Source: a bacterium (GTDB lineage: Bacteria; UBP15; UBA6099). Taken from it: a DNA stretch of 63,682 nucleotides. Both the position numbers and the translations under genes were made by a program. A model generated the notes under the pieces. The model had not been told where the DNA came from. It ran no database searches and worked only from the letters and a program-made list of their open reading frames with translations. Positions 1 through 63,682 of the stretch are shown here, one piece after another. Location: positions 1-63,682 of the forward strand of contig JBAYJY010000005.1 in NCBI GenBank assembly GCA_041664945.1, read 5' to 3'. Each line of letters begins with the position of its first letter. Positions within the stretch are counted from its first letter, which is position 1.

Positions 1-60
1 CGAAAAGAAGGGATCGGCGGCGCCGCTTCCCTATAGCCGCCGCCTCTGAAATAATCCAAA

Positions 61-972
61 TTGAATGACGCTGACAAACAAGCGCACGGAAGTTCACTTT
101 CTCCATTCGGCGACTCATGGCCCGCGGACGGAGGCGGAAAGAAAGCCGAGGCATTCTCAGAAAGAACGATCCGCGCGCTCTCGAAGCTTTTCCGCGAGAT
201 TGTTTTCTCGAATGAATTCGCCGCGCGCGACGGCCTGATGCAGCGGCTGGACCCGCGCGTTAAGCTCATAACCATCCTCTCCTTGATAGTCGCCGTAAGC
301 CTGTGCCGCCGCGCTGAATTCCTCGCGGCGTTCTACGCTGCGACGCTCGCGCTTGCGCTCGCCTCCGGAATTCCGGCCCTGTTTTTCATCAAGCGCGTCT
401 GGTTTTTCATACCCCTGTTTTCAGGCGTAATTGCGCTGCCGGCGCTCGTCACGGTTCCCGGCGAAACGCTCGCGCATTTGTTCCAACTCGGCGCATGGAA
501 TGTCAACATAACGCATCAGGGCGCCCAATCGGCTCTGATATTCGTGCTGCGCGTCGCCGCCTCCGTCTCGTTCATCGTTTTGCTGACGCTGACGACAAAA
601 TGGACCTCGCTTCTTCGCGCGCTGTCTTCCGTCAAGGTTCCAACTATCTTCGTGATGATTCTCGGAATCAGCTACAGATACATATTTTTCATGCTCTCTT
701 TCATAGAAGAGCTATACATGGCGAGGCGAAGCCGCTCAGTGCGGCCCGCCGACCGCCGCGGCGGTCGCGAGTTCGTGGCCAGCCGGATGGGCGCCACTCT
801 CTCGCGCACTTTGCGCATGAGCGACAATGTTTACGAGGCGATGGTCTCCCGCGGCTTCACCGGCGAGGCGCGCTTCATCGAGACGGCGCGCCCTGGGGCC
901 GCCGACCTGTTTTGGACCGCATGCGTCGCGTGCGGGATTATCGCCGCCTACTTCGCCGGGGGATTCAGATGA
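61..972 (+). CDS. cbiQ: ECF/cobalt-type transporter transmembrane T component (CbiQ/EcfT family)
   Basis: 303-aa ORF with TTG start at 61 (ATG alternative at 238). Several hydrophobic helices, an LDPRVKL motif ahead of TM1 and a cytoplasmic MARRSRS coupling-helix-like motif. Its stop overlaps the ATG of the downstream ABC ATPase (ATGA at 969-972). Confidence 0.7.
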   Translation: MNDADKQAHGSSLSPFGDSWPADGGGKKAEAFSERTIRALSKLFREIVFSNEFAARDGLMQRLDPRVKLITILSLIVAVSLCRRAEFLAAFYAATLALALASGIPALFFIKRVWFFIPLFSGVIALPALVTVPGETLAHLFQLGAWNVNITHQGAQSALIFVLRVAASVSFIVLLTLTTKWTSLLRALSSVKVPTIFVMILGISYRYIFFMLSFIEELYMARRSRSVRPADRRGGREFVASRMGATLSRTLRMSDNVYEAMVSRGFTGEARFIETARPGAADLFWTACVACGIIAAYFAGGFR

Positions 973-1820
973 ATATATTCGAAGCGGATCTTGTTTCATA
1001 CTCTTACGCGGGCCGTTATCCGGCTCTGCTCGACGTCAGCCTGAACATCGCTCCCGGCGAAAAAGTTGCGCTTCTCGGCGCCAACGGGTCCGGGAAATCC
1101 ACTCTTCTCCGCATGCTGGACGGCCTGATCTTCGCAGACTCGGGATCGGTTAAATTCATGGGCCGCGAGCTTTCCGAAGACACGTTGCGCGGCGCGGCGA
1201 ATAGTTTCTTCAGAAGCAAAGTGGGCCTCCTGTTCCAGAATCCGGAGATACAGCTTTTTTCGCCGACCGTATGGGACGACATTTTGTTCGGGCCCGCGCA
1301 ACTCGGCCTTCCGCGCGACGAGGCTGTCAGCCGCGCCGAATCCGCCCTCACCGCCCTGCGCATCGAGCGCCTCCGGGACCGCGCGCCTCACGAACTCAGC
1401 CTGGGAGAAAAAAAACGCGCGGCCATCGCCTGCATCATGGCGCTCAACCCCGACGTTCTGCTGCTCGACGAGCCGACTTCCGGCCTCGACCCGCGAAGCT
1501 GCCGCGACCTGATGGACATCGTGATCGAGGCGAGCGAAAAAGGGAAAACCGTCGTCACGGCGACGCACGACCTTCACTTCGTCTCCGAACTCGCGGACAG
1601 GGTTTACGTCTTCGGCGAGGATAAGCGCATAATCGCCGAGGGGCCTGTCTCCGTGATTCTCGCCGACGAGGACAAACTGCGCGAATGGAACCTCGAACAC
1701 GCGCACCGACACCGACACACGGGCAAATGGCACGAGCACGAACACGACCACATCGGCCACGCCCACCGCCACGGCGACGCCCACAGCCACGATTCTCACG
1801 ATCATAAACACGGCGATTGA
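969..1820 (+). CDS. cbiO: ECF/cobalt-type ABC transporter ATPase (CbiO/EcfA family) with C-terminal His-rich tail
   Basis: Start taken at ATG 969 (MNIFEADLVSYSY...). The 495 ORF start lies inside cbiQ in another frame. Walker A GANGSGKST, ABC signature LSLGEKKR, Walker B VLLLDEPTSGLD. The last 41 residues contain 16 His. Confidence 0.85.
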   Translation: MNIFEADLVSYSYAGRYPALLDVSLNIAPGEKVALLGANGSGKSTLLRMLDGLIFADSGSVKFMGRELSEDTLRGAANSFFRSKVGLLFQNPEIQLFSPTVWDDILFGPAQLGLPRDEAVSRAESALTALRIERLRDRAPHELSLGEKKRAAIACIMALNPDVLLLDEPTSGLDPRSCRDLMDIVIEASEKGKTVVTATHDLHFVSELADRVYVFGEDKRIIAEGPVSVILADEDKLREWNLEHAHRHRHTGKWHEHEHDHIGHAHRHGDAHSHDSHDHKHGD

Positions 1821-1879
1821 ACCTCGATTCTTAATGATGATATAATTAACCCGCATCAGACATGATGGAGGATTGAATC

Positions 1880-2806
1880 ATGGTGAAAATAGTAGTCGTT
1901 GGAAGTTTCGTGATGGATTTCATATTCAAAACGCCAAGGCGCCCGCTCAAGGGCGAAAGCGTTATCGGAAAATCGTTCAACATGGCGCCTGGCGGCAAAG
2001 GCGCAAATCAGGCGATGCAGGCGGCGCTTCTCGGCGCGCAGGTCCACATGGTCGGCCGCGTCGGAGCCGACGTTTTCGGAGACCAGATTCTGGAGAGCCT
2101 TTCAGGCGCCGGAGTCAACGTCGACTATGTGAAGCGCGACCCGGCGGGCACCGGCTGCTCGGCCATCGTGCTCGACGAGGACGGCGACAACAGCATCGTC
2201 ATGGTCCCATGCTCGAACATGGTCTGCCGGCCTGAGGACGTCGTCGCGGCGGAGGAAGTTATTAAGCAGGCTGACATGCTGCTCCTGCAACTCGAAATAC
2301 CTATGAAGGTGAACGAGAAAGCGGTGAAAATCGCGCGCAAGCATAACGTGCCGGTGATCATGGACCCGGCGCCGGCGTGCGCTCTCGAGGACTTTTACTA
2401 TAAAAACGTTCAGATAATGAAACCGAACGAAACAGAGGCGCAGATACTGAGCGGGATGAACGTGACGGACGCGGCGAGCGCGGAAGAGGCGGCGCGCGAG
2501 ATATCCTCGCGCGGCGTGGAGACGGTGATCGTTACTCTCGGAAGCGCCGGCGTTTTGTTGCTGGACAAAGACAAGGCCGTCCACGTCCCCACCGCGAAAG
2601 TAGATGTCGTGGACACGACCGCCGCGGGCGATTCGTTCACAGGCGGCCTCGCCGTGTTCATCGCCGAGGGAAAACCGATCGAGGAAGCGGTCCGGCTGGC
2701 CAACTGCGTCGCCGCGCTCTCCACAACGCGGCTCGGCGCGCAACCGTCGTTGCCGAACCGCGACGCGGTCGAAGCGTTCATTTCAAAATGCGAAAACGGA
2801 CGCTGA
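1880..2806 (+). CDS. rbsK: ribokinase (PfkB family sugar kinase)
   Basis: 308 aa. PfkB signatures GGKGANQA near the N-terminus and DTTAAGDSFTGG near the C-terminus, with overall ribokinase-like layout. Confidence 0.8.
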   Translation: MVKIVVVGSFVMDFIFKTPRRPLKGESVIGKSFNMAPGGKGANQAMQAALLGAQVHMVGRVGADVFGDQILESLSGAGVNVDYVKRDPAGTGCSAIVLDEDGDNSIVMVPCSNMVCRPEDVVAAEEVIKQADMLLLQLEIPMKVNEKAVKIARKHNVPVIMDPAPACALEDFYYKNVQIMKPNETEAQILSGMNVTDAASAEEAAREISSRGVETVIVTLGSAGVLLLDKDKAVHVPTAKVDVVDTTAAGDSFTGGLAVFIAEGKPIEEAVRLANCVAALSTTRLGAQPSLPNRDAVEAFISKCENGR

Positions 2807-2865
2807 GTTTTCGGCCATCTGAAAACGGATTGATAATGCTTTGAGAATAATCCGGATTGATTTTT

Positions 2866-3615
2866 CTATCTTATAACGAGTTCCAGCCTGTTGCGAACCG
2901 GCATGGGGCTTCCCGCGGAAAAAGCCGCCAGCTTCCCGTCCTGAAAATCCGCATAACGATTCGACACCGCGAGCCCGTACACCGGGTCGCCGTACCCCCA
3001 CCGCTCGACGCGCTTGCCGTCGCGGGCGAAATACTCCTCGCTCGTCGGACGGCCAAGCACAATCAAAACCTGCTGCTTGTTCATCCCGAGCGCCAGAATT
3101 CGACGTCCCACATACCACGCGGAGACTCGATTCATATTAGGATAGATTCTTTTTACCGCTCTCGCCCGTTCGTCGTTTCTGAGCAACTCGACATCCACAA
3201 GCTTGTTTCTCATGTCTTTAATTCCGGGATTTACCGGCCTGAGAAAAACTTCCGGCGGGCACGACTCGATTTTCTTTACGCTATATTTGCCTTCGTCGCT
3301 ACGCGGAACCGCTATCGTTTCGATCTTCAGGTCGTAATCTATTCCGTTGACGGGACAACGCTTGAAGCTGCCGGTTTTCACCGGGACCATCTCATTGGGA
3401 TAAACGAATTTTTTGTAATAATATCGATGCCAGTAGCCGCCGGCTGCCAGCCCGAAAAACATGATGATCAGAAGCGCATACGCCAACCGCTCATCCGCGT
3501 GGCTAAAAGCCCGCTCCTTTTCCCCGGAGCGGTCGCCGCACCACGGGCAGCGCGTCCGGTCCGCGGGGATCGTTCTATAGCACTTAGTGCATGGCCTTGC
3601 GATACGCGTCATCAT
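2866..3615 (-). CDS. membrane-anchored zinc-ribbon protein with BamE/SmpA-OmlA-like C-terminal region, function unknown
   Basis: 249 aa. N-terminal CTKC...CPWC zinc ribbon and one TM helix (LAYALLIIMFFGLAAGGYW). The C-terminal GMNKQQVLIVLGRPTSEE...WGYGD resembles BamE-type lipoprotein folds. Confidence 0.55.
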   Translation of the reverse strand: MMTRIARPCTKCYRTIPADRTRCPWCGDRSGEKERAFSHADERLAYALLIIMFFGLAAGGYWHRYYYKKFVYPNEMVPVKTGSFKRCPVNGIDYDLKIETIAVPRSDEGKYSVKKIESCPPEVFLRPVNPGIKDMRNKLVDVELLRNDERARAVKRIYPNMNRVSAWYVGRRILALGMNKQQVLIVLGRPTSEEYFARDGKRVERWGYGDPVYGLAVSNRYADFQDGKLAAFSAGSPMPVRNRLELVIR

Positions 3616-3696
3616 TCAGTTCGTTTCTAAAAAATGCGTCAGTAAATATTAAAGCACAAACTGCCTAACTTATAAACCGCCCCGCCCGTTTCTTTG

Positions 3697-3725
3697 TTGA
3701 CGATATTTTTTTTCGATGTTACTCT
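3697..3725 (+). promoter_or_regulatory. sigma70-like promoter candidate for the FmdB-type gene
   Basis: TTGACG (3697-3702), 17-nt spacer ending in TG, then TACTCT (3720-3725). It lies about 100 nt upstream of ATG 3827. Confidence 0.3.
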
Positions 3726-3826
3726 TTGGACAGGGAAACGCAAAGCTTTTCGAATACGGCGAAGCTTCCTCAAAGATTGCGCGCGGCGCGGACGCCTCAA
3801 ATACGGCAGACGGAAAACGTGAGAGA

Positions 3827-4327
3827 ATGATTACGCTCGTATACATCTGCAACAAGTGCAAAGGCGATGCTGAATCCCGCACGTTCGAGATCGAATACAG
3901 CGACATGAAAGCCGCCGGGACGGCGCCCGCTCCCGTCTGCCCGCGGTGCGGAAGCGTAAAAGCGGTGACCCGCTTCTTCGGCCACAACATTTTCTGCCCG
4001 GCCAAAAGCAATAAAAATCCGCTGCCCGCACGCTTTGCGCCGATGGAAAACCAGTCCTCCGGCGCAGTCGTTTCAATCGGCATGCGATTCGACGAGGGCG
4101 AAAAGGAAATATTCAACAAAACCATCGGCGAACTCATCAGCGCCGGACAAACCGAGAAAATCGACGACCCGGAAATCGACATCCCCGGAGAAAAACTCGG
4201 CCTGAAAAAAGGAACTCTCGACCGCGCGCTCTTCGACATCCGCCAAAAACATATGATTGAAGAATTAGAACAGGGCAAAAAAATCAGCGGTTTCTACCTG
4301 CCGATCACTGGCGACACCGGAAACTGA
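3827..4327 (+). CDS. FmdB-family zinc-ribbon protein
   Basis: Start moved to ATG 3827 (MITLVYICNKCKG...), preceded by GAGAGA. N-terminal CNKC...CPRC putative regulatory zinc ribbon typical of the FmdB family. The longer ORF from 3716 would begin inside the candidate promoter. Confidence 0.55.
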   Translation: MITLVYICNKCKGDAESRTFEIEYSDMKAAGTAPAPVCPRCGSVKAVTRFFGHNIFCPAKSNKNPLPARFAPMENQSSGAVVSIGMRFDEGEKEIFNKTIGELISAGQTEKIDDPEIDIPGEKLGLKKGTLDRALFDIRQKHMIEELEQGKKISGFYLPITGDTGN

Positions 4328-4378
4328 CAGCTAACCCCCACATGTAATCTTTCATCTTGTTATAACTTCACTTCCTCT

Positions 4379-4572
4379 AACGCTTCGCTTTGTTTTGTAA
4401 TTCCTTTTTTATTCTGTCATTCCGAGCGAAGCGAGGAATCTCCAATTAAACAACCGTTATCATTGGCAATTGGGGTTTAAAGAAAGAAAAAGCGAATTAA
4501 AGTTTTCCGCTTCGCTCGAAATGACAAAGTTGCGGCGGGGAAATAACAAAATTAGCGCGAAGGAATGTTAAA
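4379..4572. repeat. REP/MITE-like palindromic repeat cluster
   Basis: TGTCATTCCGAGCGAAGCGAGGAA (4415-4438) is repeated in inverted orientation at 4503-4526 (20/24 match). Partial copies occur at about 4381-4389 (CGCTTCGCT) and 4554-4567 (AGCGCGAAGGAATG). Non-coding, between convergent genes. Confidence 0.55.
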
Positions 4573-4605
4573 AATTGGAAAACAAAACGCGCCCGGCGAA
4601 AAAAC

Positions 4606-6000
4606 TCATTCCCTTTCCTCGATCGGGATGTCATATTTTTTCAGCATCCTGTAAAAGCAACTTCGTTCTATTCCGCTCTTGCGCGAAGCCTCGCTGATGT
4701 TGCTTCCGCTGCGATTGAGAAGTTCCGTGAAATAATCCTTGTTGAATTTTTTGACGACGAGATTCTTAGCGTCCTTATAAGTGCGTTCGGCGAGATCCTT
4801 GATGCCTTCGGAAGTTACGCCGGTTTCGACAAGCGACTTAAGCGGCTCCTGCAGGTGGCGCGGGTGTATCGTCCTGTCGTCGCAGAAAATGATATTGCGC
4901 TCCATGTGATTCTCCAGCTCGCGAACGTTGCCCGGCCAATTGTAATAGGCGAAAACAGACAGCGCTTCCGGGCTGATCCCGTCGACATTTTTAGAAAATT
5001 TTTCGTTGAACTGAGCGATAAAATGAGTGACGAGATCGGGAATATCCTCGAGCCGCTTCCTGAGCGGCGGAACCACGAGGTGAATTACGTTGAGCCTGTA
5101 ATATAGGTCCTCGCGGAACTTGCCCTGCCGGACCGCCTGTTCGAGATTCCTATTCGTCGCGGCTATGACGCGCACATGAACCTTCACCGTGCGGTTGTCG
5201 CCGACGCGCGAGAATTCCCCCTCCTGCAAAACACGCAGAAGCCGCGTCTGAAGATGCGGGCTGAACTCCGCGATCTCGTCGAGAAAAATCGTGCCGCCGT
5301 CCGCGGCCTCGAAGTAGCCTTCCTTGTCGCGGTGCGCTCCCGTGAACGCGCCCTTCACATGCCCGAACAATTCGCTCTCCAGCAAATTCTCCGCCAGCGA
5401 CGCGCAGTCGACCGTCACGAACGCCTTGTCGCGCAGAAACCCGTTGAAATGGATCGCCTTCGCTATCAGTTCCTTGCCCGTGCCGCTTTCTCCGGTGACC
5501 AGCACGCTGCTCCGCGTGTCCTTGATCTTGTCCATGACGCGGTAGACACCCTGCATAGTGTCGCCGACGCCGATTATGTTGCTGAATGAAAACTGTTTCC
5601 GTATCTGATTCTTGAGCGCGACATTCTCGGCCAGCAGGCGCTTGTGCTCGACCGCCCGCCGCAGAATCATGTCCACCTCATCGAGGTTGAACGGCTTCGT
5701 TATGTAATCAAACGCGCCCTCTTTCATCGCCCTGACAGCCGTCTCAACCGTTCCGTGCCCGGTTACAATTATGACCGGCAACTGCGGGTCCCGCTTTTTT
5801 ATCTCCGCGAGCAGCGCGAGGCCGTCCATCCCTGGCATCACCAGGTCCGTAATCACCGCTTCCGGCTGCTCGGCTTCCAGAAGTTCGAGCGCGGCGGCGC
5901 CGGAAAGCGCTGTCGCCACCTCCCAGCCGATCGACTCAAGGCCTTTCGAGAAACTGTTCAGTATTCTCTCTTCGTCATCCACCAGAAGCGCTTTTTGCAT
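4606..6000 (-). CDS. sigma54-dependent response regulator (NtrC/AtoC family: REC, AAA+, Fis-type HTH)
   Basis: 464 aa. REC acceptor region VITDLVMPGMDG, AAA+ Walker A GESGTGKE, sigma54-contact GAFTGA motif, C-terminal HTH (ISEASRKSGIERSCFYRMLKKY). Confidence 0.9.
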   Translation of the reverse strand: MQKALLVDDEERILNSFSKGLESIGWEVATALSGAAALELLEAEQPEAVITDLVMPGMDGLALLAEIKKRDPQLPVIIVTGHGTVETAVRAMKEGAFDYITKPFNLDEVDMILRRAVEHKRLLAENVALKNQIRKQFSFSNIIGVGDTMQGVYRVMDKIKDTRSSVLVTGESGTGKELIAKAIHFNGFLRDKAFVTVDCASLAENLLESELFGHVKGAFTGAHRDKEGYFEAADGGTIFLDEIAEFSPHLQTRLLRVLQEGEFSRVGDNRTVKVHVRVIAATNRNLEQAVRQGKFREDLYYRLNVIHLVVPPLRKRLEDIPDLVTHFIAQFNEKFSKNVDGISPEALSVFAYYNWPGNVRELENHMERNIIFCDDRTIHPRHLQEPLKSLVETGVTSEGIKDLAERTYKDAKNLVVKKFNKDYFTELLNRSGSNISEASRKSGIERSCFYRMLKKYDIPIEERE

Positions 6001-6001
6001 A

Positions 6002-7153
6002 TCAGAGGTCCTCTTTCAGAAAGTCGTTCCACAAAAACTTCTTCAAATTGTTGAGCCACATATCGGCGAGCGCATCCTCCGATTCGGCGTTGTTGACGTC
6101 CACATCGCCCTTGAGAGCCCGCGCGATCACCGTGTTGCGGGCGATCAGACCGGCGCCGCCGGCGTCGCTTATTTTTTTCACCTCATATATTCCCACTTTT
6201 GCCGCAAATAAACGGTTGAGTGCCGCCACGATCCTGCGGGCGCGAAGATAGGGCGAGCCCTGCTCGCCTGCGTCGCCTATTCGCAACAGCTCCCCCTGGG
6301 GGCCTTTGATCGCGCCGTAGCATTTCTTCCCGTTCTCCTCGCACACCTCCATCGCAATCAGCCGCCCCGCGATCTCATAATTCAAACCCTTGGGGGGTTC
6401 AAGCCCCAGCCGCCTGAAATTCTCGGCGATCAGCTCTATTCTCAATTCCATTGGCGGATGCGAGTCGTAATAGTCATAGAGCATATCCGGACTGTGCGTT
6501 TCGTACCTCTGAAGCTTCATTATAAAACGCATGAAACCGGCCGGGTCGTAACCGGCTTTATAAGCGTATTCGAGGCCGAACCGGTCGGCTTCAATCTCGG
6601 CGCTACGTCCGTAAATGTCCGCTCTCGACTGCTGCATCATCTGCCCGGCCACAATCGCATTCGGGTCCCGGGTCAGCACCAATATCAGAAAATTGACCAT
6701 CGCGTCCTTCATGCTTTTCTTATACATGACCACGCCGTGCTTTTTCGCGATGTGCGTGACCTCATGCGCTATGACGGACGCCAGTTCGTCGTCATCGTCA
6801 ACGAAATCCATGAGGCCGCTCGTCATGAAAATATAGCCCCCGGGGAGAGCGAACGCGTTAATCATATCGCTGTCGATAACATAGAAATGGTATTCAATTC
6901 CCGTGCGGTCGCATATCTTGACGACTTCGCGGCCGATGGCGCTCACGCGGCGGGCCTCCGCTGCGTCGCCGGTAAGCCCGTAATATTTTATGACCGCTTC
7001 GGCCGCCTCCTTGCCCAGCTTCACTTCTTTCACTTCATCCAGGTCCAAAAAACCCGCGCGCGCCGGCGCCGACAGCATTGCGGCCGCGAACGCTACGGCG
7101 AAAATGAACTGAATTATTTTCAACGCTTTTCGATCTGCGCTCGGTTTTCTCAA
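6002..7153 (-). CDS. M48-family zinc metallopeptidase, exported
   Basis: 383 aa. N-terminal signal/anchor (IFAVAFAAAMLSAPARA) and HEVTHIAKKH (HExxH). Its stop lies 1 nt from the start of the NtrC-type gene. Confidence 0.75.
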   Translation of the reverse strand: MRKPSADRKALKIIQFIFAVAFAAAMLSAPARAGFLDLDEVKEVKLGKEAAEAVIKYYGLTGDAAEARRVSAIGREVVKICDRTGIEYHFYVIDSDMINAFALPGGYIFMTSGLMDFVDDDDELASVIAHEVTHIAKKHGVVMYKKSMKDAMVNFLILVLTRDPNAIVAGQMMQQSRADIYGRSAEIEADRFGLEYAYKAGYDPAGFMRFIMKLQRYETHSPDMLYDYYDSHPPMELRIELIAENFRRLGLEPPKGLNYEIAGRLIAMEVCEENGKKCYGAIKGPQGELLRIGDAGEQGSPYLRARRIVAALNRLFAAKVGIYEVKKISDAGGAGLIARNTVIARALKGDVDVNNAESEDALADMWLNNLKKFLWNDFLKEDL

Positions 7154-7239
7154 CTCGAAATCATCTCCGGGTCTTGCCTGCGCGCGGCATCCGCTGCGCG
7201 GCAGCGATTCTGTATATAAGTATTATAAGAAAATGAGCA

Positions 7240-8046
7240 TCAACCCGCGGAGTCGCGCCATCGCACAGTGACCTCCGCGCCTGCCGGGAGGCCGATCGAT
7301 TCGCGCGCGCTTCCGCGCGACACCGCGATCTCCAAATGCCCCGTGCTGCCGATGTATGCGAGCAACTCGCCCTGCTGCTTGTCCGTAAACGTGCGAGACA
7401 AACCCATGATGGTGAACGAGCCTATCCTCACGAGCAGCGGCGGCCCCTCGAAACGGCTCATGCGTTCTTCCGTTATATTTGTGATATAGCTGCCGTAATG
7501 GTCGATATGCACGGCGGAGCCGGCAATAGCGTTCGCCGAGACGGAAAGTTTCGCGCTTTCCAGCGCCGCCGGCCTCAAAATCGGAGGCCCCACCTCGTCG
7601 AACGGAAAGCCGGTCGCGAGCCGCGCCGCCGCCGGCGCGAAAATGTCGCGGCCGTGGAACGTCGCGCTGACATCTTCCCTTATCAGTTCAGGATTCTCTA
7701 TCAGCCGCGCCCGGCAGCCGTCTTTGCAGGCATCCAGAACCATCGTCAGGAGGCCGTTGTCCGGCAGCGCGAAATAGTAGCCTCCGGCTGCCACCGCTAT
7801 CGGCGCCCGCGGGCCGCCCACTCCGGGGTCGACCACCGCCACATGCACCGTTCCCGGCGGATACAGCGCGTAATACGTCGACAGAATGTACGCCGCCGAA
7901 GCCAGATTGAACGGCGCAGCCTGATGCGTTATGTCAACTATCTTTATGTCCGGATCGACCGACAGGATGACGCCCTTCATGCTTCCGGCGTAAGCGTCAC
8001 GGTCGCCGAAATCGGTCATAAGCGTGATTATCGAGGAATCACTCAT
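7240..8046 (-). CDS. SAM hydroxide adenosyltransferase-like protein (DUF62 family)
   Basis: 268 aa. The N-terminal ITLMTDFGDRDAYAGSMKGVILS block and overall length match the DUF62 (chlorinase/fluorinase-related) family. Confidence 0.7.
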   Translation of the reverse strand: MSDSSIITLMTDFGDRDAYAGSMKGVILSVDPDIKIVDITHQAAPFNLASAAYILSTYYALYPPGTVHVAVVDPGVGGPRAPIAVAAGGYYFALPDNGLLTMVLDACKDGCRARLIENPELIREDVSATFHGRDIFAPAAARLATGFPFDEVGPPILRPAALESAKLSVSANAIAGSAVHIDHYGSYITNITEERMSRFEGPPLLVRIGSFTIMGLSRTFTDKQQGELLAYIGSTGHLEIAVSRGSARESIGLPAGAEVTVRWRDSAG

Positions 8047-8374
8047 TTTCGCCCGCCGCGTTTTCTTCTATCCATCTCAGGTAGTCCGCGTCTCCGTCCG
8101 AGAGAGGCAGAGCCACAATTTCCGGGACTTCATACGAATGCGCCGCCCGAACCGCCACTCGCAAAGCCTCGAACGTCGAGACCTTTGTTTTCGCTATCAG
8201 AAGAACCTCGGCCGCGCTCTCGACCGCGCCTTTCCAGCGGTAAACCGACTGTATCGGGCCGACGCGCGTCACGCATGCGGCAAGCCGCTTTTCGACAAGC
8301 AGCGACGCAATCCGTTCGGCTTCTTCCTCGCCGCCGGCGGTTATGTACACCGCGCAATAGTCCGCAGCATTCAT
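8039..8374 (-). CDS. cutA: divalent-cation tolerance protein CutA
   Basis: 111 aa. CutA1-like core AACV...SVYRWKG...E..L..KT...YEVPEI. Overlaps the DUF62 gene by 8 nt. Confidence 0.8.
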   Translation of the reverse strand: MNAADYCAVYITAGGEEEAERIASLLVEKRLAACVTRVGPIQSVYRWKGAVESAAEVLLIAKTKVSTFEALRVAVRAAHSYEVPEIVALPLSDGDADYLRWIEENAAGENE

Positions 8375-8399
8375 TTCAGTTCGCCTCCGCTCCCTCCGC

Positions 8400-9500
8400 T
8401 CACTGGTGAGCGATGACGCGGTTCCTTCCGCAGGCCTTCGCGAGATACAACGCCTGATCCGCTTTGTTTATCACGCCCGCCGCGTCATCCGCGTCGTCGG
8501 GATACACCGCGACTCCGATGCTTATCGTAATAGTCCGCGAAATCTCCTCGCCGTCGGAATAAAATGTGAACGGCGTCGAGCCGACCGCTTCACGAACGAG
8601 CTCGGCCTTCGCCACGGCCTCTTTTTTTTCTATATTCGTCAACAGAACGGTAAACTCTTCGCCTCCGAAACGGCAGACGATGCCCGAACTGTCAGCCGCA
8701 TTCCTGAGCCGCTCGCCCAAGGCTATAAGAACCTGATCGCCGGCCGGATGTCCGTGCATGTCGTTGATCTGCTTGAAGTGGTCCAGGTCCGCCATCAGCA
8801 TCGCCACGGACGAGTTGCGGTGAGTCGCTCGGCTCATGTCGCGGTCCAGTCGGTTCATGAAATACCTGCGGTTGAACAGGCCGGTCAATTCATCGGTAGT
8901 CGCGAGCTGATACAGCTTCGAGTTATCGAGCGCCACGGCGCAGTAGTTGGTGATCGTCGTCAGGAACTGCCATTCGCCCCTTCCGTATTCGAGGTTTTTC
9001 GGTTTGCAGATCATAAGAAAACCGATTTCCTTGTTTTTGAGGACGAGCGGAATAAAAGAAGTCTGAAGGCTTTTAATAAAACCGAGGTTCGAGAAATAGC
9101 TGCTCCATTCGTCGGAGCCGACCACTTCGTCCCACCTCGTGTTCTCGTTGATGTCGAAAGGCACGTTGAGCTGGTCGGCCACCTGCTCTTCGGCGCCGCG
9201 TTCCCTGTAGCGCAGCATAAGCCCCGTCCGTTCGTCGAAAAGCGCTATCATGCAGAATCGCACCACGGAGAAAAAATCCATGATCAGATCCACTACCATC
9301 TCCTGAATCTCATGCCAGTCCATCACGAACGTGATCCGGCGCATCATGGAATAGAGAAGGTCGAGCTCTCGTTCCTTCTCGTCGATGCTGTTCTTAAGTT
9401 CTGCGTTTTCGTGGATTAATTCGGACGCGATCGTGCGAAGAACGCTAAAGTCCTTCTCAAGATGACCATAGGAGCTATCCTGATCCGAAGCCATAACCAA
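8400..9500 (-). CDS. diguanylate cyclase (GAF-like sensor plus GGDEF)
   Basis: 366 aa. C-terminal GGDEF domain with an intact active site (RFGGEEFTVLL) and LTGLFNRRYF linker. The N-terminal roughly 190 aa are GAF-like. Confidence 0.8.
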   Translation of the reverse strand: MVMASDQDSSYGHLEKDFSVLRTIASELIHENAELKNSIDEKERELDLLYSMMRRITFVMDWHEIQEMVVDLIMDFFSVVRFCMIALFDERTGLMLRYRERGAEEQVADQLNVPFDINENTRWDEVVGSDEWSSYFSNLGFIKSLQTSFIPLVLKNKEIGFLMICKPKNLEYGRGEWQFLTTITNYCAVALDNSKLYQLATTDELTGLFNRRYFMNRLDRDMSRATHRNSSVAMLMADLDHFKQINDMHGHPAGDQVLIALGERLRNAADSSGIVCRFGGEEFTVLLTNIEKKEAVAKAELVREAVGSTPFTFYSDGEEISRTITISIGVAVYPDDADDAAGVINKADQALYLAKACGRNRVIAHQ

Positions 9501-9668
9501 CCCGGCGCAATTTGTTTTGATTTCGAAACCACGCGCAACGGCGGCGATTTCGAAACTATTGTCTCTTTAGACAAAGCATATAGACTTTCGGCCCCGGACC
9601 CGGCCGAAAAACGCTTTGACCGTTTATCCGGGGCCTTTCGTCTAATACCCTGCTCTATCGCGCGTTTC

Positions 9669-10850
9669 TTAAAGCAGACAGGTGATCTTGCAGTCTGTCC
9701 GGTTCGTGCGCAGCCTGACTATGTTTTCCGGAACCTGCGCGAGCTTGATCCTCTTCGTGACCATTCTCGTCATGTCCATGCCGGAAGCCATGCAGTTGAT
9801 GACGCGCGGGAACGTGCCGTCTCCGGAGTGGCCCTGAGCGCCGATAATCTCCGCGCGGCGAACCTGGAGCACCTCGCCCGTAACCGGCATCTTGGCGTCC
9901 GCGCGGGCTACGACGACTATCGTCGCATTGCACGAGCGGCCTTCCCATACAGCCTGCTCGATGAGCGGATAAACCTGCGTGGGCAGTCCGGTCGCCTCGA
10001 GATAGAGATCCGCGCCATGCCCGTCTGTATATTTCAAAACTTTTTCAACGAAATTCTCTTTGAGCGGATTGATGACATAGTCCGCGCCGAGCGCCTTGGC
10101 CATCTTCGCGCGGCTCGGTTCGGGTTCGGACATGATTACCGCCGCGGCTCCCATTCGCTTCAATATCGCTGTCGCCGCCTGGCCTACCGGCCCGCCGCCG
10201 CATATCACAACGAAGTCGCCCGGAAGAATGCCTTTCCCGCGCTGCACAACCGCGTTGTATGCCACGCACGTCGGCTCCACAAGGCTGCCGGCTATGAACA
10301 GCTCATCGCCCTTATAGTTCTTTCTCAGCGCTTCGAGACTCCACACGACGCGGTCCGGAACGACTATGTACTTCGCGAACGCTCCGTTGACGTTGAACCC
10401 GATCTCATCGAGCTTCTCGCAGTGGTTCGGATAACCGTCCGCGCAGGGCCGGCAGCGTCCGCACCACAGCATCTCTTCAGCCGTGACCGCTTCGCCGGCC
10501 TTGAACGGCTTGCCCGTCCGCTTGCTGATCGCGCCGGGGCCGCTCTTCACCACTATGCCGCTGAACTCGTGTCCCAGCGTGGCGGGGAATCCCGTGAGCC
10601 CCGGATACCAGATATAACCCTTATTGTCGGGCTGCGCCATGTGCACGTCTGAACCGCAGATGCCGCACGCCTTAACCTCTATCAAAACCTCGTTCGGACC
10701 CGGTTCGGGAACTTCGACATCCTCAATTTTCAAAACCGGATTCTTCCAGACCAGGCTTCCTAAATAGGTCTGTACGCCGTCGATGTCCTTTGCGCCAAGC
10801 TTGAAGCCCGGCTTCGGAGCCCATTTCGCATGTAATCTCACCGCTTTCAT
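9669..10850 (-). CDS. zinc-dependent medium-chain alcohol/polyol dehydrogenase family protein
   Basis: 393 aa. GICGSDVH and GHEFSG zinc-ADH motifs and a Rossmann GGGPVGQ motif. Substrate not assignable. Confidence 0.75.
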   Translation of the reverse strand: MKAVRLHAKWAPKPGFKLGAKDIDGVQTYLGSLVWKNPVLKIEDVEVPEPGPNEVLIEVKACGICGSDVHMAQPDNKGYIWYPGLTGFPATLGHEFSGIVVKSGPGAISKRTGKPFKAGEAVTAEEMLWCGRCRPCADGYPNHCEKLDEIGFNVNGAFAKYIVVPDRVVWSLEALRKNYKGDELFIAGSLVEPTCVAYNAVVQRGKGILPGDFVVICGGGPVGQAATAILKRMGAAAVIMSEPEPSRAKMAKALGADYVINPLKENFVEKVLKYTDGHGADLYLEATGLPTQVYPLIEQAVWEGRSCNATIVVVARADAKMPVTGEVLQVRRAEIIGAQGHSGDGTFPRVINCMASGMDMTRMVTKRIKLAQVPENIVRLRTNRTDCKITCLL

Positions 10851-10949
10851 TCGTAATCCCTCCCAGAGATAATTATCGCCGGGCAGACCCCGGCGGTTGA
10901 ACTCAATTTAAATCGGATTGTTTCGCCGCGCCCGCCAATCGCGCCTGCG

Positions 10950-13541
10950 TCACCGCCAGAACTTGACGACATCGCCCGGTTCCCTGTAAACCGTCTTGAC
11001 GACGTCGTGCCTCACCGGCGTTTTTATCAAATGAAAATAATCGAGGATGACGTTGCTGACCCTGAAGCAGTAATCATCAAACGCGCGCGACTTGATGTCG
11101 TTTATCTGGCTGTACTGCAGCGTCGACGACACCGCGCCGTCCAGAAAACCGGTCCCGACCAGCTCATCGTCGTAAAGCGGCTTCTTTTCCCCGACAAGGA
11201 TTACCCGCGTTTCTATCGGATAATCGCCTTCCACATAGTCTTTCTTCTTCAGGCCTTTGTAGCGCGTATTTACCTTGTCGGTCAAATGCTGGCGGCCTAT
11301 TTTCCCTATGTAAACAATATCGGCAGGATACTTGTTCAACATCTTCTGGACGTATGCGTCGGCGGTTTTCTCACGATAGGTCGTGAATGCGAGATTCTCT
11401 TCCGGCACGACTACGTTGAAGTATCCGGATTCTGAAAGCGATTTTACAAGCCGTTTTGTATAAGTCTCGGCGGGCGTCGGCGTCCAGCGCTCGGTGCCCG
11501 GCAGATTCTCGAACGGCAGAACCAGAACAGTCCGTTTGTGGTAGTTCGATTTGAACACTTCGTAAAAATCGAGCGGCGCCACTGGCGTCAGCGACATCAG
11601 CGGAACCTCCGCGTCAACTCCGGAAACCCTGAAATAGGGTTCAAGTTCGGTGTCTTTCGGCAAGTGGATAGGTTCGAAGCTAAGCCCGGATTTATCTACC
11701 AGGAAACTGAAATTCGAGATAATGGTATCATTGTGAGGATCGAGCTTGAGCGCTCGGTGGGCGAGTTCCTGAGCGTTCATGAAATCGCCTTTTTCAAAAT
11801 AACAGATCGAGATGTTGTTCAAAACGCCGGCCTTGAGACACCCGAGTTCTATGGCCTTGGTCAGGAGTTGAACGCCGGCGTCGCAGTCGCCGAGCAGAAC
11901 CTTGACCGAACCGAGATTGGCTGCGGCGCAACCGTTTGCGGCGTCTGAAGCGATCGCCTTTTCGAACTCCTCGCGCGCCATTTCCGGCCTTTTGAGAAGC
12001 TGGTCCACATAGCCGAGACTATTGCGGGCGGTTGAGTGGCCGGGGTTTTCATTCAACACTTCTCTGTACGCCGCCGCGGCCTGATGCAGAAATCCGCGCT
12101 GCTCGTCAACCATGCCCCTGACCGTTTTGAAATCGATATTATCGGGATAAATAGCAAGCGCCCGCTCGATGTTGCGTTCCGCGTTATCCGGATCGCCGAC
12201 CTTGAGATCGTATTTCGCGGCGCGGTAGAATTCCGTCGCTCGCTGCTCGGCCAAGGCCTCGCGTTTCGCGCGTTCGATTTTCGCCGCTTCTTCTTTCGTC
12301 GGCTCCGGCGCCGGAGCGGGCTTGATGGATTTTCGCGTATATTCCGGCGAGCCGGCGTCAGCGGATTTGCGTTCCGGGACATTCGCCGCGGAGAGCAAAA
12401 CCGCCTCTTCCGCCGGGGCGGGCTGCGGCGCGGCCTTAACTGGCTCAGCCTTTGGCTGCTTGGCAACCTGCGCCGGTTCCGGCCTCGGTTTTTTCGCTTC
12501 CGGCTGCTTTTTAGCCGCCGGCTCGGCGGGTTTCGGCTTCTCCGCCGGCTTCGTCTGCGTTCTCATGCGCGGCTGCGGCGCATTATTCTCCGCCGCGGGC
12601 GCGGAAGCGACAGCGGTCGGGGCGGCTGGCTCGGCGGCGGCAGGAGCCTGAGCCGCGCTTGGCGTTTCCTGCGGCTGTTGCGCCATCGCCGGCGCTTCGC
12701 CCTCCGGTTTCGGCTTCAGCGTCATTTCCTTCGGCAACCCCTTCAGCGTTCCTTCGGCATACGTGTTGGCCGCCTGCTTTTCCCTTTCCGCTTTGAGAAA
12801 CTCGTAATTTCTTTTGAATTGCTCATTCTGCGGATCGAACTTCATCACTTCTTCCATTTGCTTGATCGCGTCGTCATATTTACCCAGCTTATAGTACGCG
12901 AACGCCAGATTGTTTCGCGGCAGCGGATAGTCGGGCGCGAGCTCCACGGCCTTTTCGTGATAGGCCACGGCGTTCTTAAAATCGCCGCGTTCCGTATATA
13001 CGTTCCCAAGATTGACGTAGGCCGTCAGCAGCTTGTCGTTCAGCGAAATCGCCGTTCGAAGCTCTTTTTCCGCTTCGTCATAATTTTTCATGAGATAATA
13101 ATTCTGCCCGATGTTATTGTGCAGAATCGCCAGGTCGGGACTTTCGGCCGGCGTGAGAGCAAGCGACTGCTTGAACGATTCGATCGAGTTCTGGTAATCG
13201 CCTTTGGCGTTATAGCAAACGCCCAATCCGCTTTGCGCCTCCGCCAGCTTCGGGTCCAGTTCAACCGCTTTCTTGAGGTATTTGAAAGCTTCCTCATACT
13301 TCGCGGCGTCAATGAAAGCGAGCCCAAGCGCATTCTGATAAAACGCGTTTTCGGGCTCCTTTTCGACAGCGCTCGTCAATTCGGCGATAGCCTCTGACTG
13401 TCTGTTTTCCTGCTGAAGCTGAAGCGCCTTTTGGTAATGATCCCAGCCGGTCTGGGCTAAAATGCGCGGCGTCGCTACAGCCAGCAGCAACATCGCCAGC
13501 CCTGCGATCAGCCCGACGCGATACTTTTTGGATAAACTCAT
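10950..13541 (-). CDS. exported TPR-repeat protein with Pro/Ala/Lys-rich linker and CsgG/LpoB-like C-terminal domain
   Basis: 863 aa. Signal peptide, about 7 N-terminal TPRs, a roughly 150-aa low-complexity PAKE-rich linker, and more TPRs. The C-terminal TVLVLPFENLPG...LVKSLSESGYFNVV is reminiscent of CsgG/LpoB-type periplasmic domains. Confidence 0.65.
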   Translation of the reverse strand: MSLSKKYRVGLIAGLAMLLLAVATPRILAQTGWDHYQKALQLQQENRQSEAIAELTSAVEKEPENAFYQNALGLAFIDAAKYEEAFKYLKKAVELDPKLAEAQSGLGVCYNAKGDYQNSIESFKQSLALTPAESPDLAILHNNIGQNYYLMKNYDEAEKELRTAISLNDKLLTAYVNLGNVYTERGDFKNAVAYHEKAVELAPDYPLPRNNLAFAYYKLGKYDDAIKQMEEVMKFDPQNEQFKRNYEFLKAEREKQAANTYAEGTLKGLPKEMTLKPKPEGEAPAMAQQPQETPSAAQAPAAAEPAAPTAVASAPAAENNAPQPRMRTQTKPAEKPKPAEPAAKKQPEAKKPRPEPAQVAKQPKAEPVKAAPQPAPAEEAVLLSAANVPERKSADAGSPEYTRKSIKPAPAPEPTKEEAAKIERAKREALAEQRATEFYRAAKYDLKVGDPDNAERNIERALAIYPDNIDFKTVRGMVDEQRGFLHQAAAAYREVLNENPGHSTARNSLGYVDQLLKRPEMAREEFEKAIASDAANGCAAANLGSVKVLLGDCDAGVQLLTKAIELGCLKAGVLNNISICYFEKGDFMNAQELAHRALKLDPHNDTIISNFSFLVDKSGLSFEPIHLPKDTELEPYFRVSGVDAEVPLMSLTPVAPLDFYEVFKSNYHKRTVLVLPFENLPGTERWTPTPAETYTKRLVKSLSESGYFNVVVPEENLAFTTYREKTADAYVQKMLNKYPADIVYIGKIGRQHLTDKVNTRYKGLKKKDYVEGDYPIETRVILVGEKKPLYDDELVGTGFLDGAVSSTLQYSQINDIKSRAFDDYCFRVSNVILDYFHLIKTPVRHDVVKTVYREPGDVVKFWR

Positions 13542-13665
13542 CCCCTCACCTCGGCATATGCTTTTCGGTTATATTACGAACGTGAAAACTCTCCAATGAC
13601 GCAAATGGCGGCTTGCCGCCTCTATTAATAATACTTCAGACAATAACATTACTAGATATCAGATG

Positions 13666-15717
13666 TTATTGCAAGTTCTCAAGAGCCTTGCGGGCGGCCG
13701 GCGCCGCATCATTCACCGGATTCGCATCGATCCCTTTCCGGTACCACTCCCTCGCCTTCTCTTTGTCCCTGTAACGGTCCCGGTAAAGATTCCCGATATA
13801 AATATATGCGATCGTCTGGTCCTGCCGCGCGGCGATCGCTTTTTTGTAATAAACGAGCGCTTTTTCCAATTCGCGGCGCGCCTCGTAAAGCTTTGCGACC
13901 TTGATCTGAAGATCGAAGTTCTGCGGCTGCAGGTCCGCCGAGACCGCAAGATGCGCGACCGCGTCGCCGTACCGCCCGACCTGCAAATAGGCTTCCCCGG
14001 CCTTGAGTTGAAGGACCGGATCGGACTTGTTGCGGTTCAGCGCCTTGAGCGCTTCCTCGTAAGCCGCCGCCGCCTTGCTGTGCCGGTGATGAATGGAATG
14101 CTGGTTCCCTATGTATATCAGGGATTTGGAGAACCTGTCACGCGCTTTCATGTCGGACGGCCGGTAACTCAAATATCTGCGGTATTGGTCCGTCGCCCGC
14201 CAGTAATCCTTGCTGTTGTAGTAAAAATTGCCGAGGTCGAGACGCGCGTCCGGAAACTCCGGCTGCTCCTTTATCACGCCCAGATAGAGCGCAAGCGCAT
14301 CCTTAAGCTTGTTCTGTTCCCAATAACTCTTCGCAAGCGCTTTCCGGCATAAATAATCCGGCGCCTGAACTTCGATGCAGACTTTGAGCCGCTTCTCTCC
14401 GGCGTCCGGCCGGCCCGCCATTCTGAGCAGCGCGTTCTCGCTGTAGTACCAGCGCGCGGGCGATATCCTCGCGAAAAGAAACAAAACCAGCATGACCGTT
14501 CCGGCGACGATCATAAGCGCCCCGACGCTTTCCGGTATCTGAATTTCTATATGTTTAAATTTATTGGCGTACCTGCGGGCCGTTCTGAAAATCACGAGCG
14601 CGCTCAGCAGCGTGAACAACATGCCGGCGCCGGTGACGCTGAGAAAAAACCCGAGCCACGACGTCGCGGCTTTCCCAGCCTGAACGTGTTTGACTGCGGC
14701 GAGTTCGCCGGGCGTCACAAGCCGCGACTTTCCCGGCGCTCCATTCACGACAACCTGCCCGGCTGCCGGATTTGCCGTCTGCCGCGCGACTATCGGCGGC
14801 CTGCCGGGCGCAACGGGATTCGGAATCTGCGCCGTTCCGCTCGCGGGCAGCATTTCCACCTTCTTTATCAACTGCAACTGCGGAAGCGGGTCGTTCGGCA
14901 GCGCCACGGCGCGATTCTGCAGATACTGATCGTACACAGGCCCGATTCCCTGCTTCGCGTTCAAATGCCTCAAGCCGAGAAGCAGCGTCCCCGCGGTCAG
15001 CAGTATCGATATAAAAGCGAGCGCCTGCATGAACGTCACAATTCGTTTGGGATAGATCGTCAGCGCGAGGTTGATTGCGAACACCGCGGCTATAAGCGAG
15101 CCGACGGTCAGCCACGGCGCCATATACACGCGATCCGTAAAAAGGAAAATCACTGGCAGCCTGAACGCGGAAAGCGGCTCGCCGTCGTAAAAATAGAACC
15201 AGGGAAGAGCCAGAGCCGGCAGCAGCAGCAGCGTTCCGAGCGCCAGCCAGAAAACCGGCTCCTTGTAAATCGGCCCCAGTTTTTTTCTCTTCTTTTTCTT
15301 CTTATCAGCGGCTTCAGCCAACATTGCGGCTACGAAAGCCTCCTCGTCATCCGGGAGGGCGGCCGTTTCCGCCGGCGGCTCCGGCTGGCTATTTTGTTTC
15401 GGCTTGAGCTTCTCGAGCTTTTGCGCTTCCCGGGCCGCGAATTCCGCCTGTTGCGCGCTTTCCTGAGAAAAACCGAGCCCGGTGATTTTCTCGCCCGTGC
15501 GCCTGTCTTTCGACGGGTCGAACATTTCCATGCCGGAAGCGCCCGCGCCGTCGGGTTCCAGGCCGATGCTTGGTCCGGGCTTAAAAGCGGCAGGCGGCGG
15601 ACCCGGAATATTCGGAATTTCGGGCGCTGAAGCCAATGGAACGGCCGGAGTTCCGCATTTCCCGCAAAACTTACGTCCGTCGGGAATCGTGTTCCCGCAA
15701 TTATCGCATATCAGCAT
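13666..15717 (-). CDS. zinc-ribbon / polytopic membrane / TPR protein
   Basis: 683 aa. N-terminal CDNC...CGKC double zinc ribbon, Pro-rich linker, KKKKKRKK stop-transfer, several TM helices and C-terminal TPR repeats. Confidence 0.65.
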   Translation of the reverse strand: MLICDNCGNTIPDGRKFCGKCGTPAVPLASAPEIPNIPGPPPAAFKPGPSIGLEPDGAGASGMEMFDPSKDRRTGEKITGLGFSQESAQQAEFAAREAQKLEKLKPKQNSQPEPPAETAALPDDEEAFVAAMLAEAADKKKKKRKKLGPIYKEPVFWLALGTLLLLPALALPWFYFYDGEPLSAFRLPVIFLFTDRVYMAPWLTVGSLIAAVFAINLALTIYPKRIVTFMQALAFISILLTAGTLLLGLRHLNAKQGIGPVYDQYLQNRAVALPNDPLPQLQLIKKVEMLPASGTAQIPNPVAPGRPPIVARQTANPAAGQVVVNGAPGKSRLVTPGELAAVKHVQAGKAATSWLGFFLSVTGAGMLFTLLSALVIFRTARRYANKFKHIEIQIPESVGALMIVAGTVMLVLFLFARISPARWYYSENALLRMAGRPDAGEKRLKVCIEVQAPDYLCRKALAKSYWEQNKLKDALALYLGVIKEQPEFPDARLDLGNFYYNSKDYWRATDQYRRYLSYRPSDMKARDRFSKSLIYIGNQHSIHHRHSKAAAAYEEALKALNRNKSDPVLQLKAGEAYLQVGRYGDAVAHLAVSADLQPQNFDLQIKVAKLYEARRELEKALVYYKKAIAARQDQTIAYIYIGNLYRDRYRDKEKAREWYRKGIDANPVNDAAPAARKALENLQ

Positions 15718-15820
15718 CGCATTTCATCTCCGCATAAAACTCTGAACAACGCTCATTATACTACGGATGAAAAATCATTTATGCAGCCGCGTTATAAATA
15801 TTTGCAAACCGGGGCGTTTC

Positions 15821-16669
15821 CTAAATGCTGCGCGCGTAAATCAAAGTCGCAAATACCATCAGCCACGCGAGAACCGAGCAGACAATAATGGAATCCGAGA
15901 GAATCGCCTGAAGATGCTCACGGCCGGGAGCGCCGCGTTTGGCGACCGCAGCATATCGCCAAATCGCAATCCCGACGAACGGCGCGGTGGTCCACAGCCA
16001 GCTCGTGTGATATTTCTCAGGCCCGGCGCCGGAAAAACTGTAAACCGTATAGACGACAAACGTCGCCGCTCCCGCCGCCCGGAATGTCCATTCCTGCAAA
16101 GCGGACGCCGCTTCCGCGCCGTCTCCATAAAAACGCTTGCCCGAGACTACATAAAACGCAAGCAGGAACGCAGACGGATAGACCCAGGACGAAACAGCGA
16201 CGCCTATCGCCACGGCGCCGGCGAGAATTCTCAGAATCATCCCGCCGGAGATTATCGCCACTCCGGGAACGGAGAACCGCTTGAAAAACCACGAATACAA
16301 GAGCATGGCCGAGACATATGCCGCAACGATCGCTGAATAGGCGGCGCCGATAGATATCGAACACGCCGCCGCCCCAGCCGCCATCGCTACGGCCAAAGCC
16401 GCCATCGCTCCCCCGGACAACCGGCCCGCGGCATACGGCCTTTGTTTCTTTACGAAGTCCGCGCGGTCCTGCGCGGCATCTTTCAGATCGTTTATGATAT
16501 AAATCAGGCTCGCTGCGAAACAGAATCCGGCGAACGCCATCAATTCGCGTTTAAGCTCCAGCTCCCGGAAAGGAAACGCCTCCCCGGAGAAAAACAGCGG
16601 CGCGAGCGTCAGCAGGTTCTTCACCCAGTGCGCCGGCCGCATCGTTTTGATTAAATCCATTGGTCGCAT
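15821..16669 (-). CDS. UbiA-family prenyltransferase, decaprenyl-phosphate phosphoribosyltransferase-like
   Basis: N-terminal LIKTMRPAHWVKNLL and the NDLKDAAQD (NDxxDxxxD) motif, with about 8 TM helices. Start uncertain: ATG 16669 or 16660, or TTG 16747 as in the ORF track. Confidence 0.7.
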   Translation of the reverse strand: MRPMDLIKTMRPAHWVKNLLTLAPLFFSGEAFPFRELELKRELMAFAGFCFAASLIYIINDLKDAAQDRADFVKKQRPYAAGRLSGGAMAALAVAMAAGAAACSISIGAAYSAIVAAYVSAMLLYSWFFKRFSVPGVAIISGGMILRILAGAVAIGVAVSSWVYPSAFLLAFYVVSGKRFYGDGAEAASALQEWTFRAAGAATFVVYTVYSFSGAGPEKYHTSWLWTTAPFVGIAIWRYAAVAKRGAPGREHLQAILSDSIIVCSVLAWLMVFATLIYARSI

Positions 16670-16795
16670 CGCTTGATTCAAGCTGTTTTCGTCATTAGCA
16701 TCTGGCGCCCGGGCTGATAAAAAATGCTTCAAACCGCCGGCGCCCAATCGCTCTTCGGGCTAATTCCGGCATCGGCGATAGGAATCCGGCCGTGG

Positions 16796-17566
16796 TTAAT
16801 TTTCTTCCGCGTTCATTTTGATGACTTTTCGGATTTTGCGGAGCAGGGATTCGGCGGTGAAAGGCTTCAATATATAACCGGAGGCGCCGTGCTGCATTGC
16901 CTGAAACACCTTGCTCTTCTCCCGGAGCACGGAAAGCATTATGACCGGAATACCTTTTGTCTCCGGAAAATCCTTGAGGAGCATTAGAGTCGAGAAGCCG
17001 TCGAGATCCGGCATGATGATATCGAGCAGAATCAGGTCCGGGCGCCATTCCTTCGCCTTCTCGATGCCGATATAGCCGTTGTTGGCGGTTATGACGTGGA
17101 AACTATCCGCGAAGATATCCTCAACGAGTTTGAGGACGACTTTATCGTCGTCGATTATCAGCATGTTGAGCCGGCGGCGGGCCGGGAGCGCTTTATCCGG
17201 TTCGATAATCTCATCGTGAACCTGCGATTTGAGGCGCTTGACCACGTAATCAAGAACGGCTCTTTCTTTATCCGGGCTGATTTTAACAAACTGGACGCCG
17301 ATGCGGAAACGGAAGCGCCCCATGGGCGGCTCTATTCGCTCGACCCAACGGACTTCTCCGAGTCCGATTACGGGTTTCGTGTCGCCCGGCAGCCCGAACT
17401 CGATCGACAGTTTCGCGCCTTCCAGTATGTCGTATTCAGAAAGCAGACAGATTCCGCCGGCGCTGATATTCTTAAGGCTCGCCATGCTGATGTCCATATT
17501 TTCGGGAACGCGGTATTTGACCATGCCCTTAACTTCAATACGCGGGAATTGTCGCTTGTCGCTCAT
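16796..17566 (-). CDS. PilZ-domain (c-di-GMP binding) / receiver-domain fusion protein
   Basis: Start set at ATG 17566 (MSDKRQFPRIE), 7 nt after AGGAG. PilZ motifs R5-x3-R9 and N33-x-S35-x2-G38 are intact. C-terminal REC with acceptor region LILLDIIMPDLDG. Confidence 0.8.
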   Translation of the reverse strand: MSDKRQFPRIEVKGMVKYRVPENMDISMASLKNISAGGICLLSEYDILEGAKLSIEFGLPGDTKPVIGLGEVRWVERIEPPMGRFRFRIGVQFVKISPDKERAVLDYVVKRLKSQVHDEIIEPDKALPARRRLNMLIIDDDKVVLKLVEDIFADSFHVITANNGYIGIEKAKEWRPDLILLDIIMPDLDGFSTLMLLKDFPETKGIPVIMLSVLREKSKVFQAMQHGASGYILKPFTAESLLRKIRKVIKMNAEEN

Positions 17567-17622
17567 TTCAGTTCTCCTGTCGGTATGCCAAAACAAATAA
17601 AAGAGCAAAAACGTATTCATGT

Positions 17623-17651
17623 ATATTAATAATGTCGCGCTTAAAAATCAA
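17623..17651 (-). promoter_or_regulatory. sigma70-like promoter candidate for the PilZ-REC gene
   Basis: On the minus strand: TTGATT (17651-17646), 17 nt, TAATAT (17628-17623). It lies about 55 nt upstream of ATG 17566. Confidence 0.4.
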
Positions 17652-17689
17652 TCAAAAAACAGCCGGACGGGAGAAAAAACATATAGCGG

Positions 17690-20600
17690 TCAGAAACTGG
17701 AATTCAGCGTCGCTTTCAAATCAGTGTTCGAGCCGATCGCGCTGCCTGCTGTCAGGCTGGTGGCGCGAGCGCGGGAAATATCTCTCATATACTCCATTTG
17801 AAGGTATGTCTTTGGCGTCACATAAACCGACGTGCCGAGCGTGCAGTTCATTGTCCTCGAAAAGCTCGCGCCGTTCGTCCGGTTCATCTTAAAGCCGGTG
17901 TTAAATTTCACTCTGTCGTTGTAAGTATAATTGTAGGTCATGTTCCATTCGTTAGAGAAAGCTGCGGGAATAACGCTGTATGAGAGCATAACGGAAGCGT
18001 TTGTTGAAGGCCTGATGTTGAAAGAATACAGGTCGTTGCCGGTCTGCGGCGTCACGGCCGCGGCAACGGCGCCTGCCTCGGCCGGCGGCGCCTTAGTGGT
18101 GGTTTTCGTGCGCGTCCAATTGGCGGTTCTCAGCTTCTTGTTATCCCTGTTGTATCCGAGAGTCCACTGTTGTGTTTCGGATTGCCGCCACGAGCCTCCT
18201 TCCCCGGATGTGCTGCGGGAATATGATGGAGACCATTTCATGCCGTATGGCAGCGCCACATCGAACTTCAGCGAACGTCCGTTGGTCTTGTTGGACGCCC
18301 CCGTTGTGGTTGGCGTATTCGTTGTTCTGATCGAAAATCCAAGATTGCTGACCCGGTAAAACGAATCCTTCACCGCGATGTCAAATGAGTCCGTCTGCGT
18401 CGTTGAATTCGTCGAGCTTGGCGTGGTCGCGCCTGTTGTCGTGGACAGCGGCAGGCTGGGAACGCTGTTTGCGAACGCGGCATTAAAATCAATCAGATTT
18501 TTAAACGGAACATAGTGAAACTTATGTATGTAATGGAATTTGTAATTAGTGTTGCGCGCCCTTGTATAACCCGGCGAGCTTTTCCTCGTGATGTCCGCGT
18601 TAATGCCGAAATTAGTCCACGGGTCATATTTAAGATTCAGCGTGTCGCCGACCTCCCTGCCGTCCAGCGTCGGATTCGAGGAGTCCGATTTGATCGAATC
18701 GGTGTAGCCGCCTCCTAATAATAATTTGTTGTTCTTCAGAAACTTTGAGGTAAAATCGTATGTGTTCGCTATAACTTCGGAATTCGTTTTATGCGTGGTT
18801 CCGGTGTCCAAACCCGTAACTCCGGTATTTGAATTTGTCGAACGCTTGAAATTCAGCGACGAAAGATGCCCTTTCCCGACATATGAAGCGGAGTAGCCGA
18901 TAGTGTCAAGTTGGCTGCTTCCGCTTTTTTTGAAATTCGTTATGTTCCATGCCTCAGTGTTTGTCGTTGTTGTATTAAGGCCGAAATTAAAAGCCCCGAA
19001 AGTCGCGGTCAATGTCTGGTTGGAATTTATGGTTTCCCCGCTTTTTTTCAGCGACTGCGGGACAATGGTCTGTGATTCAGTGTTATTTAATGAATAGGCA
19101 AGCCTTAAGTTCTTCAGCGTCAAATCTAACGATCCCGAAAGCGAGTTGTTGGGCTTAGACTCCTTTTGTCCTCCGAGGTTGTCGAAAAACGCGTCCCTTC
19201 CCGCGCTGGTTATGCTCGCGTTCAAGCGGCGGCCGCGATAGTTCATGCTCATGCTTTTTGCGGCGCCGACCACCACGCGGCCAAGCGCCTTGTCATAGAC
19301 GTAGCTTATTTCGATCTGGTCGCCCGCGGATGGGAAATAATGGCCGAAATCCGTATATCCCGGGTCGTTGGGATTAGTTTCAGAATCCCGGCGCCGGATC
19401 AGTACCACCGTTCCGGGCTGGCGATCGATTGTATAATAATTGTAGCCGATCGGGTAAGCGGTCAGTTGGTACTGGATGTTGCCGCCTACTTTTATACACG
19501 GCACGTCGGCCGGGTTAACATCCGCCGGAATAATGCCCCTGTCGCAATGGCGCACCTTAACCGTCGCCTGCCCTGTCAGATTTCCGTGCCTGAGATGGCA
19601 AACCAGTTCCCGCTCTGCCTCTGAGCCGTAGGCTTTTCTGTCGCCGTAGTAACGGCAAATATTATCAGACGTGCCGTCGTTGGCCGTAAGGGCGGCGGAA
19701 GAAGCGTCGATATTGATTACCTCTTCGTCGGTGTTGAACGACGACGCAAGGTCCGAGTTCGACGTGGCATATTCACCCTCGACCGACAGGTTCTTCCCTA
19801 TGTTGAATTTTCCGTTCACATCCATGGCGGCCTTCGTGAACTCCGAGCCGGACGACATCTCTGTAGGCGTAATCGCGTATTTCACTTTTATGTATTCAAA
19901 ATTGTTCACTGATTTCGGAATCGCCTGGCTGAATTCCAGATAGGGCTGGTTCTCTTTTGAGATTTTGTATGTGATATCTCCCTGCATCCTCTGGTAAAAC
20001 AGCGGGCAAAGCGTCGGGTCGTCATTGATAATGCCGTTTTCGCTGTAGCAGAGCATGGAGTCAGACCTGTTGTCGGCCACGTTGGTTTGGTCCGCCGAAG
20101 CGAGAACGATTTCACTGCCGGGAAACATGTTCTGCGGCCATGACTGGCCGCTCGTGTTGATCAGGCCTGTGATCGGAATCTGATACGCGATGAATCCGGT
20201 CTCGCTCACAAGGTCCGGCCGATAATAGTCGTATTTAACCGTCATGGGAGCGGATACCTTGCCCACGGATGCAGGGTCGTTGCGAATGATATAAATCCGG
20301 CCGAGATAATAGCCCCTGTAATCGACGATGATCGGGGAGTTTATGCCGCCCGGAACCATCTCGTCCGTGCCTTTGGCCACACGTATGGAACCTGGCACGA
20401 CATACGGATTGTCCAGCGTTATCGGAGTGCATCTTTTCGTCGATGTGGATGGAAGATTGGGACAGAGCCTTGTTTCGTTAATCGGCAGATCCGCCTCCAA
20501 AACAGCCTTTTCCGCGGACCCGGTGACCCTCGTGTTGCTTTTCGGAGCTTTCGACATGATATATGAAACGCCCAGCTTTGCGGTTTCCGTCCCGGTTTTT

Positions 20601-22600
20601 TTATTCACCGTCGAATAGCCTAACTGGAACGCGTTCATATTTCCCGTCGAAAACAAAAACGACGCCGCTTCGTAATTGATCGACCTGGTCACGTTGTTGT
20701 CAAACGAGTCGTTGAAATAAATCTCTCTTGTCCCATAGTCGATCGTATACTGCGTGGGAGAAATTTCCTTGCCGCCTTCAAAAATCCGCACTGTTCCCGG
20801 TATGATCATTCCCACGTTCGACGGCAGAAGATAGGGCCCTTTATTGCCGCCTCCGTTGATCGTCGCCACTCCCGGCGCCGACCTCATTTCCGCCGTCAGC
20901 GCCGTGAATTCAAGATTGCCGATTCTGTAGGACAACTGCGCCCCGTTGATTTTCTTGTCGAGGCTGAAAAATGAGCCGCTCTGGAAAGAAGTGTCGAAAC
21001 TGCCGAAATGCAGGCCTCCGTTGGCGCCCGTAACCTCAATATCCAGATGCTGCTGCGGCTGGTTCGGCATCTCGCTGACCGTTCCGTTGATGGACATGCC
21101 GTTCCGCAGGCTGCCGTCCAGCAGCACGTTCCACGACTGCGTCAACTGGAACTGGTCGACTTTAGTCGTGACCGACGTGCCTCCCACCGCCGCATCCGTT
21201 GTCTCGCGTATCAACGCCTGCCTCGACAGAAACTTTTTATTCAAGGCAAACTGAACGTTGCCCGCGATCTTGAATGAACCCGAGCAAAGCGCCGCCGGCA
21301 GCGACTGGTCGCACGCTTTCTGGTCCGAATCAATAGTTACGGTGGAATTGCGCACATACTGCGTGCCGTTCTGCACAGGCACCATAACCTGTTCCATGGT
21401 CACCGGAATGTCCTTTCCGGGGCGCAGGCCCTTGAACAGCAGCGTGACCACAGGCATCGGCGTTTTTATATCCTCCGTCTTGACGTTGAAACCTGAAAGC
21501 AGCGAGATGTTTATCTCGCCTCTCACCGGGTCGACCCTGTTGTCGAACGGCATGGTGAAAACGCTTCGGTACTCCCATTTGTGCGCGGAGTCTATCAGGC
21601 TTATCAGGTCTTCCCGCGAGATGCCGCTTCCCACCGCGAGGCCGGAATCCTTCGCAAGGCTCTTCAATTCCTCTATGCCCATATCGTCCACCGGGGCCTG
21701 CACATCCACCTGTTTCGCCTCATGGCCCCGATAATCCGTGAACGTCAAATAGCTCGGATCGTACTTTACCTTCAACTGGACTCCGGTCATCATTTCGTAT
21801 GCGGGGAATTTCTCAATCATTATGTCAAGGCGAACCCACTGCCGCGGCCCTATCCGCGCGGCCCGCTTGCTGAAACCGATAACCACATCCGCGGCCGCCT
21901 CGTCCTTTGCCGCTTCAAGCGCCGTAAGCCCAAGCTCCGCGCTCTGCGCAGCCACCGCGCTCTGCGCCGCGTCACCGCCGCCGCTCTTCACTATGTCGAA
22001 CCGGTCGGCGAGCGACTGCGCCGTCAGCAACACATTCTCGCCGGATGACGCCGCGTACAACAACGGGTCCGGCTCATCTCCCTCATATCCCACAAGCCGG
22101 AAATATCCGGGATTCGCCGGCGCGCTCTTCCCGTCCTCGAATATCACCGACGACGTGAAGCTCAAATACGTCGATCCCGCCGTCCTGAATTTGAACGGGA
22201 TTCTTATGAATACCGGCTTGCCGGAAATCAGGCTCCCGGACTTAGCCCTGAATGTCACCACTCCCGTTTCCGGACTCGCCTTGAATTTCTCGACAAGCCC
22301 GAACGCCGGGTCCGCCGCATATTCGTTCCGGTCGCCGGAAAGCTCTATGTAAGCCGGGTCAACCGTCACCGCGCACTGGCCGCCGAGAACTCTTTCGTCC
22401 TGCCCCGGGATCAAAGTGATCTCCAACGCCGCCGGTTCGCCGACTTTCATTATGGCGCCGCCCGCGATTGTAACCTGAAACACCGCGGCCGCCGCCCGCG
22501 CGGAAAATAAGAGCGCTATAACAAGCGCCCCAAACGCCGCCGCGCTCAAACGCAAACGCCGCTCAGTTGAGCGATATGCCGTTTTCGGGTTACGGTTCAT
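17690..22600 (-). CDS. giant (1636-aa) outer-membrane protein: signal peptide, two cohesin-like modules, very large beta-rich C-terminal region
   Basis: Signal peptide (AAAFGALVIALLFSARAAAA/VF). Cohesin-like beta-sandwich segments at about aa 40-180 and 245-420. More than 1000 aa are rich in S/T/N/G/Y with alternating-hydrophobic strands. The C-terminus LKATLNSSF ends in Phe like OM beta-barrel beta-signals. The start overlaps the rsmI stop by 11 nt. Confidence 0.7.
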   Translation of the reverse strand: MNRNPKTAYRSTERRLRLSAAAFGALVIALLFSARAAAAVFQVTIAGGAIMKVGEPAALEITLIPGQDERVLGGQCAVTVDPAYIELSGDRNEYAADPAFGLVEKFKASPETGVVTFRAKSGSLISGKPVFIRIPFKFRTAGSTYLSFTSSVIFEDGKSAPANPGYFRLVGYEGDEPDPLLYAASSGENVLLTAQSLADRFDIVKSGGGDAAQSAVAAQSAELGLTALEAAKDEAAADVVIGFSKRAARIGPRQWVRLDIMIEKFPAYEMMTGVQLKVKYDPSYLTFTDYRGHEAKQVDVQAPVDDMGIEELKSLAKDSGLAVGSGISREDLISLIDSAHKWEYRSVFTMPFDNRVDPVRGEINISLLSGFNVKTEDIKTPMPVVTLLFKGLRPGKDIPVTMEQVMVPVQNGTQYVRNSTVTIDSDQKACDQSLPAALCSGSFKIAGNVQFALNKKFLSRQALIRETTDAAVGGTSVTTKVDQFQLTQSWNVLLDGSLRNGMSINGTVSEMPNQPQQHLDIEVTGANGGLHFGSFDTSFQSGSFFSLDKKINGAQLSYRIGNLEFTALTAEMRSAPGVATINGGGNKGPYLLPSNVGMIIPGTVRIFEGGKEISPTQYTIDYGTREIYFNDSFDNNVTRSINYEAASFLFSTGNMNAFQLGYSTVNKKTGTETAKLGVSYIMSKAPKSNTRVTGSAEKAVLEADLPINETRLCPNLPSTSTKRCTPITLDNPYVVPGSIRVAKGTDEMVPGGINSPIIVDYRGYYLGRIYIIRNDPASVGKVSAPMTVKYDYYRPDLVSETGFIAYQIPITGLINTSGQSWPQNMFPGSEIVLASADQTNVADNRSDSMLCYSENGIINDDPTLCPLFYQRMQGDITYKISKENQPYLEFSQAIPKSVNNFEYIKVKYAITPTEMSSGSEFTKAAMDVNGKFNIGKNLSVEGEYATSNSDLASSFNTDEEVINIDASSAALTANDGTSDNICRYYGDRKAYGSEAERELVCHLRHGNLTGQATVKVRHCDRGIIPADVNPADVPCIKVGGNIQYQLTAYPIGYNYYTIDRQPGTVVLIRRRDSETNPNDPGYTDFGHYFPSAGDQIEISYVYDKALGRVVVGAAKSMSMNYRGRRLNASITSAGRDAFFDNLGGQKESKPNNSLSGSLDLTLKNLRLAYSLNNTESQTIVPQSLKKSGETINSNQTLTATFGAFNFGLNTTTTNTEAWNITNFKKSGSSQLDTIGYSASYVGKGHLSSLNFKRSTNSNTGVTGLDTGTTHKTNSEVIANTYDFTSKFLKNNKLLLGGGYTDSIKSDSSNPTLDGREVGDTLNLKYDPWTNFGINADITRKSSPGYTRARNTNYKFHYIHKFHYVPFKNLIDFNAAFANSVPSLPLSTTTGATTPSSTNSTTQTDSFDIAVKDSFYRVSNLGFSIRTTNTPTTTGASNKTNGRSLKFDVALPYGMKWSPSYSRSTSGEGGSWRQSETQQWTLGYNRDNKKLRTANWTRTKTTTKAPPAEAGAVAAAVTPQTGNDLYSFNIRPSTNASVMLSYSVIPAAFSNEWNMTYNYTYNDRVKFNTGFKMNRTNGASFSRTMNCTLGTSVYVTPKTYLQMEYMRDISRARATSLTAGSAIGSNTDLKATLNSSF

Positions 22601-23459
22601 TCGTTTTTTTTCTCTCGTCGAGAACCGCCTGATAATAAATGTTCTTCGAGCCGCCGCACAACTCCGCCGCTATCCTGGCGATTTCGCCCGGAGACAGCGT
22701 TGTGCGCGCAAACGCCCGCGCCATGCGTTCGCCCATGTCCGCCTCGCCGGCGGCCGGGGCTTCGCTTTCCGGCGCGCCCTCCACTATTAGAGTATATTCC
22801 CCGATTTCTTTGAGGGTAAGCCTTTTCGCCGCGATTTCCTCAAGCGTCGCGCGGGTGATTTCCTCGTGCAGCTTCGTCAGCTCGCGGCATATCACAACCC
22901 GCCTGTTCCCGAGCGCGGAATATAAATCCGCCATCGTCGCCGCGACCCTCTTGGCGGATTCGAAAAATACTATGTGCCTCTCTTCATTCGCCCATGATTT
23001 GAACAGATTCGCCCTTTTGGCGCCCGTCTTCGGCAGAAAGCCGTCGAACACGAACCGGGGCGAGTCGAACCCGGATACCGAAATCACGGTCGCGATCGCC
23101 GAGGGGCCGGGAATAGGCGTTACGCGAACGCCCCGCCCGGCCGCGGCGGCCACAAGCTTGCCGCCGGGATCGCTGGCCCCCGGTGTGCCCGCGTCGGACA
23201 CCACGGCGCCCGATTCTCCGTTCACCAGCCCCTCTATCAGCGCGGGCGCCTTGAACGACTCCACATCTCCGTAAAAACTTATCAGCTTCGACTTCAAGCC
23301 GTGCCGGTCCATCAGGATTCTCGTGCGGCGCGTATCCTCGGCCGCCACCCAGTCGACGCCGCCAAGTATCTTCAGCGCGCGCGGCGAGATGTCCTCCAGA
23401 TTCCCTATAGGCGTCGCCACAACATATAAAACGCCCGGCATCGGCTCTTTTTCAGACAT
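22590..23459 (-). CDS. rsmI: 16S rRNA (cytidine1402-2'-O)-methyltransferase RsmI
   Basis: 289 aa. The tetrapyrrole-methylase-fold N-terminus LYVVATPIGNLEDISPRAL and overall layout are typical of RsmI. Confidence 0.85.
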   Translation of the reverse strand: MSEKEPMPGVLYVVATPIGNLEDISPRALKILGGVDWVAAEDTRRTRILMDRHGLKSKLISFYGDVESFKAPALIEGLVNGESGAVVSDAGTPGASDPGGKLVAAAAGRGVRVTPIPGPSAIATVISVSGFDSPRFVFDGFLPKTGAKRANLFKSWANEERHIVFFESAKRVAATMADLYSALGNRRVVICRELTKLHEEITRATLEEIAAKRLTLKEIGEYTLIVEGAPESEAPAAGEADMGERMARAFARTTLSPGEIARIAAELCGGSKNIYYQAVLDERKKTNEP

Positions 23460-23484
23460 ATTTCGGCTCCTGCCCGATCGCCCG

Positions 23485-25176
23485 TCAATGCTTCTTCGAA
23501 CGTAGTATTGAGATTACAAATGCGGCCGAAAGCACAACCAGCGCTCCCGTCCCCATCTTTATGTATCCGCCGAACTGGCTGGAATCCTTGAACAGCGGAA
23601 CCAAAGACGACGCCGCTATCAGCAGCGCCGCTATTATTATCGCGAGCGACAGCCGGTTAAAACTGTGGCTTACCCGGTCAACCATCCCGCGAATCGTCTC
23701 AACGTAGTTTTCGAGCTCTATGTGGACCTTGAACTGGCCGTGCTCTATATTCTTCGAAATTTTATCTATGCGGCGCGGCAGCGCGGTCACTAATTCACGC
23801 AGATCGAGCACAGTGCGCACTACATCGCCCCCGAACCGCTTAGGGTCCACCTCGCGCCGGAACAGCATCCGCGCCGCCGGCTCGGCGGTGCCCACCAGAT
23901 CGAACTCCGGGTCCAAATGCCGCCCCAGACCCTCCAGCGTCACCAGCGTCTTGTCCATCAGCACGAATTCGCCCGGCATCACTATCCTGTACTTCAGCCC
24001 TATGTTGAAAAGCTCGAGCACGAGTTCCTCGAGGTTGACCCGCCCTATCGAGACGTTCGAATATTTCTGCATCATCCGGCCCACATCGCGCACAAGCGCG
24101 TTCTGGTCGGACGCCGGGTCGACTACCGCTATCTCGTTCAACACCTCAACCAGCGCCGGCGCGTCCTTGTTCACAAGCGAAATGAAATATTTCGCCATGT
24201 TCTTCTTCATGATCGGGTCGACAACGCCGATCATCCCGAAATCTATCAGCGCAACGACCTGCCCCTGCGTTACGAATATGTTGCCGAAATGCGGGTCTCC
24301 GTGGAAAAATCCGTCTATCAGAATCATCTTGATGAACGAGTTCGCTATAACTTCCGTCAGATAGGTCAGATCGTAGCCCCGCGCGAGAAGCTGATCCTTT
24401 TCCTTGATTTTTATCCCGTGGATGTATTCCATCGTCAGGACTTTTTTCGTCGTGAATTCCCAGTAGATCGACGGGATGTATATCGTGTCGTCGTCCGCGA
24501 AATTCCTCTTGAACCGCTCGGCGTTCTGCGCCTCTATCGTATAGTCCAGCTCGCAGTTGATCGTCTTCGTGAATTCCTCCACGCTCTCGATCATGTTGAA
24601 CAGCCGCGCCTCCTCGAACCGCTTCTCCGCCGCCACCGCCAGGTCGTACATGATTTCCGTGTCGATGCGCACGATCTGCTCTATGTTCGGCCGCTGCACC
24701 TTCACCACAACTTCCTGCCCGTCCAGCAACACCGCCTCGTGCACCTGCCCGATCGAGGCCGACGCGATCGGAACCCGCGCGAACGACTTGAATATCTGGT
24801 CGATCGGCTTCTTCAGTTCGGCTTCAATGCACTCCTGCGCCTGCTCGTACGGAAACGGAGGCACTTCATCCTGCAGCTTCGACAACTCTTTCAAAATGTC
24901 CGGCGGCACAAGGTCCGGCCGCGTGCTGATTATCTGCCCGGCTTTAACATACGTCGGCCCGAGCTCCTCGAACACGCGCCGTATGCGCACCGACAGCGGC
25001 AACTGGTACTCATCCGCCGCCACCACATGCTCGCGCAGCTTCCTCGGAAAGAACCGCGTCAGCTCCATCGCCTCTGCCGCCCAGAAAAATCCGTGCTTGC
25101 ACAGCACGGCTACAACACCCTTCATCCGGATGCCTTTTTTGTAAAAACTCGGTACGAATTGTTCCGGTATCGCCAT
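23485..25176 (-). CDS. ubiB: ABC1/UbiB-family atypical kinase
   Basis: ABC1 kinase-like core (LGPTYVKAGQIISTRPDLVP, ASIGQVH, HGDPHFGNI, IDFG) and two C-terminal TM helices. Start placed at ATG 25176 (MAIPEQF). The ORF-track start at 25290 adds an unconserved extension. Confidence 0.8.
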   Translation of the reverse strand: MAIPEQFVPSFYKKGIRMKGVVAVLCKHGFFWAAEAMELTRFFPRKLREHVVAADEYQLPLSVRIRRVFEELGPTYVKAGQIISTRPDLVPPDILKELSKLQDEVPPFPYEQAQECIEAELKKPIDQIFKSFARVPIASASIGQVHEAVLLDGQEVVVKVQRPNIEQIVRIDTEIMYDLAVAAEKRFEEARLFNMIESVEEFTKTINCELDYTIEAQNAERFKRNFADDDTIYIPSIYWEFTTKKVLTMEYIHGIKIKEKDQLLARGYDLTYLTEVIANSFIKMILIDGFFHGDPHFGNIFVTQGQVVALIDFGMIGVVDPIMKKNMAKYFISLVNKDAPALVEVLNEIAVVDPASDQNALVRDVGRMMQKYSNVSIGRVNLEELVLELFNIGLKYRIVMPGEFVLMDKTLVTLEGLGRHLDPEFDLVGTAEPAARMLFRREVDPKRFGGDVVRTVLDLRELVTALPRRIDKISKNIEHGQFKVHIELENYVETIRGMVDRVSHSFNRLSLAIIIAALLIAASSLVPLFKDSSQFGGYIKMGTGALVVLSAAFVISILRSKKH

Positions 25177-25366
25177 TATTCGGGTTCCATGTCCTTCACG
25201 CGCCGGCCCTGCGGCGCGATCTATTATTCTACTATCACATGCCCGCCATGGCAAATTCGCCCGCGCGCGCACATAAACAGGCTGAAACAAATATTATCTT
25301 TTTCTCCAGCCTTTGTTTATAATATCCGGATATTTGTCTTTGAATTAGCGCCTTAGGAGTATTCTA

Positions 25367-27424
25367 TTGAGAAAGATTAAACTAAATCTACAGGTCCCCG
25401 CATCCGTTATTTGTTGCTTTTTATCATTATCGCTCTATAACACAACCTCATACGCGGAGCCCGCCGGGAGTGTTCCCGCGGAGCCGGCCGCCACAACCCG
25501 CGACTGGTCTCAACCCGGCCCAGACTCTTACTCCATGACTCCTTTCGCTCCGACTTTCGAGGAACGCAAGCTCGCCTACCTCCAGTTCTGCTCCGCAAAT
25601 ACGCGCGGCTCCATCTTCGGCGCCATCTGCTCCGCAACACTCGGCAAACCTGTCTCCATCAACGATGCCGATGTGAAGAAGAACGTGGACACCCTGATCG
25701 CTCAAAAAGACTGCGCCGACTTCACGGCCATCCGCGTAATACGCGTTTTGTACAAGAATAAGCAGTATAACTTTCTCAAACCTGAACAGGAGGAGGCCCT
25801 GCGCAACGCCATGCTGGGCTTCAAATACTGGGTCGACGAGCCCGGCGCCGACGAAATGATCTCATGGACCGAGAACCATCAAATACTCTTCCACGCCTCT
25901 GAATACCTCGCCGGCCAGCTTTATCCCGACGCCGTTTTCAAAAATAACGGCAAAAACGGCGCATGGCGCATGCAACACGCCAAGCCGATGATTCTTAAAT
26001 GGATCGAGCGGCGCGCGCGCTGGGGCTTCAGCGAGTGGGATTCAAACGTTTATTACGATGAAGACCTCGCCGCCATCGTCAACCTCGCCGATCTCGCGCA
26101 GGACCCGGAAGTCGCGAGGCAGGCGAAACTGGCGGTCGACCTCATGCTTCTCGATATCGGCTCCGACCTCTTCAAGGGCGTTTACGCAACCAGCCACGGG
26201 CGCACCTACTACAACGAAGTGATCACCGGGAGAAGAGACTCAACGATGTCCATCTCGAAACTGGTCTGGGGCATAGGCAAATTCAACAGCTCGGAAAGCA
26301 TGTCCGCGCTCCCCGTCATCACCGGCGGATACACGCCGCCCGCCGGGATCGTCGCCCTCAATCAGAGCTACGATATGCCCGAATTCCAGAACCTCGAACG
26401 CCACGGCATTCCCCTGAACAAAATAACGAAGTACGGGCTCAGCTTCAAAAACCTCGAAGATGTGCCGACGCTCTTCGGCATGGGCATATACTCGCAGCCC
26501 GAAATCGTCGACACCATGCTCACGTTCGCCGACAAATATAACCTGTGGAACCACCCTTTCATGAAGGAGGCCGGAGAAGCCGTCCGCAAAATTCCCCGCA
26601 CCGGCCAACTCGGCAAAACCCTGCGCGCCATGCCCCCCATAGAGCCCTACCGCACCCTGCTCGGCGAAGCGAATAAAATAACCTATCGCACTCCCGATTA
26701 CTCGCTTTCCACCGCTCAGGACTACCGACCCGGCGAAATGGGCAACCAGCACCACATCTGGCAGGCCACGCTCAGCCCGGACGCCATCGTATTCGTCACC
26801 AACCCCGGATCGCTTGAAGACACTCACGAGCGAACGCCAACCTTCTGGGGCGGACAAAACAGGTTCCCGCGCAACGCCCAATATAAAAACGTTCTCATTT
26901 CCATCTACAACATAAAAAATGAAAAAGCGATCGCCGAGCGCAACCTGTTCCTTTACACACACGCCTTCTTCCCGAAAAAGGAGTTCGAGCGCGTCGAGGA
27001 GTCCGGCGGCTGGGTGTTCGGCAAAGTAGCCGACGGCTACATCGCGCTCCGCTCGCAGGCGCCGGTTAAATGGACCGCCGAAGGGCCGCAGGCCGGCCTC
27101 GAACTCGTCGCCGAAGGCGCTAAAAACATCTGGATATGCGTTATGGGCCGCAGCGCGGTTGACGGCTCGTTCGAGGATTTCATGTCGAAAATCAAAGCGG
27201 CAAAAGTGAACTATGAAGGCGTGAAAGTTTCATTCGACGCGCCGGGCATCGGATCCGTTTCATTCGGCTGGACCGGCCCGCTAACCGTCAACGGCGCCGA
27301 AATCCCGCTGAAGAATTATCCGCTGTTCGACAACCCATACGCCCACTCCGAATTCGACTCCGGCGTTATCACGCTCACCGGCGGCGCCGCCGAACAGGTT
27401 CTCGATTTCTCAATCGGCAAATAA
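25367..27424 (+). CDS. secreted protein, possible alpha/alpha-toroid plus beta-sandwich polysaccharide lyase (heparinase II/III-like)
   Basis: TTG start 7 nt after AGGAG, with a signal peptide. The central WTENHQILFHASEYLAGQLY and following helical repeats suggest a toroid fold. The family call is by resemblance only. Confidence 0.5.
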   Translation: MRKIKLNLQVPASVICCFLSLSLYNTTSYAEPAGSVPAEPAATTRDWSQPGPDSYSMTPFAPTFEERKLAYLQFCSANTRGSIFGAICSATLGKPVSINDADVKKNVDTLIAQKDCADFTAIRVIRVLYKNKQYNFLKPEQEEALRNAMLGFKYWVDEPGADEMISWTENHQILFHASEYLAGQLYPDAVFKNNGKNGAWRMQHAKPMILKWIERRARWGFSEWDSNVYYDEDLAAIVNLADLAQDPEVARQAKLAVDLMLLDIGSDLFKGVYATSHGRTYYNEVITGRRDSTMSISKLVWGIGKFNSSESMSALPVITGGYTPPAGIVALNQSYDMPEFQNLERHGIPLNKITKYGLSFKNLEDVPTLFGMGIYSQPEIVDTMLTFADKYNLWNHPFMKEAGEAVRKIPRTGQLGKTLRAMPPIEPYRTLLGEANKITYRTPDYSLSTAQDYRPGEMGNQHHIWQATLSPDAIVFVTNPGSLEDTHERTPTFWGGQNRFPRNAQYKNVLISIYNIKNEKAIAERNLFLYTHAFFPKKEFERVEESGGWVFGKVADGYIALRSQAPVKWTAEGPQAGLELVAEGAKNIWICVMGRSAVDGSFEDFMSKIKAAKVNYEGVKVSFDAPGIGSVSFGWTGPLTVNGAEIPLKNYPLFDNPYAHSEFDSGVITLTGGAAEQVLDFSIGK

Positions 27425-27460
27425 ATACGAATCAGCCATTAGGATTCGGGCTAAAATCGC

Positions 27461-27926
27461 CTACCCATCCAGAACATCGCCCACTTTTACCGTAAGAGCC
27501 ATCACTGAAAACGGCTTGGAAATATAGTTGACGTCATTGTCGAGCATCCCGTGATGGACAAAGGCATTCTCGGCGTAGCCAGACATGAAAAGCGTTTTCA
27601 TGTTGGGACAGATTTTCTTGAGCCTTTTCGCAAGTTCGTTTCCGCTAATTTCCGGCATGACTATGTCCGTGATCATAAGCTGGATCGAGTCGCCCTCGCG
27701 CTCGCAGATACCCCAGCAAATCGATCAGGAACGGATTCACATCATCGACCATTCCCGTCTCGGCATCGAGGATCAAAATGCCGTCTTTCGCCCACTCAAA
27801 GAGCCGCCTATACCGAAGCTCAGACTCTCGCAAAGCCTCGCCGCCGGCCTTTCCTGAAATCGGCTCCGGCCCTTCTTTTGACGGCAGGGGTTCTTCCTTC
27901 GAATCGAGTTTCTTTTTTCCGAACAT
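27461..27926 (-). pseudogene. remnant of a PAS/hybrid histidine kinase paralogue (N-terminal PAS fragment fused out of frame to C-terminal half of a receiver domain)
   Basis: ATG 27926 with AGGAG opens MFGKKK...[38 protein letters not shown]. After GY the frame shifts. The +1 frame reads [30 protein letters not shown]...ISKPFSVMALTVKVGDVLDG, which matches the last 80 aa of the kinase at 34247-37369. Confidence 0.65.
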
Positions 27927-28096
27927 TAGATTTCTCCTGATCAATATGAAAAAAATTTAATGGCTGACCGAAAAACGCGTCTCCGCTCAAGATTGATGCC
28001 ATGCCAAAAAACAAAGGTGTATGATAAGTTAAATTGATTATAAGATGAGAAATAAATATATCAGTTTAATATAAAACCGACTCCGGCAGTGTTTAG

Positions 28097-28789
28097 CTAT
28101 TCAGAGAATTCCGGGTACAGCGATTTTAAGCAGTCGGGGCAAAGGCCATGCGAGAACTCCGCTTCCGAGTGGTCCCGGATATATTCTTCGATCCTGATCC
28201 AGAACCCCTCGTCATTGCGTATGTTTTTGCAGTTTGCGCAGATCGGCAAAAATCCTCTCAGGACTTTAATTGTGTTTTGCGCCTGTTCGAGGGCCGTGTT
28301 TTTCTTCTGAAGCTCCCTCGCGAGGTTTATCATCTCATTGTTCATCCTTGCAAATTCATCGTAAATCCGACTGTCGCGCCCCGCTCCGGCGCAGTTGGCT
28401 TGAAATAATTCGCGGCTCAACGCTTGAACGGCGAGAGAAGTGTCGTTGTCGAGAAAACGCAGCGTGAAAAGCATCTCGCATACATCAAATCGCGTTCTCG
28501 CGCAGAGAATGATAAATCCGTCCTGAGCCGCGATGCCGGAAAAAATCAGCGTTTCGAGCGCCGAGCCGTCAGACACGTTAATATCCCAACCGGAAGACAT
28601 CCCGTGGATTTGAAGTTCTTCAAGGAATCCATCAAGTTTCGCGATATCATCATGGCCTATAAAACTATGAAAGCGCATGCCGGGGCTTATGTGTCCGCTG
28701 AAACCCATGTAGTCGAGAACGATAGCTGAGACAATCCCCTTTTCATCGCACCTGAACACAAACCCCGCTCCGGTTTTGCCGGTTTCCAT
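28097..28789 (-). CDS. PAS-like sensor protein with coiled coil and C-terminal CxxC...CxxC module
   Basis: 230 aa. N-terminal roughly 115-aa PAS-like fold, a coiled coil (MNNEMINLARELQKKNTALEQAQ) and C-terminal LPICANCKNIRNDEGFWIRIEEYIRDHSEAEFSHGLCPDCLKSLYPE. Confidence 0.6.
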   Translation of the reverse strand: METGKTGAGFVFRCDEKGIVSAIVLDYMGFSGHISPGMRFHSFIGHDDIAKLDGFLEELQIHGMSSGWDINVSDGSALETLIFSGIAAQDGFIILCARTRFDVCEMLFTLRFLDNDTSLAVQALSRELFQANCAGAGRDSRIYDEFARMNNEMINLARELQKKNTALEQAQNTIKVLRGFLPICANCKNIRNDEGFWIRIEEYIRDHSEAEFSHGLCPDCLKSLYPEFSE

Positions 28790-28830
28790 TTATTCTTACT
28801 CCGTCCTTTAAAGATTGTCTTGCGCAGCCC

Positions 28831-29232
28831 CTAAACAGATGTTTTGATGCGGGCAATCATCCACTTGAAATAGGGAACGATTTCGGCGGCTTGATCCTGA
28901 GAAAGCGTTTCGCCCACAACTTTCGCGTATATCTCAAGACGGTTTGCCATGTGGGCCGCCTGGACTCCATCGTGCGGCAGCCGTTCGAGCGCCCATTCCA
29001 TCTGATCCTCGAGAAGCGAAACCTGCCCGGACACCATCACGGCTTCGAGCATCCGTGTCGTGAACTGAAGGCCGATAGTTATGAGTTGTTCGGCTTGGGC
29101 GCCGTGATGTTCCACCTCGGCGCTGAATTCCATCGAACGCCTCACAGTTTCGCGAATAATCACGGCTGAAGCCGCCCTGAAAGCCTCAAGCGCCCCTGCG
29201 GTAATCGGCGCGAGGGTATTGCCGTCAGCCAT
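28831..29232 (-). CDS. small all-helical protein, phycobiliprotein/globin-like (no Cys)
   Basis: 133 aa, predicted helical throughout. The C-terminal LSQDQAAEIVPYFKWMI resembles the C-terminal helix of phycobiliproteins. No cysteine is present, so covalent bilin attachment is not possible. Confidence 0.45.
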   Translation of the reverse strand: MADGNTLAPITAGALEAFRAASAVIIRETVRRSMEFSAEVEHHGAQAEQLITIGLQFTTRMLEAVMVSGQVSLLEDQMEWALERLPHDGVQAAHMANRLEIYAKVVGETLSQDQAAEIVPYFKWMIARIKTSV

Positions 29233-29258
29233 GTTTCACCTCTGTCTTAATCTTAAAT

Positions 29259-29972
29259 TCAAATTTCACGCTCCGCAAGCCATCTATTCGCCACCTCAAT
29301 AGCCTGTTGCGCATCGGCGGCATAACCATCCGCGCCGACTTGCAGCCAGAGATCGGGCGCCACGTTGAAAAGCCTGCCTCCGACCAATATCTTTACCGAT
29401 TTGCATGCCTCGTCCGCCCGCACCCTTCTCACAAGGCTCATGGCCGCTTCGAGATTGAATGTGATCGTGGCGGAAACCGCAAGAAGGTCCGCGCCGCGCT
29501 CCACCACTGTCTCGACTATGCTTTCCTGCGGCGAGCTCGCACCAAGATAATATGTGTCCCATCCTTCCATCTCAAAAAAATCCGCGACCATTCGTATTCC
29601 GATTTCATGCAATTCTCCGGCGACGCTTGTGGCGACAAGCTTTTTCCCGTTTTTCTTTGAGGAAAATATCATCGGGTACATCTGCGACATCACCATCTGC
29701 GTCACATATGTGCAGAAGTGTTCCTGCGCCACGGAGATTATGTTGGCCTGCCATAGCCGGCCGACCTCTAACTGGGCCGGTTGAAACACACGCAGGTAAA
29801 TATCGCGGACAGCGGCTCCTTTTTCAACTGCATCCAAAATCAACCGCCCCGCCTCATGCCTGTCGCCGGCAATCAATGTTTTCATATAATCCTGAGCCAG
29901 ATGCCCTAATGGCGTTGTATCTTTCCAAAACTGATGCTTGAGCATTTCCTCGTTTTTGAGAATCTCTTTCAT
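29259..29972 (-). CDS. stand-alone cobalamin-binding protein, CarH/AerR-type photoreceptor module (helical bundle plus Rossmann B12-binding domain)
   Basis: 237 aa. W74-x9-E84-H85 (GRLWQANIISVAQEHF) lies in the N-terminal helical domain. E120-x-H122-x2-G125 (GELHEIG) provides a lower-axial His, followed by SATI and VGG motifs of the B12-binding Rossmann fold. No DNA-binding or kinase domain. Confidence 0.75.
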   Translation of the reverse strand: MKEILKNEEMLKHQFWKDTTPLGHLAQDYMKTLIAGDRHEAGRLILDAVEKGAAVRDIYLRVFQPAQLEVGRLWQANIISVAQEHFCTYVTQMVMSQMYPMIFSSKKNGKKLVATSVAGELHEIGIRMVADFFEMEGWDTYYLGASSPQESIVETVVERGADLLAVSATITFNLEAAMSLVRRVRADEACKSVKILVGGRLFNVAPDLWLQVGADGYAADAQQAIEVANRWLAEREI

Positions 29973-30011
29973 TTCCGCATGTCCTTTTGCCTGAGATAAT
30001 TTGCCAAAAAA

Positions 30012-33000
30012 CTAATCATCCAACACGCTGCGGACTAATTGCGACAGTTCGGCGACCTTGAACGGCTTTTGTATGAAACCCTCAACGCCTTCGTCCAGCA
30101 GCGCGCTGATCCGCCCGTCCGAACTGTAGCCGGACGCGATTATCACTTTCACATCCGGGTTTATTTTGACAAGCGCCCTGTAAACATCCTGCCCGTCCAT
30201 TTCCGGCATGATCATATCCAATACGACAAGATCAATTTTATCGCGGTTCTTATTATATGTTGCCAGCGCTTCTTTTCCACTCTTAGCCCTGAAAGTCCTG
30301 TATCCGCATTTCAAAAGCATCTTTTCGCCGACTTTTGCCACAGCATCTTCATCGTCGACAATAAGAATGCCCTCGTCGCCGCGCAGGACAGCGCCGGCGT
30401 CTTCCTTTTGTTTATCCTGCTCTTTCAGATTCAGCAACGGCAGGTAAATATAGAAAATGGTCCCTTTGCCGGGCTCGCTGTCAACCTCGATATGCCCGTT
30501 GTGGCTTTTTATTATCCCGTGCGTGATAGACAGCCCGAGTCCGGTTCCCTTGCCCACGCTTTTTGTCGTGAAGAACGGCTCGAATATGCGTGTTTTAACT
30601 TCCTCCGGCATGCCGGCGCCTGTATCTGAAATCTTCACGAGACAATAGTCCCCGGATCGAACATCCGGATAGTCTTTGACATATTCGTCATCAAGCTCGA
30701 CTTTCATGCATTCGATCGCCAACTCGCCGCCATCCGGCATGCTGTCGCTGGCGTTATTGCAGATGTTCAGAAACGCCTGAAACACCTGATTCGCGTCGAC
30801 AGTCACAACAGGCGGTTCGGTCACGGCGGTTTTGATTTTGATTTTCTTATTGACGCTTCGTGAAAGAACGATTGAAAGGTCGCTGATAATAGAACTGATG
30901 TCCACGCTCTTGATATCGAGCTTTTCCTTGCGCGCAAACGTGAGAAGCTGCATGGTAAGTTCTTTCGCCCGGTTCGACGCCGTCATGATTTCGTTCAACT
31001 CATCGTAGAAATGCTCTCCGGGCGACAATTCCATTTTCGCCATCTGCGCGTTCCCCATAATCACTGCAAGCATATTATTGAAGTCGTGAGCGATCCCGCC
31101 CGCCAGCGTGCCGATCGCCTCCATCTTCTGCGCCTGAAGAAGCTGCTGCTGGAGAGCGTCTTTTTCCTCTTCCGCGCGCTTGCGTTTGGAAATATCACGG
31201 CACACGGCGAACACGAGTTTCTTTCCAGCGCATACCGCCCCGTTGGAGCTGACTTCAACGTCGATAAAGCTGCCGTTTTTGCAGCGGTGGCGCGTTTCAA
31301 AGTGATCGCCTTTCTCGTCAACAAGCCGTATCATTTCCAGCAGTTGCTCTTGCGTCCACTGGCTGTCCCAATCCCATATATGGAGTTGAAGCGCTTCCTC
31401 GCCGGAATACCCCAGCATTTCGGCAAATCTTTTGTTCGCCTCTAATACTCTCCCTTCCTCGTCCATGACAACAATGCCGTCGCTCGACTGCTCGACCAAT
31501 ATGCGCCTCCGGATTGCCTCGTCCGCCAATGCCTCTTCCGTCCGCTTGCGTTCGGTGATATCGTTAAATGTGACAATGAGCTTGTCGGCAAGAAAAGAGG
31601 CGTAGAGTTCGCAAATGCAGACAGAACCATCTTTGCAGCTTATCCGGTATTCACCGGTGTTGACTGGCTGCCGGGATTGGCGGGCTATTTCCAAAAATGG
31701 CTTCCATCTGTTAATCACCTCAAGGCGATAATCGGGATCAGGATAGGCAATCTGATACCATTCAGCCACCGTAGGCGCTGTGTGTCCGAAAAGGGAAAGA
31801 GCGCTGCCGCTCCAGAAATGAATTATTTCATCATCCGCGTCGACAACCGCAACCGGAAAAGGAGCGACATCAAGAACGGCTCGAAAATTCTGTTCGCTTT
31901 TACGAAGCGCCTCTTCCGCCTGTTTGCGGTCGGTTATGTCCGTATGCGTGCCGCACATTCTTAACGGTTTCCCTTGTTCGTCTCGCTTCACAACTTTTGC
32001 CTGATCCAGTATCCATTTGTACCGCCCGTCTTTGGCGAGCATTCGATATTCGATCCTGTGCTGCGGCGTCCGGCCTTCCAAATGATCCTGTATGGACTTC
32101 CATGCGGCTTCCCGGTCATCCGGGTGCTGGAGATCGGACCACTGCTTGATCGTGAACTCTATTTCTTCGAGCGTATATCCCAGCATCCCGGCCCAAAGCT
32201 CATTGCGGCAAACCTCCCCCGTCTCTATGTTCCAGTCCCAGTAACCAAGCTGGCTGCCTTCAAGCACGAGCGACATTCGCTCTCCGCTCTCCATCAACGC
32301 ATCCTCCGCCTGCTTGCGTTCTGACAAATCCACATGCGTTGCCTGATAGTAAAGCAGTTTCCCCTCGGCATCGATTATTTTCCGCGCGGCGACAAGAACC
32401 CAGAACCGCGCTCCGTCGCGGCGAAACACTTCAACCTCCCTTGGCTCCATGAATCCCTTCTCGTCGAGAATTCGCAGAATTTCTTTCCGATCCTCTGGAT
32501 TTGAGTAGAACGATTTTCCTATGTCAGACACATCAGCCATAATTTCTTCCGGGCTTTCGTAGCCATACATCCGCGCATACGCCGTATTAGCGTGAACCAA
32601 TCTCCCGTCGGGAGTCGCCGCTGAAATGCCCATCATTGTGTTATCATACAGACTTCGGTATCTTCCCTCGGATTCCCTCAGCGCATCCTCCGCCAGCTTG
32701 CGCTCGGTGATGTCCTCATGCATCAAAACAAATCTTTTGGGACTCTCATTATTGTCGTACAAGGGGAATACAGTTCCCCGAAGCCAAACCGGAGCGTCCG
32801 GAAATTCGGGGGACACATCACGGGTGTTAAAATAAACTGCGGGGAAATCAACAGCTTCGCCTTTTTTAACGCGTTCAAATATCTCTTCAAATCCCTGCTT
32901 CTTTAATTGAAGATCATTAAAGATCGACCAATCGGGAGGCGGCACGGAACCAAATAGCCTTGTGTGCGCCGAATTAACTTTGAGCGTAAATCCATTCTCG

Positions 33001-34142
33001 TCCACAATTTGAATTGACATCGGATTTTTATCAATTATTTCCTGCAATATGTTTTCCGCCAGCTTGCGGTCGGTTATGTCGACTATGTTTGTAATGAAGT
33101 ATTGCGGCGTTCCTGTCTCGTCATTGAAAATCGTCGTGCTTACGTCGGCCCATACGATGCCGCCTTCCTTGCGGACATATCGCTTCTCCCATCGATAGAA
33201 ATCCGCTTCTTTCTCATGGAGGCGCCGGATATATTCGTATGACTCCTCAAGATCATCGGGGTGGGTGATCAGGTCGAAACTCAACTGCTGCAGTTCCTCG
33301 ACTGTATAGCCAAGCATGCGGGCAAATACATTGTTGACCCTTATCAGCTTTCCATCCATCCCCGTCATGGACTTGCCGACAGTCGACCTCTCAAACATAG
33401 TCCGGAATCTGTTTTCGCTCGCCCGCAGTTCATCAGCCTTAATATTTCGTTCATTAAACTTCCTGAAAACATTCCACGAACCAAGCCCTATATAAACCAG
33501 GTAGCCGACAACGCTCATGGTTATCAAATAAAAATAGGCGGGCTCTTTATAAAGCAAAATGGGAGGCGACGTAATGTCGCTGTGCGTCATTAACCCCGTG
33601 TATTCCGATATTGCGACGAACAGAAACAAGCAGTTTATAAACGCTATATGTTTTGCCAGCGTTTTTTTAGAAGTCACGGAACTCAATGGCACAATGTGCC
33701 CGAAAAAATACAGGCAAAGGGGCGAAAGCAACCCGCCGGAAAATTTCATCGCGAGAATCGACAGCGCCTCGCCCGTATATATGAAAACATCGAAAATAAT
33801 CCTGCCGCGCTCCGCGCTTTTCGCTCTTGAAACGCAGATCATTGCGATAAAGCGGTTGAGAACGATTAGAAAAGTGAAAATCATTGCCGGCGCAAGCCAC
33901 TTCGCATCGAAAACTATCCTGTACCGCGCCGAAGGAAAATATATTTCCCTGCCGAGCAAAAAAATCGTTCTGCCGTCTCCGATATACTGCATGCCGGCAT
34001 TGAAAGCCGCGAAAATGATGCCGAGAACGCCGAGGACAATTAATACGCCTTTCCATCCCCGCGAGAGAAACCAGCGCGCATCCGACTGTAAATCAGCCAT
34101 GTTTCCATCGTTCGGGAGGTTATCTTTTTTGAATATACCCAT
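30012..34142 (-). CDS. membrane-bound multi-PAS hybrid sensor histidine kinase (HisKA, HATPase, C-terminal REC)
   Basis: Start at ATG 34142 (AAGAGGA 8 nt upstream); the ORF track extends to 34193. About 230-aa polytopic N-terminus, six PAS/PAC modules separated by DITERK-type linkers, H-box [19 protein letters not shown] lid, and REC acceptor region LVVLDMIMPEMDG. Confidence 0.85.
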   Translation of the reverse strand: MGIFKKDNLPNDGNMADLQSDARWFLSRGWKGVLIVLGVLGIIFAAFNAGMQYIGDGRTIFLLGREIYFPSARYRIVFDAKWLAPAMIFTFLIVLNRFIAMICVSRAKSAERGRIIFDVFIYTGEALSILAMKFSGGLLSPLCLYFFGHIVPLSSVTSKKTLAKHIAFINCLFLFVAISEYTGLMTHSDITSPPILLYKEPAYFYLITMSVVGYLVYIGLGSWNVFRKFNERNIKADELRASENRFRTMFERSTVGKSMTGMDGKLIRVNNVFARMLGYTVEELQQLSFDLITHPDDLEESYEYIRRLHEKEADFYRWEKRYVRKEGGIVWADVSTTIFNDETGTPQYFITNIVDITDRKLAENILQEIIDKNPMSIQIVDENGFTLKVNSAHTRLFGSVPPPDWSIFNDLQLKKQGFEEIFERVKKGEAVDFPAVYFNTRDVSPEFPDAPVWLRGTVFPLYDNNESPKRFVLMHEDITERKLAEDALRESEGRYRSLYDNTMMGISAATPDGRLVHANTAYARMYGYESPEEIMADVSDIGKSFYSNPEDRKEILRILDEKGFMEPREVEVFRRDGARFWVLVAARKIIDAEGKLLYYQATHVDLSERKQAEDALMESGERMSLVLEGSQLGYWDWNIETGEVCRNELWAGMLGYTLEEIEFTIKQWSDLQHPDDREAAWKSIQDHLEGRTPQHRIEYRMLAKDGRYKWILDQAKVVKRDEQGKPLRMCGTHTDITDRKQAEEALRKSEQNFRAVLDVAPFPVAVVDADDEIIHFWSGSALSLFGHTAPTVAEWYQIAYPDPDYRLEVINRWKPFLEIARQSRQPVNTGEYRISCKDGSVCICELYASFLADKLIVTFNDITERKRTEEALADEAIRRRILVEQSSDGIVVMDEEGRVLEANKRFAEMLGYSGEEALQLHIWDWDSQWTQEQLLEMIRLVDEKGDHFETRHRCKNGSFIDVEVSSNGAVCAGKKLVFAVCRDISKRKRAEEEKDALQQQLLQAQKMEAIGTLAGGIAHDFNNMLAVIMGNAQMAKMELSPGEHFYDELNEIMTASNRAKELTMQLLTFARKEKLDIKSVDISSIISDLSIVLSRSVNKKIKIKTAVTEPPVVTVDANQVFQAFLNICNNASDSMPDGGELAIECMKVELDDEYVKDYPDVRSGDYCLVKISDTGAGMPEEVKTRIFEPFFTTKSVGKGTGLGLSITHGIIKSHNGHIEVDSEPGKGTIFYIYLPLLNLKEQDKQKEDAGAVLRGDEGILIVDDEDAVAKVGEKMLLKCGYRTFRAKSGKEALATYNKNRDKIDLVVLDMIMPEMDGQDVYRALVKINPDVKVIIASGYSSDGRISALLDEGVEGFIQKPFKVAELSQLVRSVLDD

Positions 34143-34246
34143 GGAATATATCCTCTTGATTATATTTCGATATCCCCATCGAATTATCAGCATTTATTCG
34201 ATCACAACGGCTTACAGATATGACGGTTCAGCATTTAAAACGCCTC

Positions 34247-37200
34247 TCAACCGTCCAGCGCCTCGCGCACCTTGGCTGTCAGGTCCTGCAGCGAAAACGG
34301 CTTGGAGATGAAGTGAATATTCTGGTCCAGAATTCCATTGTGGACAATCGCGTTTTCAGTGTAGCCGGACATGTAAAGCGCTTTGATGTGCGGACATATT
34401 TTCGCGAGCCGCTCCGCGAGTTCGCTCCCGCTCATTTCCGGCATGACCATGTCGGTTATAATGAGATGTATCGAATCGCCTTCGCGCTCACATATAAGCA
34501 GCGCCTCGCCTCCGTTTGCGGCCGTGTGGACCTTATAACCCGACGCTTCGAGAGCTCGTTTTGTAAGGCTGAGCACTCCCGGTTCGTCCTCGACAACCAG
34601 TATCGTTTCCGTTCCCGTTGTCGTCGTGAATTTCCGCTTCTCCCGAACCGCAGTCTCGGCGATTGAAAGTTCCCGGCGCAGATAAATCTTGAATGTCGTC
34701 CCCTCGCCGGGCTCGCTGTAGACCCAGATATGCCCCCCGCTCTGATTGACTATGCCATAAACAGTCGAAAGGCCAAGGCCGGTCCCTTTCCCTTTTTCCT
34801 TTGTCGTGAAAAACGGCTCGAAAATATTTTCCTTTGTCGCTTTGTCCATCCCGCATCCGGTGTCCGACACCGAAAGCGCGACATATTGCCCTGGCGCAAC
34901 TTCCGGATGCTCTTCCGCATATGCCCCGTCCAATTCGACATTTGCCGTTTCTATAGTGAGCTTGCCTCCCATGGGCATTGCGTCGCGCGCGTTGACGGCG
35001 AGATTCAAAACCACCTGCTCGATCTGTCCGGGGTCAGCCTTAACCTTGCCGAGGTCGCCGGCGAGGCAGGCGATAAAATCAATGTCCTCGCCTATGAGGC
35101 GCCGGAGCATCTGTTCTATCCCGGCAATCGTATCGTTGATATCCAGTATTTCAGGAACGAGCGCCTGCCTGCGGCTGAATGCGAGAAGCTGCCGCGTCAG
35201 GTCCGCCGACCGCTCACCGGCTTTGAGAATTTCTTTCATATCCTCCAGCAGCGGATCGCCCGGCCTAAGCGCGTCGATTGCCATTCCCGCATAGCCGTTG
35301 ATGACGGAGAGCATGTTGTTGAAATCGTGCGCTATGCCGCCCGCGAGCCTTCCAACCGCCTCCATTTTCTGAGACTGCCGGAGTTGCTCCTCCGACTTCC
35401 GCAGATCTTCTTCAGCCTTCTTGCGGTCCGTGATATCCTCCGAGATTCCCAATAGAAACTTCGAGACGCCGTCGGCGCCTCTTATGCAAACCTTCCTTGT
35501 GTGCAACAGCCGCTGACCTTTTCCGGCTGTCAGAATTGGCTCTTCCGGGATGTCCAGCATCTCGGCTTCTCCATCGAGAACTTCCCGGTCTTTGGCCATG
35601 AAATGGGCCGCCTGCTCGGGAGGGAAAAGATCTAAGTTGTTCTTGCCGAGCAAGTCTTTGCGCCCATACCCCAAAAGCTCCTCGCCCGCGCGATTGAATA
35701 TGACAAACCTCAGTTCCTCCGCCTCTTTCAGGAAGATCATGTGCGGGACATGCTCCACAACCGCTTCGAAAAGGGCTTTCGATTCCAGCAGTTCCTCCTC
35801 CGCCCGCTTGTGGGCGAGCGCAATCCCGACGCTTGCCCCAAACCCCTCAAAAAACAGGATCATCTCCCGCGTGAAACGGTTGGCGCGGCGGTCGTTCAGT
35901 TGCAGCAACCCGACAATCTCGTCGCCGGAGCGCAACGGTATTAGCGCGACCGACTCGTAGCCCTCTCCGTTGCAGCGGTTGCGCGTGCGCGCCTGCCGGT
36001 CCGCTTCAGTCGTCTTGACTAACAGCTCCGTCGTGCAGTTGGACCAGAAACTGCCGCCTTCCGTGAAAAACGGAAGCGATGTGTCTGTGCGTCCGCAGAG
36101 AATGTTGCCGCACATGCAATCCAGCTCCGGATTCCCCTGCCCGTCCCGAATGATCTTTCCATCCTTGCCATACGCGCACAGGCTCCGCTCGGCAACAACA
36201 AAATCCTCCGGAAATCCCAAAGTCCCATAGTACGGAAAATCATCGCCCTCCCGCATCCGGATTCCAATGGCCTCGAAATCCGTATTTTTCTTAATCACCC
36301 GCAATATTCCTTCAAGCATGCTCTTGGTTTCCTGCGGACGGTTCATATGTTCGAGCGCTTCGCGCGCAAGCCGCTCCCGGCTTTCAAATTGCTTGCGCTC
36401 GGTGATGTTCACGACGCTGGTGATTATGTACAGCGTCGCTCCGTTTTCGTCCCGTATGAGCGTGGAGCTCTCATCGGCCCAGACGATGCCGCCGTCCTTG
36501 TGAATGTATCGCTTCTCTATCCTGTATGACTCGCGCTCATTCGAAAGGAGACTGCGGAAATATTCCCGGCTTTCCGGCGCATCGTCCGGATGCGTAAATT
36601 GCAGGAAGTCGCGCTCGCGGAGATCCTCGACGGCATAACCGAGCATATCGGCGAAAGCCTTGTTTGTCACCAACATAATCCCATCAGGCGACGCCAGCGA
36701 TTTGCCCACCGTGGATCGTATGAATATCTCACGGAACCGGTCCTCGCTCTCCGACAGCGCCTTTGTTCTTTCAGCAACCCTGTCTTCCAACTGCTCGTTC
36801 AGCAATTTCAACTCATTCTGCGCCTGGATCAATTCGTTGTTTCTGTTGACCGCCGCTTCATAGGTGGAAATGAGAAGCGTGAGCATCTGCTGCTGGTCGG
36901 CCGTGATGAAACGCCGTTTCTCGGCGAACTGGATTTCCACCCCCACCCGAACCCGCTCGCTGCTTACTAATTTCCTGTTGGCGAGCATCTGTTCGATGCT
37001 GGGCAGAAGATAACTCTCGCTGTATGGCTTCGTTATAAAATTGTCCGCCCCGCACGCCAGCCCCTCGAGCACATCTGTTGAATCAGACAGGGAAGTAAGC
37101 AGGATCACCGGTATGTATTCCGTGCTTACATTCGCTTTGATCTGTCTGCAAAGCTCGTATCCATCCATTTCCGGCATGATGATATCCGTTATAACAAGTT

Positions 37201-37369
37201 GCGGCTTGTAGTTTTTCAGCAACTCAAGCGCCTGTCTGCCGTTTCCGGCCGCCGTCACTCTGAATTCATGTTTTTCCAAGAGGTATTTAAGTTCCTCGGC
37301 CTGCGTGGGACTATCCTCGACGATAAGTATTTCGACAGGTTCCTGTTGGGATTTCAAATGTTCATTCAT
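34247..37369 (-). CDS. hybrid sensor histidine kinase REC-PAS-GAF-PAS-HisKA-HATPase-REC
   Basis: Start at ATG 37369 (MNEHLKS), overlapping the cheB stop by 8 nt. N-terminal REC ([13 protein letters not shown]), PAS, GAF-like and PAS modules, H-box [16 protein letters not shown], and C-terminal REC ([13 protein letters not shown]). Confidence 0.85.
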
Positions 37370-38426
37370 TTTTTCCTTCTTTCGGCGCCTGCGCAAGCGT
37401 CATTAAGATATCCGCAATGCCTTCCGGCGGAAGAATATATTTTGCCGCGCCGAGCCTGATCGCCTCGCCCGGCATTCCATGCACGATTGAGCTTTCATTA
37501 TCCTGCGCGATCGTGACCGCGCCTCTTTCCTTCATCATTTTCAATTCCTCCGCTCCGTCTTTTCCCATTCCGGACAGCAACACACCCGCCGCGTTCGCCC
37601 CGAACTCCTCTTTGACGGTTTTAAAAAGATATGCGACGGACGGCCGCAAGCCGTTCTCAGGCCCGTGATCGCTTAGAAATATACGCTTGTCGCGCCCCAC
37701 TCCCATGTGAATTCCATCCGGGGCGATATATGCGCGTCCCGGCTCCGGACGCTCTCCATGCTTCGCCACGCTCATTGGAAAAAGCGTCGCTCCGCTAAGC
37801 CACTCCACAAATCCATTCACAAATCCAGAAGCTATATGCTGAACGATCAACAGGGAAACAGCCAGATTTCCCGGCAACCTTGAAAGTATTGTTTTCAGCG
37901 CCAACGGCCCGCCGGTTGACGCCCCGATCGCGATAATTCGAACTCCCGTACTTGTCTCCGGCTCATTTTTGATGGAAAGAGGAACACCAGCGGGAGCCTT
38001 CAACTCGAGCCGGACGCGTCTAACAACTTTGACCTCCGACATGAGTTTTACCGTCTGAATCAGCTCCCTTGCGGCTTTCCCGTGTTCGGGATGTCCTATG
38101 CCCGGCGGACGCAGAATCACAGCCAGCGCGCCGGCTTCGAGCAATCGGAACGTTCCGGCTATCTCCTGCGCTCCGGAGCTCGCGCTTACGATGACAATCG
38201 GCGTCGGCTGCGTTTCCATTATGCGGCGGGTCGCCTCAATTCCATCCATCCTTGGCATGTGGATGTCCATTGTAATTATGTCGGGACGCCCGCGCTTTAT
38301 CATTTCAATCGCTTCCAGCCCGTCGCCGGCGACTCCCATCACCTCTATCGCGGGGTCGGATGAAAGTATGTAAACGAGCAACTCACGCGCCACCGGCGAA
38401 TCTTCGACTATCATTACCTTGATCAT
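37362..38426 (-). CDS. cheB: protein-glutamate methylesterase CheB (REC plus methylesterase)
   Basis: 354 aa. REC (IITMDIHMPRMDG) and a CheB catalytic domain (IGASTGGP, HM, GMGKDGA). Confidence 0.9.
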   Translation of the reverse strand: MIKVMIVEDSPVARELLVYILSSDPAIEVMGVAGDGLEAIEMIKRGRPDIITMDIHMPRMDGIEATRRIMETQPTPIVIVSASSGAQEIAGTFRLLEAGALAVILRPPGIGHPEHGKAARELIQTVKLMSEVKVVRRVRLELKAPAGVPLSIKNEPETSTGVRIIAIGASTGGPLALKTILSRLPGNLAVSLLIVQHIASGFVNGFVEWLSGATLFPMSVAKHGERPEPGRAYIAPDGIHMGVGRDKRIFLSDHGPENGLRPSVAYLFKTVKEEFGANAAGVLLSGMGKDGAEELKMMKERGAVTIAQDNESSIVHGMPGEAIRLGAAKYILPPEGIADILMTLAQAPKEGKNE

Positions 38427-38448
38427 TCAGTTCCCCATTCGGCGTTTT

Positions 38449-40818
38449 TCAAATCAGCTTCTTTATCACTTCAAGCAGATTGCTCTGGTCGAAACTGCTC
38501 TTGACTATGTAGGCATTCGCGCCCACTTCGATTCCTCGCTCGCGGTCCTCTCGCGATTCGAGCGCCGTCACCAGAACCACCGGCAACTCTGCGTATTTCC
38601 TGTCTTCCCGAATCCGCGCCGTGAGTTCAAACCCGCTCATCCTCGGCATGTCCACATCCGAAACGACCAGATCAAACTCTCCGCTGCGAACTTGCGTTAA
38701 AGCGTCCATTCCGTCCACCGCCGTCGCCACACGGTAGCCCGCCGTTTCCAGTATGTTCTTTATCAGCATCCTCGACGTGATCGAGTCCTCCGCCACAAGA
38801 AGGCTTCCCGTTCCGGCCGCCGGCTTCGCCTCCGCCGCCGCGGTTTTCGCCCTCCCGCCGGACCGCACGGCGGATTTCATCAGATCGGTCGCGTTTATAA
38901 CCGGAACGACTTTGCCCGTGCCCAGAACCGTGGCCCCCGCTATGTTGCGCACCCGGCTCAACTGCGCCCCCAGCCCTTTCATCAGTATTTCCAGCTCGCC
39001 GAGAACCTCGTCCACCTGAAAGGCGATCCGTTTGTCGCCGGACGCCAGAACCACAACGGTAATATGGTCTGGCGCGGATGCCCCAGACGCCGGAATCGCT
39101 TCGTTGCGCATCGGCAATTCAAGAGCTTCCGCAAGCCTGACCATCGAGATGATTTGCCCGTTCAACTTGATGGTCTCCCGGTTCTCCACCGTCTTTACCT
39201 CATCGGGATTCACTCTCACAACGCATTCCGTGTTGATGGTGGGCAGGATAAAAACGCTTCCCTCCACACGCGCCAGAATGCCCTGAAAAGTCGTGAGCGT
39301 CAGCGGCAGAAGAAGCCTGAAGTTTGTTCCGGCGCCGGCTTTCGAGTCCGCTGATACAAGCCCGCCGAGTTTATCCGCTTTCTCGCGCACGATCGCCAGA
39401 CCCAGTCCGCGGCCTGATATGTCCGTGATAATCGGGCTTGTGGTCACCCCCGACTGGAAAATGAGCGACAGCGCCTCTTGCGCGTCCAGTTTGCCGGCCG
39501 CCTCAGGCGAAAGAACGCCTGCCTTAATCGCGGCCGAAAGGACCCGCTCAACATCAACGCCGGCCCCGTCGTCTGATACTATAATTTCTATACTGCGGCT
39601 GTCTTTTACGCTGAAGCCGAGCGTTATCGTCCCGCGCGCCGGCTTGTTCTCACGCGCCCGTTCTTCGGGCTTTTTCATGCCGTGGTCCACGCAGTTCCGA
39701 ATGATGTGCAGCAGCGGGTCTTTAAGCTCGTCGAGTATCCTCTTGTCAATCTCGACCTCCGCCCCGCGAATGATAAGCTCCACTTCCTTGCCCTGATCCC
39801 GGGCGAGGTCGCGCACGAATCCGGGAAACCCCTCGACGAGCGACGACACCGGAAGCATCAGTATTCTTTTCATCGCATCAAGATGCTCGTCCACCATTCG
39901 CCTCAGAGCGCGCTGGTCCTGCTCAACCGCCTGAGTTAATTCCGCTATCCGATGCTGGAACCCGTTCAATCGCGCTTCGTTCAACTCTATCAACTTGTCA
40001 AGCAGCGGGGCGCTCTCTTCGCGCCTTCTACTCTTCAGTCTTGTCCATTCCGTTTTCCACAAGACAAGCGCCTGCTCGATCTCACGCAGTTCGGCGGCCC
40101 GCTGGCCGGCCGACATTTTTGCCGAAATCATCTCTTCCGCCTGCAGCAGAAGCGGAGCAAGCTTGTCCGTTGATATTCTCACGGTTTCCGCAATGCCCGG
40201 CGAATTCCGGGGAGATGACTCGATTTCGCCTTTTGATTCCGGCGCGCGTTCTGCGGGTTCGCTCTTCGGCTCTTGCGGCGAATTTCGGGGAAATGACTGG
40301 AATTCGCTTTTTAATTCCGGATCGTGTCCCCTGAATTCACCAATCCCGGACGGCTGCGTTTCTCTGGCCGGCTCCGAAGCTTTCGTTTTGGCCGGCGCCG
40401 CGGCTCCTCTGGAAACATTGGTCAGCAGCCGGATCAGCTCTTTTGTTTGCGCTTGTTCAACAGTCGCCGCCTGTTCAGGGTCCGCCGCCAATGCAAGCCG
40501 CTCGATGCCGTTTACCGTCTTGTGAAACAGGTCGCACATCCCGGGCGACAAAACAATTCCCTTCCTTTTCAACGCGGAAAACACGCTTTCCAAAGGCTGG
40601 CAAACCGACTCGACATCCTTCAGATTCACCGAACGGGCCGCGCCCTTGAGGCTGTGCGCCTCGCGAAACACGATCTCGATTATTTCCGCGCTTCTTTCGG
40701 CTTCAGCAGTCTTTTCAAGCTCGAAAAGGCTGGAACGGAGCGTCCTTATATGCTCTTCCGCCTCGATCCGAAATGTGGCGCGGAGCCGTTTGAGGAATTC
40801 TTTATCTTTTGCGTCCAT
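38449..40818 (-). CDS. cheA: chemosensory histidine kinase CheA fused to a C-terminal receiver (CheA-REC)
   Basis: 789 aa. Hpt with AHSLKGAARS, a long low-complexity linker, HATPase (DDGAGVD, SGRGLGL), a CheW-like P5 domain and REC (LVVSDVDMPRMSG). Confidence 0.9.
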   Translation of the reverse strand: MDAKDKEFLKRLRATFRIEAEEHIRTLRSSLFELEKTAEAERSAEIIEIVFREAHSLKGAARSVNLKDVESVCQPLESVFSALKRKGIVLSPGMCDLFHKTVNGIERLALAADPEQAATVEQAQTKELIRLLTNVSRGAAAPAKTKASEPARETQPSGIGEFRGHDPELKSEFQSFPRNSPQEPKSEPAERAPESKGEIESSPRNSPGIAETVRISTDKLAPLLLQAEEMISAKMSAGQRAAELREIEQALVLWKTEWTRLKSRRREESAPLLDKLIELNEARLNGFQHRIAELTQAVEQDQRALRRMVDEHLDAMKRILMLPVSSLVEGFPGFVRDLARDQGKEVELIIRGAEVEIDKRILDELKDPLLHIIRNCVDHGMKKPEERARENKPARGTITLGFSVKDSRSIEIIVSDDGAGVDVERVLSAAIKAGVLSPEAAGKLDAQEALSLIFQSGVTTSPIITDISGRGLGLAIVREKADKLGGLVSADSKAGAGTNFRLLLPLTLTTFQGILARVEGSVFILPTINTECVVRVNPDEVKTVENRETIKLNGQIISMVRLAEALELPMRNEAIPASGASAPDHITVVVLASGDKRIAFQVDEVLGELEILMKGLGAQLSRVRNIAGATVLGTGKVVPVINATDLMKSAVRSGGRAKTAAAEAKPAAGTGSLLVAEDSITSRMLIKNILETAGYRVATAVDGMDALTQVRSGEFDLVVSDVDMPRMSGFELTARIREDRKYAELPVVLVTALESREDRERGIEVGANAYIVKSSFDQSNLLEVIKKLI
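40199..40320. repeat. in-frame 78-bp tandem duplication inside the CheA linker
   Basis: 44-nt cores at 40199-40242 and 40277-40320 are 38/44 identical and 78 nt apart. They encode the repeated PE(L/S)K(S/G)E(F/I)(Q/E)S(F/S)PRNSP. Confidence 0.7.
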
Positions 40819-40872
40819 CTTTTCGCCGCCTTATGTCGCATTTTTCATTAATGCGATCAGAAGAAATTCTGG

Positions 40873-42504
40873 TCATACCTTGAACTGTTCCGCCAGCCCC
40901 TTGAGTTTCTGGCCAAGCTCGTGAAGATTTCTCGCCGCCGTCTCCGATTGCTTCATGCTCGTAGCGGTTTCAGCGCCCGCCTGATTGATGTTTTCCATGG
41001 CGACGCCTATCTGATCCATTCCCACAACCTGCTGCTGGCTCGATGCCACGATCTGCGTCGCCGCCTGCGCCGCTTCATCGCTGGTCTCCGCCAGCGACCG
41101 GATCGCCTCCCCGGCCTGCGCCGCCTGCTTCACCCCCGACTCAACAGCTTTGCTACCCTGCTCAGTCGCCATCACCGCCGCGCTCGTCGCCTTCTGTATA
41201 TCGCTCAGAATCCCGCGCACCTGAGTTGTTGCCTGCTTCGACTGTTCCGCCAGACTCCTGATCTCCTGCGCCACGACCGCAAACCCTTTGCCCTGCTCTC
41301 CCGCTCTCGCGGCTTCTATGGCTGCGTTGACAGCAAGCAGGTTGGACTGGTCCGCTATATCCGTCACGGAAGCGATTATTCCCCCTATGGACTGGCTCTG
41401 CTCGCTCAGACTCACTATTGTGTTGGCTATAGATTCCATCTGCTCGCGGATGTTGCTCATTCCGGCAGTGGTTTCCTCGACGGCTCTCCGGCCCGCTTGC
41501 GTAGTCTGGGCTACGCGCTGCGAACTGTCCGAAACATTTTTCGCCTTCTGGGAAGAAAGCTGCGCCGCCTGCCTCACCTCTTCAACAGTAGTCGTGGTTT
41601 CGCTGATGGCGGTCGCTGATTCGGCCGCCCCGGAGGCTACCTGCGTAGTCGCCGCGAGGATTTCGCTCGCGGTTGCGCTGAGTTGATTGACTGCTTCGGA
41701 GATATCCTTGGTCGAGCGTCGGAGATTCTCCACCATCTGCCGGAAAGTCCGAATCAGGACTCCAACCTCGTCCGTCCGCTCTTCGGCGACGACATCCACT
41801 GTCAGGTCCCCGGCGGCTATACGCGAAGCATACGTTGAGATCACTCCGAGCGGCCTCGCGATTGTATGGTTAAGAAACAGTATCATCAACCCGCCTATGA
41901 GAAACGCGGATACTCCAATGAGCATAAAGATGCGGATTGCCGTCTGCGACGCTTGCATATCAGCGGCAAGTTGTTTATGTTCGGCGTCGGCTGCCTTGTC
42001 ACCCAGTTCATTTGCGATAGAACGCATCTGATCGTAACGTTTTGATTGGATGCCGAGAATCAATGGTTTAGCTTCTTCTATCTTTCCCTGATCGATAAGT
42101 CCGATTACCACCTCCCGGGTCTGGCGATATGCGGCTAAAATTTCCGAATATTCTTTCATTTTGCCCTGACATACCGGATCCTTGTCATTTTTCAGAATAT
42201 CGCTTAAAAAATCATCTATTGCCCGGTTGCGCTCAAGGGTGTTTTGATCGAGCGCTTTACGAACTGTATCGTTGGGATTCAACATCTCAAGCAGCATGTT
42301 TGCCCGCAGTCCGTTCTCGTCCACCCTCAACTTCATGAAACCAATGGATTCTTTGTGATTAATTTCGGCCAAATTCTTTTCGGACTGCGTTATTGCCGTC
42401 AGACTCCGGTAAGCGGTGATGGTAATTACCGCCAGCAGTAACCACATTGCTCCGAAACCGACAAGTAGTTTGGCGAGCGTGGAAAGATTGGTGAATCGTT
42501 TCAT
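40873..42504 (-). CDS. mcp: methyl-accepting chemotaxis protein (TM, four-helix-bundle sensor, TM, HAMP, signalling domain)
   Basis: 543 aa. Two TM helices flank a roughly 170-aa helical periplasmic region, followed by HAMP. Conserved signalling hairpin ([40 protein letters not shown]). GGGAGGG RBS. Confidence 0.9.
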
Positions 42505-42531
42505 GGTAAATCCCTCCCAAATTTTGTGTGT

Positions 42532-43167
42532 TCAATCTATCTCTTGATGAACGATGATTTTTTCATCGTTCAAAATCTTTTCAGCATCAAGAACTATCAG
42601 CCGCTCTTCGCAGACGCCCTTCAAATATTCCGCGCCGATCCCCGTGACCGTCTGCGGCGCCGCCTGTATCCCGTCGAGCGGGATCGATCGCGCGCCGAGT
42701 ATGGCGTCCGCCAGAATCCCGAACTCCATCCCGGCGTTTCGTATGATGATCACTTTGTTTAGTTCGCCTATGCCTTTATCAGGCAGATTGAAAAATTTCT
42801 TCAGGTCCACCACCGATAGAATCCGGCCGCGCACGTTGATTATTCCGAGAACGAACGGCGGCGTTCCGGGCAGCGGCGTGTAATCCGTCAGCGGATACAC
42901 TTCGAGCACAAACGCGGATTCGATGCCGTAGTTTTCAAAAGCGAGCCGGAATTCAATGATTTCTATGAACCCGCGGCCCTCGGCGGCTTTTTCCGGCTCC
43001 CGGGCGAGGTCACGCGCCCGCGACCTCAATATGGATAGCTTTTCCTCCGCCGATGGCTCGGCGCCGCGCCCCAACTCTTCCCGCGCGGTTTCCATTCGGC
43101 TGTGTATTTCGCTCCAGTCAACAGCATTCCCCTGTTGCCGGGATGGTTTGTCCATGCCTGTTTTCAT
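42532..43167 (-). CDS. cheW: CheW-like coupling protein (long form)
   Basis: 211 aa. The CheW domain (FRLAFENYGIESAFVLEV...ILGIINVRGRILSVVDL) follows a roughly 60-aa N-terminal extension. 4-nt overlap with cheR. Confidence 0.85.
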   Translation of the reverse strand: MKTGMDKPSRQQGNAVDWSEIHSRMETAREELGRGAEPSAEEKLSILRSRARDLAREPEKAAEGRGFIEIIEFRLAFENYGIESAFVLEVYPLTDYTPLPGTPPFVLGIINVRGRILSVVDLKKFFNLPDKGIGELNKVIIIRNAGMEFGILADAILGARSIPLDGIQAAPQTVTGIGAEYLKGVCEERLIVLDAEKILNDEKIIVHQEID

Positions 43168-44657
43168 GCCGTCGCTCCAACCAACATAGTGGCGTTAATG
43201 ATTTCCCTGAACCTGTCAGCCGTCAGTCCCCCGGATTCGGGGAGCGCGTCTTCATTCCCGTATTTATTAAGAAGATCGAGCGCATTCCTGAAATATCTGC
43301 CCGCGGACCTCGCATTACCCCCGCGCATCAGGATATTGCCGATGGCAAAATGCGCCAACACAAAATCCGGATCGAGATACAGCGCGCGCTTGAACGATAC
43401 CATCGCCTTATCCTCCAGATTCTGTTCCTGCAAAATCGTCGCGTGGAGATAATACAATCCGGGATCGAGTTTTTCGGCGGCGATCGCCTCTTCGCACGCC
43501 GCCAGCGCTTCCGCGAGCTTTCCACAGTTCGCGAGCTCGCGAACCGTTTGCGCGTCCGCATGCGGCGGCTTGTCGCCTTTCGGCATTTCAGCCGTTTCTT
43601 CGGAGCGCGCTGGCGGCGCTGAACCGGCTGTCTCTTCCAGCATTGTTCGCTGAAGCGCCGGCATTTCAATGTCCTGCGCCTTTTCGATAATCGGGAACTG
43701 GAATAGCGGCTCTGCTTCAACCGGACCTGCGGCTTTCGGAAGCTGCTGAAAATCATCATTTTGATAGTATGGAATTTCAAAACTGAATATTTCCGAAGGG
43801 CGATACTCGCGCTCGCATTTTCTGTATACGATCGCCCCCGGAAAATTGACAGAAGTCAAATCGGGAAAGAGATGCTGGGAAAGCTCGCTGGAACTTACTA
43901 TCAGCCATCCTTCATCCACGAGAGCGCCGTAAAAGCTCCGCCCTATCTGCCTCGCTCGCTCCGGCTTGAAATACATCAGCACGTTCCGGCAGAATATGAT
44001 GTCCATCGCGTTCGTATTGTTCATCGGCGACGGATAAATATCGCCGCCCAGATTCAGATAGCCGAATTTAACCATCTTCCGTATCTCAGGCAGCAGTTCG
44101 TATTCCTTTTCTTTCCTGCGCCGGAAATACCCGTCCTTGAGCCACGGCGGCGCGTTGCGGAAAGACCATTCGCCGTACACGCCAGCCAGCGCCCTGCGCA
44201 CCATGCGGGGATTAATGTCAGTCGCGAGTATTGTGATATGCCAGTCTTTTATGTCCGGGATCGCTCTTCGCAGCGCTATCGCTATGGAGTAAGGCTCCTC
44301 GCCGGTCGAGCAGCCCGCGCTCCAGATTCTCAGCAGCCTGCCGGTCTTCTGCCGCGCCCGGATCAGTTCGGGCAGTATGCTGCCCAGAAGCGCTTCAAAC
44401 ACCTGCGGCTCGCGCCAGAAATATGTTTCGTGCACCGTGAGATGGCTCGCCAGCAACTCTATCTGTTCCGTCGTCAGCCGCGACGCGACCAGCCATTGAA
44501 CGAATGATTCAATGTCCGAAAAGCCAAACTCTTTAGCCGCCGCGCCCGCCCGGCGGCTCAGATCGCCCCACTTCTCCTCAGGAAAATTCAACGCCATTTT
44601 TTCCGCAACCAATTCGCTCAATTGAGACAACAGATTGTCGGACAGACAGACATTCAT
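43164..44657 (-). CDS. cheR: chemotaxis methyltransferase CheR with C-terminal TPR domain
   Basis: 497 aa. CheR SAM-methyltransferase core (RIWSAGCSTGEEPYSIA, IFCRNVLMYF) and C-terminal TPR repeats. ATGA overlaps on both sides. Confidence 0.9.
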   Translation of the reverse strand: MNVCLSDNLLSQLSELVAEKMALNFPEEKWGDLSRRAGAAAKEFGFSDIESFVQWLVASRLTTEQIELLASHLTVHETYFWREPQVFEALLGSILPELIRARQKTGRLLRIWSAGCSTGEEPYSIAIALRRAIPDIKDWHITILATDINPRMVRRALAGVYGEWSFRNAPPWLKDGYFRRRKEKEYELLPEIRKMVKFGYLNLGGDIYPSPMNNTNAMDIIFCRNVLMYFKPERARQIGRSFYGALVDEGWLIVSSSELSQHLFPDLTSVNFPGAIVYRKCEREYRPSEIFSFEIPYYQNDDFQQLPKAAGPVEAEPLFQFPIIEKAQDIEMPALQRTMLEETAGSAPPARSEETAEMPKGDKPPHADAQTVRELANCGKLAEALAACEEAIAAEKLDPGLYYLHATILQEQNLEDKAMVSFKRALYLDPDFVLAHFAIGNILMRGGNARSAGRYFRNALDLLNKYGNEDALPESGGLTADRFREIINATMLVGATA

Positions 44658-45136
44658 TTCGCGCCCCCGGATAACGCCTCATCGAGCGCTCTCTCCTCGT
44701 CGAGGGAAAGAAACTTATCGAGGTCGTAGATCAGGACGATTCCGTCTTTCGTCTTCGCCACGCCTTGAATGTGTTCGGCGAAAGGAAGCGATTGTTCGAC
44801 GCTCTCAATCCCGCCGTCCTCAAGCTCATGCGCTCCGGAAACGGAATCAACCGCCAGCGCCACCGTTCGCCGGGAAGCGCGCGCTATGATGAACTGGTCG
44901 TCGAGATGCATCTCGCGCGCAGGCAGGCGGAAACGCTTCCGGACGTCGATCACAGGTATAACCCTCCCTTGAAAATTGATTATCCCCATGACGATTTCAG
45001 GCGCCTTTGGCAACAACGTTATTTCCACCACACGCACAACCCGCTCAACCGCGGACAAATAAAGCGCGCAACGCGGCTCGTCAAGCGTGAAAATTACGAT
45101 CTGATTCCGATTTGTCTGTTCAAGCATGCTCATCAT
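44654..45136 (-). CDS. cheW: CheW coupling protein
   Basis: 160 aa. CheW domain (IVIFTLDEPRCALYLSAVERV...IMGIINFQGRVIPVIDV). Confidence 0.85.
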   Translation of the reverse strand: MMSMLEQTNRNQIVIFTLDEPRCALYLSAVERVVRVVEITLLPKAPEIVMGIINFQGRVIPVIDVRKRFRLPAREMHLDDQFIIARASRRTVALAVDSVSGAHELEDGGIESVEQSLPFAEHIQGVAKTKDGIVLIYDLDKFLSLDEERALDEALSGGAK

Positions 45137-45176
45137 GAACTCCTGTCCGGCGGCGCCGGTTCGATGAGAATAACGG

Positions 45177-45743
45177 CTATCCCTTTTGAATCGCGCCGTT
45201 CAACGCCATGCGCGCCGAACCAATTAGTTGCTTTACGGAAAATGGCTTGGAAAGCAGCATTATCGGCCCGTCCCCGGTCGCCTTCATCGCTTTTGTCATA
45301 AGCTCGCTGTCCGGATAGCCTGTCACTATTATCACGGGCATCATTTCGTGCGTTTTTCGCAACTCAAGCAAAAATTCAGGGCCGTTCATTCCCGGCATTT
45401 TCAGGTCCAAAAGGACTAAGTCTATTTCTTGCGACAAAACGTATTTCAGCCCTTCCGCTCCTTTTGAGGCCGCATATACCTTGTAGCCTTCGGGTTCGAG
45501 TATTCTGCGTATCAAATTGCGCATGGATTCGTCGTCATCCACAATCAGCGCGCGCGCGGAACGGCTTTGCGATTGTTGTGAATCCGCCCAAAGCAGCAGC
45601 GCATCTTTGCGAAATCGCCAGTCCTTTCCCATTTTGAACGCCGGGATATCGCCGCGCCGAGCAAGCCGCCGGACTGTTTCAACATGCGACCCTAAGAAGT
45701 CGGCCGCTTCCTGTGCATTAAATACATCGCCTTTTTTAGCCAT
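45177..45743 (-). CDS. response regulator with N-terminal excisionase/MerR-type HTH and C-terminal REC
   Basis: 188 aa. The HTH (FNAQEAADFLGSHVETVRRLARRGDIPAFKMGKDWRF) precedes the REC (ALIVDDDESM...LVLLDLKMPGMNG). This domain order is inverted relative to classical response regulators. Confidence 0.8.
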   Translation of the reverse strand: MAKKGDVFNAQEAADFLGSHVETVRRLARRGDIPAFKMGKDWRFRKDALLLWADSQQSQSRSARALIVDDDESMRNLIRRILEPEGYKVYAASKGAEGLKYVLSQEIDLVLLDLKMPGMNGPEFLLELRKTHEMMPVIIVTGYPDSELMTKAMKATGDGPIMLLSKPFSVKQLIGSARMALNGAIQKG

Positions 45744-45832
45744 AAATACGATTTAAAACCGCCTTCCATGACTTTCCTTGCGCCACACAGATGCTTAAAG
45801 CTATTAAATTGAGGTAAATATTTTTATTATGT

Positions 45833-45862
45833 TAGTTAATTATAGTTGAGGTTAGTTGAGTT
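45833..45862. promoter_or_regulatory. three phased 10-bp direct repeats overlapping the promoter core
   Basis: TAGTTAATTA / TAGTTGAGGT / TAGTTGAGTT are read consecutively at 45833, 45843 and 45853. They cover the -10, the spacer and the edge of the -35. Confidence 0.5.
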
Positions 45863-45867
45863 ATCAA
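45839..45867 (-). promoter_or_regulatory. sigma70-like promoter candidate of the chemosensory operon
   Basis: On the minus strand: TTGATA (45867-45862), exactly 17 nt, TATAAT (45844-45839). It lies about 95 nt upstream of ATG 45743 in the only AT-rich stretch of the region. Confidence 0.5.
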
Positions 45868-46008
45868 TGACAGTCTAAAAACAAAATAAATGCTGATTTA
45901 CCTATATATTTAACGGGTTTTTTGGCGATTCTCCGAGATGCGCGGATAACAAAGCTGCTCGCCGCTGCGAACATTGTCAGGATTCAGCTTCTTTTGTCGA
46001 ATCCCGTT

Positions 46009-46464
46009 TCAATGCAACTTGCCGCGTTCGGCGCAAAGGTGGGACAGTTTATCTTCTTTCGGCGGGTAGCCGAGAAAGTAACCTTTCAACGCAAGTGTGC
46101 CGTCGGCCAAGGCGCAGGTGAACTCGACGCGCACTCTGTATTTATCCGTCACGTCGGCGACAATCGCCTCGCAGGTGACAGTGTCGCCGATGTAAACCGG
46201 CGCGAGAAAATCGAGATGGAACTGCGATGCGAGCACGGCCCACTGCCCGCCGATATGCGTCGCCATCGCGCCGACGAGAAATCCCGGAACTATCGGGCGC
46301 CCGAACTTCGTCAGCTTGCAGAACTCGGCGTCGACATGGTGCGGGTTGAAGTCGCCGCTCAGGCCGACGAACATCATCGTTTCCGCTTCGGTGAATGTGC
46401 GCGTGAACACGGCGCGGTCGCCCGCTTTAAGTTTTTTCGCCACGCTTCCTTTTGTCTGTATCAT
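46009..46464 (-). CDS. MaoC-like (R)-specific enoyl-CoA hydratase / hotdog-fold dehydratase
   Basis: 151 aa. Hydratase-2 motif FVGLSGDFNPHHVD. Confidence 0.8.
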   Translation of the reverse strand: MIQTKGSVAKKLKAGDRAVFTRTFTEAETMMFVGLSGDFNPHHVDAEFCKLTKFGRPIVPGFLVGAMATHIGGQWAVLASQFHLDFLAPVYIGDTVTCEAIVADVTDKYRVRVEFTCALADGTLALKGYFLGYPPKEDKLSHLCAERGKLH

Positions 46465-46539
46465 CAGAAAATTCCTCCGGGCAAAATTGATTGAATATTT
46501 AATCTATGAAAAACGGGGAAAGATTATCGCCTTCGGCGA

Positions 46540-46573
46540 CCGGAGAACCCCTTTTATAAAAGTGGTTCTCCGG
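46540..46573 (-). terminator. 10-bp perfect hairpin downstream of the Gfo/Idh/MocA gene (terminator or RNA-stability element)
   Basis: CCGGAGAACC (46540-46549), 14-nt loop, GGTTCTCCGG (46564-46573). On the minus strand a second small hairpin TCGCC-GAA-GGCGA and a T-rich tract follow. Confidence 0.35.
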
Positions 46574-46626
46574 CCTCTCCCGAAAATTTTCGTTTCTTTC
46601 CGCAAGCTTTCCTGAAAATCAAACTA

Positions 46627-47784
46627 TCACACCTTCACTTCTGATTTCGAATCGCTCGATTTGTAAACGGCGTGCACGATCTCGACATTCTTCATGCCGT
46701 CAGCGCCCGTGCAGGCCCACGCGTCGCCGATCACAGGATGCGGCTCCAGAGTCCCGTTCACTTTCGCGACAAAGTGGTCCAACTGCCTCTTGAACATATT
46801 GTGCTTCCTGCCGTATGTCACATCGACCGGCAGCCACTGGTTGATGATGAACGACGGCGTCCCGAACTTCCAGACTTGCGCGTGCGTGTTGTTCAGATGC
46901 GGGAATCCGAGAACGTACCACGACCCATCCATTTTGTATTTGACGCAGCCCGTTTCGCCGTGGATGAGCCCTTCGTCGCAACTCCCGCGCGCGCTGAGCC
47001 GGCAGAGAGAGCTCTGCACGTAGGCGCATGCGCCGGACTCAAACCGCAACAGCGACGACGCATGATCCTCATAAACGCGGCCCGGCACGATTGTCTGCGT
47101 GACACCGCCCACGCACGCCACGTCCTCCTCCATCAGCCACCGGAACATATCGACGTAGTGGATGCCGTGATCGAAAAAAACGCCGCCGCCGGTCCGCTTG
47201 TCTGTAATGCGCCACGCGCCCATATCCTTGCTCGGAAACAAGCGCAACTTGCCGCCCATTTCGTAGATTTCCTTGACCGGCGATTTTGAGATGTCCGGAA
47301 TCCATGAGTCGTATGTCGCCCGCAACTGGAACACCTTTCCGATCTCGCCGCTCTTGATTATCGTCTTCAGTTTCTCGTAGCCGGGGTCGAACCTCAGAGA
47401 ATGCGCTATCGTCAGGATAACTCCGTTTTTATCGCACGCTTCGTTCATGCGCGCGCAGTCCGCAACCGTCGACGCCATCGGCTTCTCGCAGATCACGTGC
47501 ATGCCTTTTTGCGCTGCCGCAACCGTCGGGTCGGCGTGTATCCACGGCGGAGTTGTTATCACAACCGCGTCGGCGCCGCACTCGGCGATCATCGTTTCCC
47601 AGTCGCCGTATGTTTTCTTCGCTCCGAACTTCGCCGCCGACTTGCCGGCCAATTCCTTGTCTATATCCGCAACCGCCGCAAGCTCTGCGTCGGGATTCTC
47701 TTTTATCCACGGAAAAAATCCGAGCCACGCCTGCCGCCCGCAACCTACGACTGCGAACCTGACTTTCCTGCCTTTGCCGCTCAT
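46627..47784 (-). CDS. Gfo/Idh/MocA-family NAD(P)-dependent oxidoreductase
   Basis: Start set at ATG 47784 (MSGKGRKVRFAVVGCGRQAW), 6 nt after GGAGG. N-terminal Rossmann fold and an EKP motif (HVICEKPMA). The ORF-track start at 48195 runs through the divergent promoter region. Confidence 0.8.
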   Translation of the reverse strand: MSGKGRKVRFAVVGCGRQAWLGFFPWIKENPDAELAAVADIDKELAGKSAAKFGAKKTYGDWETMIAECGADAVVITTPPWIHADPTVAAAQKGMHVICEKPMASTVADCARMNEACDKNGVILTIAHSLRFDPGYEKLKTIIKSGEIGKVFQLRATYDSWIPDISKSPVKEIYEMGGKLRLFPSKDMGAWRITDKRTGGGVFFDHGIHYVDMFRWLMEEDVACVGGVTQTIVPGRVYEDHASSLLRFESGACAYVQSSLCRLSARGSCDEGLIHGETGCVKYKMDGSWYVLGFPHLNNTHAQVWKFGTPSFIINQWLPVDVTYGRKHNMFKRQLDHFVAKVNGTLEPHPVIGDAWACTGADGMKNVEIVHAVYKSSDSKSEVKV

Positions 47785-47910
47785 GCGTTCCGCCTCCAGT
47801 TCGAGATTGCGAACATTATAGCAGATTCGGGACATGGCGGGGAAATCGGATACAGGCATTCTCAAATAGCGCTTTGCCGGTGCCCATTTCCCGTTCGCAT
47901 TTAAACCACG

Positions 47911-47930
47911 GAGACACAGAGACACAGAGA
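47911..47930. repeat. short tandem repeat (GAGACACA) x2.5
   Basis: GAGACACAGAGACACAGAGA is read directly in the divergent intergenic region, 13 nt upstream of a TATAAT box. Confidence 0.6.
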
Positions 47931-47956
47931 AAAGATTTCGGGTATAATACTTGCGA

Positions 47957-50068
47957 ATGGACAAGTTCGCGTTTATCTCGGTTCTAAAATTCCTGTCGCT
48001 GAACGGCCTGGTTTTGCTTTCCGGATGGCTTGCCGCCTCATGGCTGCCGGACTGCCGCCGCGGCGCCGGGCGCGTTCTCGCTTCTTTCGTTATTTCAACA
48101 GCGCTCATCGTCCTCAGTCTCGAACTGCTTGGCGCGTTCGGCCTGATCGTATTCAGATACGTTCTCGCCGCGCATACGGCGATATTTATTATCATCTTTT
48201 TGTTTTACCGGCGCGGCTTGAAACCGGCAAAGAACGCGGACATGGATTCACTTTCAGAGCAAGCGAAAGAAAGAAAAAGCGTTTTCCCGCTTTCGATCGT
48301 CGGCATTTTCGCCGTTCTGTTCGTCATCGCGGCGGCTTTCGCGCTGGTCATGCCCCCGGCGCCGACGGACGCCTTTCTCGACCATCTCGTCTTTCCTGCC
48401 GAATGGCTGCGCGCCGGGCGTATCACGCTCGTTCAAACTCTCAGCCCCGAGCAGGCGACTACCTATTACCCGGCAAACGGCGAACTGATTTACCTATGGC
48501 TGGCGCTGCCTCTTCACGACGACCTGCTCGCCGGCGCCATGGAGGCCGCCTGCCTTTTAATGTCCGTTTTCGCGGCGTTCAGGATCGGGAAGAAACTCGG
48601 TTTGAGCGAAGGCAATTCCGCAGCGGCGGCTGCGGCTGCCGCGCTCGCGCCGGTCGCTCTGAATCAGGTCCAGCAGTTCGGCGTCGACCTGTTTTTTGCG
48701 GCGGCGTTCCTCTGCTCGGCTGCCTTTCTGCTGCCGGACAGCGACGGAAAAAGATCGCGCTACGAGGTTCTTCTCGCCGGGCTCGCAGCAGGGCTGGCGC
48801 TCGGCTCGAAACATCTCGGAGTTCTGCTCGTCGCGCTTCTCGCTCCGCTGGTTTTCGCCGCGCGCGATGACAAAAAGAAATTCGCTCATTTCCTGCTTTT
48901 CATAGCGGCGGCGGCCTTGACCGGTTCGTACTGGTATCTTCGCAATCTGGCGGTCACGGGCAGCCCGTTCTACCCGCTCGGCGTCGATCTCTTCGGCTTT
49001 TCCCTCTTCAAAGGCGCATTCACGCGCGACGCCATGCTGCGCTCATACCTTCACACGCCGGCAGGCGACTTGAAAACGTTCGGGAAAATCATTTCCGAAA
49101 ACATTTTCGGCATCTGGCTTTTGGCCGGCGCCGCGCTTCTTTTGCTTGCTAATATCTCTAAAAATAAAAGAGACGTCAAAATCGACTTTGCGCCGATTTA
49201 CATTTTCATGCTCGGCCCGGTTGTGTTGGCGTTATTCTGGTTTGTGAATCCATACAACATTGCGAACAACGCGAGGTTCGTAATTCCGGGCATTTTCATG
49301 CTGTTCATATTCGCGGGGTGGCTGATCGAGCGCTCCGGCCGGCGCTGGAGCTGGGCGCTTATCGTTCCTGGCCTGCTTATCGGCAACTGGCCTTCGGCCA
49401 ACCGCTTCATGAGTTTTTTTCACAACTCATTGATAGGAAAAGGTTTCGCTTTCGACGCGCTCCCGCTTGCCGTCATCGCCATCCTATCTGCAATCCTATT
49501 TCTTGCCGCGATCTTTTTGCTCGCCAAAGGAAGCCGCCGACTGTCGCCGGTCTTTCTTCTGATTCTGGCGATCGCCGCTTTGATTCCGCTCAAATCCGGC
49601 TACATGCTTCTGGACCGCTACGACTGGTACGGCGCCCATTACCTCGCAGCCGGCTGGCGCGCGCTTGATTCCGTCGAAGAACCGTTGACTATCGCTTACG
49701 CCGGGAACTGTTCGCCTTACGGGCTTTACGGAAACCGGCTCAAAAACAAAGTAATCTACGCGAATCTCGACGGACGCCCTAACCTGCTCTTCCACGACTA
49801 CGAGCGCGAGTCGAGAAACAACGCCGGCTATAAACCTCCGCGCGACTCAACCAGCCTGAACGGCATTTTTCGCGGCAAAGCAGACTATTATGCATGGCTC
49901 GATCAACTGAGACTGAACAAAACCGATCTTCTTTTCGCTTCCAGAGAGTACATCGTCGGCCAAGGCGCCTCAACTCCGATTGAGCTCTCTTGGGCCCTCA
50001 CGCATCCGGAATCATTAAGTCTCGCATACCAAGAAGGCCCGGTTTACATCTTTCAAGTTTCAAAATAG
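47957..50068 (+). CDS. polytopic membrane protein, GT-C-type glycosyltransferase-like (ArnT/PMT-like architecture)
   Basis: About 700 aa with 12 or more hydrophobic helices over the first roughly 560 aa and a soluble C-terminal domain. The call rests on architecture only. Start at ATG 47957 (TTG 47951 in the ORF track). Confidence 0.5.
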   Translation: MDKFAFISVLKFLSLNGLVLLSGWLAASWLPDCRRGAGRVLASFVISTALIVLSLELLGAFGLIVFRYVLAAHTAIFIIIFLFYRRGLKPAKNADMDSLSEQAKERKSVFPLSIVGIFAVLFVIAAAFALVMPPAPTDAFLDHLVFPAEWLRAGRITLVQTLSPEQATTYYPANGELIYLWLALPLHDDLLAGAMEAACLLMSVFAAFRIGKKLGLSEGNSAAAAAAAALAPVALNQVQQFGVDLFFAAAFLCSAAFLLPDSDGKRSRYEVLLAGLAAGLALGSKHLGVLLVALLAPLVFAARDDKKKFAHFLLFIAAAALTGSYWYLRNLAVTGSPFYPLGVDLFGFSLFKGAFTRDAMLRSYLHTPAGDLKTFGKIISENIFGIWLLAGAALLLLANISKNKRDVKIDFAPIYIFMLGPVVLALFWFVNPYNIANNARFVIPGIFMLFIFAGWLIERSGRRWSWALIVPGLLIGNWPSANRFMSFFHNSLIGKGFAFDALPLAVIAILSAILFLAAIFLLAKGSRRLSPVFLLILAIAALIPLKSGYMLLDRYDWYGAHYLAAGWRALDSVEEPLTIAYAGNCSPYGLYGNRLKNKVIYANLDGRPNLLFHDYERESRNNAGYKPPRDSTSLNGIFRGKADYYAWLDQLRLNKTDLLFASREYIVGQGASTPIELSWALTHPESLSLAYQEGPVYIFQVSK

Positions 50069-50137
50069 ACAAAGCAGCCAGGCCAAATTGATTAATATAT
50101 TTATAATTCCTGCCAAATAACCGCATAAGTTTTCCAT
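50060..50137 (-). CDS. candidate 25-aa hydrophobic small protein (MENLCGYLAGIINILINLAWLLCLF)
   Basis: Below the ORF-track cutoff. The ATG at 50137 is preceded by a perfect AAGGAGG (50152-50146) at 8-nt spacing. One predicted TM helix. The 3' end overlaps the convergent GT-C gene stop by 9 nt. No clear promoter found. Confidence 0.35.
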   Translation of the reverse strand: MENLCGYLAGIINILINLAWLLCLF

Positions 50138-50220
50138 CGTTTCAACCTCCTTAAACGGAAGTCCGCAACAATCGTTATGCCGCCTTAGACATAATCGAAA
50201 TCGGGTTTTTTTTATTTTTC

Positions 50221-50249
50221 TTGTAGTAAATCTGTTTATAACTTATAAA
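50221..50249 (+). promoter_or_regulatory. sigma70-like promoter candidate for the formate dehydrogenase operon
   Basis: TTGTAG (50221-50226), 17 nt, TATAAA (50244-50249), in an AT-rich intergenic region about 55-65 nt upstream of the fdhA start. Confidence 0.35.
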
Positions 50250-50300
50250 AGAGTAGATTGACTTGTGAATTAAATAACAAACAAATAAGGAAAGGGGTGG

Positions 50301-53300
50301 GTGAGAAACACCATGGAGTTGACCAGAAGAGACTTTTTAAAGATCTCCGGGGCAACGGTTGCCGGCATCGCGCTTAGCGGCGCAGGGTTCGGCATAGGCG
50401 ACAGCACAACGGCTTATGCGGCTGAACTACGAACCAAGAATGCCACGGTAACCACCACGATCTGCGCCTATTGCAGCGTAAGCTGCAGCATACTGGTGTT
50501 CGCATCAGAAGGCAAGATCATCAACATGGAGGGCGACCCGGACGCGCCCATCAACCGCGGAGCGCTGTGCAGCAAGGGCGCTTCGTACTTCCAAACGGTA
50601 TCAAGCGAGTCGCGGCTGACGAAGCCGCTCTATCGCGCGCCCTATGCAAGCGAGTTCAAGGAAGTCACATGGGAATGGGCTTTGGAAAAGATCGCGGAGA
50701 ATATCAAGAAGAGCCGCGACGCGAGCTTCATGGAGAAGAACGCGAAGGGCGAATTAGTAAACCGCACAAACGGAATCGCCTCCTGCGGAAGCGCCGCGAT
50801 GGACAACGAAGAGTGCTACATCTATCAAAAATTCCTAAGGAGTCTGGGTTTGGTGTATATTGAGCACCAAGCCCGCATATGACACTCAGCCACTGTTGCG
50901 GCTCTGGCAGAGTCGTATGGACGTGGAGCAATGACAAATCACTGGATCGACTTCCAGAACAGTGACGTCATTTTGGCGATGGGGAGCAACCCCGCCGAGA
51001 ATCACCCGATTTCTTTCAAATGGATCACCAAGGCTATCGAAAAAGGCGGCATCCTGATCAACGTGGACCCGCGGTTCACCCGCACTTCCTCGAAAGCGCA
51101 CATCTACGCGCGCCTGCGCTCCGGCACGGACATTCCGTTCCTCGGCGGCATGATCAAGTATATCCTCGACAACGATCTTATCTACAAGGATTACGTCGTC
51201 AACTACACGAACGCCTCGCTTCTCATCAACAAGGACTTCAAATTCAACGACGGCCTTTTCTCGGGGTACAACCCGGAGACGCGCAAATACGATAAGGCCA
51301 CATGGGCCTATCAGTACGACGAAGCCGGCATCCCGATTAAGGACCCGACGCTTCAGAATCCGAACTGCGTGTACCAGCTTCTGAAGAAGCATTACTCGCG
51401 GTACGACCTCGACCTCGTGACGCGCGTGACCGGAACGCCGAAGGAAGACCTGCTCAAGGTTTACAAGGCGTACGCGTCAACCGGCGTCCCCGGCAAGTCG
51501 GCGACGATCCTGTACGCGATGGGATTCACTCAGCACACGGTGGGCACGCAGAACATCCGCGCGATGTCCATGATTCAATTGCTGCTCGGCAACATCGGTA
51601 TCGCGGGCGGCGGAGTCAACGCGCTGCGCGGCGAAGCCAATGTACAGGGCTCGACAGACTTCGGCCTGCTGTTCCACATCCTGCCCGGCTATCTGAAGCA
51701 GCCGGTCGCGTCCGCCCCGACGCTCGCGGACTACAACAAGAAGTTCACGCCCGCCACCAAAGACCCGAAAAGCCTCAACTGGTGGAGCAACACTCCGAAG
51801 TACATAGTGAGCCTGTTGAAAGCCTTCTACGGCGACAACGCGACAAAGGAAAATGATTTCGGATACAGTTGGATGCCGAAGCTCGACGACGGGCAGAACG
51901 CCTCGTGGCTTATGATTTTCGACGAGATGTCGAAAGGCAAATTCTCAGGCTTCTTCGCATGGGGCCAGAACCCGGCCTGCAGCGGCGCCAACTCGAACAA
52001 GACACGGCGCGCGCTCACCACTCTCGACTGGATGGTGAACGTAAACCTGTTCGACAACGAGACCGGCTCGTTCTGGAAAGGCCCGGGCATGGACCCGGCG
52101 AAGATCAAGACGGAAGTGTTCATGCTTCCGTGCGCCTCGTCTGTCGAGAAGGAAGGCAGCCTCGCAAACAGCGGCCGCTGGGTTCAGTGGCGCTACAAAG
52201 CGGTCAATCCGCCGGGAGAAGCGCTTCCGGACGGCGACATCATTTCCGAGCTCTGCCTTAAAGTCAAAAAGCTCTATGAAACAGAGGGCGGCAAGTTCCC
52301 GGAACCCATCACGAAACTATGGTGGAACTATTTCGACGAAAAGGGACATTTCAGCGTCCGCGAAATCGCCAAGGAAATCAACGGCAAGTGGATGCTTGAC
52401 GGAAAAGCGGCGGACGGCACGGAGTTCAAGAAGGGAAAACAGGTCCTGAACTTCACGAAGCTGATGGACGACGGGTCCACCTGCTGCGGAAGCTGGGTTT
52501 ATAGCGGAAGCGTGTCCGACACCGAGTTTCTGACGATGCGGCGCGACAACGTGGACAAATCAGGCATAGGCTTGTTCTCGAACTGGTCTTGGAGCTGGCC
52601 GATCAACCGGCGCATCATTTATAATCGCGCGTCGGTCGATCCGAACGGCGTTCCCACGAACCCGAACCGTGTTGTCATTAAGTGGGACGCGGAGAATAAA
52701 AAGTGGCTCAACGACGTGGCGGACAACGCGGCGCCCCCGCTCACCGACGAAAAAGGCGGCAAGCTCCCGTTCATCATGAACGCGGAAGGATACGGGCGCC
52801 TGTTCGGCGGCGGTTCTCTGAATGACGGCCCGTTCCCGGAACATTATGAACCACTCGAATGCCCGGTCGAGAAAAACCTCTTCTCCTCTCAGCGCATAAA
52901 CCCGACCATCAAGATGTTCAGCGAAGTCGGCGAGAGCAGCGAAGGCAAAGACGTCTACATGACGTGCAACCCGAAATACCCGTTCATCTGCGCCACCTAC
53001 CGCGTGTCCGAACACTGGCAGACAGGCGTCATGACACGCTGGAACAAACAGCTCATCGAACTTCAGCCGCAGAACATCTGCGAACTCAGCCCTGAGTTGG
53101 CGGCGCTCAAAGGCATCAAGAGCGGCGACAAGGTCGTCATCAAATCGCCGCGCGGCCAGATCGACACGATCGCGATTGTCACCTCGCGCCTCAAACCGTT
53201 CATCATCGACGGCAAGACGGTGCATCAGGTCGGCACCACATGGCACTTCGGATGGCTGACTCCCTCGGACGGCGGAGACAGCTCCAACCTGCTCACCCCG

Positions 53301-53372
53301 ACAGTCGGTGACGCAAACACCATGATCCCTGAATCAAAGGCGTTCATGGTCAACATCGAGAGGAAGGGGTGA
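50301..53372 (+). CDS. fdhA: formate dehydrogenase catalytic subunit, Tat-exported, selenocysteine-containing (in-frame TGA at 50880-50882)
   Basis: The ORFs 50301-50882 and 50931-53372 share one frame. Read-through gives IEHQARI-U-HSATVAALAESYGRGAMTNHW, the conserved Sec active-site block of FdnG/FdhA. Tat motif TRRDFLK, N-terminal 4Fe-4S Cys cluster (CAYCSVSCS...C). Start at GTG 50301 or ATG 50313. Confidence 0.9.
50880..50915 (+). other. UGA selenocysteine recoding site with candidate SECIS hairpin
   Basis: Directly 3' of the TGA, ACUC-AGCC-ACUGUUGC-GGCU-CUGGCA-GAGU can pair (AGCC/GGCU apical stem, ACUC/GAGU lower stem). Drawn by eye, not folded computationally. Confidence 0.55.
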
Positions 53373-53377
53373 TCTGA

Positions 53378-54112
53378 ATGTCATTCGCCAAACTCATTGA
53401 TACATCTCGCTGCATCGGATGCCGCGGCTGCCAGGCAGCCTGCAAAAACTGGAACCGCCTGCCATACGAGAAAACCAAAAACCGGGGCACGCTGCAAAAC
53501 CCGCCCGATATGTCCGCTTCAACTTATACGATTATCCGTTATAAGGAATCGGGCGAAGGCAACAACCTGCTCTGGACCTTCCTCAAGGATCAGTGCCGCC
53601 ACTGCGTCGATGCGCCGTGCAAGATCATGGCCGACGGCTACGACGCCACGGCAGTCGAGAAAACCGAAAGCGGCGCCGTTCTGTACACAGACAAAACCGC
53701 GAAGATCGAAGACCTCGAATTCTCCTGCCCCTACAACGTGCCGAGACGCGCGAAGGCCGGCGATCCCTATGTCAAATGCACTCTGTGCTTCGACCGCATC
53801 ACCAACAACCTGAAGCCGGCTTGCGTGACGACCTGCCCGACCGGCGCTCTCGAATTCGGAACGCGCGAGGACATGCTCAAACTCGCCAACGACCGCGTAG
53901 CCGAAATTAAGAGCCGCTACCCGGACGCCCACGTCATGCAGGACGCCAAAGACGTCTCCGTCTTCTACGTGCTTCACTACAAGGATGCTTTGTTCTCGAT
54001 GGAAGCCGACCTGTCGAAACACGACAAGTCACGCTACGCTTCGAGAAGAGACCTCCTCAACCCGAAGCGCATCGCATCAGGTCTGTCAGGATTGTCCAAG
54101 CTGTTAGGCTGA
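53378..54112 (+). CDS. fdhB: formate dehydrogenase iron-sulfur (beta) subunit
   Basis: 244 aa. Ferredoxin-type Cys clusters CIGCRGCQAAC, CRHCVDAPC, CTLCFDR, CVTTCP. Starts 5 nt after the fdhA stop. Confidence 0.85.
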   Translation: MSFAKLIDTSRCIGCRGCQAACKNWNRLPYEKTKNRGTLQNPPDMSASTYTIIRYKESGEGNNLLWTFLKDQCRHCVDAPCKIMADGYDATAVEKTESGAVLYTDKTAKIEDLEFSCPYNVPRRAKAGDPYVKCTLCFDRITNNLKPACVTTCPTGALEFGTREDMLKLANDRVAEIKSRYPDAHVMQDAKDVSVFYVLHYKDALFSMEADLSKHDKSRYASRRDLLNPKRIASGLSGLSKLLG

Positions 54113-54158
54113 AACATAATAAGCGGGCTAAACGATTCCCGCGACTCAAAGCAAATAT

Positions 54159-54192
54159 AAAAGGCCGCTCAATAGAGCGGCCTTTTTGTTTT
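54159..54192. terminator. bidirectional rho-independent terminator
   Basis: AAAA-GGCCGCTC-AATA-GAGCGGCC-TTTTTGTTTTT, between convergent fdhB and the 54261-54740 gene. Confidence 0.8.
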
Positions 54193-54260
54193 TCTTGTTC
54201 TCTTCGCGGCAAAAAATCGCCGGCAGGGCATTTCCTGCTAATAAACTTGCTATCCGTTTA

Positions 54261-54740
54261 TTATTCCGTGATTTTTTCGAGCCCGAGCAGTTCCGCTAAC
54301 GTGTTGTATGAATCCTTGCGCTTTGCCTGAAAATCGTTTGCGTTGTCATCAGTCTGCGAATCTATATACGCCGTCAATGCGTCCGCCGTATAGCCAAGCT
54401 TCTTCAGGCAGCCGGATATATCATTCAGCGACTTTCTGTCCGCCTCCGTTAAAGTCGTAAGATTCAGCAATTTCACGACATAACCGTCGAGAGTCGTGAG
54501 CGCGCCTTTCTGCTCGGCCACAACTGCTTTCGCATCTTCCCCGTTGTATACATCTTTCGCATATGCGTCCGCAGTGAGTCCGACAACTACCTGAACGTTA
54601 TACATCGCAAGCGCGGACGCGGCTCCGAATGCCTCTTCAAAAGTCGTCGTTTCCTGCGCCAAAACCGGTTTAGCCATAATCGCCAGCGACAACACTACAC
54701 TCATCGCCACAAGCATTGCCGCCTTCAATTGCTTTTTCAT
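54261..54740 (-). CDS. secreted alpha-helical protein of unknown function
   Basis: 159 aa. GGAGG RBS, signal peptide (AAMLVAMSVVLSLAIMAKPVLA/QE), no recognisable motif. Confidence 0.6.
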   Translation of the reverse strand: MKKQLKAAMLVAMSVVLSLAIMAKPVLAQETTTFEEAFGAASALAMYNVQVVVGLTADAYAKDVYNGEDAKAVVAEQKGALTTLDGYVVKLLNLTTLTEADRKSLNDISGCLKKLGYTADALTAYIDSQTDDNANDFQAKRKDSYNTLAELLGLEKITE

Positions 54741-54963
54741 TTTGCCAGCCTCCGTTTAGTTTTTGCCCTAAATATCGCTTTCATGTCATACAATTATAAC
54801 AAATAATTTGGTTTTTGAAGAGGAAGATTGATTCTGATCGTAATTTCTCATTCCCGGATAAATCAACCGCCGACCTTTTTATCTTTAATGGAATGCCTTA
54901 TCATTTAGCCGGCGGCCGGCGAAACCTGCCGCCGAATAATATTAAGGAAGATAACGGCTGAAA

Positions 54964-55827
54964 ATGGAAAAGCAAATAGTGGAACAGATGCGGAAAAGAA
55001 TTGTTGAGCTGAAAGAGACTCGAAACGACCTTGTCGATGCGCTCGATCTTTATTCGAAGATAATTGAGATAGGCGCGCAAGTCGACCCGTCGGAGATAGG
55101 CGAGCCGCTGGCGGCGCCGGCAGAGGCGGCAAAAGGCCCCTACCCGTTCTTCGATCTTGCCACGGCGAAAATCAACTGGACCGCCGCCGCCCCGGCCTTT
55201 AAAAAAATGTGCGCGCTTTTTTGCGAAGAGGGCCAGACTGAACCGGATGTGGAGAAAGCGAAAAACGCCGACGCGAAGGAAGCCGGCGAAATGCTTGCGA
55301 CCGCGTTCGCCCGCTTCGTCTTCATGGACCGCCAGGTGACGCCGGAAAACCCCGACGCCGCCTCCGCGCAGCTCGCCTTCGTCGCATTCCTGACAATGCG
55401 CAACTACATCGGCCGCCTCGTCGGCGAGGGCCGCAAGCTGCTCGACAACCAGGAAGGCGTCTACGAAGCGACATGCCCGCTTTGCGGCGGCAAACCTCTG
55501 ATGTCGAAACTCGTCAAAGAGGAAGGCTTCCGCCATCTCGTTTGCGGAATCTGCGAGAGCGACTGGCTGTTCACGCGCCTCAAATGCTCAAACTGCGGCA
55601 ACACCGACCACAAAACCGTCGGCTTGATCGTGCCGGAAAATATCGAAGACCCCTACTCCGTGTTCACCTGCGACGAATGCAAACACTATCTGAAAATCAT
55701 TGACACCCGCAAATACAAACATCATGTCGATTCGCTGTTCGAGGCGATCGCAACCGCACACTGGGACTACATCGCGCAAAACCGGGGTTTCAAGTCGTCC
55801 GCGACATGGGTGGGCATGACGACGTAA
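54964..55827 (+). CDS. fdhE: formate dehydrogenase accessory protein FdhE
   Basis: 287 aa. Four CxxC pairs in FdhE spacing (CPLCGG, CGICES, CSNCGN, CDECKH). Confidence 0.8.
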   Translation: MEKQIVEQMRKRIVELKETRNDLVDALDLYSKIIEIGAQVDPSEIGEPLAAPAEAAKGPYPFFDLATAKINWTAAAPAFKKMCALFCEEGQTEPDVEKAKNADAKEAGEMLATAFARFVFMDRQVTPENPDAASAQLAFVAFLTMRNYIGRLVGEGRKLLDNQEGVYEATCPLCGGKPLMSKLVKEEGFRHLVCGICESDWLFTRLKCSNCGNTDHKTVGLIVPENIEDPYSVFTCDECKHYLKIIDTRKYKHHVDSLFEAIATAHWDYIAQNRGFKSSATWVGMTT

Positions 55828-55852
55828 TGCCTGAGCAGGCAATTATTTATAT

Positions 55853-56848
55853 ATGAGGTTCAGCATCATGAAAAAGACAATCGTTATGGCAATGCTCTGC
55901 GCGGCTATAGCCGCGTCTCAAATCGAGGCCGCCGCGCCGAAAGCCGCTAAACCGGCTAAAAAGGCAAACACTTTCACCGTTCTCACCGCGAACATCGGCA
56001 ACATGAGCGTAACGCGCGCCAACTACAACAGGAAATTCAAGGCGCCGTTTTACAACCTCGGCGTCCTGAAAGACAGCCTGAGCAAAATCGGGCCGGACGT
56101 CATTTTCATTCAGGAAATCGACCGCGAGGGACTCGAATCGGAAAAGATTCTCTTTCCCGGCAAATACGACGTCAGATGCGAGGGCGAGCTTTGCATGGGC
56201 GTCAATATGGAAAAATTCGAATACATAGACACATGCGAGAAAGGAAACGGATTCCTGCTGTGTTCCGCACGAATCGTCACCGTGAAACCGATCAAGGAAG
56301 AATGCAAAAAGGTGAAAAACGACTACGTCTGCGTCTCGCAGCGAACACTGCTGAAACAAGAGATCGTCAAGCTCGTCAACGTTCACACTTCAAGCCCGCT
56401 CAACGACAAGGACTTCGCCATTAGGAGAACTCAGATATGCGATTCTCTGGCCCTGATCGCTGAATACGACAGGCAGGGCTACGGCGTGATCATGTCCGGC
56501 GACTTCAATTTCGATCCGGCTCAGGACAGGAGCAGCAGCCTTCTGAAAAAAGGAATAGTCGACGATATGGCCAAGCTGAATGATTGCTGGGCCTCCGCTT
56601 TTTCCGAACAGAAAAAATCAGATCTGAACATGATCAACTCGGACGAACCAACCTGGGAAATCAAGGAACCCGGCGTGCTCGGCATAGGAAAGAAAACGCT
56701 CAGAAAATGCCTCGATCACATTATTTCAAACTTCTCCAGGGATAAATGCTCGATACTTAAGGAAAACAAAAACCGCCTCGATATATCGGCGAAAACGCCA
56801 AACGGATTCATGGACCACAGCGCAGTGCTGTGCTCTCTGAAATACTAA
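55853..56848 (+). CDS. secreted endonuclease/exonuclease/phosphatase (EEP) family protein
   Basis: 331 aa. Signal peptide and EEP motifs (LTANIGN, IFIQEID, NVHTS, SGDFNF, DHIIS). Alternative start at ATG 55868 (MKKTIV). Confidence 0.75.
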   Translation: MRFSIMKKTIVMAMLCAAIAASQIEAAAPKAAKPAKKANTFTVLTANIGNMSVTRANYNRKFKAPFYNLGVLKDSLSKIGPDVIFIQEIDREGLESEKILFPGKYDVRCEGELCMGVNMEKFEYIDTCEKGNGFLLCSARIVTVKPIKEECKKVKNDYVCVSQRTLLKQEIVKLVNVHTSSPLNDKDFAIRRTQICDSLALIAEYDRQGYGVIMSGDFNFDPAQDRSSSLLKKGIVDDMAKLNDCWASAFSEQKKSDLNMINSDEPTWEIKEPGVLGIGKKTLRKCLDHIISNFSRDKCSILKENKNRLDISAKTPNGFMDHSAVLCSLKY

Positions 56849-56887
56849 CCAGCCTCGCGCAATTTGCCGATTATCCCATCTCCGCCA

Positions 56888-59260
56888 TTATGATTTGGTT
56901 TCATTAACGTCTTTGTAGCCGATCAGCCTCAGCCCGTTCGATATGACTATCAGCGAGGCCCCCATGTCGGCGAACACAGCCATCCACAGCGTCGCGACTC
57001 CCGCGACCGCAGCCGCGAGAAACACCGCCTTAATCGCAAGCGCGAGTATTATGTTCTGCCTTATGACAGACACTGACTTGCGGCTGATCCTTATCGCGAA
57101 TGACAGCTTCCTCAGATCGTCGGTCATCAGAACGATGTCCGCCGTTTCAAGCGCGGCGTCCGTTCCGGCGATTCCCATCGCTACGCCCACCGTAGCCGCC
57201 GCAAGCGCCGGCGCGTCGTTCACCCCGTCGCCCACCATCGCCGCCGCCCCGTATTTTTTCAGCAGTTCCCGGACCGCCGCCACTTTGTCCTCAGGCAGCA
57301 AACCGGCCCGGACTTCGTCGACTTTCAGCCGCGCGCCTATCTCGTTCGCCGCCGCCGCCGTGTCTCCTGTCAGCATCACCACCCGCTGAATCCCTTCCTT
57401 TTTCAGCAGCCGCACAGCTTCCGCCCCGCTCTCGCGCCCCGCGTCCTCCAGCGCTATCATGCCAAGCGCCTCCCTCTCGTCGCCGACCAGCGCCGCCGTC
57501 CGGCCAGCCCCTTCCATCGCGTTCAGCCGCTCGTCAAATGCGTCCGTCCGCAACCCTTTTTCTTGAAACAGTCGCCGGTTGCCGACATAGTATGTCGCGC
57601 CGCCGACATTCCCTTTCGCGCCCATTCCCGTGAAAGACTCAAAATCGTCGACGCCCGGAAACGACACCCCATTCTCTTTCGCTTTTTCCACTATCGCTTT
57701 CGCTATATGATGTTCGGACCGCGACTCTATCGCCGCGGCGACACTCAATATTTCCGCCTCGCTTTTCCCTCTCGCGGCCGCGATTTCCACAACTTTCGGA
57801 ACTCCGGCTGTAAGCGTTCCGGTCTTGTCGAACGCGACGGCTCTAATGCCGCCCATCGCTTCAAGATATGCGCCGCCCTTGATCAACGCGCCGCCCTTCG
57901 CCGCCGCCGACAACGCGCTCACCACCGCCACAGGCGTCGAGATCACCAGCGCGCACGGACACGCTATCACCAACAGCGTGAGCGCCCTGTAAAACCACCC
58001 TCCGAACGGCTGCCCGAACGCAAGCGGCGGAACCGCCGCCACGAGCGCCGCGAGCGCGATCACCGCCGGCGTGTAATATCTCGCAAATTTATCCACGAAC
58101 CGCTGCGTCGGCGCCTTCTGCGCCTGCGCATCCTGTATCATGTGTATGATCTTCGCAAGCGTTGTGTCCGCGGACAGCTTCGTAACCCGAACCTCCACCG
58201 CTCCCTGCTCGTTGAGCGTTCCGGCGAAAACCTCGTCGCCGGCCGCCTTATATACCCGGCGCGATTCTCCCGTGATCGGCGCCTGATTCACATAGGCGCC
58301 CCCTTTCACAACCTCTCCGTCCAGCGGAAATTTCTCTCCCGGCTTAATGACTATCATTTCACCAACCCGGATGTCGCCTACATCCACATCCTCCTCAACC
58401 CCTCCTCGTATCGCCGTCGCCTTGTTCGGCGCGACCTGAATCAGCGCGCCGACCGCCCGCCTCGCCCGCTCCATGCTGTAATTCTCGAGCAGGTTTGCCA
58501 CCGCGAACAGAAATACAACCATCGCTCCCTCGCTCCACTGCCCTATCGCCGCCGCCCCGGCCGCCGCTATCATCATCAGCGAGTTCATGTCCAAACTCAG
58601 ATTCCTGAGCGCCATAATCCCTTTCCTCGCCGTATGCCAACCCCCGGAAATCATTGCCGTCAGATACAAAACATATGTCATCGCGTCGGCCTGTTTGTGC
58701 TCATAACTGTGAATGTAGGCGATGATAACGAACAATCCGGAAACCGCTGTGAGAATCGCCTGCCCGCGCTTTTCCCAAAACGTCGTTTTCGCCGGCGCAT
58801 GCCCCGCGGCGGTCAACGCCCTCGCCTTGTATCCTACGCTCGCTATCGCGCCGATTATTTCTTCCACCGCGCACGTATGCTCCACCGTCATATCGCCCGC
58901 CACGAGGTTGAACCCGACAACCGAAACGCACTTCAGGCTCTTCAACTTTTTCTCTATCACAGTCGATTCCTCGGAACAGTCCATTCCGTCAACATGCAAT
59001 ACCGTTGTTTTCGCTCCGCCGCCGTTGCGAACCTGAAAACCCGCCTGCGCTATTTTTCTGGCGATGTCGCCCGCGGCCGCCCCTCCGCGCTTCGGCGTGA
59101 CCTTTACCGTCTCATTCATGAAATCCACTCTGGCTTCTTCAACGCCTTCCATCTGGCGCAAAGCGTTTTCCAAATTCGAGGCGCAACTCGGGCAGTCCAT
59201 CCCGCCCACCGCAAACTCGATCTTTCCGTCATCTGTTTCGATTCCCGAATTCTTTTTCAC
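56888..59260 (-). CDS. heavy-metal (Zn/Cd/Pb-type) P1B-type ATPase
   Basis: 790 aa, GTG start. One intact HMA domain (GMDCPSCA) and a second, degenerate one (GMDCSEES). TM CPC motif (IACPCALVISTP), DKTGTLT, GDGVNDAPAL. Confidence 0.9.
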   Translation of the reverse strand: MKKNSGIETDDGKIEFAVGGMDCPSCASNLENALRQMEGVEEARVDFMNETVKVTPKRGGAAAGDIARKIAQAGFQVRNGGGAKTTVLHVDGMDCSEESTVIEKKLKSLKCVSVVGFNLVAGDMTVEHTCAVEEIIGAIASVGYKARALTAAGHAPAKTTFWEKRGQAILTAVSGLFVIIAYIHSYEHKQADAMTYVLYLTAMISGGWHTARKGIMALRNLSLDMNSLMMIAAAGAAAIGQWSEGAMVVFLFAVANLLENYSMERARRAVGALIQVAPNKATAIRGGVEEDVDVGDIRVGEMIVIKPGEKFPLDGEVVKGGAYVNQAPITGESRRVYKAAGDEVFAGTLNEQGAVEVRVTKLSADTTLAKIIHMIQDAQAQKAPTQRFVDKFARYYTPAVIALAALVAAVPPLAFGQPFGGWFYRALTLLVIACPCALVISTPVAVVSALSAAAKGGALIKGGAYLEAMGGIRAVAFDKTGTLTAGVPKVVEIAAARGKSEAEILSVAAAIESRSEHHIAKAIVEKAKENGVSFPGVDDFESFTGMGAKGNVGGATYYVGNRRLFQEKGLRTDAFDERLNAMEGAGRTAALVGDEREALGMIALEDAGRESGAEAVRLLKKEGIQRVVMLTGDTAAAANEIGARLKVDEVRAGLLPEDKVAAVRELLKKYGAAAMVGDGVNDAPALAAATVGVAMGIAGTDAALETADIVLMTDDLRKLSFAIRISRKSVSVIRQNIILALAIKAVFLAAAVAGVATLWMAVFADMGASLIVISNGLRLIGYKDVNETKS

Positions 59261-59289
59261 AATATCACCCCGTCAGACGAAACTATGGT

Positions 59290-59303
59290 TGAACATATAT
59301 TCA
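59290..59303. promoter_or_regulatory. ArsR/SmtB-type operator-like inverted repeat (site 2, between regulator and ATPase)
   Basis: TGAACATATATTCA (TGAA-N6-TTCA) lies 30 nt upstream of the ATPase GTG. Confidence 0.4.
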
Positions 59304-59321
59304 TATTTACGTTTAAAAAAT

Positions 59322-59681
59322 TTATTCCTCCGCGTGGTCCAATCCCTGCTTGAACAGGCTCCTGATATGATCGTCCGCAAGCGAGTAGTAAACGATCCGG
59401 CCTTCTTTTCTGTACTTCACTAACCGCGTGTTCCTGAGAATCCGCAACTGGTGCGAAATCGCCGATTCGCTCATTTGCAGAAGATTGGAGATGTCGCAAA
59501 CGCAAAGCTCCGCCGTCAGCAGCGCATAAAGAATTTTAACCCGCGTCGGATCTCCGAGCACCTTGAAGGTTTCGGCCAGCAACGCTATCGTCTCTTCCGG
59601 CTTCATCCGGCTTCTCACCCTGTCCACCGCTTCTTTGTGAACGAACTGAACCGTGCATGTATCTTTAGTTTTCGCCGCCAT
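59322..59681 (-). CDS. ArsR/SmtB-family metal-sensing transcriptional repressor
   Basis: Start at ATG 59681 (GGAGG 5 nt upstream). Winged HTH with an ELCVCDISNLL metal-site motif and SHQLRILR recognition helix. Confidence 0.85.
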   Translation of the reverse strand: MAAKTKDTCTVQFVHKEAVDRVRSRMKPEETIALLAETFKVLGDPTRVKILYALLTAELCVCDISNLLQMSESAISHQLRILRNTRLVKYRKEGRIVYYSLADDHIRSLFKQGLDHAEE

Positions 59682-59698
59682 GCGTCCTCCATCATATA

Positions 59699-59741
59699 TG
59701 AACAACTATTCAATTATAATGTCCCCTCTTCTGTTCGTCAA
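59699..59741 (-). promoter_or_regulatory. consensus-like sigma70 promoter with abutting ArsR/SmtB operator (site 1)
   Basis: On the minus strand: TTGACG (59741-59736), 17 nt, TATAAT (59718-59713), immediately followed by TGAATAGTTGTTCA (59712-59699; TGAA-N6-TTCA). Confidence 0.6.
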
Positions 59742-59773
59742 TATTTGTTATTGTCCGAATGGCCGGTCATACG

Positions 59774-59808
59774 AAAACAGCCGCGACAGTTTCGCCGCGG
59801 CTGTTTTT
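59774..59808. terminator. bidirectional rho-independent terminator
   Basis: AAAA-CAGCCGCG-(10-nt loop)-CGCGGCTG-TTTTT, 30 nt downstream of the dehydratase-family gene stop on the minus strand. Confidence 0.7.
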
Positions 59809-59836
59809 GATTAGTTGCAAGACGCTGATAACGCGC

Positions 59837-61108
59837 CTATTTCAACATTTCCATGAACGACTGGAGGCGGGTTTTGAGCTGTTCGCCGTCGTTGGCCGAG
59901 AAGTCAGATTCGAGCGACAGGACCGGAATGCCTTCCTTTTTAAGCGCCTTTTCCGCCTTAACCGCTTCAGCCGCATACGTCTGGCAGAACGAAAGGTTAT
60001 AGTGAACGACGCCGTCGGCCTTGGTTTCCTTAGCCATGGCGACAATATCGTCGATGCGTTCGCTGTTGGGAGTAAAACATGCGCAGTGAGTTCCGAGGAG
60101 TCGGTCCGCAATCGCGGCGATCTGGCCGTCGAGCGTTCCGTCGCTCTCTGGTGTAGTCGTTGAATAATAGCGGCTGCCGACGCAGGATTCCTCGCCGACG
60201 AACACGGCGCCCAGCGACTCGGCGATCGAGAACAGCTTCCAGTCCGGGAGCGGGAGCGGCGTTCCGGTGTAAAGAAGCCGCGGGGCGGATTCGGAGAAAA
60301 CGCCATCATTTTTCGCAACGCGCGCTTCAAGTTCGGCGGCCAGTTCGTTAACCTTGCCGGTGAAGCGGTCTATGTCGTCATAGAAAGCGATCTGCGACAC
60401 AAGCAGCGCATCGAGCCCGGAGATCGGCGCCGGGGCCGAGGAGCGGACCTTGTTCAGCCTCCGGATGGCGGCCTTCTTCGCTTCGAGCTTCCCGGTCGCC
60501 GCGGCGAGCGAAGCCGCGTCCAGCTTTTTCCCGGTTTCCGCTTCGAGCTTAACCGCAAGTTCTTTGAGCTCGCCGATGAACATATCGCGGCCCGCCGGCG
60601 TCTTCTTCTGCGGAACGTCCATCACATACGTCGGATGATATTCGCCGAGAACCTCGTACATCTTCTTCTTGCCGTCGCAGGTGTTTTCGCCGATCAGCAA
60701 GTCAGACGACTGGATATAGGGGCATGTCCTGTTCATTTTGAAACCGAGCGACGCCCGGACGAGCGGGCATGTTTTCGCCGGAATCAGGCCGTCGCTGTCC
60801 GGAACCGCGAAATCGGCGCCCGCGCAAAGGCCGACCTGAATCCCGCCGAGCGCCATCACGATATCCTCGGGCGCGAACACGCAGAACGCGCCGATAACCT
60901 TGCCGCCCTTGTCCCTATGCTCCTGCAGTTCCTGAATGCGAAGCCCGTGCGCCTCGCTAACCACGAAATCGAAATACTGCATCCCCTCCGGCCTGCCCTT
61001 CTGCGCAACGTAAATCTGCGTGTACGCCTGCCCTAAAACCCCGAGCAGTTCGTCGTGCCTCGCGAGGTCCATGCCGAGGTTGGTCCACATCTGTCTGTAA
61101 TCAGCCAT
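59837..61108 (-). CDS. 2-hydroxyacyl-CoA dehydratase / BcrCB-HgdAB-family (double-cubane-cluster-type) protein
   Basis: 423 aa. Family-typical layout with conserved Cys positions (AFCVFAPED, GLCAGAD, NTCDGKKK, ESCVGSRY, HCACFTP, LSFCQTY). GGGAGAAAG RBS. Confidence 0.65.
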   Translation of the reverse strand: MADYRQMWTNLGMDLARHDELLGVLGQAYTQIYVAQKGRPEGMQYFDFVVSEAHGLRIQELQEHRDKGGKVIGAFCVFAPEDIVMALGGIQVGLCAGADFAVPDSDGLIPAKTCPLVRASLGFKMNRTCPYIQSSDLLIGENTCDGKKKMYEVLGEYHPTYVMDVPQKKTPAGRDMFIGELKELAVKLEAETGKKLDAASLAAATGKLEAKKAAIRRLNKVRSSAPAPISGLDALLVSQIAFYDDIDRFTGKVNELAAELEARVAKNDGVFSESAPRLLYTGTPLPLPDWKLFSIAESLGAVFVGEESCVGSRYYSTTTPESDGTLDGQIAAIADRLLGTHCACFTPNSERIDDIVAMAKETKADGVVHYNLSFCQTYAAEAVKAEKALKKEGIPVLSLESDFSANDGEQLKTRLQSFMEMLK

Positions 61109-61390
61109 CTTTTACTTTCTCCCTTTTTTTCATTTTTTTATATCCGTTTTAAAAATGCAAAACCATTACAACGCCGTTTACGCTCAAAACATGAAATGCG
61201 CTTATTGCGGATTGCTGATTATTCGCCGACTGTTGGATGGATTCGAGTTAGAATGCGCTCGAGGAGAAGAGAATACAGCCGGCTGCCTCGGCAACCGCTT
61301 TAACGAAACCGCCCTCGCGATACAAAACCTGCATCGCATCAAGCGGCGTTCACGTTTTGCGGCGTATGATGACCATATTCTCACCCCCTC

Positions 61391-61421
61391 GCATAAAAGA
61401 AAAAACCCGTAATGTTCGGGT
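61391..61421 (-). terminator. rho-independent terminator candidate after the glycoside hydrolase gene
   Basis: On the minus strand: ACCCG-AACATTA-CGGGT followed by TTTTTTCTTTT. A 9-bp hairpin (61449-61477) also overlaps the stop codon. Confidence 0.5.
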
Positions 61422-61473
61422 GACAGATTATAGCGCGGCGACGCTCCCGTAGGCAAGGCCGCGCGGCGCTTGC

Positions 61474-63018
61474 CTACCGGTTAATTTGCATGGAATCCTG
61501 ATCGCGCTCCGGCACGGTAAATGTGTTGTTTCCGGCAATTACCTTTTTAGTGAATTGGCCCTGCGGCATGTCGACAACCAGCTCAAACGGGCTGTCGGAT
61601 TTTATCGTAATTGTCGCCGGGTCCGTGTTTGCCGCCCTGGGTTCGGCGATGAGCGTCACGCTCTTGTTGTCGCCGAAGTGGAAGTTCTTCATTCCGTGGC
61701 GGTCGGTTCGGCGGATGCGCCAGGTGAGCCGGTCGGCGGGCGCGTCCGCCCGGAGCCCTATAATGTTTTCGATCAGCATCGCGATCGGGCCGACTCCGCT
61801 CCAGCCGACAAAGTTGCCCGCCGAGGCGTTCCCGCGCGAGGCGTACTCCGGCGCGTAGTTTTCCCATATCGTGCCGGTCACCCTCAGAACATCGGACATA
61901 TTCTTCAGGTGCAGTTCCACCGCCTCCGCCGCAAAATCGTCGTATCCATAGTTCAGAAGCCCGCGTATTATCATGTACTCCGTCGGCGCCCACACGCTGC
62001 CTTTCCAGTAGCCGCCCCCGCGATCGTACAAAATATTGTCCCGCGATGCGGTCGGAAACGGATGCGGCCTCCAGAACTCCTTCTTGTTCATCAGATGCCG
62101 CTCCACAAGCAGTTTCGTCCGGTCCGCCGGCGCTATGTTCGCCAGCATCGGCCAGAACGACGCCACGGTTTTAACCCGCGTCAGCATTCCTCTGGCGTTC
62201 AGGTCGAAATACATATCCAGGCGCTTGTCCCAGAATTTTTCGTTCACCAGCCGGTTCAGTTCGTCGTAGTCTTTTTGAAAAGCCGCCGCATCGGCGTCGA
62301 GCCCGGCCACCTTCGCGATCCTGGCAAGGTACATCGCGTTCAGCGCCTGCTGCGCCGTCAGGTCAACCCAACTGTAGCCGTATGACACCCCAGAATCGTC
62401 GCCGTCCGGATATGTGCGCGGCGAATTGTCCATCCCGCTCGCGAGGTTCGTCGTCCAGTAAAGCCCGGACGGCAGCCGCCTGTTTTTTTGAATCCATGTG
62501 TAATGCTTCTTCAGGTACGGGAACACCTGCTTTAGCCGCCCGGCGTCGCCGTTGATCATATAGTTTTCCCATTCGACCCACGAATAGAGCGGCGGGTTGA
62601 TCGAGTTATTGTGCGTCGGACCCCAGTAATCCGTCCCGTCCGTCTCTCGTATCTCGCGGTCGATGAACCCGTCGGCGTGCTGTTTCGCGTAGAAATTGTC
62701 GAACGATTTCACGCCCGGCACGACATCCTGCGCGTAACGGCCGAACATCACCATGAAACACGTGTCCCACTGGAAAATGTTGTCGCTGAATCCCTCGTCC
62801 ATGTAATCGCTCACGAATCCGCTGCCCGGACGCGGCTTACGCGTCTTCGTCAGCGCGATCTCCCACGCCTTCCAGTACAGCTCGACGAGTCGCGGCGATT
62901 TTTCCAGCACAGGCTCCGGGATGCGCACGTCTACAGGCTTAACCGCCGCCTTCGCCGCCGAAGAACCGATGACTATCGCCGCAACAGACATAATCAGAAT
63001 TAATTGTTTTGTTTTCAT
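61474..63018 (-). CDS. secreted (alpha/alpha)6-barrel glycoside hydrolase, trehalase/GH63/MGH1-like
   Basis: 514 aa. Signal peptide and blocks FQWDTCFMVMFGRY, PPLYSW, GMDNSPR, GYWKGSVWAPTEYM, GTIWENY, typical of the clan GH-G trehalase-like fold. Confidence 0.7.
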   Translation of the reverse strand: MKTKQLILIMSVAAIVIGSSAAKAAVKPVDVRIPEPVLEKSPRLVELYWKAWEIALTKTRKPRPGSGFVSDYMDEGFSDNIFQWDTCFMVMFGRYAQDVVPGVKSFDNFYAKQHADGFIDREIRETDGTDYWGPTHNNSINPPLYSWVEWENYMINGDAGRLKQVFPYLKKHYTWIQKNRRLPSGLYWTTNLASGMDNSPRTYPDGDDSGVSYGYSWVDLTAQQALNAMYLARIAKVAGLDADAAAFQKDYDELNRLVNEKFWDKRLDMYFDLNARGMLTRVKTVASFWPMLANIAPADRTKLLVERHLMNKKEFWRPHPFPTASRDNILYDRGGGYWKGSVWAPTEYMIIRGLLNYGYDDFAAEAVELHLKNMSDVLRVTGTIWENYAPEYASRGNASAGNFVGWSGVGPIAMLIENIIGLRADAPADRLTWRIRRTDRHGMKNFHFGDNKSVTLIAEPRAANTDPATITIKSDSPFELVVDMPQGQFTKKVIAGNNTFTVPERDQDSMQINR

Positions 63019-63174
63019 GCGTTGATTATATTCGTTTTGCGACGCCGCACAACTTCCATTTAAATGTTCGTTTCCATTTTATTATGTTATTATGTGTATT
63101 CGGATCGCTTTGTTTTTCATATGGCAAGTCCGTGTAATGCAGTCTGTAAAAATTAAAATCAGGATGGAGAAACT

Positions 63175-63682
63175 ATGAAAGAAACAACCAATATACTCGA
63201 AATGGACAAACTCAGCCCGGCGCAGTTTCGTAACCTCGACCGGAGCCGGACCCTCGTAGTGATTCCGTTCGCGCCGATCGAGTTTCACGGCGACCACCTG
63301 CCGCTCGGCACTGACATCATTTTCGCGCGCGACGCCTTCCGGTTCGTCGGCAAACGATTTACCGCCGCGAATCCGGACTGGACATTCCTCTTTTTGCCGG
63401 TGATTCCGCTCGGCGCCGACACCGTGCCGCACGGCGGCTCGCTCTGGGTGGATAAAACGATAATCCGGGATGTCGCCGAACAGATGGTCGAGAAACTGAT
63501 CGGATACGGGTTCAGATACATATCGCTGTTCACCGGCCACGGCGGCTACGGCCAGGTGGTCGCTCTCGAAGAAGTGTCCCGAAAAATGAGAGCGAAGCAT
63601 AAGAAAAAAAACGTCATGGTGTTCGCGCCGCTGACTTACCTGCTTCAGCGCACCGCTTCAAAGGAATTTCAGGATTTGCTTA
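63175..63682 (+). CDS. creatininase-family amidohydrolase (partial, runs off the window end)
   Basis: Not in the ORF track (no stop). The ATG at 63175 follows AGGATGGAGA. I translated 169 codons without a stop: MKETTNILEMDKL...PIEFHGDHLPLGTDI...FTGHGGY, matching the creatininase E-x-H-G-x-HLPLGTD motif. Confidence 0.75.
   Translation, partial: MKETTNILEMDKLSPAQFRNLDRSRTLVVIPFAPIEFHGDHLPLGTDIIFARDAFRFVGKRFTAANPDWTFLFLPVIPLGADTVPHGGSLWVDKTIIRDVAEQMVEKLIGYGFRYISLFTGHGGYGQVVALEEVSRKMRAKHKKKNVMVFAPLTYLLQRTASKEFQDLL

Follow-up and report, generated by a model that had tools for sequence, protein, structure and literature searches.

Directly behind a giant hybrid histidine kinase, at the end of a chemosensory-like gene cluster, lie genes for a B12-binding protein, a small helical protein and a protein with a CxxC-containing tail, and the question raised by this locus is whether they make up a light sensor and through which partner such a sensor would signal. 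The window analysed here is the whole 63,682-nt stretch of bacterial DNA (GCA_041664945.1 JBAYJY010000005.1:1-63682). ORFs and gene calls on the source contig, which is metagenomic (ENA ERZ27249449), gave four minus-strand genes separated by gaps of 39, 26 and 41 nt, and the co-directional order, the 26-41 nt spacing and the sizes of 1376, 237, 133 and 230 aa claimed in an earlier note on this DNA were all reproduced. The features of the locus are as follows.

30012-34142, minus strand: hybrid histidine kinase of 1376 aa with six PAS domains (gene call, Pfam, PAS-end motifs)
29259-29972, minus strand: stand-alone B12-binding photoreceptor-type protein of 237 aa, with PF02607 four-helix cap and PF02310 Rossmann domain (Pfam, PDB relatives)
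29718-29753, minus strand: W74-x9-E84-H85, predicted adenosyl pocket (read from sequence; phmmer alignment with LWQANRWSVAQEH of SasPcob)
29598-29618, minus strand: G119-E-L-H122-E-I-G125, an E/DxHxxG motif with predicted lower-axial His122 (read from sequence; phmmer alignment with SasPcob)
28831-29232, minus strand: stand-alone photoglobin-like (phycobiliprotein-fold) globin of 133 aa, Cys-free (AF2, Foldseek, profiles)
29071-29073, minus strand: Gly54 codon, at the column of the bilin-coordinating Asp (profile and hhalign alignments)
28993-28995, minus strand: Trp80 codon, conserved Trp (profile and hhalign alignments)
28097-28789, minus strand: 230-aa protein with CxxC…CxxC tail (gene call)
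28409-28789, minus strand: N-terminal "partner" domain, about residues 1-127 of the 230-aa protein (BLASTP, HMM)
28256-28408, minus strand: linker, residues 128-178, predicted helical (alignment with kinases)
28097-28255, minus strand: Cys4 tail C184-x2-C187...C217-x2-C220 with conserved His207 and His214, and stop codon (database matches)
27461-27926, minus strand: hybrid-kinase remnant downstream of the module (sequence, gene calls)

The B12 gene is preceded by an unbroken same-strand run encoding HTH-REC, CheW, CheR, CheW, MCP, CheA-REC, CheB and two hybrid kinases, and the module closes, on its 3′ side, a chemosensory-like cluster of 13 co-directional genes. Promoter and terminator scans gave no excess over shuffled controls. 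The neighbouring genes in the window include a 2-hydroxyglutaryl-CoA dehydratase component and formate dehydrogenase-type genes, a content which suggests that the host is an anaerobe. The genes scanned in the window included no heme oxygenase, and neither bilin-biosynthesis genes nor a CrtJ/PpsR-type gene were seen in it.

In the Pfam scan, the 237-aa protein matched only PF02607 (5.7e-15, 55.7 bits against a cut-off of 23) and PF02310 (1.2e-24, 86.9 bits against 32.1); no further domain and no HTH/MerR match appeared, as expected from the earlier claim that it carries no DNA-binding or catalytic domain. Its best PDB relatives were the photocobilins 8J2W, 8J2X and 8J2Y (E about 1e-22; SasPcob 8J2W/8J2X 9e-23, phmmer), while CarH 5C8A was matched at 3.6e-7 and the NCBIfam CarH equivalog scored 52.5 bits against a cut-off of 400, with only the B12 part covered. 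The closest database homologues (57-66% identity) were globin-B12 fusions of about 355 aa. Since phmmer aligned W74, E84-H85 and H122 column for column with the W, EH and lower-axial His of SasPcob 8J2W/8J2X, the motif matches are, at the level of sequence, not chance ones, and the W, E and H residues do align with the positions of a solved photoreceptor. In SasPcob these residues were assigned to the adenosyl pocket and to Co ligation, the lower-axial His being His108 (PMC10979010). All four elements of the light-responsive signature, GxxW, EH, GxxH and GxxxP, are present in the B12 protein (including G71xxW74 and G144-ASS-P148); its authors employed it specifically to tell light-responsive B12 domains apart from the rest (PMC11796333). 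Together, the Pfam domains, the SasPcob alignment and this signature confirmed the full CarH-type light-sensor signature, and AdoCbl binding and light-induced Co-C cleavage by the 237-aa protein are predicted. In an NJ tree of B12 domains, seven stand-alone proteins grouped together and the window protein fell outside that group.

When the 133-aa and 230-aa proteins were searched as single sequences, no significant match came from PDB, Pfam or NCBIfam. A word-indexed search returned just two relatives of the 133-aa protein, and exhaustive HMMER returned 139 representative clusters. Using an 84-sequence alignment, AF2 produced a five-helix model with a pLDDT of 95.4, superseding a run with a 3-sequence alignment (pLDDT 70), and the top 50 Foldseek matches of the model were phycobiliproteins without exception (TMq up to 0.77, rmsd 2.0 Å, about 122 columns). 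The family profile matched ApcB (1.2e-4), the AbPcob globin domain (1.8e-3) and SasPcob (0.029) in the PDB, covering residues 218-317 of 8J2Y and 225-318 of 8J2W. By hhalign, the family was aligned with the N-terminal photoglobin domains fused to B12-protein homologues with 98% probability (E 1.9e-13), and an HMM of these fused domains matched the window globin ORF at 1.2e-6. PF00502 reached E 0.058 on the window globin (13.8 bits against a cut-off of 22.2; residues 66-127, the C-terminal helices) and, with E up to 1 allowed, matched 29 of the 84 family members (best E 6.9e-7). The window globin is thus, as judged from profiles, homologous to the photoglobin domain fused to the B12 protein's closest relatives, with a predicted phycobiliprotein-type globin fold, and its likeness to phycobiliproteins, first put forward in the earlier note, is upheld by the PDB profile matches, Foldseek and hhalign. 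Six of the eight longer globin-profile matches scanned carried the full B12-domain-pair fusion, in either domain order.

The sequence of the 133-aa protein contains no Cys, as the earlier note had observed, and 51 of the 84 family members are likewise Cys-free. This absence is of little weight, since biliverdin is not covalently bound in photocobilins; what matters is the loss of the Asp, here Gly54. The Gly54 column, occupied by Gly in 82 of the 84 family members, corresponds to the D of photoglobin CXQD (hhalign), the D of ApcB in 9v7j_s, Asp270 of SasPcob and the His of AbPcob, a protein in which His replaces Asp270 and biliverdin binding is weak (PMC10979010). I51-T52-I53-G54 of the window globin was aligned by hhalign with C-x-Q-D, and CXQD itself occurs in 47 of the 103 fused homologues. 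Trp80 (Trp in 83 of the 84 members) shares its column with the conserved Trp found in photoglobins and AbPcob; it lies 26 residues after Gly54, the same spacing as between Asp270 and Trp296 of SasPcob, whose Trp296 contacts the bilin D ring (PMC10979010). The G[ML]C motif of the BBAG-2 RGMC type was found in none of the 138 globin family matches.

To our knowledge, no photoreceptors other than photocobilins combine B12 with a bilin. Photocobilins (SasPcob 8J2W/8J2X, AbPcob/AbDPcob 8J2Y; Zhang et al., 2024, PMC10979010) have the same B12 cap and Rossmann domain as the window protein, the same W-x-EH and E/DxH motifs, a five-helix phycobiliprotein-like globin without bilin-attachment Cys and a conserved Trp 26 residues after the Asp position, a likeness which for the window clade rests on sequence and predicted fold. 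They are, however, made as one chain, whereas in the window the two ORFs are separated by a stop codon and 26 nt; SasPcob has Asp270 and AbPcob His where the window globin has Gly; and their partners are a diguanylate cyclase or a STAS/SpoIIE system, in place of a dedicated N-terminal domain with a Cys4 tail (a kinase core in relatives). Schneider et al. [quoted passage not shown] The window shows the same arrangement, with a globin distinct from but related to phycocyanin, but the defining Asp of that family (D49 on helix 3, often in CXQD) is a near-invariant Gly in the window subfamily, and sections 3.2 and 3.4 of that paper make no mention of a conserved third-gene partner domain or of a Cys4 output.

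Split bilin- and B12-binding gene pairs were also noted in PMC10151467 and PMC13446030. The BBAG-2 globins (Rockwell et al., 2023, PMC10151467; PMC13446030) likewise stand alone beside stand-alone B12-binding proteins, in a pair whose homology to the two photocobilin chromophore domains has been recognised, and share a lineage with photoglobins; unlike the window family, which is without G[ML]C, they have an RGMC motif, bind biliverdin and are accompanied by heme oxygenase and pre-PcyA genes, mainly in Myxococcota. CarH (TtCarH 5C8A and related entries) has the same AdoCbl module with Wx9EH and lower-axial His together with a MerR-type DNA-binding domain; the window B12 protein is without this domain, is therefore not a transcription factor, and is paired with a globin, with a further protein as signalling partner. 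Allophycocyanin and other phycobiliproteins (PF00502) have the globin core fold in common with the window globin, but they are about 160 aa long with an N-terminal X-Y helical hairpin, carry the CXRD bilin-attachment motif and serve light harvesting, whereas the 133-aa globin is without the hairpin and the motif and is found in a non-phototroph signalling context. The combination is not unprecedented, because B12-photoglobin modules were described in 2021 (PMC8717448) and photocobilins in 2024 (PMC10979010), and the earlier statement that no characterised example was known is outdated. What differs is the Gly-for-Asp globin subfamily; the B12-globin-partner trio is conserved across loci, and in the window the partner domain is fused to a Cys4 tail.

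[quoted passage not shown] The B12 to globin gene order, with an overlap or a gap of at most 28 nt, was found in the window and in all eight others. In BLASTP, the partner domain of the 230-aa protein was 33% and 26% identical to the N-termini of downstream kinases (E 5e-30 and 1e-17), and its first ~170 residues are common to kinases encoded beside B12-globin pairs. An HMM of the partner domain matched the adjacent gene in nine of nine loci; in the eight other loci the adjacent kinase was matched at E 1e-38 to 1e-46, including the three loci left out of HMM building. The partner-domain protein next to the pair is usually a histidine kinase. The linker YDEFARMNNEMINLARELQKKNTALEQ aligns with kinase YDEISRLNNELVxLQRELxKKNAELE, after which the kinases run on with FLGMAAHDLRNPL and the 230-aa protein with FLPICANCKNIR, so that the likeness ends where the kinase H-box begins. 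The partner domain had no Pfam match even at E up to 5, only chance-level matches in the PDB profile search, and an hhalign probability of 1.9% against the window's own eight PAS domains; none of these searches confirmed the PAS-like label that the earlier note gave it.

Taken together, these data make it fairly probable, in our judgement, that the 237-aa protein and the 133-aa globin together make up a two-chain photocobilin whose state is read by the N-terminal domain of the 230-aa protein and passed to an output. Domain identities, motif alignment, fold prediction, homology and gene-neighbourhood conservation were obtained directly, and from these we infer cofactor binding (bilin included), light response, physical contacts and output. 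The B12 protein would bind adenosylcobalamin base-off/His-on via His122, with W74 and E84-H85 around the adenosyl group, and light would break the Co-C bond and alter conformation or oligomeric state, as in CarH and photocobilins. The globin would dock on the B12 domain like the fused globin domain of SasPcob, and may or may not hold a bilin, since the key Asp is Gly in this subfamily. Coupling of B12 protein and globin is supported, at the level of sequence, by the fused relatives in both orders and by the constant gene order. The protein encoded by the next gene probably senses the state of the pair with its conserved N-terminal domain and would pass it through the helical linker to the output, a HisKA/HATPase kinase core in most genomes and here a Cys4 tail, probably zinc-binding; the module may thereby feed light information into the 13-gene chemosensory-like cluster. 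Stand-alone photocobilins can regulate an enzyme in trans via protein-protein interaction (PMC10979010). Against this reading, the globin has neither the Cys nor the Asp by which related proteins keep their bilins, the genes scanned in the window gave no heme oxygenase, and the partner-domain HMM missed the small CxxC proteins beside fused photocobilins.

It was also considered that the giant hybrid kinase upstream and the Che-like phosphorelay are gated by light through the B12-globin pair as an accessory, with the 230-aa protein a bystander or a second accessory, and we regard this as unlikely. The membrane-anchored kinase, encoded upstream of the B12 gene, matched HisKA (4.1e-8), HATPase_c (4.5e-23), Response_reg (6.6e-23) and PAS families in Pfam, with six PAS-terminal D[IL][ST]xRK motifs and a longest ORF reaching 34193. 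Its stop codon lies only 39 nt before the B12 start, on the same strand and at the end of the unbroken Che-type run; PAS hybrid kinases also precede the pair in two other loci (L003 and L009, the latter with a CheD gene near the module), an upstream PAS kinase without receiver domain occurs in L021, and in L011 a PAS hybrid kinase lies just downstream of the CxxC protein. However, the upstream neighbour varies, being an unrelated gene in L008, L002 and L020, the upstream kinases where present are separated by gaps of 119-534 nt, and neither hybrid kinase in the window was matched by the partner-domain HMM; the invariant neighbour across loci is the partner-domain protein. Of the earlier proposals, conservation of the neighbours holds for the B12-globin-partner family (nine of nine loci) and fails for the giant hybrid kinase, and the wiring of the light module to this kinase had adjacency as its sole basis. 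As the kinase link is one of adjacency only and the 230-aa family is the conserved neighbour, the 230-aa protein appears to be the better candidate for a direct partner.

A sensor of cobalamin availability, form or redox state in the dark, with the globin as a chromophore-free adaptor in an AerR-like logic, seems improbable to us. Such a role would suit a globin subfamily from which the bilin-binding Asp and Cys are gone, a window in which no heme oxygenase was seen and neighbouring genes that suggest an anaerobe. AerR-type proteins respond to cobalamin form, which also favours dark sensing. On the other hand, the complete AdoCbl light-sensor signature GxxW, EH, GxxH, GxxxP is retained (PMC11796333), and intrinsic photolability of the AdoCbl in this pocket is common to all characterised relatives (PMC10979010). 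The likeness to AerR/PpaA is one of logic only, that is, a stand-alone B12 protein working through a partner.

The reading of the 237-aa protein as a corrinoid methyl-carrier (MtbC/MtgC/MtaC-like) of a methyltransferase system with unrelated neighbours was rejected as highly improbable on sub-cut-off NCBIfam scores and gene context: MtgC (2.7e-19) and pyl_corrinoid (1.7e-15) are its top NCBIfam matches by E-value and some databases label its homologues "methanogenic corrinoid protein MtbC1", but the scores are far under the curated cut-offs (69.5 bits against 370 and 56.9 against 215), no methyltransferase genes lie near the gene in the window, the cap carries Wx9EH, no solved proteins are better matches than the photocobilins, and in nine of nine loci the gene is accompanied by those for a globin and signalling proteins.

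As to the two-chain photocobilin, the authors of the 2024 structure paper stated that the function of stand-alone photocobilins is unclear (PMC10979010). The recurring three-gene unit (window and eight loci) points to a candidate for the physiological partner and to a way in which B12 photochemistry could reach histidine-kinase signalling, which is helpful as no natural partner is known for stand-alone sensors of this kind; the Gly-for-Asp clade raises the question of whether the globin half needs a bilin at all. More tentatively, and as a possibility we would not favour, the ~127-residue N-terminal domain may be a dedicated receptor of split photocobilins and thus their missing natural partner, the Cys4 tail may be a new output domain replacing the kinase-to-response-regulator step, and the Gly-for-Asp globins may be bilin-free adaptors or hold a different chromophore; jointly, these would amount to a B12-only or new-chromophore variant of the photocobilin principle. 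The step-replacement idea was derived from L001, in which the order is kinase (with partner domain), REC with CxxC tail, B12, globin, as compared with the direct fusion in the window. The practical value for optogenetic tool design is modest but real, because the parts are separable.

The Cys4 tail, presumably metal-binding, gave 2272 database matches, and with thousands of homologues it gains a functional context here. In all 120 of the matches listed, the motif lay within the last 45-110 residues (the last 45-72 in 113 of them), following REC, PAS, GAF, MASE, Cache or HAMP domains. Neither Pfam nor NCBIfam has a model that matched the tail, and keyword and sequence-word searches of the literature found nothing relevant; HalOD2 and TackOD1 (PMC5847659) were considered and rejected, being different domains. 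Among the five CxxC-tail homologues whose neighbourhoods were looked up, three of the closest small ones are encoded next to globin-B12 fusions and the two others have no B12 gene nearby, and the partner-domain HMM did not match the N-terminal domains of the small CxxC proteins beside fused photocobilins. Downstream of the module, the remnant at 27461-27926 consists of the start of a PAS domain followed, in another reading frame, by the final 65 residues of a receiver domain; it was called as two genes, of 93 aa (PAS_8) and 65 aa (REC), the latter being 63% identical to the C-terminus of the 1049-aa kinase.

The four genes of the module, whose ORFs agreed with gene predictions made independently for the source contig, were found to be arranged as follows.

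30012-34142 (-): hybrid kinase, 1376 aa, 39 nt before the next gene
29259-29972 (-): B12-binding protein, 237 aa, 26 nt before the next gene
28831-29232 (-): small helical protein (the 133-aa globin), 133 aa, 41 nt before the next gene
28097-28789 (-): CxxC-tail protein, 230 aa, last of the four

Pfam assigned PAS families, HisKA, HATPase_c and a receiver domain to the 1376-aa kinase, in which six PAS-terminal D[IL][ST]xRK motifs were present, and the C-terminus of the 230-aa protein carried C184-x2-C187...C217-x2-C220. The genes, spacing and motif positions of the earlier note were thus reproduced, but its description of the 230-aa protein as PAS-like found no confirmation.

The 237-aa protein consisted of PF02607 and PF02310 with no further domain in Pfam. 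Its top PDB relatives were the photocobilins, the known light sensors in which B12 and globin domains are fused (SasPcob 8J2W/8J2X, E 9e-23; AbPcob 8J2Y, 9e-22), which ranked far above corrinoid methyl carriers, MetH and CarH (3.6e-7). W74-x9-E84-H85 (nt 29718-29753) and GELHEIG (H122) were located where the earlier note had placed them; in the printed alignment LWQANIISVAQEH stood opposite LWQANRWSVAQEH of SasPcob, and GELHEIG opposite GEWHALP. After correction for an offset of six between the SasPcob chain and the published numbering, the SasPcob residues are Trp61, Glu71-His72 and His108, which in the crystal structures pack against the adenosyl ribose, bridge the dimer and coordinate cobalt on its lower side (PMC10979010). 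GxxW, EH, GxxH and GxxxP have been proposed as signature elements of light-responsive B12 domains (PMC11796333), and all four were found in the 237-aa protein. Its nearest homologues (57-66% identity) were mostly ~355-aa proteins that begin with a photoglobin or PF00502 domain. Judged by its sequence, the 237-aa protein is a predicted light-sensor module of the photocobilin type.

Direct sequence searches of PDB, Pfam and NCBIfam with the 133-aa protein gave no significant match. An exhaustive HMMER search gathered its family into 139 representative clusters, mostly stand-alone proteins of ~135 aa; among eight longer members scanned, the B12 domain pair lay N-terminal to the globin in four and C-terminal in two; of the remaining two, one matched B12-binding only in part and below threshold, and the other not at all. 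With a profile from an alignment of 84 family sequences, also used for the residue counts, the best PDB matches were allophycocyanin beta (1.2e-4) and the globin domains of AbPcob (residues 218-317; 1.8e-3) and SasPcob (0.029). PF00502 was touched by 29/84 members; the window globin itself stayed below threshold (E 0.058) with residues 66-127 against model positions 91-153, a match that bears out the C-terminal phycobiliprotein likeness proposed in the earlier note. The AlphaFold2 model built with the 84 sequences had five helices (pLDDT 95.4), and in a Foldseek search of the PDB phycobiliproteins took all of the top 50 places (TMq up to 0.77, rmsd 2.0 A). Finally, hhalign related the family to the N-terminal photoglobin domains of the ~355-aa B12 homologues (probability 98%, E 1.9e-13). 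The 133-aa protein is a photoglobin-like globin of phycobiliprotein fold.

This globin differs at the bilin site. Gly54, which is Gly in 82/84 members, stands in the hhalign alignment opposite the Asp that ends the CXQD motif of photoglobins; in the alignments of the family profile to PDB entries it falls in the column of the AbPcob His that substitutes for SasPcob Asp270, and of the Asp of a CIRD motif in an allophycocyanin. Trp80 was kept in 83/84 members at 26 residues past Gly54, the same spacing as between Asp270 and Trp296 of SasPcob, whose Trp296 contacts the bilin D ring (PMC10979010). The window protein contains no Cys, as is the case for 51/84 members, and the BBAG-2 RGMC motif was absent from all members checked. 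With Gly for Asp and Cys missing, this is therefore a globin clade lacking both bilin-holding residues of its relatives. AbPcob, with His at the Asp270 site, binds biliverdin poorly (PMC10979010), and neither heme oxygenase nor bilin reductase was seen among the window genes scanned; in our judgement bilin binding by the 133-aa globin is possible, the balance tilting slightly against it.

The gene order was compared with eight independent loci of other genomes having a stand-alone B12 homologue: L001 (a Chloroflexia MAG), L002 (an Anaerolineales MAG), L003-6, L008, L009-10, L020, L021 and L022. A globin of the 133-aa family directly followed the B12 gene in 8/8, and a histidine kinase of 403-426 aa came third in 7/8, lying just upstream in L001. 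The first ~170 residues of these kinases had no Pfam match; the 230-aa protein is homologous to this region (33% and 26% identity, E 5e-30 and 1e-17), the alignment running through a common linker and ending at the kinase H-box FLGMAAHDLRNPL, where the 230-aa protein carries FLPICANCKNIR and the Cys4 tail. An HMM of the shared partner domain (the N-terminal ~127 residues) matched the adjacent gene at every locus, three of them outside its training set (E 1e-38 to 1e-46), and matched nothing else in the window besides the 230-aa protein. In L022 (1572-1993) the globin gene was called in two pieces (49 + 107 aa), for which a frameshift, or faulty sequencing of the metagenome contig, may be responsible. 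In L008 a KaiB homologue (5420-5719) directly followed the trio, then a REC-PAS-HisKA_3 kinase, a possible connection between the light-sensor module and components of the clock type.

The Cys4 tail, the last ~50 residues, has the consensus LPICAxCKKIRDDxGYWxQIExYIRDHSEAEFSHGLCPDCxKKLYPE. It had 2272 database matches, and each of the 120 listed carried it C-terminally or nearly so, 113 of them within the last 45-72 residues; the domains preceding it in these proteins were REC, PAS, GAF, MASE, Cache or HAMP. It matched no model of Pfam or NCBIfam, and nothing on it was found in the literature. The L001 operon reads kinase with partner domain, REC with Cys4 tail, B12, globin, and the window arrangement looks like a one-protein shortcut of this two-component version. 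The small homologues nearest to the 230-aa protein (P0264, P0275, P0279) adjoin globin-B12 fusions of 364-377 aa, their N-terminal domains giving no match to the partner-domain HMM, and no B12 gene lay near a further two close homologues of the tail (P0263, P0292). The tail is a module of general occurrence rather than one peculiar to B12 systems, and by itself a candidate for an output domain not yet characterised. In L017 it occurred on two adjacent genes.

By homology, AdoCbl would likely be bound His-on via H122 with light cleaving the Co-C bond. Docking of the globin on the B12 protein is likely, since fusions with either one first are known and the separate genes lay side by side at every locus. 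The partner domain of the 230-aa protein could plausibly read the state of this pair and drive the Cys4 tail, a step we rather favour. Direct control of the upstream hybrid kinase by the pair is unlikely: the kinase lies immediately before the B12 gene here, but in the gene-order check only the B12, globin and partner-domain genes stayed together in all loci, the upstream kinase not being a conserved neighbour. A dark cobalamin or redox sensor, set against the four light-responsive elements, appears a little less probable again. That the 237-aa protein is a methyl-carrier corrinoid protein is scarcely credible, its NCBIfam matches to MtgC, MtbC and CarH all falling well under the curated cut-offs.

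The earlier note had known of no precedent for this combination, which the literature contradicts. Photoglobin and B12-binding domains in signalling operons were described computationally in 2021 (PMC8717448), structures and enzyme control of fused photocobilins followed in 2024 (PMC10979010), and split globin/B12 gene pairs were noted for BBAG-2 clusters (PMC10151467; PMC13446030); the kind of system is therefore already known. Three features mark the present system as a variant: the globin clade with Gly in place of Asp, the partner domain conserved between loci, and the Cys4 output. No description of them was found in the consulted sections of the photoglobin, photocobilin and BBAG-2 literature.

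The module closes a co-directional run of minus-strand genes, in which a complete chemosensory-like set (37362-45743) and two hybrid kinases lie upstream; promoter and terminator scans of the window did not define transcription units.

45177-45743 (-): HTH_17-REC
44654-45136 (-): CheW
43164-44657 (-): CheR-TPR
42532-43167 (-): second CheW
40873-42504 (-): MCP (4HB-HAMP)
38449-40818 (-): CheA-REC
37362-38426 (-): CheB
34247-37396 (-): hybrid kinase, 1049 aa, followed by the 1376-aa hybrid kinase
27461-27926 (-): third hybrid kinase, a broken remnant lying just downstream of the module

The set resembles a Che pathway with non-motility output, and a CheD gene was present near the B12 module in L009. 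In the remnant, a 93-aa ORF begins a PAS domain and then goes out of frame, and an overlapping 65-aa ORF shares 63% identity with the receiver-domain end (final 65 residues) of the 1049-aa kinase; the picture suggests a large internal deletion or an artefact of assembly. At the position of the remnant, after the CxxC protein, L011/L012 have an intact PAS-HK-REC gene. Proteins of 1636 aa (17690-22600, -) and 685 aa (25367-27424, +) had hydrophobic, signal-peptide-like N-termini and no Pfam match whatever. A GAF-GGDEF diguanylate cyclase (8400-9500, -) and a PilZ-REC protein (16796-17620, -) were also nearby, thus placing c-di-GMP signalling genes in the same region as the Che-like cluster.

Follow-up and report, generated by a model that had tools for sequence, protein, structure and literature searches.

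The question raised by this locus is what a chemosensory gene set controls in a groundwater bacterium when, as the original prediction had noted, no flagellar or pilus gene is found by domain annotation anywhere in the analysed stretch of DNA (the window, 63.7 kb). Eight co-directional chemosensory genes, recognized by Pfam, run along the minus strand from 45743 to 34247, and the cluster most likely controls transcription, not swimming. The reading preferred here, with a probability of roughly 0.6, is that it forms a Che3-like chemosensory phosphorelay of the ACF (alternative cellular function) class that ends in transcription and would be autoregulated through a REC-headed hybrid kinase (HK1), an HTH_17-REC regulator and a set of DNA repeats.

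The first gene (45177-45743; all genes described here lie on the minus strand) encodes the HTH_17-REC regulator of 188 aa (Pfam HTH_17, E 2e-13; Response_reg, E 8e-27). It is followed by CheW 1, a coupling protein of 160 aa (44654-45136; CheW, E 3e-28) whose orthologues occupy the same position in related loci at 40-72% identity, by a 497-aa CheR methyltransferase with C-terminal TPR (43164-44657; CheR, E 7e-48; TPR_8/TPR_11/TPR_2), and by CheW 2, a 211-aa coupling protein with an N-terminal extension (42532-43167; CheW at residues 70-202, E 1e-28). The transmembrane chemoreceptor, MCP (40873-42504, 543 aa; 4HB_MCP_1, HAMP, MCPsignal), is built from TM1, a periplasmic four-helix-bundle sensor, TM2, HAMP and a 40-heptad (40H) signalling domain. 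Its hydrophobic segments span residues 7-25 and 185-203, and the 40H length follows from the position of the hairpin-tip Glu, residue 403, which lies 140 residues from the end of HAMP (263) and 140 from the C-terminus (543). The CheA-REC hybrid kinase (38449-40818, 789 aa; Hpt-HATPase-CheW-REC) combines P1/Hpt with H55 (HSLKG), HATPase, a CheW-like P5 and a C-terminal receiver (D721); Pfam detected no P2 domain in it, and full-length relatives at 44-62% identity occur in 80 species representatives. The CheB methylesterase with its N-terminal receiver (37362-38426, 354 aa; CheB_methylest, E 1e-55) passes the NCBIfam CheB subfamily cut-off (346 bits vs 342), and HK1 (34247-37369) closes the set. 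All six receivers retain the acceptor Asp and the catalytic residues. The Pfam domains of all eight genes agree with the order originally proposed, and the predicted overlaps are present: ATGA at 44654-44657 (cheW/cheR) and 43164-43167 (cheR/cheW), and 8 nt at 37362-37369 (cheB/kinase). The public annotation of an identical metagenome contig gives the same gene calls and domains.

These features fit the ACF, Che3-like class, as had been proposed from the layout: no motility genes, two CheW proteins, a CheA-REC without P2, a 40H receptor, an output protein with a receiver among several domains, and CheR-TPR, which has been published as an ACF marker (PMC3447774). Of 80 loci from different species, fetched by CheA similarity, most share the core order CheW-CheR-CheW-MCP-CheA/REC-CheB-[REC-X], across many phyla, and this comparison indicates an arrangement far beyond chance. 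The gene that follows cheB was compared in 66 related clusters drawn from many phyla; its product begins in every case with the same REC and a linker of ~75 aa, whatever comes next (consensus of alignment A1, whose 67 members include HK1 of the window). A HisKA/HATPase kinase occupies this position in 52-53 of the 67 members (~80%), and GGDEF in only 2 of the 66 related clusters. The REC-headed kinase output, which the original prediction had singled out, is therefore the norm for the class and no peculiarity; such outputs of CheR-TPR clusters have been reported from bioinformatic work, and the cluster type itself is widespread and was known before. Clusters of this type also commonly begin with a regulator gene, usually a bare REC. 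Contigs L032 and L102 repeat the full arrangement, from HTH_17-REC at the start to a REC-headed kinase behind cheB. Two others match within their reach: L075, where the kinase is cut by the contig end and cheR and the second cheW are not resolved, and L172, which ends in cheB. Because most REC-kinase clusters (L019, L030, L053, L038 and others) lack a neighbouring HTH_17-REC gene, the pairing of this regulator with che genes represents a subtype, not the rule.

HK1 is a cytoplasmic hybrid kinase (Pfam REC-PAS-(GAF)-PAS-HisKA-HATPase-REC), and a scan for TM segments found none. Its start is most likely the ATG at 37369, giving 1040 aa; a TTG at 37396 was set aside in favour of this codon. Residues 1-215 comprise the che-output receiver (D62) and a conserved linker or coiled coil, followed by PAS, a GAF-like region (a partial and weak Pfam match, E 9e-6), a second PAS, HisKA (H681, AHDFNN type), HATPase and the C-terminal receiver. 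The two halves of the protein are of separate orthology. The head is 41-67% identical to the N-termini of post-cheB genes in 66 loci, a conservation that supports the proposed route from CheA to this receiver. The kinase core (residues 656-905) shares 59-62% identity with the kinases adjoining the four closest HTH_17-REC relatives, vs 43-46% between the same kinases and HK2, the second hybrid kinase of the block. The core is thereby orthologous to kinases adjoining HTH_17-REC genes elsewhere, which favours the originally suggested output through the HTH-REC protein. The DHp "specificity" positions did not separate HK1 from HK2 in the DHp alignment.

The regulator consists of an N-terminal excisionase/MerR-type winged helix and a receiver (family alignment A2) whose active-site residues are intact (DD69-70, D113, T141, K166). 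Its AF2 model has a pLDDT of 88, and no solved structure spanning both domains was found. Sequence comparison places it in a large uncharacterised regulator family, normally encoded beside a PAS hybrid kinase; among its relatives, a PAS-HisKA-HATPase-REC kinase usually lies directly downstream. Since the family mostly occurs without che genes, adjoining DHp-type hybrid kinases, its receiver is probably adapted to such kinases. Neither the regulator nor its candidate DNA target has been described previously.

The candidate target coincides with the best sigma-70-like match (11/12) between 27 and 46.7 kb, a minus-strand site at 45835-45867 with a -35 TTGATA (45867-45862), a 17-nt spacer and a -10 TATAAT (45844-45839). 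Three direct repeats of ~10 nt run across it at 45835-45860: CTCAACTAAC, CTCAACTATAA and a degenerate TTAAC. The exact motif CTCAAC-N4-CTCAAC occurs once in the window, within this promoter-like match. In other contigs, phased CTCAAC repeats are found upstream of HTH_17-REC genes and essentially nowhere else. At least two phased CTCAACTAA-like units are present in 25 of 83 such upstream regions vs 25 of 10,242 control windows, and at least three in 17 of 83 vs 1 of 10,242. In 1.33 Mb of sequence there are 28 strict CTCAAC pairs, every one of them on the sense strand upstream of an HTH_17-REC gene, and the arrays begin 0-25 nt past a TTGACA-like box. Tandem CTCAAC(TAA) repeats on the core promoters of HTH_17-REC genes are thus a candidate operator.

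Beyond HK1 the co-directional block continues, after an AT-rich spacer of 104 nt (34143-34246), with HK2 (30012-34142, 1376 aa), a membrane-anchored multi-PAS hybrid kinase with at least four TM segments (Pfam, TM scan). Its core is 49% identical to that of HK1, both belonging to the AHDFNN subfamily in the DHp alignment, and HK2 may provide a second input to the regulator. Next come a stand-alone B12-binding_2 + B12-binding protein (29259-29972, 237 aa; Pfam) and a 133-aa photoglobin-family protein (28831-29232) with a phycobiliprotein-like globin fold, assigned from its relatives and an AF2 model (pLDDT 95) whose best matches are allophycocyanins (TM 0.77). Relatives of the photoglobin carry fused B12-binding domains, and one relative matches Pfam Phycobilisome; the protein appears to be the partner of the B12-binding protein. 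The last gene (28097-28789) encodes 230 aa with a Cys-rich end (PICANCKNIRNDEGFW...FSHGLCPDC) and has no match in Pfam or NCBIfam; over its last 90 residues it matches the C-terminal ends of dCache-HAMP and Tll0287-HAMP proteins encoded downstream of HTH_17-REC genes in L092 and L099. The photoglobin family has been described, and HTH_17 is one of the output domains that the same work connects with photoglobin/B12 proteins (PMC8717448).

In the proposed relay, the receptor with its periplasmic four-helix bundle, the two CheW proteins and CheA-REC would form the sensing array, with methylation-based adaptation provided by CheR-TPR and CheB. Phospho-CheA would phosphorylate HK1 on its N-terminal receiver, receiver and linker acting as a conserved "output head", and the phosphorylated receiver would switch the HisKA kinase. 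The PAS/GAF sensors of HK1 may also gate its activity, and its C-terminal receiver probably acts as a buffer. HK1 would serve as the cognate kinase/phosphatase of HTH_17-REC, which may bind the CTCAAC(TAA) repeats head-to-tail, across the -35/-10 of its own operon promoter, and further targets besides; a regulator bound there would make the pathway autoregulated. We infer the phosphotransfer steps, the repeat binding and the sign of regulation.

The role given to the repeats has a competing explanation. Their sequence is not constant from one lineage to the next ((CTCAA)n, (TTCAA)n, (CCTAA)n, ATCTCATCTA), so they could be a structural or leader element, not a protein site, acting through DNA curvature or promoter structure, as a motif in a transcribed leader, or as a simple repeat prone to slippage that varies expression. 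Unit length varies as well, with 5-nt and 10-nt periods, long pentamer runs in L032, L110 and L125 resemble contingency-type repeats, and in several loci the array starts no further upstream than the -10 and could be part of the transcript. This is nevertheless unlikely, given the confinement of the arrays to this one regulator family, always on the sense strand, the retention, even among distant contigs, of a CTCA(A/T)C core at 0-25 nt from a -35-like box, and the lack of an Rfam family match for CTCAAC arrays. Excisionase-type winged helices such as lambda Xis bind tandem direct repeats head-to-tail, which likewise favours an operator. Somewhat less doubtful, though still tentative, is a wider claim close to the 17.6-kb "supra-operon" of the original prediction, in which 45.7-28.1 kb is one transcriptional and functional unit and HK1 (che array) and HK2 (membrane/PAS sensors, B12/photoglobin) both control HTH_17-REC; it would add to the relay without excluding it. 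The block holds twelve co-directional genes with gaps of at most 104 nt and no convincing internal promoter or terminator, the HK1/HK2 spacer included, where the scan gave no promoter-like or terminator-like match. The reported lack of a terminator hairpin is true, but it is uninformative, since shuffled sequence yields about as many terminator-like sites in the scan (23.9, vs 25 in the real sequence). An AHDFNN-type DHp is common to HK2, HK1 and the partner kinases, HTH_17-REC is the only DNA-binding regulator encoded in the block and its HTH_17 domain is among the photoglobin/B12-associated outputs, the Cys-rich module of the last gene recurs beside HTH_17-REC genes, and the kinase beside the closest regulator relative (L085) has a PAS domain 58% identical to one in HK2. 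Conversely, HK2, the B12-binding protein and photoglobin follow the kinase in none of the related che loci, which carry other genes there (in L170, other kinases and an NtrC-type regulator), and the closest regulators' partner kinases are clearly nearer HK1. No other gap in the block is as long or as AT-rich as the one separating HK1 from HK2, and published work treats the photoglobin/B12/two-component association as a module by itself (PMC8717448). The lower half is a module described in its own right and is not conserved with che genes.

A more direct, CheY-like wiring, in which CheA phosphorylates HTH_17-REC itself and HK1 only drains phosphate or serves a separate branch with another, unlinked target, is quite improbable. 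The regulator has an intact receiver and sits where related clusters have bare CheY-like receivers. CckA-type kinases, with their terminal receiver, need a separate Hpt protein; HK1 likewise ends in a receiver, and the block has no Hpt domain besides CheA P1, so direct His-to-Asp transfer from HK1 to HTH-REC is an assumption of the preferred relay. Against the CheY-like wiring stand the usual place of the regulator family beside DHp-type hybrid kinases without che genes, the orthology of the HK1 core to those kinases, and the only homologous system studied, where a second kinase, not CheA3, phosphorylates CheY3 (PMC3868531).

The phosphorelay through HK1 may have evolved from an ordinary pair of HTH_17-REC and PAS hybrid kinase that was split by a che module, the kinase gaining a che-output receiver. 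What is new here is the regulator family with its HK1-like partner kinase, the recurrent full arrangement and the candidate operator repeats. The proposed wiring has an experimental precedent in Rhodospirillum centenum: as the original prediction stated, CheS3 of the Che3 system receives phosphate from CheA3, through its REC1, and CheS3 in turn phosphorylates CheY3 (PMC3868531).

Eight tightly packed genes, running from 45743 to 34247 on the minus strand, make up the chemosensory block. The first encodes a 188-aa regulator in which an HTH_17 domain is joined to a receiver (HTH_17-REC, 45177-45743); it is followed by a CheW protein (44654-45136), a CheR with TPR repeats (43164-44657), a second CheW (42532-43167), a receptor composed of a four-helix-bundle sensor, a HAMP domain and an MCP signalling domain (40873-42504), a CheA with Hpt, HATPase, CheW-like and C-terminal receiver domains (38449-40818), a CheB with receiver and methylesterase domains (37362-38426) and, in last position, a 1040-aa hybrid kinase, HK1 (34247-37369). 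HK1 starts at the ATG at 37369 and reads REC-PAS-(GAF)-PAS-HisKA-HATPase-REC, the GAF match being weak. This order and these domains, as set out in the original prediction, are reproduced by Pfam and by an identical public groundwater-metagenome contig with the same calls. The predicted junctions are found as well: ATGA overlaps occur at cheW/cheR and cheR/cheW, cheB and HK1 share 8 nt, and the remaining intergenic gaps within the che part measure 22-54 nt. In an alignment numbered on E. coli CheY, the acceptor Asp and the catalytic residues are kept in all six receivers of the 17-kb block, and the phospho-His motifs are HSLKG in CheA and AHDFNN in the HK1 H-box. CheB is the sole NCBIfam match above cut-off; CheA returns generic CheA matches below it, and HK1 appears simply as CckA-like. 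The window sequence was located in a single DNA run, from a groundwater metagenome, and in no RNA run. The eight-gene block is a real, well-formed chemosensory operon and, by its features, of the Che3-like kind within the alternative cellular function (ACF) class.

The assignment to the ACF class, as defined by Wuichet and Zhulin and summarised in PMC3447774 and PMC10782961, rests on a feature-by-feature comparison, and all checkable features point to it. Multidomain response regulators are encoded within the cluster, namely HK1 and the HTH_17-REC product of the first gene, and CheR (residues 77-259) is fused to TPR_8/TPR_11/TPR_2 repeats at 401-463 in Pfam, an arrangement published as a marker of ACF clusters (PMC3447774). 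The presence of two CheW genes is likewise listed as an ACF-type feature. Class-specific CheA architectures have been described (PMC10782961); the CheA of the window has one Hpt, one CheW domain and a C-terminal receiver, with no P2 detected (Pfam finds Hpt, HATPase_c, CheW and Response_reg only), and this combination of a single Hpt, a single CheW domain and no P2 excludes the F5 and typical Tfp architectures. In the receptor, 140 residues separate the end of HAMP (263) from the tip Glu (403) and 140 more lead to the C-terminus (543), which by residue count, not by class profile, is the 40H length; the WspA receptor belongs to the 40H class (PMC2577667). Flagellar and type IV pilus genes are absent from the annotation of the whole window, in agreement with the original prediction; the one gene with any relation to them encodes a PilZ-REC protein, PilZ being a c-di-GMP receptor domain.

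The rest of the window is rich in signalling genes, among them this PilZ-REC gene, a GAF-GGDEF protein, an NtrC-type regulator and several hybrid kinases. At 50880-50882 an in-frame TGA (motif HQARI*HSATV), most likely a selenocysteine codon, divides the formate dehydrogenase alpha subunit at 50301-53372 (+) into two ORFs; the subunit is preceded by a TAT signal and followed by genes for an Fe-S subunit and FdhE. Large ORFs of 1636 aa (17690-22600, -), 685 aa (25367-27424, +) and 705 aa (47951-50068, +) have no clear Pfam match, the last carrying only a weak DUF8201 match in the public annotation.

The CheA protein was scanned against one genome per species, yielding 80 loci at 44-62% identity. 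These lie in metagenome-assembled genomes (MAGs) labelled Fibrobacterota, Spirochaetota, Bacteroidota, Omnitrophica, Desulfobacterota, Nitrospirota, Ignavibacteriota, Planctomycetota and Chloroflexota, with some labelled archaeal, and the best relatives (59-62% identity) are scattered over MAGs labelled Omnitrophica, Fibrobacterota and Spirochaetota. The order CheW-CheR-CheW-MCP-CheA/REC-CheB is retained in most of the 80. In 66 loci the gene after cheB encodes an N-terminal receiver 41-67% identical to HK1 residues 1-140, followed by a conserved linker of ~75 residues. When these 66 proteins are aligned with HK1 itself, HisKA and HATPase occur in 52-53 of the 67, with PAS or GAF also present in about a third, while GGDEF is found in only 2/67 (2/66 related clusters) and SpoIIE in 2/67. 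The closest solved structure to the HK1 receiver is the receiver of a 'sensor protein', PDB 3GT7 (E 3.5e-35), which we take to be from Syntrophus. Muñoz-Martínez et al. (PMC3447774) reported a HisKA+HATPase module, in some cases along with PAS/GAF, for ~40% of the regulators of CheR-TPR clusters, and Tran et al. placed the CheA/Y clusters of Geobacter in one group with Frz, Wsp and R. centenum Che3. A REC-headed kinase was predicted at the output position of the operon, and Pfam together with the 66 loci bears this out; it is no peculiarity, since a kinase output in 52-53 of 67 proteins, along with the prior reports, makes such an output ordinary for the class. HK1 is one of the REC-headed kinases of CheR-TPR/ACF clusters surveyed in PMC3447774, none of which has a demonstrated target.

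Three archaeal-binned contigs carry the same CheW-CheR-CheW-MCP-CheA/REC-CheB-REC-kinase cluster, two of them (L008 and L009) from Methanosarcinales/ANME-2 MAGs and one (L079) from a Methanomicrobiales MAG, with CheA at 45-53% identity; they reflect either cross-domain transfer or a binning error.

The regulator encoded at the other end of the block belongs to a large family. At least 692 relatives are found with E <= 1e-10, and among the matches listed all combine PF12728 with PF00072 and none is functionally named; HTH_17-REC regulators form a family of hundreds of members without a characterised representative. Family members measure ~185-200 aa and pair an N-terminal HTH_17 with an intact receiver, a description that the window protein fits. 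In the family alignment the winged helix is conserved and the receiver active site fully so, with D113 and K166 invariant, and the AlphaFold model is confident (pLDDT 88). Neither sequence nor fold searches return a solved structure that combines HTH_17 and REC in a single chain.

The genomic neighbours of this family link it to HK1. In other contigs, the gene immediately 3' of the HTH_17-REC gene typically encodes a PAS-HisKA-HATPase-REC hybrid kinase (L085, L087, L088, L092, L104, L108, L124, L141 and L173 are examples), and these neighbour kinases are 43-46% identical to the C-terminal half of HK1 (residues ~520-1039) vs 32-37% to HK2, the membrane multi-PAS hybrid kinase that follows HK1 in the window. 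For the four closest relatives of the regulator (L085, L087, L090 and L032), the core of the neighbour kinase is 59-62% identical to the HK1 core and 43-46% identical to that of HK2, the two cores sharing 49% identity. Like the HTH_17-REC partner kinases, HK1 has a core of the QKMEA..AHDFNN HisKA-HATPase-REC type. A che-output receiver head on a body orthologous to the usual partner of HTH_17-REC marks HK1 as a chimera. This composition is the strongest comparative argument for a proposed route from CheA through HK1 to HTH_17-REC. The DHp 'specificity' positions after the phospho-His vary among bona fide partners and do not separate HK1 from HK2, and a mirror-tree style correlation is weak (rho 0.42 vs 0.37), its informative pairs being the four closest only.

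In the window, as in the related contigs L032 and L102, the che genes (counted as seven) separate HTH_17-REC from HK1. The complete layout, with the regulator first, then the che genes and the REC-kinase last, recurs in these two well-diverged contigs; the regulator of L032 is 58% identical to that of the window, and in L102 identity reaches 72% for CheW, 75% for the MCP and 73% for the kinase. Two further contigs agree as far as their sequence extends: in L075 the contig stops inside the kinase gene, with cheR and the second cheW unresolved, and in L172 agreement runs from the regulator to cheB, in which the fetched locus stops. Elsewhere in the class the first position is often occupied by a bare CheY-like receiver (eight loci), by REC-HD-GYP in L004 and L005 and, once, by a stand-alone HTH_17 protein. 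The presence of a first-position regulator in related clusters matches the Che3 layout of a regulator, che genes and a second kinase. The stand-alone protein, 66 aa long (E 5e-20), is encoded in a Chloroflexi MAG (L050:5023-5223) by a gene that shares 4 nt with the start of the first cheW; it independently ties HTH_17 to this type of cluster a second time.

A candidate DNA target emerges from the 260 nt upstream of HTH_17-REC genes, which were compared across contigs. Tandem CTCAAC direct repeats with a period of 5 or 10 nt occur there, for example as CTCAACTAAA x4 in L088, and CTCAAC(TAA) repeats lie on the core promoters of HTH_17-REC genes in the window and in 13 related loci, including L032, L102 and L172. 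Arrays start 0-25 nt after a TTGACA-like box. Strict phased CTCAAC pairs lie upstream of regulator genes in 28 of 28 cases in 1.33 Mb, always on the sense strand, against 1 pair in 2.68 Mb of control. Chains of at least two CTCAACTAA-like units are found in 25/83 upstream regions (25/10,242 control windows) and chains of at least three in 17/83 (1/10,242); beyond such promoters, ~4 Mb of control sequence is essentially free of CTCAAC repeats. In the window, repeats occupy 45835-45860 (-), and the sole exact CTCAAC-N4-CTCAAC, at 45845-45860, fills the spacer in the region's best promoter-like site (TTGATA-17-TATAAT, 45867-45839, -), which itself lies upstream of the regulator gene in an AT-rich gap of 265 nt. 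Tandem Repeats Finder misses these short promoter repeats, and Rfam gives no family match anywhere in the window.

We read the repeat array as a candidate operator, and its position on the operon's own promoter predicts autoregulation of the operon. Excisionase-type winged helices, such as lambda Xis, bind direct repeats head-to-tail, and by analogy a head-to-tail binding of HTH_17-REC to the CTCAAC repeats would fit. One caveat is that the arrays may instead be a structural or leader element: the sequence of the repeat unit drifts between lineages, with (TTCAA)n, (CCTAA)n and ATCTCATCTA x4 as variants, and this drift is set against the near-exclusive placement of the phased pairs upstream of regulator genes. 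The candidate operator is the reading retained here. It is plausible that HK2 (30012-34142, -, at least four TM segments), which lies beyond an AT-rich gap of 104 nt, converges functionally on the same HTH_17-REC protein: it shares the DHp subfamily of HK1, the block encodes no other DNA-binding regulator, and the Cys-rich C-terminal module of the last gene in the block recurs beside HTH_17-REC genes in L092 and L099. Such convergence would supplement the proposed CheA-HK1 route; the usual partner kinases are closer to HK1 than to HK2. HK1-like proteins can also have other inputs. Full-length homologues sharing 50-51% identity with HK1 lie outside che clusters, where genes for a PAS kinase and a small receiver immediately precede them (P0247 at L171:7178-12940, and the P0248 contig), which indicates that a receiver-headed kinase can be driven by an ordinary kinase rather than by CheA.

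Downstream of HK2, a stand-alone B12-binding protein (B12-binding_2+B12-binding, 29259-29972, -) follows after 39 nt, a 133-aa protein (28831-29232, -) after a further 26 nt and a 230-aa protein (28097-28789, -) after 41 nt. Relatives of the 133-aa protein are fused to B12-binding domains, one of them matching Pfam Phycobilisome, and its structural model (pLDDT 95) has allophycocyanins as best fold match (TM 0.77). The protein, which lacks annotation, is a photoglobin with a phycobiliprotein-like globin fold; the idea that this gene encodes the missing Hpt protein was rejected on the same grounds. The association of photoglobin, B12-binding protein and two-component system is published (PMC8717448), and the window likewise has an adjacent pair beside a hybrid kinase, a likeness by fold and adjacency; unlike the published pairs, that of the window lies directly downstream of a che cluster. 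A distal Cys, an Asp and a proximal Leu are the published conserved residues of the photoglobin pocket. In this groundwater organism, the genes at 29259-29972 and 28831-29232 form a putative light/tetrapyrrole sensor pair. The Cys-rich module (PIC..CK.IR.D.G.W...FSHG.CP.C) at the C-terminus of the 230-aa protein has no Pfam model, and the same module ends dCache-HAMP and Tll0287-HAMP proteins downstream of HTH_17-REC genes (L092:5017-6564 and L099:2137-3276), which suggests a possible output domain, so far undescribed, linked to the HTH_17-REC family. Further along, at 27464-27851 (-), lies a hybrid kinase remnant, annotated publicly as two tiny ORFs: over 82 aa it shares 67% identity with the end of HK1 (its last 82 residues, half of the second receiver on the C-terminal side), and a PAS-start fragment precedes this stretch in another frame. 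It looks like a deleted paralogue.

A single 17.6-kb transcript had been proposed for the whole stretch from 45.7 to 28.1 kb. As a conserved unit, this block is contradicted by synteny. Among the related loci compared, the HK2/B12/photoglobin half accompanies the che cluster in no relative, and different genes follow homologues of HK1: in L170 the full-length homologue precedes other kinases and an NtrC-type regulator, and the che-free homologues have yet other surroundings. The block is thus not a conserved unit, and its co-transcription as a whole in this organism is a possible, predicted arrangement. The terminator scan does not exceed chance level, and scans for terminators and promoters cannot set operon boundaries.

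The overall reading is that an ACF/Che3-like array signals through HK1 to HTH_17-REC and so to DNA, a mechanism to which we assign a probability of about 0.6; we infer every phosphotransfer step, as well as the DNA binding, from gene content and comparison. The che core and the kinase output are of known kinds, and the variant features are the HTH_17-REC terminal regulator, the chimeric HK1 and the promoter repeat; no description of the HTH_17-REC link, the chimeric origin of HK1 or the promoter repeat was found in the literature searched. A broader proposal, offered tentatively and at somewhat less than even odds, is that HTH_17-REC proteins are DNA-binding response regulators of a new class, marked by an excisionase-type winged helix at the N-terminus, and that they would line up head-to-tail on tandem ~10-bp CTCAACTAA repeats spanning their own core promoters. 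For one subtype (the window, L032 and L102, with L075 and L172 as far as their sequence extends), the regulator would then be the transcriptional endpoint of an ACF array, reached via a chimeric kinase that joins a che-output receiver to the cognate kinase. If true, methylation-adapted, chemotaxis-style signal processing would directly control gene expression, and a missing output would be supplied for Che3-like pathways. Non-motility (ACF) clusters are widespread, but for most of them the controlled process has yet to be established; even R. centenum Che3, the best studied of those with a kinase output, has been traced only as far as CheY3. The locus and its relatives supply candidates for every step between receptor and DNA, and the combination of a recognisable DNA-binding domain with a specific candidate site makes the output testable with simple assays. 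They also illustrate a route by which pathways may be built, through insertion of a che module into a two-component pair and fusion of a receiver onto the kinase.

Among known systems, Pseudomonas Wsp shares with the window the CheW-CheR(TPR)-CheW core, CheA-REC, CheB, a 40H receptor and a receiver-headed output with a coiled-coil linker, its CheR-TPR protein WspC being covered in PMC3447774. The Wsp output is WspR, a REC-GGDEF protein for c-di-GMP synthesis, whereas the cluster of the window contains no GGDEF and the nearest GGDEF gene (8400-9500) is unrelated to it. In Wsp the receptor gene stands first, and the system has no gene for a DNA-binding regulator, unlike the window with its HTH_17-REC. 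Myxococcus xanthus Che3 with CrdS/CrdA offers a functional likeness (PMC3147164): the phosphorylation of a DNA-binding regulator, and hence gene expression, is set by a histidine kinase acting together with a che-like system. CrdA is an NtrC-type sigma-54 activator rather than an HTH_17-REC protein, CrdS is described without the che-output receiver head seen in HK1, and CheA3 acts on CrdA itself, with a reported phosphatase-like effect, and not through the kinase.

The Che3 cascade of R. centenum, which controls cyst formation, resembles the window in gene content and domains, with an MCP, two CheW proteins, CheR, CheB, CheA-REC, a receiver-headed second kinase and a separate regulator (PMC3868531, PMC4436063). 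He et al. (2013, PMC3868531) showed that CheA3 passes phosphate to CheS3, the second kinase, at its first receiver, as the original prediction had correctly stated for CheS3, that this phosphorylation turns CheS3 down, and that CheY3 is phosphorylated by CheS3 and not by CheA3; what follows CheY3 is, according to the authors, unknown. The sequence from CheA to the receiver of a second kinase, to control of that kinase and on to its regulator is demonstrated in R. centenum and proposed for the window. The kinases differ in build: CheS3 is a REC-REC-PAS kinase of the HWE class with no C-terminal receiver, whereas HK1 has one N-terminal REC, PAS-GAF-PAS, a HisKA domain (AHDFNN) and a C-terminal REC. 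The regulators differ as well, CheY3 being bare, with no output domain, while the regulator of the window carries HTH_17.
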